Shown piece by piece: positions 1 through 32,000 of a DNA stretch of 32,000 nt; position 1 is the first letter of the stretch; every line of letters begins with the position of its first letter. The DNA is taken from contig DIRZ01000002.1 in NCBI GenBank assembly GCA_002421785.1, positions 210,001 to 242,000 on the forward strand, read 5' to 3'. The notes below the pieces were generated by a model. It was not told the origin of the DNA. It saw only the letters and a program-made list of their open reading frames with translations, and made no database searches. Both the position numbers and the translations under genes were made by a program. This DNA comes from Candidatus Saccharimonadota bacterium (GTDB lineage Bacteria; Patescibacteriota; Saccharimonadia; Saccharimonadales; Saccharimonadaceae).

Positions 1-1204
1 TTTCGATTTGCGATGCCTCCAAATTGGGCATGAAAGCAGGGGCATCGGCATGCATGTGCGGAGTATGCTTGAGAACCTGGACGCAACAGGGAAATATAAA
101 TACATCTTTTATACCTACGACTCCAGCGACCCGATTCAAACTCTGGGTATTAACCTGCCGGTAGACTATACGCTCGTGCAAACGAAAACGCTGAAGAAGT
201 CTATTGATAGACCTCAGGATTTTATGCAGCTCGCAAAGGTTATTTTTCACAAGTTCTCGCCCCTGCGCGGCGACGACATAGACGTGTTTGTGCAGTTCGA
301 CTTTATGCTCGGACTCCCCAGGCTGACAAATGTAAAGCAAACCATCCTAGTAGCTTACGATCTGATTCCTCTTATTTTCAGGGAAGAATACATCCCAACA
401 CCCAAACAAGCCTTTGTGGCCGCTTCAGGCGTGCTACAAAAGCTTAAAAAGACACTTCGCGCTCTGTACTATCACGAAAGGTACCGCCTTCACTATAAGA
501 ACTTTGTAAAGGCCGATTTATTACTGAGTATTTCCAAGAATACAACAGGGTCTCTAACGGAAATACTGAGTATACCAAAAGAAAAGATCGTCACTATTCC
601 CCTTGCCCCTGTTTTTAACACAGCGAATGCCACGCGCCCTGCTGGCTTCACTGTGGGCTTACCCTTCATCTTTTACATTGGCGCAACTGATGCACGGAAG
701 CGGGTAGCCGACCTCATCAAAGCATTCGACCAAGTGCGTGCGACACACTCGATTACACTCATTTTGGCTGGGAAAGAGTTTGCAAAACGAAACAAAATCC
801 CGAACGAAGAAATTGCTCACGCGCTACGCACATCACCGTATCAGTCAGACATCATCACACTCGGTTACGTAAATGATGCCGAAAAGCTGTGGCTCTATGA
901 AAATGCCAAAGCATTTGTATTCCCTACGACCTACGAGGGGTTCGGCTTGCCTATCGTCGAGGCGATGCAACATGGCTGTCCGGTTGTCAGCTATGACAAC
1001 TCCTCAATACCAGAGGTGGCGGATGATGCCGTCCTTTTGGTTCCCACGGGAGATGTAGCCCAGCTCGTCAAAGGTATCGCAAAGGTATTGGACAGTACCG
1101 CTCTGCGATATAGAATGGTTGCACGGGGATATGCCCTTTCTGAACAATACACGTGGGACAAATATATGAGAAAGTTTTACTCGGCACTGGAGGCCAAGGA
1201 ATAA
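1..1204 (+). CDS. Glycosyltransferase family 4 (GT-B fold), 5'-truncated by the window edge
   Basis: The frame is open from nt 2. The track starts it at TTG 8, but 'FDLRCLQ...GIGMHVRSMLENL' is the segment that normally sits 5-10 aa into GT4 enzymes, so the real start is probably upstream. The C-terminal 'FVFPTTYEGFGLPIVEAMQHGCPVV' is the GT4 E-x7-E region. Confidence 0.85.
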   Translation, partial: FDLRCLQIGHESRGIGMHVRSMLENLDATGKYKYIFYTYDSSDPIQTLGINLPVDYTLVQTKTLKKSIDRPQDFMQLAKVIFHKFSPLRGDDIDVFVQFDFMLGLPRLTNVKQTILVAYDLIPLIFREEYIPTPKQAFVAASGVLQKLKKTLRALYYHERYRLHYKNFVKADLLLSISKNTTGSLTEILSIPKEKIVTIPLAPVFNTANATRPAGFTVGLPFIFYIGATDARKRVADLIKAFDQVRATHSITLILAGKEFAKRNKIPNEEIAHALRTSPYQSDIITLGYVNDAEKLWLYENAKAFVFPTTYEGFGLPIVEAMQHGCPVVSYDNSSIPEVADDAVLLVPTGDVAQLVKGIAKVLDSTALRYRMVARGYALSEQYTWDKYMRKFYSALEAKE

Positions 1205-1205
1205 T

Positions 1206-2171
1206 ATGGCGAACAAACGAACATTACCGTACCCTGTAAAGATACTATCCCACGGCCTACGACTCCCTTCGTACATTTCCTTTTTCGAGAAGAAGGTAGC
1301 CCAACATGATGCGATCATTGAAGGCCTCTCCAATGAGGTCGCGGCGCTAAAAGACCAGCTCCAACAGACCACAACGCGCCTAGGGGTATACGAAAAGATG
1401 GACGACCGACTCATCGATATTCAGCATCAAATATCTTCTGGCCTCGCTACTCATGACAATCAAAAGAGTAGCGCTCAACAGGTGGTTGTGAACGCAACAG
1501 TATCTGACAATCATCGCTTTGATCAGTTCTATAAAGCGTTTGAAGATACCTTTAGGGGGTCGGAGGATGTAATACGAGGAAGACTCCTGGAGCACCTTCC
1601 TTTGTTTGAGAGCCTCCCAAAAAACATTCGCAAAAAGCCCACCATCGATATTGGGTGTGGGCGCGGCGAACTACTGTCTGTTCTGAGTGACAACGGGTTC
1701 AAAGTTATCGGTATCGACATGAACGTCGCCATGGTAAAACGCGCCAACGACATAGGCTTTGAGGCATACGCCACAGATGCTCGTAGCTACTTGGCGTCCC
1801 TGAAGCCGGGTTCTGTCGCAGCGATTACCGGATTTCATATTGTTGAGCATATCCCGTTCGAGTCGCTGATGGATATATTTAGTGAATGCTACCGGTCAGT
1901 TGCGCGCGGCGGTTTCGTGTTATTTGAAACCCCAAATCCAGAAACCTTTAGTGTTGGTGCCCACACGTTCTACCTCGACCCATCACATCAACGGCCCGTA
2001 CCACCACAACTACTTCAATTCATGCTCGAATATGCTGGTTTCGCTTGTGAAATTATCCGTTTACATGAAGTTGAGGAGACGCCTAAGTCTACAACATCTG
2101 AGGTTGTACGAAAACTACATAAGTCTGCCTATGGCCCCGCAGACTATGCGGTAGTCGGCAGAAAAATGTAG
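1206..2171 (+). CDS. Class I SAM-dependent methyltransferase with an N-terminal coiled-coil-like segment
   Basis: Motif I is 'IDIGCGRGELL', followed by 'VIGIDMN' and 'ITGFHIVEHI'. The heptad-like N-terminus reads 'IIEGLSNEVAALKDQLQQTTTRL'. The ATG lies 1 nt after the upstream stop, so the two genes are probably coupled. Confidence 0.85.
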   Translation: MANKRTLPYPVKILSHGLRLPSYISFFEKKVAQHDAIIEGLSNEVAALKDQLQQTTTRLGVYEKMDDRLIDIQHQISSGLATHDNQKSSAQQVVVNATVSDNHRFDQFYKAFEDTFRGSEDVIRGRLLEHLPLFESLPKNIRKKPTIDIGCGRGELLSVLSDNGFKVIGIDMNVAMVKRANDIGFEAYATDARSYLASLKPGSVAAITGFHIVEHIPFESLMDIFSECYRSVARGGFVLFETPNPETFSVGAHTFYLDPSHQRPVPPQLLQFMLEYAGFACEIIRLHEVEETPKSTTSEVVRKLHKSAYGPADYAVVGRKM

Positions 2172-2180
2172 GCGCTGTCG

Positions 2181-3368
2181 CTACTTAATGACTGTTAGTT
2201 TTACCCGTGGACTGACGGGGTGTGGTGTTGACTCGTCGTTCCTAACCGTAAATGAACCGGCGCTATGCCACCAATCTGACTGTGTTACGCCGTCCCGGTG
2301 GGTAACGGCTATCTCTACGGTGTACGTATCGTCACCAAAAATATTTGGAATAGACCATTCCATAGTCACACTATCACCTTTGTGAAAATCTCCGAGTCTA
2401 GTTTTTAGAATCTTGCTGTTTGTGCCACAGAGTAGTTGTCCGCTGGCATTCTTTATACCAAAACCAATGATAGGTTCGCTGATACTACCCAGGAAGTTTA
2501 TCTTCGTCTCAAGCACCACCATATCCTGCTCAACAGTAACTATCACCTCTTCCGCCTTGGCATCACCAGTACCCCATCGGTCTGCCTTATCAGCTGGTTT
2601 GGCGGCCTTTTCCTCGGTGTTATTAAACAGCTTAATGTACTTCTCGGCAGCAACCTCTGGCGAGCCCGTGTAAAGCGTCTCGGCCTTATCGATCAGAATA
2701 CATCGATCACAATATTCCCTCACCGCTCCCATGTCGTGACTGACAAATATCACCGTCTTCTTAAGCTTCTTTAGTGTGCGGAAGTAGTCAAAACATTTCC
2801 TTTGGAAGGCGGCGTCGCCCACAGCCAATACCTCATCGATAAGCAACACATCAGAGTCGGCTAGAATTGTAGCGACAGAAAAGGCAAGTCGAACCTGCAT
2901 TCCCGACGAGTAGTTCTTGAGCGTCTGATCCATAAATCGCTCTAGTTCTGCAAACTCGACAATGGCATCATATTTCTGGTCAACCTCTTGGTTCGAGAAT
3001 CCCATGAGGGCTCCGTTTAGGTATACATTCTCACGCCCAGTGAGTTCCGGATTAAACCCTACGCCAAGCTCAATAAATGGCACCAGGCGGCCGTTCACCA
3101 TCACGCGCCCCTTGGTTGGCTGGTATATCCCAGCAATGATCTTCAGGAGCGTACTCTTGCCCGACCCATTCCGGCCGACAATCCCAAAGAACTCGCCCTT
3201 CTTTACTTCAAAATCGATTCCATGGAGCGCGTGTTGCGTCTCGGTTTTTAGTCCCTGGCGACCACGAAAGGGGTTTACAAATAAACTCTTTACTGAGTTA
3301 ATCTTCTCGTGAGGGAGCTTGAAGTTCTTCGATACATGCTCTACTTTAATTGCAATTTCGTCTGACAT
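2181..3368 (-). CDS. wzt: Polysaccharide/teichoic-acid ABC exporter ATP-binding protein (Wzt/TagH type) with a ~140 aa C-terminal beta-rich extension
   Basis: Walker A 'GRNGSGKST', signature 'YSSGMQVRLAF', Walker B 'VLLIDEVLAVGD' and H-loop 'FVSHD' are all present. An extra C-terminal domain ('VLETKINFLG...TMEWSIPNIF...TYTVEIAV') resembles Wzt C-terminal glycan-binding domains. A GGAGG RBS sits inside the end of the upstream permease gene. Confidence 0.9.
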   Translation of the reverse strand: MSDEIAIKVEHVSKNFKLPHEKINSVKSLFVNPFRGRQGLKTETQHALHGIDFEVKKGEFFGIVGRNGSGKSTLLKIIAGIYQPTKGRVMVNGRLVPFIELGVGFNPELTGRENVYLNGALMGFSNQEVDQKYDAIVEFAELERFMDQTLKNYSSGMQVRLAFSVATILADSDVLLIDEVLAVGDAAFQRKCFDYFRTLKKLKKTVIFVSHDMGAVREYCDRCILIDKAETLYTGSPEVAAEKYIKLFNNTEEKAAKPADKADRWGTGDAKAEEVIVTVEQDMVVLETKINFLGSISEPIIGFGIKNASGQLLCGTNSKILKTRLGDFHKGDSVTMEWSIPNIFGDDTYTVEIAVTHRDGVTQSDWWHSAGSFTVRNDESTPHPVSPRVKLTVIK

Positions 3369-3371
3369 GTT

Positions 3372-4196
3372 CTAAACCTCCTCCGCGAATGTTGGCGACT
3401 GACGTTTAAAGTAGGCGACAGATACGATCAAGAGCGCCACAACGATACATAACGGCACGACCTGAACATACCACTTATCTACATGATTCCAAACAGTCAC
3501 CGTATCGGGCGATATCACCGCCCAGCGCGCGTCCTGAATAATCTGCGCCATTGGGTTGAGTAACATAGCCTGTGAAGCCACAAAGGATACCTTCGCGACC
3601 ATACTTAACGGATAGAAAATTGGGGTTGCGTAGAAGCCCGCCTGCAAGACAAGTTCCCATATATAGCCAATATCCCGAAGCTTCACCGTAATTGCTGATA
3701 GTAAAAACGCCAGAGAAAGGCCAAGAATGAACAGCTCCACGACGATAGGAATGATGAGCAGCGCCCGAGGTGATATCTCTACCCCATTTAGCACAATAAA
3801 TACGCCAACCACCAGTAGGTTGATAGTCAGGTTAATAAGAGCAGACAGTGCACTTGCAAGCACCACCACATACCGTGGGAATGCCAGTTTTCGCATTAAA
3901 TCACCCTTACCAATGACCGCAGACATACCGTTGAGCGTCACTTCAGAGAAAAAATTCCAAAGGACCGTACCAAGCAGCAAGGCGACCGCAAAGTGTGGAA
4001 TGTCAGCCCCAAACTTAAGAAATCGCACAAACACCACATACATCACCGCAAACATTGCCAGCGGCTTGAGAAGTGTCCAGACATACCCGAGCGCAGACCC
4101 CTTATAGCGAAGTTTGAAGTCGGTAATGACTAGTTGCTTTAAGATTATCAAAGAATAAGAATATCGCTGCTTAAGGCTAGAAAGAATATGGGTCAT
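3372..4196 (-). CDS. wzm: ABC-2 type polysaccharide exporter permease (Wzm/TagG type)
   Basis: The 274 aa protein has about six hydrophobic helices and an N-terminal 'LVITDFKLRYKGSALGYVWTLLKPL' typical of ABC-2 permeases. It lies 3 nt upstream of the ATPase gene. Confidence 0.9.
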   Translation of the reverse strand: MTHILSSLKQRYSYSLIILKQLVITDFKLRYKGSALGYVWTLLKPLAMFAVMYVVFVRFLKFGADIPHFAVALLLGTVLWNFFSEVTLNGMSAVIGKGDLMRKLAFPRYVVVLASALSALINLTINLLVVGVFIVLNGVEISPRALLIIPIVVELFILGLSLAFLLSAITVKLRDIGYIWELVLQAGFYATPIFYPLSMVAKVSFVASQAMLLNPMAQIIQDARWAVISPDTVTVWNHVDKWYVQVVPLCIVVALLIVSVAYFKRQSPTFAEEV

Positions 4197-4202
4197 CTAA
4201 GG

Positions 4203-4212
4203 TATAATTATA
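4203..4212. promoter_or_regulatory. Palindromic TATAATTATA giving a TATAAT -10 hexamer on both strands (divergent promoters for wzm and the first reductase gene)
   Basis: TATAATTATA is its own reverse complement. On the minus strand the -10 lies 10 nt upstream of the wzm ATG. Confidence 0.45.
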
Positions 4213-4254
4213 TAAGAACTCGTACGATATTAAAATAAGGGATACGAATTACAA

Positions 4255-5187
4255 ATGTCAAAAAAAGTTATCATAACTGGCGTCAATGGATTTGTTGGCG
4301 AACACGTAGTAGATGCGTTCCGCGCCGAAGGATTTGAAGTTATTGGCGTTGGGTACGACGCTAATCCAAGTGAAACTATCGTTCATAAGGTATCCTCATA
4401 TATCCGCTGTAACCTTGTTGACATGGAGTCGGTCGCGCAAATTGATTTTAGTGATGTTTGGGCTATTATTCACCTTGCCGGGCTTTCGAACGTTGGGGAG
4501 TCGTTCAACAAACCTCTCCAGTATATAAACGACAACACCTCGATGATATATAACTTACTAGAACACGCTCGTACTCATGATTTCAAGGGACGCACTATCG
4601 TCGTTAGCTCTGGGGCGCTCTATGATTCCCAGCAGCCGCTTCCCCTTACCGAAGATTCACGATTGCTTGAAAACTCACCATATGCCGTCGGCAAGCTCGG
4701 TGTTGAGCATGTCGCTAACTACTATAGGTTACGCGGACTTGATGTTGTGGTTGTGCGACCCTTTAACCACATTGGACCCAACCAAAAGAAGGGCTTCCTT
4801 GTCCCAGATCTGTTCGCACAACTCCAAACCGCACAGCAAACCAACGCTACTAGCATTTCTGTTGGTAATCTTGCCACGCGTCGTGACTATACCGACGTCA
4901 GGGATATTGCACGCGCCTATAGGCTTATCGCGCTTGCAGACAACCTCAACTATGGCCTATACAACATTTGCACTGGTCGTAGCTTAGCCGGAACCGATAT
5001 ATTGCAATCACTCCAGGCCGCGATGGGCGTCCTAGATATTGATCCAGTTATCGACGGAACCAAGGTTAGGCCAACCGACATCATGGAGATATACGGCGAC
5101 ACTTCCCGGCTCACGAGTGACACCGGTTGGGCTCCCCAGATTCCGATCGAGCAAACAATCCACGACTTCATCCAGTCTCAAGAGTAA
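4255..5187 (+). CDS. GDP-4-dehydro-6-deoxy-D-mannose reductase (Rmd)-like short-chain dehydrogenase, paralog 1
   Basis: Rossmann motif 'ITGVNGFVGEHV' and catalytic 'YAVGKL' (YxxxK) are present. So are 'VRPFNHIGPNQ', 'VGNLATRRDYTDVRDIARAY', 'YNICTGRS' and 'DTGWAPQIPIEQT', which match the Rmd/GDP-6-deoxy-talose synthase pattern. Confidence 0.8.
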   Translation: MSKKVIITGVNGFVGEHVVDAFRAEGFEVIGVGYDANPSETIVHKVSSYIRCNLVDMESVAQIDFSDVWAIIHLAGLSNVGESFNKPLQYINDNTSMIYNLLEHARTHDFKGRTIVVSSGALYDSQQPLPLTEDSRLLENSPYAVGKLGVEHVANYYRLRGLDVVVVRPFNHIGPNQKKGFLVPDLFAQLQTAQQTNATSISVGNLATRRDYTDVRDIARAYRLIALADNLNYGLYNICTGRSLAGTDILQSLQAAMGVLDIDPVIDGTKVRPTDIMEIYGDTSRLTSDTGWAPQIPIEQTIHDFIQSQE

Positions 5188-5257
5188 GGTGTGAAAGAGT
5201 ACGGTGTATGAAAATTAGGATACAAATGGTAGTTTTCTGGAAGCATCCTTGAGTCGA

Positions 5258-5710
5258 CTATTCCCAGGGGAATTTTCCGCCCCACGACGCGCGTGCTTCA
5301 GATAAAGCCTTTTTTTCAGCAGCTATATAAGAGGGGTTCACCTCGGTACCGCCAACACTATTTACGCGAAGCGTGTGAGTCATATCGTAACCATCATAGC
5401 TGCTGGCTCGGTATATTTCCGCTATAATTGGAGCATTTAATTGCCTTAACTCAGCATTCAAAGCAAGTGTAGCCGTCTCATCATCGACATCCTTTGGTGA
5501 AGGGAGGACCCCTAAGGGCCCAATAAGGGTATGTCGTGTGTCCTTACCGTCAAGAACCATGTTTATTACCTTTGGTGCCATACGTTTCGCAACTCTTGTC
5601 GCATGAAGGGCCTCTGCATGATCATTGTTGATTTGCGCCTGTTCTCTTGCGTACTGGAAGCCTTGCGCCACCTGGTCTCCAGAAGTGGCTGAATGTAGTT
5701 TATTACTCAT
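5258..5710 (-). CDS. Hypothetical protein (150 aa), no recognisable motif
   Basis: It is a clean ORF on the opposite strand between the two reductase paralogs. It has its own TTGACT-17-TATAAT promoter 7 nt upstream of the ATG. Confidence 0.6.
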   Translation of the reverse strand: MSNKLHSATSGDQVAQGFQYAREQAQINNDHAEALHATRVAKRMAPKVINMVLDGKDTRHTLIGPLGVLPSPKDVDDETATLALNAELRQLNAPIIAEIYRASSYDGYDMTHTLRVNSVGGTEVNPSYIAAEKKALSEARASWGGKFPWE

Positions 5711-5717
5711 ATTGAAT

Positions 5718-5746
5718 ATTATACACGAAATTTGTTAAAAAGTCAA
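5718..5746 (-). promoter_or_regulatory. Near-consensus sigma70-type promoter (TTGACT-17 nt-TATAAT) for the 150 aa ORF, with geometry that predicts a leaderless mRNA
   Basis: The minus strand reads TTGACT ttttaacaaatttcgtg TATAAT attcaat ATG. There is no Shine-Dalgarno sequence. Confidence 0.6.
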
Positions 5747-5788
5747 TATGCATATGGTTTAGGCCTTTTTCTAGTTTCAGAAGTAGTA

Positions 5789-5817
5789 TTGCTATATCGT
5801 CTTATATATGCTATAAT
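5789..5817 (+). promoter_or_regulatory. Sigma70-type promoter (TTGCTA-17 nt-TATAAT) for reductase paralog 2, with geometry that predicts a leaderless mRNA
   Basis: The sequence reads TTGCTA tatcgtcttatatatgc TATAAT agtact ATG. Only 6 nt separate the -10 from the ATG at 5824. Confidence 0.6.
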
Positions 5818-5823
5818 AGTACT

Positions 5824-6762
5824 ATGTCAAAAGGCGTCCTCATTACTGGTGTTAACGGCTTCGTCGGAAAGCACGTTGCAGATAGATTTCAGTCTCTTGG
5901 GTTCGAAGTGACTGGTACCGCCCGCCAACGATCACCTAAGCCTGAGGTGGCTTCATCGCTCGATAACTACATCGCCGCGGACATGCTTGATGCACAGGCA
6001 GTCAATCACCTAAGCCTAGACGGGGTATCGGCAATTATCCACTTAGCGGGACGGTCATCTGTCGGTGAGTCTTTTCAGCATCCCGGCGAATATATCACGC
6101 AAAATCCTCTTATGACCCACAATCTGTTTGATCACGCCCAAAGGCAGGGCTTCGAAGGACGAATTGTGTCGGTTAGCACCGGTGCGCTTTACGACCCCAA
6201 CCAACCACTCCCTCTTGGTGAAGAATCTAAGACCGCTCCAAACTCTCCGTACGCTATAGGCAAATTGTCTGCTGAAGCAGTTGCGCTTTATTTTAAGTCC
6301 CGCGGTATCGATGCCGTAATCGCCCGCCCCTTTAACCATATTGGACCAGGCCAAGGTACGGGCTTCCTACTCCCCGATCTATACAGTCAATTACACTCAA
6401 GCGAATACGGTCAAACGTTACGTGTTGGCAACCTTGCTACACGTCGTGACTACACTGATGTTAGGGATATCGCGCGCGCCTACAGTGACCTTGCGACAGC
6501 CCAAAGTCTCGGGCGGAGTATTTACAATATATGCTCAGGAAAAAGTCTGTCGGGATTAGAAATTACCGGCATGATTAAGGACGCTAGCGGTCGACAAGAT
6601 GTTCAAACTACCGTAGACCCAGCAAAAGTACGCCCGAATGAAATCCTTGATATCCGGGGTGACTACAGCCAGCTCCATGCTGATACTGGCTGGGATCCAC
6701 AAATTGATATACGTCAAACCGTTGCAGACTTTGTTGCCCACCCAGTTGTAGACAACAGGTAA
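5824..6762 (+). CDS. GDP-4-dehydro-6-deoxy-D-mannose reductase (Rmd)-like short-chain dehydrogenase, paralog 2
   Basis: 'ITGVNGFVGKHV', 'YAIGKL', 'ARPFNHIGPGQ', 'VGNLATRRDYTDVRDIARAY', 'YNICSGKS' and 'DTGWDPQIDIRQT' are present. By eye about half the positions are identical to paralog 1. Confidence 0.8.
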   Translation: MSKGVLITGVNGFVGKHVADRFQSLGFEVTGTARQRSPKPEVASSLDNYIAADMLDAQAVNHLSLDGVSAIIHLAGRSSVGESFQHPGEYITQNPLMTHNLFDHAQRQGFEGRIVSVSTGALYDPNQPLPLGEESKTAPNSPYAIGKLSAEAVALYFKSRGIDAVIARPFNHIGPGQGTGFLLPDLYSQLHSSEYGQTLRVGNLATRRDYTDVRDIARAYSDLATAQSLGRSIYNICSGKSLSGLEITGMIKDASGRQDVQTTVDPAKVRPNEILDIRGDYSQLHADTGWDPQIDIRQTVADFVAHPVVDNR

Positions 6763-6771
6763 GAATCCCTA

Positions 6772-7767
6772 CTACTTCTCTATTTCAAGATCGTGAGCTA
6801 CCATCAGCTTCACAAGGCCAGGGAAGTCAACTTCGCGCTTCCAACCAAGCTGCTTTTCGGCCTTTGTTGGATCACCAAGCAGTAAGTCAACTTCTGCGGG
6901 GCGCATAAACGCAGGATTCTGACGAACATACGGCTTCCAGTTATCGATGCCGATTTCTTTGAAGGCAAGGTCCAGGAACTCTTCGATTGAGTGCGTCTCG
7001 CCCGTAGCAAGTACGTAGTCGTCTGGCTTATCCTGCTGCAGCATGAGCCACATACCCTTTACGTAGTCACCAGCGTAACCCCAGTCACGCTTTGGCCACA
7101 GGTCACCAAGTTCAATGTAGTCCTGCTTGCCAAGCTTGATACGCGCAACTGCATTTGTAATCTTGCGAGTCACAAATTCGATACCACGGCGCTCTCCTTC
7201 GTGGTTAAACAAAATACCAGACACTGCATACATACCGTAGCTTTCGCGGTAATTTTTAGTAATCCAGTGGCCGTAAAGCTTCGCTACACCATATGGGCTA
7301 CGTGGGTGGAACATTGACTCTTCAGTGTAGCCTTTTTCAGGACGATTGTAGTCGAGTCCACCAAACATTTCAGATGTTGATGCTTGATAGAAGCGTACAT
7401 TATTTGGCTTGTCGTAGAAGCGAATTGCCTCAAGGATATTCAATACACCCTTACCCGTTACGTCAGCCGTAAGAATAGGATTTTTAAATGAATAGCCAAC
7501 ATGACTAATTGCGCCAAGATTGTAAACTTCGTCAGGCTTAGACACTTCAAGAGCACGAATCAGGGAAGACTTATCCGTTAGGTCTGCTTCCAACAGGTGC
7601 ACGTACGGCATCTCTTCCTCGACTTCTTTGCGTCGTGGGTTGTGCTGGCCACGAATAATGCCATACACTTCGTAATCTTTTTCGTGAAGGAACTTAGCCA
7701 AGTGGCCACCATCTTGACCCGTAATACCTGTAATTAGGGCGCGTTTTTTCGTCATATTATTGCTCAT
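6772..7767 (-). CDS. gmd: GDP-mannose 4,6-dehydratase
   Basis: 'ALITGITGQDGGHLAKFLHEKDYEVYGIIR', 'YQASTSEMFG', 'SPYGVAKLY' and 'FNHEGERRG' are all Gmd hallmarks. The start may instead be the ATG at 7755 (MTKKRALITG), which has a GAGGT 12 nt upstream. Confidence 0.95.
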   Translation of the reverse strand: MSNNMTKKRALITGITGQDGGHLAKFLHEKDYEVYGIIRGQHNPRRKEVEEEMPYVHLLEADLTDKSSLIRALEVSKPDEVYNLGAISHVGYSFKNPILTADVTGKGVLNILEAIRFYDKPNNVRFYQASTSEMFGGLDYNRPEKGYTEESMFHPRSPYGVAKLYGHWITKNYRESYGMYAVSGILFNHEGERRGIEFVTRKITNAVARIKLGKQDYIELGDLWPKRDWGYAGDYVKGMWLMLQQDKPDDYVLATGETHSIEEFLDLAFKEIGIDNWKPYVRQNPAFMRPAEVDLLLGDPTKAEKQLGWKREVDFPGLVKLMVAHDLEIEK

Positions 7768-7836
7768 ACCTCAGATAATCGTTGTTTTGTATATAAGCTA
7801 TATTGTACCATCTCTGTACGACAGATGTAAGCCCAC

Positions 7837-8049
7837 CTACACTTCGGCTGTGTAATCGATAGTCTTTCTGTGGAGTTCTTCGAGTGTCATGCCAGCCTCG
7901 GCTGCAAGTGCGAGTGCATACGCGTGGGTTGCGGCACTATGGCGCACGATGGCTTCGTTGTGGTCGACAATGCCATGCTCGGCAACAAAATCGTTAAACG
8001 ATCCTGGGTTTAGCTCTGCTGCAGATGGTGTTTTTGGTCGCTCGGTCAT
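7837..8049 (-). CDS. Small hypothetical protein (70 aa)
   Basis: An AGAGGAG RBS lies 6 nt upstream of the ATG. The gene is divergent from sucC across a perfect palindrome. No domain was recognised. Confidence 0.5.
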   Translation of the reverse strand: MTERPKTPSAAELNPGSFNDFVAEHGIVDHNEAIVRHSAATHAYALALAAEAGMTLEELHRKTIDYTAEV

Positions 8050-8082
8050 AGTGGTACTCCTCTGTATTTATTCCTATTGTTT

Positions 8083-8101
8083 CTAGTATAGCCTATACTA
8101 G
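8083..8101. promoter_or_regulatory. Perfect 19-bp palindrome CTAGTATAG-C-CTATACTAG, a candidate operator overlapping divergent -10 elements
   Basis: The 9-bp arms are exact reverse complements around a single central C. Each arm contains TATACT, so the palindrome supplies a -10-like hexamer in both directions. On the plus strand it lies 9 nt upstream of the sucC ATG. Confidence 0.5.
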
Positions 8102-8108
8102 GCAAGGT

Positions 8109-9164
8109 ATGAGGTTATTAGAATACGAAGCCAAAGCTATCCTAAAGCAATTCGATATCCCGGTTCCGGGTGGCACTGTAGCCCGCGCCGACGACACGCT
8201 TCCCGCCGTGCCCATTGTCGTCAAATCCCAAGTGCCGGTTGGTGGGCGCGGCAAGGCGGGCGGCATACAAATAGTCACCGATACATCCGAACTAGCGGGC
8301 ACCGTCGACCGCGTCCTCAATCATGAAATCAAGGGCCACACACCGAACGCCGTACTCTGCGAAGAACTCATCGATATACAAAACGAGTATTACCTGTCAC
8401 TCATCATCAACCGCAGTGAGTCGTGCATTGAACTCGTCGCCCACCAGAACGGCGGCATAGAGGTCGAATCGAACGACGCGGCCGGCTTTTTACACTTCAC
8501 CCTCACAGGCGACAATGCCGACGCGGCTGGCGAGGCGCTCGCGGAGCTATACGACCTACCAGACAAAACATTCATATTGCAGGATATGGTCGAGCATCTT
8601 TACGGGTGCTTTACACAAAGTGACGCAACGCTGCTCGAAATCAATCCTCTTATATTGACGGCGAGTGGCGACATTGTAGCCGGTGACTGCAAAATGGAGC
8701 TCGACAACGCCGCGGCCTTTCGACACCCTGAGTGGGACTTCGAAGACAAACCAACCAGTGCCAATTTTGTGACCCTCGACCCCCAGGGCACCGTTGCAAC
8801 GATTGCTAATGGTGCAGGCCTAGCCATGGCCACCGTGGATGCTGTTACGGCAACCGGGCTTACTCCTGCTAACTTCCTGGACATTGGTGGTGGCGCCACG
8901 ACAGCAAGGGTAGTGGAGTGCTTCCAGCAAATTACCGAATTCCCGCACGTCAACGCCATTGTCATCAACATTTTTGGCGGCATCGTGCAATGTGACACCG
9001 TCGCACAAGCCATCATTGAAGCCAGGGGCGCATTCCCTGCGCTACCTACCCTGTATATCCGCCTCAGTGGTAACCGAAGCGACGAAGCAGCTGAGCTATT
9101 ACGGCACGAGCAATTACCCCTTTATGCCAGCCTAGAAGAGTGTATACAGGAGTTAACACGATGA
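8109..9164 (+). CDS. sucC: Succinyl-CoA synthetase beta subunit-like ATP-grasp protein (ADP-forming acyl-CoA synthetase family)
   Basis: The N-terminus 'MRLLEYEAKAILKQFDIPVP' is followed by 'VVKSQVPVGGRGKAGGI', 'LLEINPL', 'IANGAGLAMAT.D' and 'NFLDIGGGA'. Confidence 0.88.
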   Translation: MRLLEYEAKAILKQFDIPVPGGTVARADDTLPAVPIVVKSQVPVGGRGKAGGIQIVTDTSELAGTVDRVLNHEIKGHTPNAVLCEELIDIQNEYYLSLIINRSESCIELVAHQNGGIEVESNDAAGFLHFTLTGDNADAAGEALAELYDLPDKTFILQDMVEHLYGCFTQSDATLLEINPLILTASGDIVAGDCKMELDNAAAFRHPEWDFEDKPTSANFVTLDPQGTVATIANGAGLAMATVDAVTATGLTPANFLDIGGGATTARVVECFQQITEFPHVNAIVINIFGGIVQCDTVAQAIIEARGAFPALPTLYIRLSGNRSDEAAELLRHEQLPLYASLEECIQELTR

Positions 9165-10021
9165 ACCAAGCAACCTTCACCGGCAAAAACGTAATTGTAC
9201 AAGGAATTACAGGTACCCACGGCGCCTTCCACACACGGAATATGGTAAGGTATGGCACCCAGGTCGTGGCGGGTACGTCGCCCACCAAAGCCGGCACGCA
9301 GCTGGATGGCATTCCTGTCTACGCTCGCATTGCCGATATCCAGGCGGATATGCCGGTTGAAGCCAGTGTCATTTTTGTACCGGCACCGTTTGCCAAAGCA
9401 GCCATCCTTGAAGCGATTGCTGCAAAGGTTCCGCTGATTGTGTGCATTACCGAAAACATTCCTGTTCATGATATGTTGATAATTCAACAACACTTGCAGG
9501 GAAGTGGTTCTGTGCTCATCGGACCAAACTGTCCTGGCGTCCTGGTGCCCGATGGCAACTTGCTTGGCATCATTCCCGCCCACCTAGCCACACCTGGCGA
9601 CACCGCCGCGGTTAGCCGCAGCGGTACTCTCACCTACGAAGCGATGGACCTCCTGACCAGTCATGGTTTTGGCCAAAAGTACATCATTGGCATCGGCGGC
9701 GACATGGTTCGCGGTACTGGCTTCACAGAGTGCTTGGAACTATTCGAAGCCGACCCAGACATTAAGCGCATCGTTATGATTGGTGAAATTGGGGGTACTG
9801 ATGAAGTGCGGGCGGCCGATTACATTCAGCATAACGTCACTAAGCCAGTCTACGCCTACGTTGCCGGGCATAGTGCCCCCGTGGGCGTACAGATGGGCCA
9901 TGCAGGCGCCATACTCGGCACAAATTCCATGGAATCCGCCCAGGCAAAGACCGATTACTTACGCCAATCTGGCGTGACCGTTGCAGATAGCATTAGCGAG
10001 CTTATCAGCGCCATCGAATAG
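9161..10021 (+). CDS. sucD: Succinyl-CoA synthetase alpha subunit
   Basis: 'VIVQGITGTHGAFHTRNMVRYGTQVVAGTSP', 'IGPNCPG', 'SRSGTLTYEA' and the phosphohistidine loop 'MGHAGAI' are present. The ATG at 9161 overlaps the sucC TGA as ATGA, so it is preferred over the GTG at 9140 used by the ORF track. Confidence 0.92.
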   Translation: MNQATFTGKNVIVQGITGTHGAFHTRNMVRYGTQVVAGTSPTKAGTQLDGIPVYARIADIQADMPVEASVIFVPAPFAKAAILEAIAAKVPLIVCITENIPVHDMLIIQQHLQGSGSVLIGPNCPGVLVPDGNLLGIIPAHLATPGDTAAVSRSGTLTYEAMDLLTSHGFGQKYIIGIGGDMVRGTGFTECLELFEADPDIKRIVMIGEIGGTDEVRAADYIQHNVTKPVYAYVAGHSAPVGVQMGHAGAILGTNSMESAQAKTDYLRQSGVTVADSISELISAIE

Positions 10022-10039
10022 CGGTATACTGGGGATACT

Positions 10040-10984
10040 ATGAAAAAATTGATTTCTGTTCTGATTCCTGCCTATAACGAAGAAGAGGTGCTCGATATGC
10101 TGATGGAGCGGTTGGGTAAGCTTGCCGCTGACCAACCTGGGTACAACTGGGAATTTATGTTCGTCAACGATGGTAGTCGTGACCGCACGCTCGAAATAAT
10201 TAAACAGTATGCCGAGCGCGATGCACGTGTTTCGTACATCAACCTATCACGCAACTTCGGTAAAGAAACCGCCATGATTGCCGGGTTTGACCATGTGCGC
10301 GGTGACGCAGTCGTGAATATCGATGCCGATCTGCAAGATCCACCAGAGCTCATTCCCCGGATGATTAAATACTGGGAAGATGGCTACGATGATGTGTTCG
10401 CCCGCCGCCGTAGTCGTGCTGGTGAAAGCTTTGTGAAGAAGCTAACGAGCCAGATATACTACAAGGTACTACAGCGCTCCACGCGCATCCCAATCCAGAT
10501 TGATACCGGGGACTTCCGGCTGCTCGATCGCCGCTGTATCGACGCGCTCAAACAGTTCCGCGAAAGCGAACGCTATACCAAAGGTATGTTCAGCTGGATT
10601 GGCTACAAAAAGAAGGAAATTCTGTACGACCGCGATCCGCGTGCCGCTGGCACAACCAAATGGAACTATGGCAAGCTCGTCAACCTCGCCATCGACGGCA
10701 TCACCAGCTTCACGACGGCGCCACTGCGCGTGTCGACGTATGTTGGGTTTGTCGTTTCGGTTATCGCTTTTGTGTATATCCTTTACCTCCTGATTCGTCC
10801 GCTATTTGGCGTCTCCACAGGTGGCGGCTATTCGTCAACGATGGCGGCGATACTGTTCCTCGGTGGCGTTCAATTACTAAGCCTGGGTATCATTGGTGAA
10901 TACATCGGTCGCATATTCAACGAGACCAAAAACCGCCCACTGTACTTTGTTGAGGAGTATCACGAAGCGCACCATGAAAAATAA
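10040..10984 (+). CDS. GT2 polyprenyl-phosphate glycosyltransferase (GtrB/ArnC/DPM1-like)
   Basis: 'VLIPAYNEE', 'FVNDGSRDRT' and 'IDADLQDPPE' are present, and two C-terminal transmembrane helices follow. This is the typical bactoprenol-phosphate hexose transferase architecture. Confidence 0.88.
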   Translation: MKKLISVLIPAYNEEEVLDMLMERLGKLAADQPGYNWEFMFVNDGSRDRTLEIIKQYAERDARVSYINLSRNFGKETAMIAGFDHVRGDAVVNIDADLQDPPELIPRMIKYWEDGYDDVFARRRSRAGESFVKKLTSQIYYKVLQRSTRIPIQIDTGDFRLLDRRCIDALKQFRESERYTKGMFSWIGYKKKEILYDRDPRAAGTTKWNYGKLVNLAIDGITSFTTAPLRVSTYVGFVVSVIAFVYILYLLIRPLFGVSTGGGYSSTMAAILFLGGVQLLSLGIIGEYIGRIFNETKNRPLYFVEEYHEAHHEK

Positions 10985-11378
10985 GGCTCAGCTCGCGCGT
11001 TTTGGGATTGTCGGTGCCGCCAACACGGCGCTTGATTTTGGGTTGCTTTTTATCCTAAAGGCACTCGGACTACCGGTTGAGTTTGCAAATATCACATCAA
11101 CGACCATCGCATTCTTGTTCAGCTTCTTCGCTAACAAAAAGTATACGTTCAAAACAAGTGGCACAAACGTGGTACGCGAAATGATACTATTTGTCGTAGT
11201 AACACTAACTGGACTATGGGCATTGCAAACATTTGTCATCGTATTAGCGATGCCATGGCTCACCGCAGTCACGCACCAAACAGATGTCGCCCTGCTCATT
11301 TCGAAGCTCATCGCAACGGTCGTGTCGATGACGTGGAACTACCTACTCTACACATACATAGTGTTTAAAAAACACTAA
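10974..11378 (+). CDS. GtrA-family membrane protein (putative lipid-linked sugar translocation)
   Basis: The N-terminus 'MKNKAQLARFGIVGAANTALDFGLLFIL' is followed by four predicted helices and a C-terminal 'WNYLLYTYIVF'. The in-frame ATG at 10974 overlaps the GtrB-like stop by 11 nt. The track start at 10893 would lie deep inside the upstream gene. Confidence 0.85.
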   Translation: MKNKAQLARFGIVGAANTALDFGLLFILKALGLPVEFANITSTTIAFLFSFFANKKYTFKTSGTNVVREMILFVVVTLTGLWALQTFVIVLAMPWLTAVTHQTDVALLISKLIATVVSMTWNYLLYTYIVFKKH

Positions 11379-11923
11379 CGCTTATAGTCATCTTGTAATC
11401 GCGTGATATCTGCTTCGTCTGAGTGCATGGTCGGGTCGGTATGTTGCCATATCTCCGCCACGAGTGTGACTCCGTCACCGCCACCAACGAGTCGGTGGCA
11501 CTCCCCTGCTTCGAATTGCACGACATCGCCGGGGTTTGCTTGCACCATATCGCCCATTACTTCTGGGTCGAGGCTTTTGTGGTACCCGCCGCTTGTTAGG
11601 AACACCCATCGCTCTGCCCTACGGTCATGGCGCTGCCAGCTGAGACGCTGGTTTGGTTCAACATATAAAATCTTTGGGCTCAGCTCGGCTTCGGGGTTAC
11701 CCAGGCGCGCCGCAACCGGGTCAACACCAGGGAAAAACTCCGTCACAAACCGGTCACCGTCACGATAGTCGAAGCGGACAAATCCACCCCAGGGGCGTGC
11801 ATCGTCAATATCGGCAACCGTGTAGCCGGCTGCTTGTGCGGCAGCGACAATTTCGCGCATTGCCACCTCTTTAGGGTTTTGCTCCTGGTTAATTCGGTCT
11901 AGTTCATTGGAAAATTCTGTCAT
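11375..11923 (-). CDS. Mannose-6-phosphate isomerase type II-like cupin (stand-alone C-terminal PMI domain)
   Basis: 'RPWGGF', 'KILYVEPNQRLSWQRHDRRAERW', 'PGDVVQFEAGECHRL' and 'DEADITRLQDDYKR' follow the type II PMI cupin pattern. The ATG at 11923 has an AGGAG RBS. The longer track ORF would overlap the divergent promoter region. Confidence 0.8.
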   Translation of the reverse strand: MTEFSNELDRINQEQNPKEVAMREIVAAAQAAGYTVADIDDARPWGGFVRFDYRDGDRFVTEFFPGVDPVAARLGNPEAELSPKILYVEPNQRLSWQRHDRRAERWVFLTSGGYHKSLDPEVMGDMVQANPGDVVQFEAGECHRLVGGGDGVTLVAEIWQHTDPTMHSDEADITRLQDDYKR

Positions 11924-11972
11924 TTTTACTCCTTTGGCTATCCCTTTATTATACCGTATACTAAGGGGAGTT

Positions 11973-13067
11973 ATGCATATCGTTATCGACGCCCGAATTA
12001 TCAACACCTCAACCGGGCGTTATGTCGAACGGCTCCTTACCTACCTTCAGAATATCGATACATCGAACCAATATACTGTTCTCGTCCCTACAAAAGATAA
12101 AGATTTTTGGAAACCAGTTACAAGCAACTTTACCGTCGTATGTATCGATATAAGGAACTACACCCTTGTAGAACAGGTAGAATATAAAAGGATTCTTGAT
12201 TCATTCCGCGCCGACTTAGTGCATTTTTGCATGCCACAACAGCCAGTCCTCTATAGCGGAGCAAAGGTCACTACTATTCACGACCTAACACTCCTTCGCA
12301 CTTGGAATAGTGACAAAAACTGGCTTGCCTACCACCTTAAACAACTTGTTGGGCGATTTGTTTTTCATCATGTGGTCAAAACAAGCGCTCACATCATTAC
12401 CGATTCAGACAATTCAAAAGATGATATCATTGAATTCGATAAGCGCGCTCAGGGGAAGGTGTCGACGATATATTTGGCTGCTGAGACCGAACACCACGCC
12501 ACTCATGAGGTGACACTTCCTTTCAAAAAATACCTTTTATACGTTGGCGCCCAAAGTGATTACAAAAACATTCGAAGGCTTGGCGAGGCTCATCAACTCC
12601 TCCTGTCAGAATACCCAGACCTCGGTTTGGTACTTGTGGGAAAAAAGGGTGTACTTGCTTCCCGAAACGAAGAGTATTTTTCCGCGAGGGAATATAAAAA
12701 TATCCATTTCACCGACTTTATACCAGATGCACAACGCGACTGGCTTTATGAACACTGCGAAGCCTACGTGTTCCCTTCGCTCATGGAGGGTTTCGGTCTG
12801 CCACCCCTGGAAGCCATGACCTATGGCACACCGGTAGTGTCCAGCAATGCCTCGTGCATGCCTGAAATCCTGGGTGATGCGCCTGTCTACTTTGACCCGA
12901 CCGACATAAACGATATGGCGCTAAAAATTGGCGAAGTGCTCGGCGACGAAGCACTCCGCGCACAGATGATTGAGCGTGGGTACCGGCAGGTCGCCAAGTA
13001 TTCATGGGAACGCACCGCTCAGCAAACCCACGACATCTACATGCAGGTACTAAAAAACGCCCAGTAG
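11973..13067 (+). CDS. Glycosyltransferase family 4
   Basis: The N-terminus 'MHIVIDARIINTSTGRYVERLL' is canonical for GT4, and 'YVFPSLMEGFGLPPLEAMTYGTPVVSS' is present. The ATG at 11973 is preceded by AAGGGGAG. TTGGCT-17-TATACT lies 10 nt upstream. Confidence 0.9.
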   Translation: MHIVIDARIINTSTGRYVERLLTYLQNIDTSNQYTVLVPTKDKDFWKPVTSNFTVVCIDIRNYTLVEQVEYKRILDSFRADLVHFCMPQQPVLYSGAKVTTIHDLTLLRTWNSDKNWLAYHLKQLVGRFVFHHVVKTSAHIITDSDNSKDDIIEFDKRAQGKVSTIYLAAETEHHATHEVTLPFKKYLLYVGAQSDYKNIRRLGEAHQLLLSEYPDLGLVLVGKKGVLASRNEEYFSAREYKNIHFTDFIPDAQRDWLYEHCEAYVFPSLMEGFGLPPLEAMTYGTPVVSSNASCMPEILGDAPVYFDPTDINDMALKIGEVLGDEALRAQMIERGYRQVAKYSWERTAQQTHDIYMQVLKNAQ

Positions 13068-13081
13068 CGGGCGTTTTTTTA
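13052..13081. terminator. Bidirectional intrinsic terminator between the convergent GT4 and jag genes
   Basis: AAAAAACGCCC-agtagc-GGGCGTTTTTTT forms a GC core stem flanked by an A-tract and a T-tract. A U-run therefore follows the hairpin on either strand. The GT4 stop codon sits in the loop. Confidence 0.8.
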
Positions 13082-13092
13082 CAGGCAAAAAC

Positions 13093-13554
13093 CTAAGAAC
13101 TCTTCTGTGCAATAATAATGTGGCGGTCGCGGCCTTCGCCTTCGCTGAAGGTTTGAACATCGCTATATTCCTGGGCAACCCGGTGAACAATACGACGGTC
13201 GGCAGCATTGATGCGCGCGATGTGCGAATCACCAGTCGCACGAACTTCTTCGATCCAGCCACGGGCTTGCTCGGCAACTTTTTCTTCACGCTGCTTCTTG
13301 TAATCTGCGACGTCTACATTCACCCGCGTTAGCTCTGCGTCTTGGTTGCGTAAGCCGGTCGATACAATGTATTGAAGGCTGCGTAGGGTTTCGGCATTGC
13401 GCCCAATCAGAATACTATTCAGCTCGCTGGACTCTACATACAGCTCAATGACATCTTCTTCTACGGTTGCCGTTACTTCTACATTCTCGCCAAAAAACGA
13501 AATAATATCCTGTAGGAACTTTCGTGCAAATTCAACTGACTCTGTCTGGCCCAT
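13093..13554 (-). CDS. jag: Jag/KhpB-like RNA-binding protein (KH + R3H domains)
   Basis: The R3H-type segment 'DRRIVHRVAQEYSDVQTFSEGEGRDRHIII' is present. The gene sits immediately downstream of yidC, the conserved yidC-jag linkage. Confidence 0.88.
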   Translation of the reverse strand: MGQTESVEFARKFLQDIISFFGENVEVTATVEEDVIELYVESSELNSILIGRNAETLRSLQYIVSTGLRNQDAELTRVNVDVADYKKQREEKVAEQARGWIEEVRATGDSHIARINAADRRIVHRVAQEYSDVQTFSEGEGRDRHIIIAQKSS

Positions 13555-13556
13555 AC

Positions 13557-14498
13557 TTACCTACCTTTCACCTTGCGGTTATCTTTTGCTACTATCCGGG
13601 TAATGTGTGCTTCGCTCGCTTTTTTGGCGCGGGCTTTGGCTGAGGTCTTAGCGGGAATAGGGGCTGGCGTTACCTCATCGGCCAGTTCCTCGAGCTCTTC
13701 CTTGTCCTTACTAAGCAGATAGTGCTGCTGCGCAACGGCAACAAGGTTAGACGCCACGTAATACAAGGCCAATGCGCCAGGCAGGCTGACCATAATAAAG
13801 AACATCATGAATGGCATGATTTTCATCATATTACCCATCATGGCAGTACTCATGTCGCTTGGATCAGTTTCTTTACCGGCGGCGGTTTCTTTCATGATGT
13901 CACGGAAGCGTTTGGTCGACTTGTTGGTGGGCATGGTTTGCTTGGTCATAATGTACTGCGACACGCCAGCAATGACTGCAAGGGCCAGGAGGGGAATATC
14001 GGTAGTGTTATTACTGAATACCGTTTTCGTAAGGTCAATGAACCCGAGCATTGTGTGGTTAAAGTTTTCGGGGTTTTCGATAATCTTCTTGACCGGTTCG
14101 AGCGACTCGGTGAACGCATAGGCATAGTGCGCAACCTGGTCGCGGTGCAACGTCATCACCTGGATCACCTGATACAAACCAATAAAAATAGGCAACTGAA
14201 TAATCAGGATAAGTATGGAGCGGAATGGGTTGATACCATACTTCTTATAAAGCTCCATTTGTTGCGTAGCTTCGAGTTGTTTGTTGCCCGCGGCGGCAGC
14301 TTTGATCTTTTTTAATTCTGGCTGCATCTTGCGCATCATTTTGGTCTGATGCAACTGGCTTTTTACCATTGGGTATAACGCGAAGCGAATCAGAATGGTA
14401 AACAGGATGATAGCGATACCAAAATCACCTCCAGGAATAAGGCTATACAACCACATCAAGGCATTAAAAATCGGTTTTACGACAATCGTTTCAAACAT
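13557..14498 (-). CDS. yidC: Membrane protein insertase YidC (short, monoderm-type, without a large extracytoplasmic P1 domain)
   Basis: 'GIAIILFTILIRFALYPM', 'MRKMQPELKKI', 'YKKYGINP' and 'LPIFIGLY' are present, and a basic C-terminal tail follows. The gene lies downstream of rnpA. Confidence 0.95.
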   Translation of the reverse strand: MFETIVVKPIFNALMWLYSLIPGGDFGIAIILFTILIRFALYPMVKSQLHQTKMMRKMQPELKKIKAAAAGNKQLEATQQMELYKKYGINPFRSILILIIQLPIFIGLYQVIQVMTLHRDQVAHYAYAFTESLEPVKKIIENPENFNHTMLGFIDLTKTVFSNNTTDIPLLALAVIAGVSQYIMTKQTMPTNKSTKRFRDIMKETAAGKETDPSDMSTAMMGNMMKIMPFMMFFIMVSLPGALALYYVASNLVAVAQQHYLLSKDKEELEELADEVTPAPIPAKTSAKARAKKASEAHITRIVAKDNRKVKGR

Positions 14499-14550
14499 AA
14501 AATCTCCGGCTAGTTATAAAGTATAGTATACCACCTCTGGTGAGCGGGCG

Positions 14551-14898
14551 CTACTGTATCAGTCCGGCTTGCTCAAACAAGTCCCGTAGTACCGATACGA
14601 GCTCAGAGTGTTCAGCCGACAGGGCTTCACCGCTTGCTACAATGATAGCCACGTCGTGCACGCCGTTTGTTGGCAGAAAATCCTTGCGCAGGATTTCGTA
14701 CACGCGACGCCTGATTCGATTACGACCGACAGCGCTTTTGTGTACCTTTTTACTTACAACAACAGAGTAGCGTGAGCGCTTACGGTGAGGGTTGGCGATA
14801 GATTTGACCACGAACAAATGAGACCGGTAGGCATCGGCGTTTTTGTACAGGAATCGCAGTCCCCCATGGCCATGAAATCGTAAGCGCTTCGTTAACAT
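14551..14898 (-). CDS. rnpA: Ribonuclease P protein component
   Basis: The basic RNR-type motif 'SKKVHKSAVGRNRIRRRVYEIL' is present, and the gene sits between rpmH and yidC. The ATG at 14898 (MLTKRLRF...) is preferred, because the track start at 14931 runs into the terminator U-tract. Confidence 0.9.
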   Translation of the reverse strand: MLTKRLRFHGHGGLRFLYKNADAYRSHLFVVKSIANPHRKRSRYSVVVSKKVHKSAVGRNRIRRRVYEILRKDFLPTNGVHDVAIIVASGEALSAEHSELVSVLRDLFEQAGLIQ

Positions 14899-14928
14899 CA
14901 GTATTACCAGTATAACAAAGATGCTGAA

Positions 14929-14954
14929 CAAAAAACCGCCCAGTTGCGGGCGGT
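14929..14954 (-). terminator. Intrinsic terminator/attenuator hairpin between rpmH and rnpA
   Basis: The minus strand reads ACCGCCC-gcaacu-GGGCGGU followed by UUUUUU. It lies 7 nt after the rpmH stop and upstream of the rnpA ATG. Confidence 0.7.
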
Positions 14955-14960
14955 CATTGG

Positions 14961-15098
14961 CTAGATGGCGATTTTTGCACGTCCCTTTGCTCGGCGACGC
15001 TTCAAAACAGCACGACCAGCTTTTGTAGCAACGCGAGCACGGAACCCGTGGGTTCGAGCGCGGTGGCGTGTGTGTGGTTGGAACGTTCGTTTTGGCAT
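14961..15098 (-). CDS. rpmH: 50S ribosomal protein L34
   Basis: My own minus-strand translation gives [45 protein letters not shown], 45 aa, which is the canonical L34 sequence. It is absent from the ORF track because it is shorter than 60 aa. Confidence 0.97.
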
Positions 15099-15366
15099 AT
15101 CCTCGCTATTATACCCTTTGTAGGGGTTTTATACAATACTTCCTTGCTTCTCGTGCAAAATTATATTGTACTACGTCGATTTATCCACACTTCGGTGTGT
15201 TTTATCCACAGATTAACAGGGGCGGGATCGTTTTGTGGATAAGTCGCACCCCGGTTTAACGTGCTGAGCCGGGTAAAAAATCCACAACACTTACAAGGTT
15301 GTGGAAAACTCCCCCCTCCCCTATAATTACAGGTAGTTATTAGTTTCGGAGGGAGTTGTAGGTACA
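15099..15366. other. oriC / dnaA promoter region with a DnaA-box cluster
   Basis: Perfect TTATCCACA boxes lie at 15181-15189 and 15202-15210, and a perfect inverted TGTGGATAA lies at 15234-15242. TGTGGAAAA at 15300-15308 has one mismatch and AAATCCACA at 15278-15286 has two. These last two form an inverted pair (TCCACAAC...GTTGTGGA). An AT-rich stretch spans 15120-15180. The position between rpmH and dnaA is the classic one. Confidence 0.85.
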
Positions 15367-16743
15367 ATGCATAACGCGTTATGGCAGAGTGTTTTAGGGG
15401 AAATTGAACTCTCTGTTTCGCATGGAAACTTCGAGACATGGTTCAAGAATACCGAGCTTATCAGTTACTCTGAAGACGAAGTTACTATCGGCGTTATCAA
15501 CGTCTTTACCCGCACACAGCTAGAAAAGAAATATAACGATCAAATAAAAGAAGTGTTGCGCAATAATGGAATCGAAGCAAAACGTATTCGGTATGAAGTT
15601 ATTACGAGTAAACGCAGTGTGATTAGCCGCGAAACAACAGGCCAGTCGCAGGTGGACGCGCGGGTCGAAGAACTCCTCGACAAGCCGACCACTCGTCGAC
15701 CTTCGAGCGCCACGAGCACAACACCGTCGACAACCCTCAATCCTCGCTACACCTTTGCTAGCTTTATTGTCGGTTCTAGCAATGACCTCGCCTATACCGC
15801 GTGCCAGGCCGTGGCAGCTAACCCCGGCGTAAAGTACAACCCTCTGTTTATTTACGGGGGTGTTGGCCTGGGTAAAACCCACTTATTACAGGCAGTAGGT
15901 AATGATATCATCGCCCGCAATCCGTCGGCTAAGGTCGCCTACATTAGTAGTGAAACGTTCGTCAAAGAATTCCTGGATAGTATCCGTTTCAAAAAGAACG
16001 GGTTTAGCGATCGCTACCGCAACGTCGACGTGCTAATTATTGACGACATGCAGTTCATCGCCGGCAAAGAAAAGACTCAGGAAGAGTTCTTCCACACCTT
16101 CAACGCACTTCACCAAGCAAACAAGCAGATTATTATCGGCAGCGACAAACCACCACGTAGTATCCCTACCCTTACCGAACGACTCCGTAGTCGTTTTGAG
16201 TGGGGCATGGCTATCGATATCCAAATGCCGGATTTCGAAACGAGGTGCGCCATCGTAGAAACAAAGGCCGCCCAGAGTGGCATTACACTGGAACGCGAAA
16301 CGGTTGAGTACCTTGCGAAAAACATCAAAACGAACATACGCGAGCTCGAAGGCGCACTCAACCAGCTGCTTGCCTACGCCGAGATGCGCGGTGTATCCCC
16401 TGACGTTTCAACTGCCGAAGGCTTGATTGGAAACGTGCGCCACAGTCGCCCACAGCACCTCACCCCTAAGCAGATTATCGACAAAACAGCCCGGCACTTC
16501 CAGATAGATAGCAAGGAAATTTGTGGCAGCAAGCGCGACAAACATATTGTCGTGCCTCGCCAAGTAGCCATGTACTTACTGCGTAGCGAGCTTCACCTTA
16601 GCTTCCCACGCATCGCCAATGAGCTAGGGCGCAAGGATCACACCACCGCTATCCATTCCGTTGAAAAGATTGAAAAGTCCATCAAGCTAGACTTTATGAT
16701 TCGCGAACAGGTTGCAGAAATACGGGAGAAGTTATATGCCTAG
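15367..16743 (+). CDS. dnaA: Chromosomal replication initiator protein DnaA
   Basis: The N-terminus reads 'LWQSVLGEIELSVSHGNFETWF'. AAA+ Walker A 'GGVGLGKTHLL' and Walker B 'VLIIDDMQF' are present. The C-terminal DNA-binding region reads 'VPRQVAMYLLRSEL..SFPRIANELGRKDHTTAIHSVEKI'. A GGAGGGA RBS is present. Confidence 0.98.
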   Translation: MHNALWQSVLGEIELSVSHGNFETWFKNTELISYSEDEVTIGVINVFTRTQLEKKYNDQIKEVLRNNGIEAKRIRYEVITSKRSVISRETTGQSQVDARVEELLDKPTTRRPSSATSTTPSTTLNPRYTFASFIVGSSNDLAYTACQAVAANPGVKYNPLFIYGGVGLGKTHLLQAVGNDIIARNPSAKVAYISSETFVKEFLDSIRFKKNGFSDRYRNVDVLIIDDMQFIAGKEKTQEEFFHTFNALHQANKQIIIGSDKPPRSIPTLTERLRSRFEWGMAIDIQMPDFETRCAIVETKAAQSGITLERETVEYLAKNIKTNIRELEGALNQLLAYAEMRGVSPDVSTAEGLIGNVRHSRPQHLTPKQIIDKTARHFQIDSKEICGSKRDKHIVVPRQVAMYLLRSELHLSFPRIANELGRKDHTTAIHSVEKIEKSIKLDFMIREQVAEIREKLYA

Positions 16744-17018
16744 TATGCTCGCTACCTGTGTACAATCTGTGAAAAACCTTGGGATGAGTCAGCGTATAAC
16801 CAGTGCATGGCAATCCACAGTAATCGTCGCTACTCTACCTAAAGCCACTATGCTGTGGGTAAAACACTTATTTATCGGTGCTCTATCCCCCATTTCATCC
16901 CCCCAGTATTCCACAGGAAATTTCGCCTTTCCACCCCTGATTGAACACTATTTGTACCCAGTTTCCACAGCCCCTATAACTAGTACCACGAATTAAAAAA
17001 GGAGAATAAATAATAATT
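16744..17018. other. Long dnaA-dnaN intergenic region with degenerate DnaA boxes and a terminal AT-rich tract (possible second oriC module/DUE)
   Basis: TGTGGGTAA at 16854-16862 has one mismatch. Three TCCACAG-containing sites lie near 16812, 16907 and 16961, each with two mismatches. The AT-rich tract 'gaattaaaaaaggagaataaataataatt' lies at 16990-17018. Confidence 0.45.
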
Positions 17019-18119
17019 ATGGAACTCTCAGTAACTCAAGAAAATCTGGCTCGTGCGCTCTCGGCAGTCAGTCGCGTGGCAAGTACCAAAGCAGGTTTAC
17101 CAATACTTGGCAACATCCTCTTGCGCACAGAAGGCAATCGACTTTTGGTCGCGGCAACCAACCTTGAAATCGCGTCAACCTACTACATTGGTGCAAAAAT
17201 CGTAAAACAAGGAGCAATCACCCTTCCCGCTCGCCTGGTTAGCGAATTTGTCAGTAGCCTTCCAAAGGGCACGGTAGAGTTATCGACAAAGGGCGCTCAT
17301 ATTACCCTGAGCTCGGGAACCTACCAATCGGTAATTAACGGCGTGGAAGCTGATGACTTCCCTGAGCTGCCATCAATCAACGAAGACGAAGCAGTAAAGT
17401 ATACCATTGCAACCGCTGACTTCAAGCAAGCACTGTCGCAAACAATTATCACGAGTAGTAGCGACTCTACCCGCCCCGTACTGACCGGCGTGTACTGGCA
17501 CTCGGTTGATGGTGCGCTGTACCTAGCAGCCACCGATGGCTACCGGTTGTCTGAGCGCCGGCTTGTCGAAAGCAAGAGCCAGATTGCTGCCATCGTACCG
17601 ACGTCGAGTCTTCAGGAGGTGCTGCGCACGCTCACCGATACCATCGACGAAGTTGAGGTGTTGTTTGACGACACCCAGGTACGATTCCGCGTAGGGGAAG
17701 CCGAGGTCACAAGTCGATTGATTGATGGCAACTACCCAGACTATCGCCAGTTGATTCCAAAAGAATCAGAAACGGTGATTACGCTGAACGCCAGCGAATT
17801 TACTCGAGTCGTTAAAATCGCAGGTTTGTTCGCCCGCGAGTCTGGCGGCAGTATTACCCTTACTGCAGACGCTGAAAAACAAGAACTCAGTATTCATTCC
17901 ATCGCTTCTGAACAGGGCGAGAATACGAGTAGCGCGCCGGCGACAATTACGAATGCTGGCCAAGTGACACTTAACTCACGCTACCTGAGCGAAGCACTTG
18001 GCGTGCTCGATGGTGACACGATTACGTTTCGATTTAGTGGCAAGTTATCACCTACCGTCCTGACGGCAAGCGAAAAAGCCCCCGACTACATGCATATCAT
18101 TATGCCATTAAAGAGTTAG
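17019..18119 (+). CDS. dnaN: DNA polymerase III beta sliding clamp
   Basis: The 366 aa protein begins 'LARALSAVSRVASTKAGLPILGNILL', contains 'TDGYRL' and ends 'MPLKS'. It sits between dnaA and recF. Confidence 0.96.
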   Translation: MELSVTQENLARALSAVSRVASTKAGLPILGNILLRTEGNRLLVAATNLEIASTYYIGAKIVKQGAITLPARLVSEFVSSLPKGTVELSTKGAHITLSSGTYQSVINGVEADDFPELPSINEDEAVKYTIATADFKQALSQTIITSSSDSTRPVLTGVYWHSVDGALYLAATDGYRLSERRLVESKSQIAAIVPTSSLQEVLRTLTDTIDEVEVLFDDTQVRFRVGEAEVTSRLIDGNYPDYRQLIPKESETVITLNASEFTRVVKIAGLFARESGGSITLTADAEKQELSIHSIASEQGENTSSAPATITNAGQVTLNSRYLSEALGVLDGDTITFRFSGKLSPTVLTASEKAPDYMHIIMPLKS

Positions 18120-18120
18120 T

Positions 18121-19170
18121 ATGCACGTCACAGCGCTTCACGTGCGGCAGTTTCGCAATCACAAAGAATACCGATGTCGGCTTGCCGCAACGGTTAATGT
18201 GATATACGGCAGCAACGGAAGTGGCAAGACCTCGCTCCTAGAGGCTGTATGCCTTGCCTATAAGGGTACGTCGTTTCGCGGTCACGATAAAGATATGGTT
18301 CACCGTGGAAGTGAATGGTATCGGGTATCGATGAGTGATACGTCGAATATCGACCGCGTGATTACGTTCGATAACAGGGGCGAACGAGCGCGCAAGCAGT
18401 GGACGGTTGATAGTAAGAACACCGCACGATTACCGCAGAAGTTCCGCTATCCGGTGATACTCTTCACTCCTGACGACCTCCGCCTGATTGACGGTTCACC
18501 AGCTCGTCGCCGTAAATATCTGGATGATATATTGTCGCAACTAAACCCTGCCTACCACACTGCTCTTCGCCGTTACGAGCGCGCGCTCGTGCAGCGCAAT
18601 CGGCTACTTAAAACACGTGACGTTAGCGGTGACCAGCTATTTCCCTGGAATGTTATTTTGAGCGAGTCGGGATCGATGGTAATCTCCACTCGTCGGCAGT
18701 TTGTGAAAACGGTAAATGACTCTATTACTCAAAAATACCAGCAGATTGCGGGTGTAGCGGACGAGGACGAAGTGTCTGTCGAGTATACCGCCAAGGATAC
18801 CTCAGCCCACGCTTTGCTATCGCATTACGAAGATTGTTTTGAGCGTGACAGATTGCAGGGGTACACGACAGCGGGTCCCCATAGGCACGATATTCAGGTG
18901 AGCCTGCGTGGTACGCCGGCAGAAAATCACGCTTCGCGCGGTGAAGTGCGAACAATTATTTTGGCTCTGAAGTATATTGAAGCAGATATGATTGCGGCTC
19001 AGTTTGGTACGTCGCCGCTTATATTGCTCGACGATGTGTTTGGTGAACTGGACAGTACGCGCCAGCAGCACCTTATTGAAACGTTTAATAATCAACAAAT
19101 TATCATTACCTCAACCCATCCGATTGAAGGCATAGATTTTGCTCATCAAATCCGCTTAGCGGAGGGATAG
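18121..19170 (+). CDS. recF: DNA replication and repair protein RecF
   Basis: 'LHVRQFRNH', Walker A 'GSNGSGKTSLLEAV', signature-like 'ASRGEVRTIILALK' and Walker B 'LILLDDVFGELD' are present. The gene starts 1 nt after the dnaN stop. Confidence 0.95.
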   Translation: MHVTALHVRQFRNHKEYRCRLAATVNVIYGSNGSGKTSLLEAVCLAYKGTSFRGHDKDMVHRGSEWYRVSMSDTSNIDRVITFDNRGERARKQWTVDSKNTARLPQKFRYPVILFTPDDLRLIDGSPARRRKYLDDILSQLNPAYHTALRRYERALVQRNRLLKTRDVSGDQLFPWNVILSESGSMVISTRRQFVKTVNDSITQKYQQIAGVADEDEVSVEYTAKDTSAHALLSHYEDCFERDRLQGYTTAGPHRHDIQVSLRGTPAENHASRGEVRTIILALKYIEADMIAAQFGTSPLILLDDVFGELDSTRQQHLIETFNNQQIIITSTHPIEGIDFAHQIRLAEG

Positions 19171-19785
19171 TTCGTTGACGCTCGTCAGGAGCTCACGAGA
19201 AACGGTCGGCGTGTTATCGATGGTGAGGACGATTCGAGGAGCCCCAACAACCTGCCACTGACTATTTACTTTGTGAAGAATGGCGCGGTAGTACCCCTCG
19301 GGATTGCTTGTATCCATGCCGACGGGCGTGAGGATAATACCCGCCCATTCGCCACGCTCAAATAGTGCGAGGTTGTTAACTTCGAATCCGTCGATAACGC
19401 GTGGGTATTTTTGTAGGAGCGCACCCTGTACTGCGCCAAGTTCGGTGGTTGCAAGCTCGCCAAGCTTATCTGTGGAATAGTCTGGTTTTACGGTTAACGC
19501 TATATCGCCCGCTACTACAAAGGGTATTTGAACGTTTGACACGCCATCCCCACTAGGAACGTAGTAGTAGGCTCCTTCTTTGAGGCGGATTGATGAGTCG
19601 TCCGGGGTAAGGGTCTTCAGGCTTGGCATTGCTTCGTCGCTATCTTCGCCAGAGTGAATACTTATGGATTCTACACTTTGGTCGAAAGTGAAGCTGGCGG
19701 TGCGATATGACAGGAGTTCTTGAGCGACAAAATACCCAACAGTCGCGAGAATAAGGATGATAATCGGGGCTATAAAACGTTTCAT
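19156..19785 (-). CDS. Bitopic membrane protein (N-terminal anchor + ~180 aa extracytoplasmic beta-rich domain), last gene of the T4SS-like operon
   Basis: The N-terminus 'MKRFIAPIIILILATVGYFVA' is a single hydrophobic helix. The ATG overlaps the upstream stop as ATGA. The 3' end overlaps the convergent recF 3' end by 15 nt. Confidence 0.7.
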   Translation of the reverse strand: MKRFIAPIIILILATVGYFVAQELLSYRTASFTFDQSVESISIHSGEDSDEAMPSLKTLTPDDSSIRLKEGAYYYVPSGDGVSNVQIPFVVAGDIALTVKPDYSTDKLGELATTELGAVQGALLQKYPRVIDGFEVNNLALFERGEWAGIILTPVGMDTSNPEGYYRAILHKVNSQWQVVGAPRIVLTIDNTPTVSRELLTSVNELSLR

Positions 19786-20405
19786 ACGAATGGATTGCTT
19801 TCATTGATGAAGTTTATTTTGTAATCAACCGGGTTGTACCCCCAGTTTGTGATTTGCGTTACTGCTTCTGTTCGATATACGGCCGGCGCGTCGATAGTGA
19901 CGATAATTGAGTCACCAGTAGGGTCGGCGGGATCGGCGCGATAACCAATAGTGAACAACATGTTTGTATAGGGTAGCTGTTTGGTAATCGGATTTTTTTC
20001 AATGAATGCAGCGCCATTTTCTTCGGCATTAATCCCGGCTACGACTTCAATTGCCGAGTATTCGCCAGTTATCTTATTGTAAAGCTCTGTCGCTTCGGCT
20101 GTTTCGGGCGTTAGCCCGGCGACGAGTGCGGTTTGTGTGCCATCGGTTCGCACATCCAGCTCACCGGTAATAGTGCGAAATCCAGTGTATGATACTCGGT
20201 AAGTATGTTTACCGGGCGTAAGTAGCACCTCTTTCTCCTTTGTGACTTTCCCGTTTATCTCTACGCGTGAACTTGCTGGTGCTACTGCCACGGTGATACG
20301 CTGTTTACCGCTATTTTGCACTTGTGTGTAAACGACATAGCCAATCATTGCTAGGACGATAACGAGAAATCCGATGATGCCGATACGAATGAGTTTACTT
20401 GTCAT
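19782..20405 (-). CDS. Bitopic membrane protein with a PEGA-like beta domain
   Basis: A transmembrane helix 'IRIGIIGFLVIVLAMIGYVVY' is followed by 'ITVAVAPASSRVEINGKV...LLTPGKHTYRVSYTGFRTITGELDV'. That segment follows the PEGA-domain pattern. Confidence 0.7.
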   Translation of the reverse strand: MTSKLIRIGIIGFLVIVLAMIGYVVYTQVQNSGKQRITVAVAPASSRVEINGKVTKEKEVLLTPGKHTYRVSYTGFRTITGELDVRTDGTQTALVAGLTPETAEATELYNKITGEYSAIEVVAGINAEENGAAFIEKNPITKQLPYTNMLFTIGYRADPADPTGDSIIVTIDAPAVYRTEAVTQITNWGYNPVDYKINFINESNPFV

Positions 20406-20416
20406 ATATTAACCAC

Positions 20417-22441
20417 TTAACCCTTCTTTCTATACCATGTTGTGTTGCTTGCGGTAATACTTTCGCTTCCCGCCATCGGTGCGCGCTGGCACAAGGAGGC
20501 GGATGCAATTTTACTACCAAACCCAGGAATGTCCCCTACATAAATGAATGTGTGACCGGGAAGCATGGCTACGTCACCGGGACGCAGAGTGCCGGTGTCA
20601 ATCACATTACCCCTTCCAAGATTCTCCCAATTATTATCAAGCCAAGCCTTTTGGGTTGGGGTTGGGCCACCTTTTCCACTGTGGTTGTATGTGGGGTCCC
20701 AGCCACTATCGGTGACGAGGCGCGTTACAAACCCGCCACAATCGGCACCATCATTTTCTACCGTTACTCCTTTTATCGAGCGGCAGTATGCGATTGTTGC
20801 ACCGACGTATTCGCCAAGTTTTTGTGCCTCTGCAACAGCCTTCACATACGCAGGCATTGACTTGGTATATGGTTTTTTATGATAGGTTGGCCACGCATAC
20901 GCAAGGGTTGTTGCGCTTAGGTCGCCGCCCGAGAAGGTTGTTTCGAAATCTCCGCAGCCACCAGTAGTCGGGTCGTTGTCGACACCCGTTCCAGATGGAT
21001 TCGCATCCTGGATTCCCTTCACAATACCATCAGTGTACTGCTGCAGCTGCTTTTCCGAGAGCTTCGTGCTGCCGTGTGCAAATTCGTTATATGACCAAGG
21101 AACGGTATCGGCAAACAGTGAGATGAGAGGAATATTGCCCTTTGAGAATATCCCGTCACGTCCAAATGATGCGGTTTGTTGGGTGCCACTGGCATCGTCA
21201 CCGACAGAGCGACCCTCTACTGCGGCGCGCGCTTTGATAATTGCCGCATTATATTTCGCACTCTTTTCGGCAGTTGCTGTGTTACTGAAGACTGCCTTCC
21301 GGTCACCGTACTGACGATACGCACCGACACGTTGCGCCCAACCCTGATTGACATCTTTATCTGAGTGGAGGCTTACGCCGAGGACTGCTTTGGCGGCAAT
21401 AGCAGCTTCGGCTTTGGTGCGAAACTTAATTTGCTGGGTGTTGGTGGTTCGGGAGAGGACGACAGTGTACCCAACCTTTTCAAGCTCTGTCTTTACGCGG
21501 TTGGCGACGATGAGCATTTGCTCGGTTTCTGGCGTGTTGTAGCTTTCCGATGTTTTCAAGCCTGTTTTCTCGTCGATGTACGGGCTAATCGCCCCACCAT
21601 GGCCTGGGTCAATGAACACGGTTCCCTTGCTGGTTGCAGAAATCGTTGACACGAGTGTCGATGTTTCTGTGCTTGGTGCTGTGGCGACTGGGGTGGTTGT
21701 GGTGGCGCCAGATTTCATCATTTCGTCATATATCTTTTGCCCAAACCCAGCACGTAATGCCGCGTGAGCATCACTCTGGTCGGCGGGTCGCTCAAAGCTA
21801 CGCAACCATATGTCGGAAGCCTGACGAATGGACGTTGCGTTGTTAATTGCTTGCCATTCTGTCATTCCCGCGGGGCCAACACCGCTTCGTACTTTTCTTG
21901 TGGTGCTTTCTTGGTAGAGGAAGTCGAGCTCAAATGCAAGAAACTTGTCATTTACGGTTACGTCAACTCCGTCTGGTACGTAGCCGTTCGATGATTTTGT
22001 CGCTTTACCATATTGGGGCACGTAGTACTGCGAGAATACATCAGACATGCCCTCTCTCATTTTGTCGACAATCTGCGTACGTCGACTCCCTGTCCACTGT
22101 ACAATGCCATAGCCTCCCGAGGGCCAGGACTGACTATCTTCTTGTCGGAAGGGGCTGAATCCGCTCTCGACCTGGATATTTCCCAAAATACCCGCTGCTT
22201 GCTGATTCGTGAGGCCTTTCCCGACGAGATAGTTCCACATTTTAGCTATATTACCGTCCCCGGTTACGGAAGTGCCGCTCGCGGACATCGTAAGGCACGA
22301 AACGGCGTTTTTGTCATAATACAGAATGTCATTTGACGAGTAAAAATCGAAATCAGTCTCTTCGGCAAAAGCAGGAGTTGCATTTGATACGACAAGAACA
22401 AGCACACTTACAGCTATAGCAAACCTTTTTATATGACGCAT
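20417..22441 (-). CDS. Secreted three-domain peptidoglycan hydrolase (phage-tail-lysozyme-like + Amidase_3-like + NlpC/P60-like)
   Basis: The signal peptide reads 'MRHIKRFAIAVSVLVLVVSNATPAFA'. 'AAGILGNIQVESGFSP...GYGIVQWTGSRR' is the lysozyme-like domain. After a Thr/Ser linker, 'VFIDPGHGG...VSLHSD' is the amidase_3-like domain. The C-terminal 'DCGGFVTRLV...GDVAMLPGHTFIYVG' has a Cys/His NlpC/P60-like arrangement. A GGGGGAGGGGG RBS is present. Confidence 0.85.
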   Translation of the reverse strand: MRHIKRFAIAVSVLVLVVSNATPAFAEETDFDFYSSNDILYYDKNAVSCLTMSASGTSVTGDGNIAKMWNYLVGKGLTNQQAAGILGNIQVESGFSPFRQEDSQSWPSGGYGIVQWTGSRRTQIVDKMREGMSDVFSQYYVPQYGKATKSSNGYVPDGVDVTVNDKFLAFELDFLYQESTTRKVRSGVGPAGMTEWQAINNATSIRQASDIWLRSFERPADQSDAHAALRAGFGQKIYDEMMKSGATTTTPVATAPSTETSTLVSTISATSKGTVFIDPGHGGAISPYIDEKTGLKTSESYNTPETEQMLIVANRVKTELEKVGYTVVLSRTTNTQQIKFRTKAEAAIAAKAVLGVSLHSDKDVNQGWAQRVGAYRQYGDRKAVFSNTATAEKSAKYNAAIIKARAAVEGRSVGDDASGTQQTASFGRDGIFSKGNIPLISLFADTVPWSYNEFAHGSTKLSEKQLQQYTDGIVKGIQDANPSGTGVDNDPTTGGCGDFETTFSGGDLSATTLAYAWPTYHKKPYTKSMPAYVKAVAEAQKLGEYVGATIAYCRSIKGVTVENDGADCGGFVTRLVTDSGWDPTYNHSGKGGPTPTQKAWLDNNWENLGRGNVIDTGTLRPGDVAMLPGHTFIYVGDIPGFGSKIASASLCQRAPMAGSESITASNTTWYRKKG

Positions 22442-22443
22442 AA

Positions 22444-25392
22444 CTACCCCCTCCCCCTACAGTCGGGCGTTGCTTCAGTTACGAGCAGCCCAAGGTTTGG
22501 CGCCTCGTCCGCAGCAAGGAGTGGGAATATGTCTTGTAGGCATACGCCAGCTCCATCATAGCTAAAGTCCATATGCAGGTGAGGGCCGCAGGAGTTTCCA
22601 ACCTCTCCGAGTGTCATAATTTGCTCACCCGCTACTACGGTGCTTTTTGTCGTTACGTTATCGCCGTGCGCGTATGCGATGAGGACCTTCTTCCCTTGGT
22701 ATTCAGACTCAATCATTAAGCCACCATTATTACCAACATTTGGGTCGCCTGTGCACATGTAGCTTGATCGGCCTAATGGGCGCTTTACTACTTTTCCACT
22801 AAGCATTGCGTAGACGGGGGTGCCCTTTGGAAGTGACAGATCAACAGAATTTTCATTTCCCGTAAACGAGCCCGCTCCGTTATGACCTCTTAGGAACTGA
22901 CTTTCATTTTGATCCCAGAATTTTTTATCAACAGGCCACTTCATTTCACCATTTCCGAGCCCCACGCCAACGGCGGCCAAATCGGGCGCAGCTTGACCTG
23001 TAGTACTTGAGGTATATCCGTTTTCCATAGTATCGTTAACGCGTTGATCGATGTAGTGAACGTACATATCAACGGTTGTTTGTTCTTGGACTGTGAGGCC
23101 TGTCGTTTTGTCGGTAATAAAGCAGCTCTCGCCCATATCTACTGTCGAGTCTTCCCCGGTACTGCCAATCGGCACCTGGCGATCGATACAGTTTTTTACA
23201 AAGTCAATGTACGCCCCGACGGGATCGCCAGATGTTTCGTCAATAAGACCCTGACTGAGGAGTCGCGTGTTAATTGCATTAGGGTCGTCACCTGCGAGCT
23301 CAAGAGGGATGCCGAAGATTGGATTGCAGAAAGGATCGGTGGCAATGCCAATTGCTACGTAGTCAGGATCTTTACATTCCTGGAAGTCTGATTCGTCTGC
23401 GCTTGCCTGCGGGGTGAGGTTCGCGAAGGTAGAACCTACGATACTTGTAGGAATAGATGAAAGTTGAAGAACGGTACTGGGTGTACTTGCAAAAAATGGC
23501 GCAAAGCGACTATAGATACTACCTAGGAACGTATTTGGGTTGCTTGCGTCAAACGGACTGTGGGTCGCCTGGTCAAGTGTGCGGTATTCCTGTGCGATAA
23601 CTTCGGTTTCGCTTGCATAGCGCGCAGCCTGCTTGGCGCGCAGTGGCGCGTTGCCACCACCCTGTGCGAGCTGGGAGTGGAGGTGTCCTGAACCAGACAC
23701 GATAAAGTTCCCTGCCGTTTCACCGACAGTGTTTTTGTCGACTAATCGGCCAGCGATCATATCAGCCAAAAGTGCAGGCAAGAGGAGCTGTGCGGCAAAG
23801 GTGGCTGCAGCGATGCCCGCCTGAACGCCAATTTTTGCAAGGCTGATGGCTTGTCCACCTGGGATGATCCAGAGGAGTACACCCACGACGAATGATGCGC
23901 CCTGGACGAAGAAATTATTGTTGATCTTGCAGGTTGAATCGGCAGTGCGAGTGTTGCCGCCGAGTAACCCGAGGACGGTTGCAAGAACGCCATCTAACTT
24001 ACCGGTTGAGCCTGCACCTACAAGTGCCTGCATGGCGTTTGTGTCGCTCGCTATTCCCTTGTCGCCAAATGCGGTATAGCGGTAGCCAAAGGAGTCGGTC
24101 GCGGCTTTGGTGAGGACAGTCTGTCCGTCGACCTGCGTGCGGTAGGTTTGGGTGAGCATTGTCCCGAGGTAGGATACATCGTCTGCCTTAGCATCACCGG
24201 CTTTTATCATACTGGCGGTTGTCAGGAATATCATGGCAAAACGCGCCATCTGGGCACCTCTAATCACCTTTGCGCCCATAGAAACGGCTTTGAACATACC
24301 ATAGACGGTACAGGCATTATCAATCACCCCGGTTACCTTGATAATGCTGGTTGCGCTTCCAGCCAGATTGCTGAAATCGGCGGCGCCGAGCTCTCGCATG
24401 GCTTTAGATGTTTGCGACTCGGCACCATCGCCGGCCTCACTCGCGGCTTTGTCGAGATCTGACTGTGTTCCGGATTTTTTGTTTTGACACTCCGCATCAC
24501 AGTTCGGGTCATCCGTGACATCAATGCTACCCGTGGAGCGGCCATTTCTTGTATCTTCTTCGATTCGCTTGAGCCTGGTTTCATCGCTAGCACTATCGGC
24601 GTCGGTGAACGGTGCGCGTTTGGAAATGCGTAGCTTGGTAGCGATTTTATTGAACACACTGTCGGTGAAGCCGGCGAATTTAGGGTTAAACCCTTGTTTT
24701 ACCGCAAGGTTGAACCTAGTATTTGTTTTCATTTCGGACACAAAATTTGCCGGTGCGATTGGCTTACCCTCGAACGACATGGAAGTGATTTTGTTTCTGC
24801 CGGTGATGGCGGTTTTTGAGTCAGTCTCCACCTCTATTCCTGCCTTTTTGAAGTTAGCAATTTCTTTGTCGGAGAACGTTGCATATTTACACCGAATTGA
24901 TACTGGTGAACATATGCCCGTAGTGGTATTTTTGATCTTCGCATCAAGAATTTTTTTGGTGCGAATATCCATGGTTGTTAGCTGATAATTGAATTTTTCA
25001 TTAATTTTTTCGGCGAGATTAACGATGAGCAGGCCTGGCCCGCCAAAAAAGCTCGTTACGCCCGCTAAGCCAAGGACAAGGGAGATGATAATACCAACAG
25101 GGCCGCCACTTTTTTTGAGGCTGAATTTTCCACCGCCACGTGACTTACGCCCGGTAACGTTATTCATCCATGACCCCGACGTGCCGTTTTCTTGTTCATC
25201 AACAACGTCCGAGGCTTGCTTCGCACGTTCGATCGCCGCATCTTCGTTGGACGAGTCTGCGGTTTGGTCATAGTTATTTACTATGTCGTTAAAGCTACTT
25301 TTTTCGGCGTCACTGAGTTGCTTGGAATTATTGAAGACATCGTCGTAGTGCTCGTCAATTCGGCTATTGTCGTTTTTTTGCAGCGTTGGCAT
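22444..25392 (-). CDS. Large membrane protein with a C-terminal M23 (LytM-type) peptidase domain
   Basis: The N-terminus is acidic and disordered. Transmembrane segments occur near aa 98-125 and near aa 500-550. The C-terminal 'VDLSLPKGTPVYAMLSGKVV...IAYAHGDN...GPHLHMDF' matches the M23 core motifs. Confidence 0.85.
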   Translation of the reverse strand: MPTLQKNDNSRIDEHYDDVFNNSKQLSDAEKSSFNDIVNNYDQTADSSNEDAAIERAKQASDVVDEQENGTSGSWMNNVTGRKSRGGGKFSLKKSGGPVGIIISLVLGLAGVTSFFGGPGLLIVNLAEKINEKFNYQLTTMDIRTKKILDAKIKNTTTGICSPVSIRCKYATFSDKEIANFKKAGIEVETDSKTAITGRNKITSMSFEGKPIAPANFVSEMKTNTRFNLAVKQGFNPKFAGFTDSVFNKIATKLRISKRAPFTDADSASDETRLKRIEEDTRNGRSTGSIDVTDDPNCDAECQNKKSGTQSDLDKAASEAGDGAESQTSKAMRELGAADFSNLAGSATSIIKVTGVIDNACTVYGMFKAVSMGAKVIRGAQMARFAMIFLTTASMIKAGDAKADDVSYLGTMLTQTYRTQVDGQTVLTKAATDSFGYRYTAFGDKGIASDTNAMQALVGAGSTGKLDGVLATVLGLLGGNTRTADSTCKINNNFFVQGASFVVGVLLWIIPGGQAISLAKIGVQAGIAAATFAAQLLLPALLADMIAGRLVDKNTVGETAGNFIVSGSGHLHSQLAQGGGNAPLRAKQAARYASETEVIAQEYRTLDQATHSPFDASNPNTFLGSIYSRFAPFFASTPSTVLQLSSIPTSIVGSTFANLTPQASADESDFQECKDPDYVAIGIATDPFCNPIFGIPLELAGDDPNAINTRLLSQGLIDETSGDPVGAYIDFVKNCIDRQVPIGSTGEDSTVDMGESCFITDKTTGLTVQEQTTVDMYVHYIDQRVNDTMENGYTSSTTGQAAPDLAAVGVGLGNGEMKWPVDKKFWDQNESQFLRGHNGAGSFTGNENSVDLSLPKGTPVYAMLSGKVVKRPLGRSSYMCTGDPNVGNNGGLMIESEYQGKKVLIAYAHGDNVTTKSTVVAGEQIMTLGEVGNSCGPHLHMDFSYDGAGVCLQDIFPLLAADEAPNLGLLVTEATPDCRGRG

Positions 25393-25394
25393 CG

Positions 25395-27233
25395 CTAGCT
25401 ACCCCCTCCAGAAAGCGGCTGTAGTGGCGTTTGTGGGTTGGTCGTAATGAGCCCCGTTTCGGTTTCGCTGGCGATAATCTGGACATGGACGTGATTCTGG
25501 CCTGCGAAGAACAAGCCCTGACCAACTGGGAAGTTCGATAGGCGCTTGCGCTCTTCTTCGGTAAGCTTGAATACGTCACCCAGCACGTCCACGGCGCTCG
25601 AAGACTGCTTTAATAAGAGCTGCATTGAGGAGTTGGCGACAATTGCTCGTCCCATCTTGCTACCCATAAAGTCTTCAACGTCCTGCGTGATGGTAGTGAG
25701 CCCCAAGAAGTACTTACGTGCGCGCTTAGCGAGGCTGAACAAGAAATTTGCACTGTCATCGTATTTCATGAGTTGCCATGCCTCGTCCACGATGAGCATA
25801 CGCTTGCGCTGGACAGTGCGGGTAATGTTCCAAATGTGGCTGAGTACAATGTACATGGCAACAGGACGAAGTTCGTCTTCGAGGTCACGAATGTTGAACA
25901 CGACCATACTATTGTTGATGTCGATATTGCTCTGCTGGCTAAAGATTCCCGCGAATGTACCACTGGTGTATTTGCGCAGACGTTGCGCGAGCGCTGGACC
26001 TGTTCCGCCCATATGAAGCAGTGTGTCATAGAGGTCGCTAATAGTTGGCGGCATACTGTTGTGAGTCAGTGGGTCGCTCGTGATGCCAGCGCGGGCGTAG
26101 GTGTCGATCAGTCCCTGGTCGAGGTCTGCTTCTTCGGCGGGCGTGAGTGCGGACATCGCTTGCCCGGCTGCAGTCATCTGTGTGCCACCGAGCATAAGGC
26201 GGAGTAGTCCGTGTAGTGTGACAAGGTTGGCGCGGAGGGCGTCGTCAGCTTCTTCGCTATCAATGACTTTCGGTAAGTCGAATGGGTTAATCCGGGTGTC
26301 GCTATTCAGGCTTAGTCGGATATAGCTCCCCCCTACTGCATCGCTCAGTTTCTGATATTCATTTTCGGGGTCGATAATCAGGATGTCCGAACCGGTCATC
26401 ATGCTGCGGAGTGCCTCGAGCTTTACGGTGAACGATTTACCTGCGCCGGACTTTGCGAACACCACCATGTTGGCGTTTTCTAGGCTGAACCGGTCGAAAA
26501 TTACCAGGCCGTTGTTGTGCATATTGATACCATACAGCACGCCCTTTTCCTGGGTTAAGTCGGCGCTCGTGAATGGGAAGCTTGTGCTGATAGCGCCGGT
26601 GTTCATGTTGCGGCGAATTTGCAACTGGTCGGACATTTGTGGGATGGTGCTATTGAGGCCCTGTTCCTGTTGGCTGCTGGCAGTTTTGCTGTATACGAGC
26701 TGCTGGCCGAACAGGGTTTCCAGGCTGTGCTGGACAAACCCAAGTTCTTCCAGGCTGTCTGCGTATACCGTGACGTACAAACCATAGCGGAAGAAGCGCT
26801 CCGCGCCAACCTGGAGCTGATCACGAAGCTCCTCGGCATCAGCCAGTGCGGCTTCACGCGCGGGGTCGCGAGTTCGGCCCTTTTCGCTACTGATCGACAT
26901 GTCGGCTTCGAGCTGCGTTACCTTTTTGCGAAGGTTATTCAACACGACCTCTGTTTCAACAGGGTAAATAAACATGCTAATGTCGAGCACCTGGTCGATA
27001 TTAATGAGACCACTAAGCCAACCGGTATAGAGTTCACGGGGGTAGCCGTAAATATACATGGTGCGGCCGTATTTAGTGCCGATGCGGAAGTGACTGCTGT
27101 GAATTTCGAGGCTACTTGGTGCGATGAGATCGCGAAGTGTCGTCATGCCCTTTAGGAACGCCTGCTCTACTTCTGCCTGTTCGCGGGCGCGCTGTTCGGC
27201 GGCAAGACCGACGGCGTCAAGTTTCTTCGCCAT
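25395..27233 (-). CDS. virB4: VirB4/TraE/ConE-family type IV secretion ATPase
   Basis: 'YGRTMYIYGYPRELYTGWLSGLINID..LDISMFIYP' is the Gram-positive VirB4 N-domain pattern. Walker A 'FAKSGAGKSFTVK' and Walker B 'RMLIVDEAWQLM' are present, followed by 'GLTTITQDVEDF'. Confidence 0.9.
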   Translation of the reverse strand: MAKKLDAVGLAAEQRAREQAEVEQAFLKGMTTLRDLIAPSSLEIHSSHFRIGTKYGRTMYIYGYPRELYTGWLSGLINIDQVLDISMFIYPVETEVVLNNLRKKVTQLEADMSISSEKGRTRDPAREAALADAEELRDQLQVGAERFFRYGLYVTVYADSLEELGFVQHSLETLFGQQLVYSKTASSQQEQGLNSTIPQMSDQLQIRRNMNTGAISTSFPFTSADLTQEKGVLYGINMHNNGLVIFDRFSLENANMVVFAKSGAGKSFTVKLEALRSMMTGSDILIIDPENEYQKLSDAVGGSYIRLSLNSDTRINPFDLPKVIDSEEADDALRANLVTLHGLLRLMLGGTQMTAAGQAMSALTPAEEADLDQGLIDTYARAGITSDPLTHNSMPPTISDLYDTLLHMGGTGPALAQRLRKYTSGTFAGIFSQQSNIDINNSMVVFNIRDLEDELRPVAMYIVLSHIWNITRTVQRKRMLIVDEAWQLMKYDDSANFLFSLAKRARKYFLGLTTITQDVEDFMGSKMGRAIVANSSMQLLLKQSSSAVDVLGDVFKLTEEERKRLSNFPVGQGLFFAGQNHVHVQIIASETETGLITTNPQTPLQPLSGGGS

Positions 27234-28120
27234 TATTGCGCTCCTCCTTGTGGCTCTGGTTGAGTGACATCACCCTGCCCTTTGCGCACATACATACTTG
27301 TGACGTTATCGAAATTCCCGAGCGGTTCCCGGACGGCAGTGTCGGGGTTATAGATGTTATAGTACAACTCACCGAGCTCTTTTGTGGTCAGCTGGACTGC
27401 CTGTACGCCCACTTGGTTGAGGCCGCTCACAACCGAGTCGACGCGGTTCTTGATCTCTTCCTTAGCTTTTTCGTATGTCGCCTTGTCAATCTTGGTTATA
27501 GTGTTGGCTTTAGCGCCACCACCGAATATTTTTCCGAAGAAGCCTTTGCCTTGGTCAACTACTGTGTTGGCGTCGCCTGCGGGGAAAAACGGTACGACCA
27601 CAAAGAAGCTTTTATCCATAATGTTTGCTTCTTGGGACAAGACATCAATAAACTGGATGTAGTCATCCATAAGTACGTTTAGGAGCATGTTGTCCTGATT
27701 GCGGCGAATTTCTTCCAGCCGGTCTAGGTACGGGCCGATATCGACGCGCTGCGAGCGGATGAATATTTGAATGGGAAAATATAGTGCGTTAAGGAAGTTT
27801 TGGTAGCTAAATTCCACACCCTCGCGTTCACGCGAGCTCATCAGGTCGAAGTTGATGGATTTACAGGCGATGACAGCACGGAAGCTGCCGTCGGCCATAA
27901 TAATCATGCCATCGCGTAGCTCGGAAAGGAGCAGGCTGTTCTGGGTAGATACGCCGCGCTTTTCGGGGGTTGACGAAGGATTGCTAGCAGCTTGACCGGC
28001 AGGCGCCACACCAGAACCCATGGGGGGCTGAAACTGCTGCTCGGGGCCAGGAAAAGCACCAGCGGGGGCGGCTGGTTGTTGCGGTATCTGATTGGTTGGC
28101 TGCTGATTATTTGGCGGCAC
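27233..28120 (-). CDS. Hypothetical protein with a P/Q-rich N-terminus and a core resembling a VirB4/TraC N-terminal domain, with no ATPase motifs
   Basis: The GTG start has an AAGGGGAG RBS 6 nt upstream. The stop overlaps the virB4 ATG as TAATG. 'LSELRDGMIIMADGSFRAVIACKSINFDLMSSREREGVEFSYQNFLNALYFPIQIFIRSQRVDIGPYL' follows the same pattern as T4SS ATPase N-domains. No Walker motifs are present. Confidence 0.65.
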   Translation of the reverse strand: MPPNNQQPTNQIPQQPAAPAGAFPGPEQQFQPPMGSGVAPAGQAASNPSSTPEKRGVSTQNSLLLSELRDGMIIMADGSFRAVIACKSINFDLMSSREREGVEFSYQNFLNALYFPIQIFIRSQRVDIGPYLDRLEEIRRNQDNMLLNVLMDDYIQFIDVLSQEANIMDKSFFVVVPFFPAGDANTVVDQGKGFFGKIFGGGAKANTITKIDKATYEKAKEEIKNRVDSVVSGLNQVGVQAVQLTTKELGELYYNIYNPDTAVREPLGNFDNVTSMYVRKGQGDVTQPEPQGGAQ

Positions 28121-28154
28121 TTCCCACTCCCCTTTTAGTTAACTATTACCCACA

Positions 28155-29156
28155 CTAGCGAAGCGAGATAATCACTTCCTCGCCGTCATCTTCGTCATGA
28201 CGACGCTGAATTCGGCTTGCCTCACGCGCAATTGTCTCGATAGATAAATCAGTATTACTTGCAAGATTGATTATATCAGGTGACAGGGCTGTTTCGCTAG
28301 TGGTTGGCGGTTGTTTTGCGGGTTCTGGTTGCGGAGGCGAGGGCTGTACTGGAGGCAGTGGTGCTGGCTGTGGACGGGGTTGTACTAGCTGGCCACTCGC
28401 GCTCAAAGGATTAATGACAGTTTGGTGGATTTCTGTGGGATATGGATTGAACAGAACCGTCGGGTCGGTGGTAGTGGTAGCTGCAGGTGGCGTGGTATAG
28501 GCAGAATACTGAGCTGCAGTGGTTGGAATTGTGTATTGAGCTGCTGGCGGAGTGCTGGGGGTTGGGTTCTGGATGCGGTTCATCATTTCCTGCCTACGGC
28601 GTTGGTCGGCCTGAGTAATCATTGTGTCCAGATTTTGTGCAATTCCCCCGTTGTCGTCGAGCACGTCTTCGGTTTGGCGCGCGGCAAAGAACGCATCGGT
28701 ATACATGGCATTATCGACAAATGGTTCGGCGGCATGACGAATTGCCCACCCTTGGGTGTCGGCAATGTCGGCCAGGTAACTGAGGCGCCGTTCGGCTTCA
28801 GTTTGTGATATATCCTTTGCCCGCTGCACCTCGACAACCTTCGGTGCGGTGATTTCTACGAGTGATTCGATACCATCAGGAATCCATAGGCGACGACGGG
28901 GTTTGAGGTAGAACGACACAATCGCTGCAAGGTAGATTTCCATTGGCTGATCTTTGCGTAGGGGTAACGCAAGCGCCCCGAAGAACAAAATAATCGGCAT
29001 TGGGATAATAATGAATCCGATAAAGATTTGCGACAGCCCCCAGGCGAGCGCCATCGCCATCGCAACGATAATCAGGTAGACGAACTGGCGAAAACTAAAC
29101 GGGCCAATCAGCTTATCGTCGGCTTCTACATCCTGGGCTACTTTATATACTGCCAT
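28155..29156 (-). CDS. PrgI/VirB3-like membrane protein with a long C-terminal extension
   Basis: 'VAQDVEADDKLIGPFSFRQFVYLIIVAMAMALAWGL' is followed by a second adjacent helix, which is the PrgI/VirB3-like hairpin. A ~250 aa tail follows and includes a Pro/Thr/Gln-rich tract. Confidence 0.7.
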   Translation of the reverse strand: MAVYKVAQDVEADDKLIGPFSFRQFVYLIIVAMAMALAWGLSQIFIGFIIIPMPIILFFGALALPLRKDQPMEIYLAAIVSFYLKPRRRLWIPDGIESLVEITAPKVVEVQRAKDISQTEAERRLSYLADIADTQGWAIRHAAEPFVDNAMYTDAFFAARQTEDVLDDNGGIAQNLDTMITQADQRRRQEMMNRIQNPTPSTPPAAQYTIPTTAAQYSAYTTPPAATTTTDPTVLFNPYPTEIHQTVINPLSASGQLVQPRPQPAPLPPVQPSPPQPEPAKQPPTTSETALSPDIINLASNTDLSIETIAREASRIQRRHDEDDGEEVIISLR

Positions 29157-29184
29157 ACTTTTATAATACTCTACCTATGTGATG

Positions 29185-31626
29185 CTAGGGTGTAGGAGGC
29201 GGCGCGCTAGATGGATGATTCGGATTTTGAGAAGGCGTATTCATATAGCGATGAGTCTCTCCGATATTATCAAATTGTGCCCGGTATGCAGCCGTAACTT
29301 TCCCTTTCAGCGCAGGCGTAGAGTCAACATTGTTGATTGCTCCAGTCAGGTTGTCCATACCCTCGTGGGTAACTAGGCCCGATCCAGCAACGCCCGCAAG
29401 GTACCTTGTCGCACTTTCGCTGTGTACAACATCTTCAGCACCAATACTGCCCGAGTTAATATTCTCAGCAGCAGATGCAGCCAATCCCGCTGCGTCAAGT
29501 GCTCGGCTTTTGCCGTTTTCATCGGTACCCGAAGCCATGATTTTTGCTCCGATCCCCGCGCCGTATATCTTCTGATCGCCTTTTGCATAGACACCCTCTG
29601 AAACACGTTTCTTTAGGCGTTGCGATAGCCCGCCAGATGCTTCGACGACCGCTCGGCGCTCATCAAAACTTCCTTTTGACATGATATGCTCAATGGCTGC
29701 AGCCTGTTCAGCTTCAGACAGTCCGCCACTCTGAAACTGCTTGAGAACATCCGCTGTGCCCTTCTCGCCAAAACCGATGCCCGCCGCTTTGACCTGTTCA
29801 CCAAACTCCGCTTCCTCGAGAGATGCAGCTTGTGTGGCGAGCTTGCCAGAATAATTGCCCCCACCGACCTTACCTAGGACACCCCTGCGTATACTTCCCT
29901 CTCCGATCTTCCGCGCTCTCTTGATATCGCGTTGTTGTTTGCGATATTTCCAAGCATCTTGGACAGGTGCGGTGCGACGGTTTGCGGTATTCTTGGCGGC
30001 ACCGCCAACCCGGCCGGTCGCTTTATCTCCCCAGCCTTGCATCTTTGCGCCCATCTTGCCAGTTGCGGCCAGGGCGCCTTTGAGCATTCCGGGCACTACG
30101 AAGAGCGGCAGTGCAGTGGCGCCAAGCGCGACGATCTTCATGAATGGTTCGGATGATGTGGACAGAATTGCTGCAGCCAATGCGCTTGCGCCGAATACCG
30201 CACTAACAACAGGAAATAGCATAAGTAAGCTAAAGAATAGTTTCGACCACTTTTTAAACAACGACTCGGTATTTGGTAACAGATAGGCTACAAACGCGAG
30301 GGGTGCGATGACGATTAACAGCACAATGAGTGCCTGCCTGGCCAGTAGAATAAATGCGATGAGTGCAAGTGCGAAGAATGCCGCAAGGAGAACCGGTACA
30401 GATACGGCAAGTAGAAGTGCCAGAACGGTCCCAATTCCAAGTGCACCGGCGAGGATTTGACCTATTAATTCGGCCCATCCACCAGAATCAGCCTTCGTGG
30501 TAATAGTAATCGAACCCCCAAGCTGGTCGAATATCGCCTTTATGCCGTATCCCGCAATATTACTCAGGTCGACTGCCAGCTGGCATATAAAGAACGAAAT
30601 ATTTACCAAAATGGCGGCAATGATAATTTTTGGTAACATGCGCTTAATGCCATAGTTACTAATCCCAGCACTTGTTACCTGAGAATAGATAATAATCAAG
30701 AAGGCGATCACAAACATCACGTTGGCATAGTTCTTAAACACGTCCCAAGCTTTGTATGTTGTCGAATCTCTAGTGAATAGCTCCGGTTTTACTACCAGCG
30801 TTCCCGCAATAAAATCGTATAACCCATCATTTAAGCTGGCGATAAAGTTCATGACAGGACAAACAATCCAGCCAATCGAGTCAACATTACACTGTGACTC
30901 TTTGGTCGCGTCCGCTCCCACGACTGGTTTAGCGTCAAGCTTTCCGGTTGATATCTGGCTGGCACAGCTTAATACATTGGGCGTGGCGGTGTCTAAGTTT
31001 TCTTCGCCAGCTACGCAGTTTTTCCATGCTTCAGAACACTGGTCGCTAGTGAGCATACTGCCAGCAGTAGTTACTTTTGCACACGCCTGTATTGCTTCGC
31101 ATCGCGCCTTGAGGTAGGTGTCGGTCATCGCGGAGCAGTCTTGTTTGGTTATGTCTGTCGCGCTAATATCGAGTGGCTTAGTGGCGGCCGCGGTGTTCGC
31201 GATTGTGACGGTACCCTTGAATGCGCTGGGTGAACAATATTTTACTTCGCGCTCGCCAGTACTCGCCAGGCGATCGCTTAGTGTTCCCTTTCCGGCGTTG
31301 CTTGCATCTACTGTAAGGGTGACACTATATGTACAAATAACGTCAATCGTGTCGGTTATACCCGAGTCCCCCATTAATCGGCTATTGCTGAACGTCGGTC
31401 GACTGCCACTCAGTACAAGGGTACCTCCGTCGCCGGCAACATCTTCTCCGCCAGGCCCAAAATAGCTGTATTGAATGAGAATTTGACTACTGTTTGCCCA
31501 CTTGAGTGACATATTTGACACGGCGAACGCAGAAGGAATGAGTGGGCCGATGATATTCAACAACGAGCTTAATGCAAGGACAGTAATCGTCGTAAATAGC
31601 CCAACCCGTTTTTTTCCTATTAACAT
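29185..31626 (-). CDS. VirB6/TrbL-like polytopic membrane protein with a Cys-rich ectodomain and a long hydrophilic C-terminal domain
   Basis: It has a signal/anchor 'MLIGKKRVGLFTTITVLALSSLL', a ~230 aa ectodomain with 10 Cys, at least 6 hydrophobic helices (aa ~300-540) and a ~270 aa Gly/Ala/Lys-rich tail. The ATG at 31626 is preferred to the GTG at 31641, because a CATAAT -10-like box lies 6 nt upstream. Confidence 0.75.
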   Translation of the reverse strand: MLIGKKRVGLFTTITVLALSSLLNIIGPLIPSAFAVSNMSLKWANSSQILIQYSYFGPGGEDVAGDGGTLVLSGSRPTFSNSRLMGDSGITDTIDVICTYSVTLTVDASNAGKGTLSDRLASTGEREVKYCSPSAFKGTVTIANTAAATKPLDISATDITKQDCSAMTDTYLKARCEAIQACAKVTTAGSMLTSDQCSEAWKNCVAGEENLDTATPNVLSCASQISTGKLDAKPVVGADATKESQCNVDSIGWIVCPVMNFIASLNDGLYDFIAGTLVVKPELFTRDSTTYKAWDVFKNYANVMFVIAFLIIIYSQVTSAGISNYGIKRMLPKIIIAAILVNISFFICQLAVDLSNIAGYGIKAIFDQLGGSITITTKADSGGWAELIGQILAGALGIGTVLALLLAVSVPVLLAAFFALALIAFILLARQALIVLLIVIAPLAFVAYLLPNTESLFKKWSKLFFSLLMLFPVVSAVFGASALAAAILSTSSEPFMKIVALGATALPLFVVPGMLKGALAATGKMGAKMQGWGDKATGRVGGAAKNTANRRTAPVQDAWKYRKQQRDIKRARKIGEGSIRRGVLGKVGGGNYSGKLATQAASLEEAEFGEQVKAAGIGFGEKGTADVLKQFQSGGLSEAEQAAAIEHIMSKGSFDERRAVVEASGGLSQRLKKRVSEGVYAKGDQKIYGAGIGAKIMASGTDENGKSRALDAAGLAASAAENINSGSIGAEDVVHSESATRYLAGVAGSGLVTHEGMDNLTGAINNVDSTPALKGKVTAAYRAQFDNIGETHRYMNTPSQNPNHPSSAPPPTP

Positions 31627-31675
31627 ATAGCTATTATGCACAATTGCTTACGGTTTGGAAACACTTATGCATAAT

Positions 31676-31701
31676 AATAACCCCCGCGAACGAGGGTTAT
31701 T
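31676..31701 (-). terminator. Hairpin (AATAACCC-10 nt loop-GGGTTATT) downstream of the partial upstream gene
   Basis: Eight-bp inverted arms lie at 31676-31683 and 31694-31701. On the minus strand the hairpin is followed by AUUAUUAU. It separates the partial ORF from the VirB6-like gene promoter. Confidence 0.45.
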
Positions 31702-31722
31702 AAAAGGCTGGGACCTACTAAA

Positions 31723-32000
31723 CTATTGATTGAGTAACTGAGCGTCAAGGGTTGTGAACGTATCGAGGTTCCACTTACCATCAACGACGGTTAGTTCTCC
31801 CTGAAACCTAAATAGATTGTTAAAGTCCTTAGGAAGTCCGGCATTCGTTCGCGACTCTGCAACGCCTGGAGACACCGAGCCGGCGTTGTCTGCCATAGTT
31901 ATACCAAAGGCGGTATCAGCTGCGTAGCCTGCGTCGGTAGGTTCTTTGCCATTATCGACGACTGTTTGATCTACCAGCTTAACATCTACAATAATGTCGG
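31723..32000 (-). CDS. 3' end of an unidentified minus-strand CDS running off the window
   Basis: My own translation is open for 92 codons from the window edge to a TAG at 31723-31725. It reads ...DIIVDVKLVDQTVVDNGKEPTDAGYAADTAFGITMADNAGSVSPGVAESRTNAGLPKDFNNLFRFQGELTVVDGKWNLDTFTTLDAQLLNQ*. It is not in the ORF track because no start codon at least 60 aa upstream lies in the window. Confidence 0.5.
   Translation of the reverse strand, partial: DIIVDVKLVDQTVVDNGKEPTDAGYAADTAFGITMADNAGSVSPGVAESRTNAGLPKDFNNLFRFQGELTVVDGKWNLDTFTTLDAQLLNQ

Follow-up and report, generated by a model that had tools for sequence, protein, structure and literature searches.

A chromosomal type IV secretion locus beside recF-dnaN-dnaA in a Saccharibacteria genome, with no nearby DNA-transfer module

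Gene content of the locus

The window analysed here is a 32,000-nucleotide stretch of contig DIRZ01000002.1 from a Saccharibacteria/Saccharimonadales bacterium. Eight tightly packed open reading frames (ORFs) were found on the minus strand between positions 19156 and 31641, with junctions of 28, 34, -1, 2, 2, 11 and -4 nt, and every ORF and spacing of the original prediction was reproduced by the ORF check. Shine-Dalgarno-like GGAGG motifs are located upstream of the genes for the 295, 612, 982 and 674 aa proteins. The G+C content of the cluster is that of the rest of the window, with no shift.

The first gene (29185..31641, minus strand) encodes a VirB6/TrbL-like polytopic membrane protein of 818 aa when read from GTG 31641, or of 813 aa from ATG 31626, the start taken by gene callers. 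Judged from its hydrophobic segments, the protein begins with a signal or anchor sequence, followed by ~230 aa of ectodomain, a transmembrane (TM) core and ~280 aa of cytoplasmic tail. The window copy matches Pfam TrbL/VirB6 weakly (E 0.037-0.043) and its single PDB profile match is TrwI/VirB6 at E=1. TrbL was matched by 13 of the 15 orthologous cores of this protein (best 4.5e-7), and the precomputed annotation in a public collection is PF19590 (TrbL_3). In addition, the protein shares 41% identity across 355 aa with a 995 aa paralogue encoded upstream.

The next gene (28155..29156, minus strand) encodes a PrgI/VirB3-like protein of 333 aa that matches Pfam PF12666 (PrgI) at 2e-10, above the gathering score. 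The PrgI domain with its two TM helices occupies residues 5-90 and is followed by an extension of ~240 aa rich in Pro, Thr and Gln; the position of this gene is kept in 74 related loci. A TrsD-like protein of 295 aa (27233..28120, minus strand; NCBIfam TrsD, 1.5e-6) follows, which also gives weak matches to the N-terminal positions of VirB4 profiles and carries the precomputed assignment PF26593 (TraC-like). Its stop codon overlaps the virB4 start (TAATG), and the gene immediately precedes virB4 in 79 of the 80 related loci. The VirB4 ATPase itself (612 aa; 25395..27233, minus strand) matches the NCBIfam CD1110-type VirB4 at 5.9e-111, above the cut-off, with further matches to Pfam P-loop_TraG and to PDB 4ag5 VirB4 (1.3e-46), and its translation holds the Walker A motif KSGAGKS and the Walker B motif LIVDEAW. 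It spans only positions 172-732 of the 752 in the profile, the N-terminal ~170 residues of a full-length VirB4 being missing. The 295 aa protein is homologous to the N-terminal domain of VirB4 but stands as a protein of its own, and the split into 295 and 612 aa is the known TrsD plus VirB4 arrangement.

The two genes that follow encode candidate cell-wall hydrolases. A membrane-anchored protein of 982 aa (22444..25392, minus strand) has hydrophobic, TM-like stretches around residues 99-117 and 494-543 and a C-terminal M23 metallopeptidase domain (Pfam Peptidase_M23, 1.6e-11, residues 847-947), together with PHROG metallo-endopeptidase matches. Peptidase activity is predicted only, as the HxxxD motif is not obvious in the M23 domain. 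A secreted multi-domain peptidoglycan hydrolase of 674 aa (20417..22441, minus strand) matches Pfam Phage_lysozyme2 (1.7e-27) and Amidase_3 (1.3e-10), with PDB matches to the phi29 gp13 lysozyme and to amidase. This protein had been described as tri-domain; the first two domains are clear and the third is probably an NlpC/P60-like cysteine peptidase, judging from a weak C-terminal match (E 0.14) and the Cys/His motifs DCGGF and GHTFIY found there. With these hydrolases, the monoderm type IV secretion system (T4SS) parts list that had been proposed was recovered by profile matches.

The last two genes encode single-pass accessory proteins, each with one N-terminal hydrophobic helix as had been predicted for two bitopic proteins. 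In the 207 aa protein (19782..20405, minus strand) the TM helix is followed by a PEGA/transthyretin-like beta-sandwich and a small alpha/beta domain. Its AF2 model (pLDDT 83.5) was matched by Foldseek to carboxypeptidase transthyretin-like domains at 5e-4; a weak Pfam PEGA match was also found, and PF08308 was found on one homologue. The 209 aa protein (19156..19785, minus strand) has one TM segment and gave no significant fold match, its AF2 model being of low confidence (pLDDT 61). Neither AF2 model demonstrated a VirB8-like fold: the 207 aa protein resembles PEGA domains, and the quality of the 209 aa model does not permit a judgement.

Continuation beyond the window

The eight genes stood as predicted, but position 31641, given as the upper limit of the operon, is not the boundary of the system. 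A 12-bp hairpin with a UUCG tetraloop (31675..31702, minus strand; -18.7 kcal/mol, z = -3.07) lies between the VirB6-like gene and a further gene upstream. The hairpin is terminator- or attenuator-like, and weak sigma-70-like promoter matches at 31703-31674 and 31661-31633 overlap it or lie just downstream. The further gene is present in the window as its C-terminal 91 codons (31723..32000, minus strand), with its start outside. In full it encodes a 307 aa lipoprotein whose N-terminus (KRRVAS...GLSAC) forms a twin-arginine-like lipobox signal, and profile searches returned no family match for it. The sequence was followed in a public-collection locus (L002) that is 100% identical to the window across 16.6 kb and extends further. 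The next 5.2 kb of the genome was found to contain a second VirB6-like gene (995 aa) and, divergently transcribed just outside the window, a multi-gene, sequence-divergent T4SS_pilin array that is VirB2-like. The lipoprotein, the second VirB6-like gene and the divergent pilin array are added here as parts lying past the limits first drawn. Beyond the pilin array, three relatives have genes for Hsp20 and a ComFC-like phosphoribosyltransferase, followed by ValRS or a Mur ligase where the sequence reaches far enough.

Chromosomal setting and conservation

At its other end, the cluster meets recF (18121..19170, plus strand; Pfam SMC_N and AAA_23), a convergent neighbour that is not part of the machine. 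The 3' end of the 209 aa gene overlaps recF by 15 nt, 2.4 kb past the dnaA stop, in agreement with the original prediction. A cluster of DnaA boxes (15181..15308) is located upstream of dnaA (15367-16743), in which 128 nt hold three exact TTATCCACA boxes and a fourth with 1 mismatch; 19 DnaA-box matches were observed across the window against 6.6 expected. The cumulative GC-skew minimum falls at ~17-18 kb. The three exact boxes upstream of dnaA and the GC-skew minimum support this cluster as the probable oriC and, with it, the proposed head-on orientation of the operon to a fork leaving this origin.

The setting was observed to be highly conserved. Of the 57 related loci whose downstream sequence extends for 9.5 kb or more, 56 have dnaN/dnaA downstream of virB4, convergent every time. 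VirB4 homologues are 84-100% identical across Saccharibacteria, and VirB4 identity exceeds DnaA identity in all of the 48 loci compared. The ATPase is under strong purifying selection. Median identities are 88% for VirB4, 75% for DnaA, 68% for TrsD and 53% for PrgI; those of the surface and wall parts are 39% for the VirB6-like protein, 36% for the hydrolase, 26% for the M23 protein and 27% and 24% for the bitopic proteins. These per-gene figures and the uniformly convergent (head-on) orientation are new here for the Saccharimonadia subset.

No DNA-processing module is located near these genes. Profile searches found no relaxase, coupling ATPase (T4CP) or integrase domain in any window ORF scanned, and the window has no tRNA, Rfam family or att-like repeat. 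The three protein classes, tRNAs and att repeats are likewise absent from the further 5.2 kb of the genome, and Pfam searches of flank ORFs sampled past the pilin array of three relatives found no member of the three classes. Furthermore, the neighbourhood of virB4 in 80 genomes holds 42 unassigned clusters of ORFs with 300 aa or more, and 10 representatives of these clusters gave no Pfam match to relaxase, T4CP or integrase families. The scan of this genome covered the window plus 5.2 kb, and a distant T4CP may lie elsewhere, as one is reported far from virB4 and non-essential in S. epibionticum (PMC12102498).

Relationship to known systems

The closest described counterpart is the locus of Southlakia epibionticum ML1, listed from SEML1_0003 (recF) through SEML1_0019 (pilin) and equivalent gene for gene (Wang 2023; PMC10633639). 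Gene order and orientation are equal, and both loci directly follow dnaA-dnaN-recF. Reading away from recF, each locus encodes two small exported proteins, of which one is a PEGA protein, then a hydrolase with lysozyme and cysteine-peptidase domains, a large protein with a peptidase domain, VirB4 of 612 aa, a protein of ~293 aa and PrgI; beyond these come the first VirB6-like protein, a small protein of NTF2-like type, the second VirB6-like protein and the divergent pilin array, then Hsp20 and ComFC. Assigned by order, length and domain content rather than by sequence alignment, the counterparts are SEML1_0011 (818 aa, positional), 0010 (333 aa), 0009 (295 aa), 0008 (VirB4, also 612 aa), 0007 (982 aa), 0006 (674 aa), 0005 (207 aa, PEGA protein), 0004 (209 aa, positional) and 0012 (307 aa, positional). 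SEML1_0012 was assigned an NTF2-like (TraM/VirB8-like) domain by Wang et al. (PMC10633639), and SEML1_0006 has a 'cysteine proteinases' domain. The two species are different. The hydrolase has Amidase_3 as its middle domain in the window and a glucosaminidase in ML1, and the peptidase domain is M23 by Pfam in the window and 'Hedgehog/DD-peptidase' by ECOD in ML1. Essentiality was measured in ML1 only, where Tn-seq found SEML1_0004-0019, except 0012, to be essential for epibiotic growth; neither a relaxase nor a coupling protein was recognised there (PMC10633639). The locus is a biologically important machine, shown by others in S. epibionticum to be essential for growth on the host bacterium.

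The region was found across Saccharibacteria by McLean 2020, where the TM7x locus was compared with ptx/ptl (PMC7427843), and the system is also covered in FEMS Rev 2025 (PMC12857230). Quinonero-Coronel 2025 described a Patescibacteria T4SS clade with TrsD, a missing relaxase and proximity to dnaA (PMC12102498). Its members have an MPF_FATA-related VirB4, TrsD as the commonest companion, PrgI/VirB3, VirB6 and VirB2-like pilin arrays near dnaA, dnaN and rnpA; no substantive difference was observed, and the window holds a further member. The original prediction had missed the longer locus, the known TrsD plus VirB4 arrangement and this existing literature.

Gram-positive MPF_FATA systems (pGO1/pSK41 Trs, pCF10 Prg, pIP501 Tra, ICEBs1 Con and CTn2 CD1110) likewise have a CD1110-family VirB4, TrsD (as in pGO1), PrgI, a VirB6-like channel protein and multi-domain wall hydrolases and lack VirB7/9/10, a likeness to named prototypes that rests on profile names and PMC12102498. 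The window locus differs from them in having no nearby relaxase, coupling ATPase or oriT, in being fixed in the chromosome, in having VirB2-like pilins, which the Gram-positive systems lack, and in its duplicated and extended VirB6-like proteins. Bordetella Ptl, Brucella VirB, Helicobacter ComB and archaeal Ced also export proteins or import DNA without a T4CP and/or relaxase. However, the first three are diderm systems with VirB7/9/10 and Ced is archaeal, and similarity is limited to the VirB4 ATPase fold.

Interpretation

We consider, with a probability of about 0.88, that this is a core chromosomal Saccharibacteria T4SS of a Patescibacteria-specific clade derived from monoderm MPF_FATA machines and no longer conjugating. 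The proposal of a domesticated core machine in place of an integrative and conjugative element (ICE) is supported by the fixed chromosomal place without marks of mobility, and a domesticated, non-conjugative epibiont T4SS has already been published (PMC7427843, PMC10633639, PMC12102498, PMC12857230). The guess of an epibiotic, reduced-genome lifestyle was right, because the organism is a Saccharibacteria/Saccharimonadales bacterium.

From the gene content we infer an architecture in which the VirB4 ATPase would act together with its detached TrsD-like N-domain and dock on PrgI/VirB3 and on a membrane channel built of the two polytopic VirB6-like proteins. The membrane-anchored M23 peptidase and the secreted lysozyme/amidase/cysteine-peptidase would open the wall locally, and the two fast-evolving single-pass proteins and the lipoprotein may complete the envelope-spanning part. 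The divergent VirB2-like pilins would be assembled into a surface filament or conduit toward the host cell. Contact-dependent transfer of protein or signal to the host bacterium is the most likely use, and no sequence feature was observed that separates export from import.

The main alternative, though an improbable one, is that host material is taken up: the T4SS and its VirB2-like pilus would import DNA, nucleotides or other host molecules, as do the relaxase-free DNA importers ComB (Helicobacter) and Ced (archaeal). The idea was raised in PMC12857230 and fits an organism that relies on its host for nutrients and a system without relaxase and coupling protein. VirB4 is weakly similar to the import ATPases CedB/CedD, but these matches score far under the cut-off and reflect the general resemblance among VirB4 proteins. 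A ComFC-like gene is kept just past the pilin array in relatives and ML1, yet ComFC (SEML1_0021) is non-essential; in S. epibionticum the essential T4SS contrasts with comEC, whose deletion ends competence but not viability, and no import substrate is known.

Somewhat less probable still is a pilus-assembly or adhesion apparatus, whose essential output would be a VirB2-like filament holding the epibiont on its host without translocation of a substrate. The multi-gene, divergent pilin array is joined to the locus and is essential in ML1, and the surface-exposed parts evolve fast, as expected of host-contact structures. However, type IV pili already serve adhesion in Saccharibacteria, no such pilus has been observed to date, and two large VirB6-like channel proteins with a highly conserved ATPase suggest translocation as well.

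An ordinary ICE or its remnant, with relaxase, coupling protein and integrase just outside the window, would explain the CD1110/ICE-type VirB4 and a parts list equal to that of Gram-positive conjugative T4SSs, and the same-genome sequence examined reached only 5.2 kb past the right edge; this reading is nevertheless close to refuted because 56 of 57 related genomes keep the cluster beside recF-dnaN-dnaA at an unchanged site and orientation, with an ATPase better conserved than DnaA, further T4SS genes and pilins rather than mobility genes in the next 5.2 kb, Hsp20, ComFC-like and then, where the sequence reaches far enough, ValRS or Mur ligase genes after the array in three relatives, and no tRNA, att-like repeat or G+C shift. 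The survey in PMC12102498 found a relaxase in just 103 of 3,035 Patescibacteria genomes and near virB4 in just 15 cases.

Gene organization and extent of the locus

All eight minus-strand ORFs of the original prediction were found by ORF calling, and the intergenic junctions of 28, 34, -1, 2, 2, 11 and -4 nt agree with those reported there. In order, the genes encode a VirB6-like protein of 818 aa (29185-31641), a PrgI-domain protein of 333 aa (28155-29156), a TrsD-like protein of 295 aa (27233-28120), a VirB4 of 612 aa (25395-27233), an M23 protein of 982 aa (22444-25392), a hydrolase of 674 aa (20417-22441), a PEGA-like protein of 207 aa (19782-20405) and a protein of 209 aa (19156-19785), the gene of which overlaps recF convergently by 15 nt. 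GGAGG-type ribosome-binding motifs were observed 5' of the genes for the 295, 612, 982 and 674 aa proteins, a pattern to be expected if translation is coupled along the operon. Translation of the first gene probably begins at 31626 rather than 31641: the public-record version is the 813 aa product of the ATG at 31626, and the 818 aa product of the GTG start was absent on look-up.

The position 31641 had been taken as the edge of the system, which does not hold, as the locus continues upstream past the end of the window. Over 16.6 kb the window shares 100% identity with public contigs that extend 5.2 kb past its right edge. They show the partial ORF at 31723-32000 to be the 3' part of a 307 aa gene, the product of which carries a twin-arginine-like lipoprotein signal (KRRVAS...GLSAC). 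Upstream of this gene is a 995 aa gene, a paralogue of the 818 aa gene with 41% identity over a 355-residue membrane core. Past the 995 aa gene, the 100%-identical contigs contain, outside the window, at least four small genes in a divergently transcribed array; three of them match PF18895 T4SS_pilin (VirB2-like) above the Pfam cut-off and a 149 aa gene falls just under it. The cluster includes this VirB2-like pilin array. Relatives found in a metagenome scan with a pilin as the query were at 56% identity or less.

The 307 aa gene is separated from the VirB6-like 818 aa gene by a hairpin on the minus strand at 31675-31702 (12 bp, UUCG tetraloop, -18.7 kcal/mol, z = -3.07). Weak matches to promoters either overlap this hairpin or are located shortly downstream of it. 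This hairpin may be a terminator or attenuator which divides the T4SS locus into two transcription units. Together with the promoter-like matches, it suggests that the eight genes may form a separate or attenuated transcription unit inside the larger locus.

VirB4 motor and membrane channel

The VirB4 identity of the 612 aa protein, on which the original prediction depended, was borne out by a match of 5.9e-111 to the NCBIfam CD1110-family VirB4 of Gram-positive ICEs, above the curated cut-off, and of 1.3e-46 to the solved VirB4 C-terminal domain (PDB 4ag5). Matches to CedB/CedD, the only hits bearing on a DNA-import T4SS of the ComB/Ced type, were sub-threshold. Its nearest 200 homologues share 84-100% identity and the named records among them are nearly all Saccharibacteria, with a few MAG contigs bearing other labels. 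The protein thus appears to be related to the MPF_FATA class, with its closest relatives in Saccharimonadia.

The 612 aa VirB4 aligns to positions 172-732 only of the 752 in the profile. The N-terminal domain absent from it is predicted to come from the preceding 295 aa ORF, which matches NCBIfam TrsD (1.5e-6) and, weakly, the N-terminal positions of VirB4 profiles, and is annotated as PF26593 TraC-like in precomputed records; no useful match to it was found in a PDB sequence search. The TrsD-like gene adjoins virB4 in 79 of 80 relatives, and since the split is kept to this extent, a frameshifted or pseudogenised VirB4 was ruled out as its origin. The N-terminal ~55 residues of the TrsD-like protein are Pro/Gln-rich and look disordered.

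The 333 aa protein matches PF12666 PrgI (2e-10, Pfam) and contains two membrane helices followed by a Pro/Thr/Gln-rich tail. This C-terminal extension of ~240 residues also looks disordered. The 818 aa protein is polytopic, as judged from its hydrophobic segments. The full-length VirB6-like proteins gave no match in the Pfam copy used, and the isolated core of the 818 aa protein matched TrbL/VirB6 weakly (0.037). Among the orthologous or paralogous cores of related genomes, 13 of 15 match PF04610 TrbL (best 4.5e-7), and both VirB6-like paralogues are assigned to PF19590 TrbL_3 in public precomputed annotation. The sole PDB match of the 818 aa core profile was TrwI, the VirB6 of R388, and was not significant; PDB sequence searches with the 818 aa and 307 aa proteins yielded nothing useful. 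The TrbL match of the window copy itself is weak; with those of its relatives and the precomputed assignment, the locus has VirB6/TrbL-like polytopic protein(s).

Cell-wall and accessory proteins

The 982 aa protein was found to combine membrane segments with an M23 domain at its C terminus. A signal peptide, a phage-type lysozyme domain and an Amidase_3 domain were observed in the 674 aa protein, which had been described as a tri-domain hydrolase. The lysozyme and Amidase_3 domains stand, whereas the third domain is a weak NlpC/P60 match (E 0.14) in the C-terminal ~185 residues, where the expected Cys and His motifs are present. A PHROGs search added matches to hydrolases only.

The model of the 207 aa protein (pLDDT 83.5) consists of one TM helix, a PEGA/transthyretin-like beta-sandwich and a small alpha/beta domain, and its predicted fold is PEGA-like and not NTF2. 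The likelier candidate for a VirB8-like (NTF2-fold) component is the 307 aa lipoprotein, the positional equivalent of SEML1_0012 (NTF2-like, e4ec6) of Southlakia epibionticum ML1. That this candidate VirB8-like component is a lipoprotein is an addition of the present analysis. Very few homologues of the 209 aa protein were detectable; its model is of low quality (pLDDT 61) and matched no known structure significantly, the hit to TcpC at E 0.33 being meaningless. No paralogy was detectable between the 207 aa and 209 aa proteins.

Chromosomal position and synteny

The locus lies near dnaA and dnaN. The genes to its left use both strands: recF, dnaN and dnaA the plus strand, and rnpA, yidC and a Jag-like gene the minus strand. 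Just upstream of dnaA, three perfect DnaA boxes and one with a single mismatch are found within 128 nt (15181-15308), a probable oriC. Across the window, 19 DnaA-box matches were observed against 6.6 expected, and the cumulative GC skew has its minimum at ~17-18 kb. The DnaA boxes and the skew minimum support the oriC prediction as well as the placement of the operon head-on to the rightward fork.

A scan with VirB4, using one genome per species, found 566 relatives, of which the best 80 were analysed; nearly all of these are labelled Saccharibacteria or Saccharimonadales. Almost all of this set share one gene order: pilin array, VirB6-like gene(s), PrgI, TrsD-like, VirB4, M23, hydrolase and small proteins, followed by recF-dnaN-dnaA on the opposite strand and then rnpA-yidC. 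Where at least 9.5 kb downstream of virB4 was available, dnaN/dnaA was found within the locus in 56 of 57 cases and was convergent every time. The exception is locus L061, where dnaN/dnaA is not within 10 kb of virB4 and three AAA_14/DUF4143 ATPase genes are inserted downstream of the operon (17928-21677); this locus keeps M23 and has a CHAP hydrolase in place of the lysozyme/amidase protein. Beyond the pilin array, three relatives encode Hsp20 and a ComFC-like phosphoribosyltransferase, with ValRS or a Mur ligase next where the sequence reached far enough.

Some variation was noticed around this order. Some species (L024 and L085-L093) have one VirB6-like gene, or both, in the opposite orientation to the remainder of the operon; the structure of this part is thus less fixed than that of the PrgI-TrsD-VirB4 core. 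In a subgroup of related Saccharibacteria, a gene for a Fic/DOC-family protein (L074, 64-1200) lies several kb upstream of virB4; its ORF cluster has four members among the related loci. Other bacteria use Fic proteins as T4SS effectors, and such proteins can also be toxin-antitoxin components.

Absence of a DNA-transfer module

No tRNA gene was found in the window, and neither Rfam elements nor a G+C discontinuity were found. The 21.8 kb locus contains no att-like direct repeats and no notable repeats. Searches of the window, the 5.2 kb extension and the sampled flanks of relatives matched no relaxase family. No VirD4/TcpA-type coupling ATPase was found within the window and the 5.2 kb, and no ORF of the window or of the upstream extension matched an integrase family. 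The 80 related loci contain 553 ORFs of at least 300 aa, of which 481 are homologous to window or locus proteins and the rest form 42 clusters; Pfam searches with 10 representatives of these clusters gave no T4CP, relaxase or integrase. Unassigned Walker-A ORFs around virB4 were few in the 80 relatives, and the two cluster representatives tested had no Pfam match. Within the sequence scanned, the locus lacks what would mark a conjugative element: a relaxase or oriT, a VirD4/TcpA ATPase, and an integrase, att site or tRNA target with a variable location.

Conservation of the components

The median identity of relatives to the window proteins was highest for VirB4 (88%), followed by DnaA (75%), DnaN and the TrsD-like protein (both 68%), PrgI (53%), RecF (44%), the VirB6-like proteins of 818 aa (39%) and 995 aa (38%), the 674 aa hydrolase (36%), the 207 aa protein (27%), the 982 aa M23 protein (26%) and the 209 aa protein (24%). 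VirB4 (25395-27233) was more conserved than DnaA (15367-16743) in 48 of the 48 loci among L005-L084 where both are complete, a comparison with some bias as the loci were picked by VirB4 similarity. This selection alone does not account for a gap of such size and uniformity. VirB4 is also conserved far above DnaN, RecF, YidC and RnpA. For a secretion ATPase to outrank DnaA is unusual.

Identity drops steeply from the cytoplasmic VirB4, TrsD-like and PrgI proteins to the VirB6-like, hydrolase, M23 and single-pass proteins. The cytoplasmic motor is under extreme constraint and the envelope and surface parts diverge fast, which suggests that host-facing components are diversifying. This pattern would fit an essential machine in which the outer components have followed different hosts.

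Comparison with published systems

McLean et al. (2020) described a T4SS region conserved across Saccharibacteria, in which VirB4, VirB6 and PrgI are accompanied by a series of small secreted proteins, and proposed exchange with the host as its role (PMC7427843). By Tn-seq, Wang et al. (2023) found the 'apparent T4SS (SEML1_0006-0019)' of S. epibionticum ML1 to be essential in co-culture; it is most like Gram-positive conjugative systems, its pilins are essential, and it has no recognisable coupling protein or relaxase (PMC10633639). The ML1 order is dnaA, dnaN, recF, a 249 aa protein, a 211 aa PEGA protein, a lysozyme/cysteine-proteinase hydrolase, a large peptidase protein, a 612 aa VirB4, a 293 aa protein, PrgI, a 998 aa T4SS protein, a 278 aa NTF2-like protein (TraM, 4ec6), a 1088 aa VirB6, six pilins, Hsp20 and ComFC, and all are essential except the NTF2-like protein, ComFC and recF (PMC10633639). 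This locus, as given in the supplementary table, corresponds to that of the window gene for gene. Among 3,035 Patescibacteria genomes, the Patescibacteria VirB4 clade was nested in MPF_FATA and TrsD was the commonest companion (Quinonero-Coronel et al. 2025; PMC12102498). According to a 2025 review, no T4SS before this one had been shown to be essential to its carrier bacterium's own survival (PMC12857230).

The window locus is a further member of this published system and not a new variant. The original observation of ORFs and junctions is confirmed and its interpretation supported, with the finding already in the literature: the cluster, its ancestry in monoderm conjugation, the lack of a relaxase and a coupling protein, the location near the origin and essentiality were all published in 2020-2025. 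The minor additions here are the uniform head-on orientation, the conservation of VirB4 above DnaA, the conservation gradient and the hairpin that splits the locus. The requirement for epibiotic growth was shown, by Tn-seq, only for the equivalent ML1 genes. The T4SS is probably central to the life of ultrasmall Patescibacteria on other bacteria, and the window provides a clean, well-annotated additional example.

Proposed function

We assign the locus as a contact-dependent, non-conjugative translocator. VirB4 with its detached N-domain would energise a membrane channel of PrgI and VirB6-like proteins, the M23 protein and the secreted multi-domain hydrolase would open the cell wall, small exported proteins and the lipoprotein would build the envelope-spanning part, and the pilins may form a filament toward the host. 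The most likely substrates are proteins or signals exported to the host. Import of host material by the T4SS is a serious alternative; the 2025 review speculates that signals or material taken up may pass through a conduit made of T4SS and pilus (PMC12857230). For DNA import, the literature counts against an essential role linked to ComEC. A purely adhesive role of the pilus is a lesser alternative. It is improbable that the locus is, rather than an exporter, a feeding conduit in which a VirB2-like pilus and a VirB4-driven channel draw in host molecules, with the head-on placement at oriC coupling expression to the initiation of replication; the conduit idea itself had already been raised (PMC12857230). 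The reading of the locus as an integrative conjugative element, with its DNA-transfer module just outside the window, is rejected on the combined lack, in the sequence scanned, of tRNA, att, G+C shift, relaxase, T4CP and integrase, the position fixed in 56 of 57 genomes and the ORF-cluster scan.

Neighbouring genes

Farther to the left than the genes around dnaA, the content is that of an ordinary chromosome, with genes for glycosyltransferases, for a Wzm/Wzt-type ABC transporter and for sugar-nucleotide enzymes, and with a succinyl-CoA-ligase-like pair. The surface-glycan cluster (8-7767 and 10040-13067) encodes GT4/GT2 glycosyltransferases, a methyltransferase, GDP-mannose 4,6-dehydratase, epimerases, GtrA and the transporter, which has a Wzt C-terminal domain; this content implies a putative ABC-transporter-dependent polysaccharide pathway. 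The succinyl-CoA-ligase-like pair (8109-10021; ATP-grasp_2/Ligase_CoA and CoA_binding/Ligase_CoA) has a slightly raised local G+C of 0.54, and this type of genome is reported to be without a respiratory chain and many biosynthetic pathways. In the dnaA-dnaN spacer, an ORF of 86-94 aa (16712-16996) overlaps the end of dnaA; it is a public gene call without a family and may be spurious. In the 99.92% identical public contig L001 (JGI 3300001594 Draft_10000039), recF and dnaN are each split in two and the PrgI and VirB6-like gene calls are shortened, which are probably assembly frameshifts and not biology.

Follow-up and report, generated by a model that had tools for sequence, protein, structure and literature searches.

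The window, by which we mean the whole 32,000-nucleotide stretch of DNA analysed here, covers a dnaA-dnaN-recF origin region, and within it two predicted peptidoglycan hydrolase genes are part of the chromosomal T4SS operon of Saccharibacteria (TM7), which are tiny epibiotic bacteria. Both ORFs, of 982 and 674 codons, were recovered on the minus strand exactly where the sequence-only reading had put them. They are 2 nt apart and tightly packed with virB4, TrsD/TraC-like and PrgI-like genes: from the trsD-like gene through virB4 and the pair to the 207- and 209-aa genes, neighbours either overlap by 1-4 nt or are separated by 2-11 nt (Table 1). The virB4 gene marks this operon as a T4SS, and the membrane protein, signal peptide and T4SS context that had been read from the letters were borne out by the ORFs, by hydropathy and by the profile matches of VirB4 and its neighbours.

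Table 1. Features of the T4SS operon and of its two hydrolase proteins in the window.
Feature	Coordinates	Strand	Basis or remark
818-aa polytopic membrane protein, probably TrbL/VirB6-like subunit	29185..31641	(-)	seven hydrophobic segments
PrgI (VirB3-like) protein	28155..29156	(-)	Pfam PrgI, E 2e-10
TrsD/TraC-like protein, 295 aa	27233..28120	(-)	NCBIfam TrsD, E 1.5e-6
VirB4-like ATPase, CD1110 family	25395..27233	(-)	NCBIfam NF045971, E 5.9e-111, 372 bits (cut-off 325); Pfam P-loop_TraG
982-aa polytopic membrane protein	22444..25392	(-)	ORF, hydropathy; positional counterpart of SEML1_0007
Conserved N-module, residues 1 to ~800 of the 982-aa protein	22993..25392	(-)	without Pfam match
Exchangeable C-terminal hydrolase cassette, residues 801-982, here M23 metallopeptidase	22447..22992	(-)	Pfam, DNA comparison
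674-aa Sec-exported three-domain peptidoglycan hydrolase (predicted)	20417..22441	(-)	positional counterpart of SEML1_0006
Signal peptide of the 674-aa protein, residues 1-26, AFA↓EE cleavage motif	22364..22441	(-)	read from sequence
Phage_lysozyme2 glycosidase domain, residues 64-241	21719..22252	(-)	Pfam, PDB, fold search
Amidase_3 (N-acetylmuramoyl-L-alanine amidase) domain, residues ~272-483	20993..21628	(-)	Pfam, 4rn7, fold search
Divergent NlpC/P60-CHAP-type papain-fold cysteine peptidase domain, residues ~507-674	20420..20923	(-)	family profile, fold search
Two small membrane-anchored proteins	207 aa, 19782-20405; 209 aa, 19156-19785	(-)	end the operon beside recF

The 295-aa ORF overlaps virB4 by 1 nt and has weak matches to VirB4 N-terminal profiles; a split or frameshifted virB4 was ruled out, as the ORF is a conserved TrsD/TraC-like partner, whose homologue in one relative (L019) carries PF26593 (TraC-like). 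A TrsD homologue has also been described beside VirB4 (PMC12102498). The window copy of the 818-aa protein had no Pfam match, and the gene in the equivalent position in L019 encodes 886 aa with PF19590 (TrbL_3). The 207-/209-aa gene pair is also present in two further relatives (L018 and L020), and SEML1_0005 (PEGA-like) and SEML1_0004, which occupy these positions in Southlakia epibionticum ML1, are essential (PMC10633639, supplementary table). Furthermore, the order dnaA, dnaN, recF, two small genes, hydrolase, membrane protein, virB4, trsD and prgI is that of SEML1_0001-0011 in the published gene table, and the counterpart of the 982-aa gene keeps its position downstream of virB4 in L018, L019 and S. 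epibionticum. 'Peptidase and lysozyme homologues immediately downstream of virB4', as well as the proximity of dnaA, have been noted before (PMC12102498). Loci were searched with the profile of a 10-sequence alignment, and all 16 that reach past the membrane-protein gene, from 16 further Saccharibacteria genomes, have the N-module membrane protein and, directly after it, a secreted protein that contains a glycosidase.

The N-terminus of the 674-aa protein (MRHIKRFAIAVSVLVLVVSNATPAFA↓EE) is by sequence a Sec signal peptide, with a single hydrophobic segment (4-22) and no lipobox; in the structure model a helix (2-19) is followed by a disordered stretch. The first domain matches Phage_lysozyme2 (PF18013) over practically the complete profile (2-140 of 140; E 1.7e-27; 96.7 bits, cut-off 28.2). 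It also matches PDB 3csr, both in sequence (E 6.8e-5, GNIQVES on GNMQSES) and by Foldseek (TM 0.72, rmsd 3.6), and its Glu92, invariant in 24 homologues, aligns with the catalytic Glu45 of phi29 gp13. The second domain matches Amidase_3 (PF01520) at residues 275-385 (E 1.3e-10; 42.1 bits, cut-off 27), a match that covers only profile positions 1-92 of 174. The fold search aligned 212-263 columns with whole Amidase_3 domains (probability 1.00, TM 0.56-0.70 on the target), the full-length matches being Ami1, CwlV, CwlD, AmiA, AmiB and AmiC. In the alignment with 4rn7, the predicted zinc ligands H281, E305 and H359 fall on a His, a Glu and a His. E453 was assigned as the catalytic Glu from its place on the last strand of the core, and none of these four residues varies among the homologues. 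The spacing between H359 and E453 is long, with a conserved helix (388-409, including R405 and E409) between them. We do not claim an AmiB-type autoinhibitory helix here, since the model and the fold matches fit the usual helix of Amidase_3 with a small beta insertion added.

The C-terminal Cys/His domain falls under the Pfam NlpC/P60 (PF00877) cut-off in the window copy (E 0.14, 12.6 bits against 23) and a PDB sequence search with this domain alone gave no match, so we class it with the NlpC/P60-CHAP papain-fold superfamily, within which it is divergent, and not as a strict PF00877 domain. PF00877 was matched by 21 of 30 homologous domains (best E 1.7e-6), and the family profile matches E. 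coli Spr/MepS (E 5e-4) with DCGGF on the catalytic DCSGF and GHT on the catalytic His. Cys568 and His630, which are invariant among homologues and stand in the canonical Cys-then-His order, are thus the predicted catalytic pair. For the third catalytic residue, no conserved His, Asn or Gln was found where the 'FVHAS' strand of Spr reads 'KIASAS'; S647 and E660 are conserved in this domain. In the fold search, the model of the domain (pLDDT 90) matched phage NlpC/P60 and CHAP hydrolases (best E 1.1e-6) and, weakly, the T6SS amidase Tae1 (E 0.04, TM 0.35-0.44). The same position in the S. epibionticum counterpart has been labelled 'Cysteine proteinases' in a structure-based annotation (PMC10633639, supplementary table).

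The 982-aa product is a polytopic membrane subunit of the T4SS operon that is specific to Saccharibacteria: among 130 homologues, every one with a source name comes from this group. Its hydrophobic segments are located at 99-117 and 494-543, and a topology taken from hydropathy alone would place the C-terminus outside the cytoplasm; in the alignments, conserved Cys residues fall in predicted outside loops of the N-module. Homology among most family members ends at residue 790-800. The N-module had no match in Pfam or NCBIfam, VirB6/TrbL included, and hhalign against the neighbouring TrbL_3-like 818-aa protein gave a probability of 0.1 and no detectable relation. A role of the 982-aa protein as the VirB6 subunit was ruled out by this blank profile comparison and by the 818-aa neighbour, to which the TrbL_3-like role probably belongs.

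Beyond the N-module, residues 847-947 (22552-22854) match Peptidase_M23 (PF01551; E 1.6e-11; 44.7 bits, cut-off 28.7). H909, H938 and H940 align with the catalytic and zinc histidines of LytM; D851, H909 and H938 are present in 27 of 27 M23 tails and H940 in 26 of 27. The canonical HxxxD histidine is absent from the window M23, where Glu847 takes the place of LytM His210 and the Asp of the motif, D851, is retained. An upstream histidine, His837, is present in all 16 tails that lack the canonical one, and among the 11 tails that have it position 837 is a gap in nine, Arg in one and His together with the canonical His in one. This complementary pattern of conservation suggests that His837 may serve as a zinc ligand with a longer spacer, of the kind found in LasA-type M23A enzymes, and we propose H837, D851, H909, H938 and H940 as the likely zinc and catalytic residues.

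The sequence-only reading had claimed four peptidoglycan-cleaving domains on two adjacent T4SS-operon proteins, and all four domain assignments hold. Three of them have Pfam matches above the curated cut-offs, and the fourth is backed by weaker but concordant evidence. The residues expected to be catalytic (E92; H281/E305/H359/E453; C568/H630; D851/H909/H938/H940) are present and conserved, and those proposed for the lysozyme, Amidase_3 and Cys/His domains are invariant down to 44% identity. Strong profile matches together with conserved active-site residues indicate that these are not chance ORFs.

Comparison across Saccharibacteria revealed that the C-terminal hydrolase of the membrane protein is an exchangeable cassette, a feature that appears to be new. 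The cassette types include M23, VanY/M15B, another M15-like type, NlpC/P60, CHAP and Amidase_3, with or without EEP domains, or there is no cassette. Close relatives thus combine a conserved N-terminal part with unrelated C-terminal domains, which is a polymorphic C-terminal cassette architecture. In a relative whose N-module is 95% identical, a VanY-like tail stands in place of M23 with clean DNA breakpoints, and the DNA similarity to L018, which is 83% on each flank, vanishes exactly over window positions 22370-22990. On a tree of 118 N-modules we counted at least 42 changes of cassette type. A tail cassette is absent in about a quarter of the family (29 of 121 members), a class that may contain some truncated gene calls and in which complete tail-less genes were confirmed for L004 and L009. 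GC content gave no compositional sign of recent cassette import (0.514 in the cassette, 0.501 in the N-module). No cognate immunity gene lies beside the cassette, as the 674-aa gene follows at 2 nt and the replaced segment holds no extra ORF. The secreted partner keeps its glycosidase and varies in its other domains; short members of its family (~420-460 aa) consist of the glycosidase and then the cysteine peptidase only. GH3, GH73, GDSL or EEP modules are added in some relatives. The window pair is one local form of a mix-and-match toolkit that is conserved across Saccharibacteria. A rule of complementarity, with one metallopeptidase and one cysteine peptidase per locus in whichever protein, fails: both proteins of L017 carry M23, and both proteins of L016 carry cysteine peptidases.

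The nearest known counterpart is the S. epibionticum pair SEML1_0007/SEML1_0006, which shares the operon and the gene order beside dnaA-dnaN-recF and, going by shared families, is probably homologous. There too, a large membrane protein ends in a peptidoglycan peptidase, and the next gene encodes a secreted hydrolase of three domains, which also combines Phage_lysozyme2 with a C-terminal cysteine proteinase fold. The tail of SEML1_0007 is M15B (Hedgehog/DD-peptidase fold) whereas that of the window is M23, and a GH73 glucosaminidase precedes the lysozyme in the S. epibionticum secreted protein whereas Amidase_3 follows it here. SEML1_0006 and SEML1_0007 together carry four domains (GH73, Phage_lysozyme2, cysteine proteinase and M15B peptidase; PMC10633639, supplementary table), so this kind of pair was already known, though little discussed. 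In an earlier account they are grouped with 'other' glycosidases and peptidases, possible substitutes for VirB1 and not homologues of it (PMC12102498). T4SS genes including these two are essential for growth of the genetically tractable S. epibionticum on its host, as determined by Tn-seq (Wang et al. 2023, Cell; PMC10633639), which fits action on the own wall and on the host wall alike.

The pair can also be set beside better studied hydrolases. The VirB1-like wall hydrolases of monoderm T4SSs include PrgK, TraG, CwlT and Orf14, and CwlT of ICEBs1 has an N-terminal muramidase and a C-terminal NlpC/P60 endopeptidase. Like CwlT, the 674-aa protein is an exported hydrolase in which a glycosidase is followed by a cysteine peptidase, a layout that the short members of its family reproduce, but it has Amidase_3 between the two domains, no lipobox, and a cysteine peptidase too divergent for the Pfam NlpC/P60 cut-off. 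PrgK of pCF10 (VirB1-like; three extracellular domains, LytM, 'SLT' muramidase and CHAP) resembles the pair as a multidomain wall hydrolase of a monoderm T4SS operon that combines metallopeptidase-type, glycosidase and cysteine-peptidase domains. PrgK is one membrane-anchored protein whereas the window domains are split over two proteins, and the pair further differs in its glycosidase family (Phage_lysozyme2), its additional Amidase_3 and its conserved catalytic residues. The comparison with CwlT and PrgK in the sequence-only reading was a fair one. That the pair carries more than known systems is true only marginally, as PrgK has three predicted domains and SEML1_0006 plus SEML1_0007 four. 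The phage phi29 tail-tip protein gp13 ('morphogenesis protein 1') contains a lysozyme and an M23 domain of the same two Pfam families, and the PHROG profile phrog_11037 (365 residues, gp13-sized) matches both window proteins; in gp13 both domains sit on one soluble virion protein that attacks from outside, whereas here they belong to two cellular secretion-system proteins, and the first M23 motif differs. Lastly, Tae1/Tse1 of the Pseudomonas aeruginosa T6SS, a papain-fold peptidoglycan amidase, is the best PDB fold match of the Cys/His domain, although the match is weak (13% identity), the delivery route is another one and the window has no recognisable immunity gene.

We consider it rather probable that both genes constitute the peptidoglycan-cutting kit of the origin-proximal Saccharibacterial T4SS, by which the cell's own wall would be opened and probably also that of the host. 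The 674-aa protein would follow the CwlT/PrgK pattern of glycosidase plus cysteine peptidase with an inserted Amidase_3. Judging from family-typical specificities, the glycosidase would cut the glycan strand, the amidase would strip stem peptides from MurNAc, the NlpC/P60-type domain would cut inside the stem peptide and M23 would cut cross-links. These enzymes would act locally at the T4SS site, with M23 tethered to the membrane and the secreted 674-aa enzyme presumably recruited, as PrgK is by PrgL, and the opened wall could then be spanned by the T4SS and its pilus. Because the 674-aa protein carries a Sec signal, it would be exported first into the cell's own envelope; because the T4SS machine would stand at the host contact zone, these enzymes probably attack the wall of the host as well. 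Host-wall targeting by the pair is plausible, and the swapping of peptide-cutting modules on a conserved scaffold fits it while falling short of demonstrating it. The step from more activities than are needed to a host wall as target, which the sequence-only reading took, is one of inference.

A more far-reaching but tentative alternative is that the kit is a dedicated tool for breaching the host wall, resembling a phage tail tip and serving mainly to perforate the thick wall of the host where the cell is attached, which would give the T4SS or its pilus access to the host membrane, with a cassette matched to the peptidoglycan chemotype of the host and contributing to host range. The many changes of cassette type, even between relatives with nearly identical N-modules and with clean breakpoints, argue for this, as such turnover would be unexpected for enzymes serving an unchanging own wall, and the GH3, GH73, GDSL or EEP modules added in some relatives point in the same direction. 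In addition, the lysozyme and M23 types are those of gp13, which enters walls from outside, and both genes are matched by phrog_11037; the best PDB fold matches of the Cys/His domain are interbacterial T6SS amidase effectors; and the T4SS, which has neither a relaxase nor a coupling protein, is essential only under epibiotic conditions (PMC10633639). On the other hand, the Sec route takes the 674-aa protein into the envelope of the producing cell itself, the tail cassette is missing from 29 of 121 family members, the Tae1 match is weak, and Saccharibacterial wall chemistry might itself differ between lineages.

The role of the Saccharibacterial T4SS has been called 'completely unknown' though it is essential for epibiotic growth (PMC11665869), and its wall-cutting components have so far appeared in the literature as table entries and one sentence. 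The present analysis adds that the glycosidase-containing hydrolase always adjoins the Saccharibacteria-specific membrane protein in the loci examined, that peptide-cutting modules swap as cassettes even between close relatives, and that the catalytic residues are under conservation. Possibly, though doubtfully, the hydrolase modules of this locus form a rapidly exchanged, host-matched wall-breaching kit analogous to phage tail-tip lysins, in which the choice of cassette, and of the partner's accessory domains, would follow the host peptidoglycan chemotype. If so, these domains would help to set host range, and the kit would open a path for the T4SS to take material from the host or deliver material to it. 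If the kit serves the own wall only, it would have an ordinary, though unusually elaborate, VirB1-type function.

It is unlikely, and less probable than a kit dedicated to breaching the host wall, that only part of the set is catalytic, with one domain (probably the lysozyme) cutting and the others regulating, dimerising or binding the wall. EnvC, NlpD and ActS are amidase activators, and the M23 domain could by analogy activate the Amidase_3 domain that is encoded beside it in the window. The replaced HxxxD histidine of M23 and a weak NCBIfam match to ActS (E 1.5e-4; 21 bits, cut-off 375) are consistent with this. The precedent is PrgK, which is needed for its T4SS to work and in which the muramidase alone is active, LytM is degenerate and metal-free, CHAP showed no hydrolytic activity, and both LytM and CHAP downregulate the muramidase (PMC11323569). 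Domain count may thus not equal activity count, PrgK being an example of predicted domains without activity. However, the near-complete retention of D851, H909, H938 and H940 among M23 tails speaks against partial catalysis, as does the complementarity of canonical and upstream histidines, whose reverse mostly holds and which is not seen in degenerate LytM domains. The proposed catalytic residues of the other three domains are likewise invariant over the range of identities given above, and most M23-tailed relatives have no Amidase_3 partner that could be activated.

Finally, housekeeping autolysins of growth, division or budding that merely adjoin T4SS genes would agree with Amidase_3, M23 and NlpC/P60 being classic division and growth hydrolases and with the location among core genes at the replication origin, but they are very improbable here, since the pair is translationally packed within the T4SS operon, is syntenic with virB4 in every locus examined, has an N-module confined to T4SS context, and swaps catalytic types between close relatives, which would be unexpected for such enzymes.

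The sequence-only reading had placed four peptidoglycan-cleaving domains on two adjacent proteins of a type IV secretion system (T4SS) operon, and this proved correct: three of them (Phage_lysozyme2, Amidase_3 and Peptidase_M23) passed the curated Pfam thresholds and the fourth, a Cys/His domain, was recognized through its family profile and fold. In the 674-aa protein, which carries a signal peptide for export, Phage_lysozyme2 covered residues 64-241 (Pfam, E 1.7e-27) with Glu92 aligned to the catalytic Glu45 of the phi29 tail-tip protein gp13, and the modelled domain superposed on 3csr in a fold search (TM 0.72, rmsd 3.6 A). Amidase_3 was matched at residues 275-385 over half of the profile (Pfam, E 1.3e-10). 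The full-length AlphaFold model contained three domains joined by linkers at 245-271 and 484-506, and its amidase part matched whole Amidase_3 structures (Ami1/Rv3717, CwlV, CwlD, AmiA, AmiB, AmiC and LytH) with a fold-search probability of 1.00. Furthermore, His281, Glu305, His359 and Glu453 were conserved without exception across 24 full-length homologues with identities as low as 44%, and this Amidase_3-containing three-domain layout was common to about 30 protein clusters. Short family members (about 420-460 aa) consist of a glycosidase and a cysteine peptidase and in this resemble CwlT.

The C-terminal Cys/His domain is the weakest supported of the four. Its copy in the window scored only 12.6 bits against PF00877, and a sequence search of the PDB with the isolated domain gave no match. 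PF00877 was matched by 21 of 30 homologous domains (best E 1.7e-6), and P0055, a relative annotated by Pfam as NlpC/P60, matched the domain at 6e-8. The family profile matched E. coli Spr/MepS at 5e-4, and the Cys and His that are catalytic in Spr/MepS aligned with Cys568 and His630, both of them invariant; a third catalytic residue was looked for in the domain and none was identified. The model (pLDDT 90) showed a weak fold match to the T6SS amidase Tae1 and also matched phage proteins named peptidoglycan-binding, peptidoglycan hydrolase, CHAP and NlpC/P60, the best phage fold match being an unnamed protein (E 1.1e-6, TM 0.60). At the same position, the Southlakia epibionticum counterpart carries the published structure-based label 'Cysteine proteinases' (PMC10633639).

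Peptidase_M23 occupied residues 847-947 of the 982-aa membrane protein (Pfam, E 1.6e-11), with an HxH motif (H938, H940), the catalytic His909 and Asp851, and Glu847 in place of the histidine of the canonical HxxxD motif. D851, H909 and H938 were present in 27/27 M23 tails of the family and H940 in 26/27. All 16 tails without the canonical histidine had another, 6-25 residues ahead of the Asp (His837 in the window's protein), and in the 11 tails that retain it the upstream position was a gap in nine, Arg in one and His too in one. This complementary pattern suggests that the zinc site is functional, with a longer spacer. LasA-type M23A enzymes have a zinc site with a longer spacer.

The hydrolase domains of the locus are exchangeable modules. 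In 120 listed relatives of the 982-aa protein, homology extended to residue 790-800 and in most of them ended there. We classed the tails of 121 sequences, the window's protein included, using Pfam labels already computed, additional Pfam scans and HMMs trained on labelled examples. Tails were VanY/M15B-like (30/121), absent (29), M23 (21), a second M15-like, LAS-motif type (17), NlpC/P60 (7), CHAP (4), EEP + M23 (4), VanY + M23 (2), an HExxH type (2), Amidase_3 (1) or unclassified (4). At least 42 tail-type changes were required on a neighbour-joining tree of 118 N-modules, versus a mean of 74.5 (minimum 64) with shuffled tail labels on the same tree. The closest relative, P0071, has an N-module that is 95% identical when only N-module columns without gaps are counted (93% by BLASTP) and a tail that is VanY-like, not M23 (SxHxxGxSxD...H motif; Pfam VanY, E 0.0011). 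On its contig, L018, recF and dnaN are arranged as in the window and nucleotide identity to the window is 83% on both sides of the cassette; the stretch without alignment comprises the cassette and about the first 24 codons of the next gene. The VanY-type arrangement was also found on two further independent contigs, L019 and L020. As far as the searchable papers show, such cassette exchange has no description in the literature.

Two relatives, P0136 and P0149, carry the HExxH tail (motif LLIHEYIHSMD) in their C-terminal 200 aa, with no Pfam match, and this domain may be an undescribed metallopeptidase cassette. In some relatives (proteins P0080, P0083, P0086 and P0186), one or two EEP domains (PF03372, endonuclease/exonuclease/phosphatase) lie between scaffold and peptidase tail, and in locus L013 the secreted partner has a further EEP-like domain. 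For organisms that cannot make nucleotides, a T4SS component bearing a nuclease or phosphoesterase that faces outward is an intriguing prospect. Additionally, the T4SS hydrolase genes shared 70-76% nucleotide identity with L019 and recF-dnaN 90%; judged from this comparison, the wall-cutting genes evolve faster than the housekeeping genes beside them.

The pair is part of a Saccharibacteria-wide modular locus with conserved synteny. Sixteen loci, from as many further Saccharibacteria genomes, continued beyond the membrane-protein gene, and in every one of them (16/16) a secreted-protein gene came next. The glycosidase of the secreted partner was Phage_lysozyme2 in 14 loci and SLT in one, and none was detected in that of L009. 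Its C-terminal peptidase was of the NlpC/P60-like type, Peptidase_C39_2 or M23, and the L003 partner showed a lysozyme only, with no C-terminal peptidase. Optional inserts were Amidase_3 in the window, GH3, a GDSL-like domain or EEP in other loci, and GH73 in S. epibionticum (PMC10633639). The GH3 domain (locus L016, E 3.8e-44) and a weak GDSL lipase/acylhydrolase-like region (locus L008) both precede the lysozyme. GH3 is the glycoside hydrolase family of NagZ-type N-acetylglucosaminidases, and these modules may point to additional processing of wall fragments or wall modifications.

Features of the window and of related loci (L-numbers)
Sequence	Feature	Position	Strand	Match
Window	Closely spaced operon	19156-31641	-	
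Window	818-aa polytopic membrane protein	29185-31641	-	
Window	PrgI/VirB3-like protein	28155-29156	-	Pfam 2e-10
Window	TrsD/TraC-like protein, 295 aa	27233-28120	-	
Window	VirB4 ATPase, CD1110 family	25395-27233	-	NCBIfam 372 bits (cut-off 325)
Window	982-aa protein gene	22444-25392	-	
Window	674-aa protein gene	20417-22441	-	
Window	Two small single-pass membrane proteins (207 + 209 aa), last in operon	19156-20405	-	
Window	Stretch without L018 alignment	22370-22990		
Window	T4SS hydrolase genes compared with L019	19909-25800		
Window	recF-dnaN genes compared with L019	17000-19197		
L011	EEP-bearing relative of 982-aa protein	7788-12302		
L013	EEP-bearing relative	8001-12530		
L014/L015	EEP-bearing relative	7938-12509		
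L017	EEP-bearing relative	71-3124		
L016	Secreted hydrolase with GH3	11356-13731		
L008	Secreted hydrolase with GDSL-like region	11237-13651		
Window	Surface-glycan gene cluster	8-13067		
Window	Succinyl-CoA-synthetase-like pair	8109-10021	+	

From the TrsD-like gene to the operon end, genes were joined by 1-4 nt overlaps or 2-11 nt gaps, and the two upstream junctions measured 28 and 34 nt. The opposite flank carries recF, dnaN, dnaA, rnpA, yidC and jag, which indicates the replication origin region. The 674-aa protein has its best homologue, at 99% identity, in 'Candidatus Saccharibacteria bacterium 32-49-10', and homologues of both hydrolase-bearing proteins were Saccharibacterial wherever named.

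VirB4 function is split over two genes overlapping by 1 nt: the 295-aa protein has weak similarity to the N-terminal portion of VirB4 profiles, and the 612-aa ATPase aligns to the 752-residue CD1110 model only from position 172. A frameshift was ruled out as the cause, since the arrangement is kept in L019 and S. epibionticum. The 818-aa protein had no Pfam match in its window copy; PF19590 (TrbL_3) was found in L019 both on its counterpart by position, an 886-aa gene, and on a second, cut-off gene farther upstream (995-aa product), so the system seems to have two VirB6-like proteins besides the hydrolase-bearing membrane protein. The 207-aa protein showed a weak PEGA-like match, and the 207/209-aa pair is also present in L018 and L020; SEML1_0005 and SEML1_0004, at the corresponding positions in S. 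epibionticum, are essential (PMC10633639). Scaffolding, regulation and protection from the hydrolases are candidate roles for these small proteins.

By Tn-seq, Wang et al. 2023 found the T4SS cluster SEML1_0006-0019 essential for growth of S. epibionticum on its host, with both SEML1_0006 and SEML1_0007 essential (PMC10633639). Their supplementary tables assign a GH73 glucosaminidase, Phage_lysozyme2 and a cysteine proteinase fold to SEML1_0006 (643 aa) and a C-terminal M15B / 'Hedgehog/DD-peptidase' fold to SEML1_0007 (1113 aa). That locus shares the window's gene order (dnaA, dnaN, recF, two small genes, hydrolase, membrane protein, virB4, trsD, prgI) and likewise distributes four hydrolase domains over two neighbouring T4SS proteins, the domain set being different. 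The four-domain property of this locus type is therefore already on record. Quinonero-Coronel et al. remarked on how near dnaA lies and on the TrsD homologue (PMC12102498). The window's pair belongs to the VirB1-type T4SS wall hydrolases and has an essential counterpart in S. epibionticum, whose T4SS lacks a relaxase or coupling protein and is required only for life on the host (PMC10633639). A 2024 perspective calls the T4SS role 'completely unknown' (PMC11665869).

Going by their families, the lysozyme would cleave the glycan strand, the amidase would remove stem peptides, the NlpC/P60-type domain would cut inside the stem peptide and M23 would cleave cross-links. The membrane scaffold would tether M23 at the T4SS machine with the secreted enzyme working alongside, and together they would open the peptidoglycan locally for the T4SS and its pilus to cross the wall. 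Given a host-only system without relaxase or coupling protein, and enzymes that would face outward at the host contact zone, an additional action on the host wall is a reasonable expectation. In this regard, the domains and T4SS context of the earlier interpretation stood, and its host-wall targeting is favoured, not demonstrated, by the rapid cassette turnover, the gp13-like domain types (one gp13-sized PHROG matches both the 982-aa and 674-aa genes) and the Tae1-like fold of the Cys/His domain. A purely host-directed role is argued against by Sec export, which reaches the producer's own envelope, by the quarter of the 982-aa family that is tail-less and by PrgK, the pCF10 T4SS wall hydrolase, in which the muramidase is the only active domain and LytM and CHAP downregulate its activity (PMC11323569). 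Cassette exchange makes this question of own wall versus host wall approachable by experiment.

Lastly, next to the origin there is a cluster of surface-glycan genes, with GT4 and GT2 glycosyltransferases, a methyltransferase, a GDP-mannose 4,6-dehydratase, two further epimerases/dehydratases and a Wzm/Wzt-type ABC exporter with the Wzt C-terminal glycan-binding domain. A succinyl-CoA-synthetase-like pair (ATP-grasp_2 with CoA-ligase, then CoA_binding with CoA-ligase) was found in a GC-richer local stretch (0.54 vs 0.50); it is unexpected in a lineage reported without a TCA cycle, and may be an ADP-forming acyl-CoA synthetase for substrate-level ATP synthesis.
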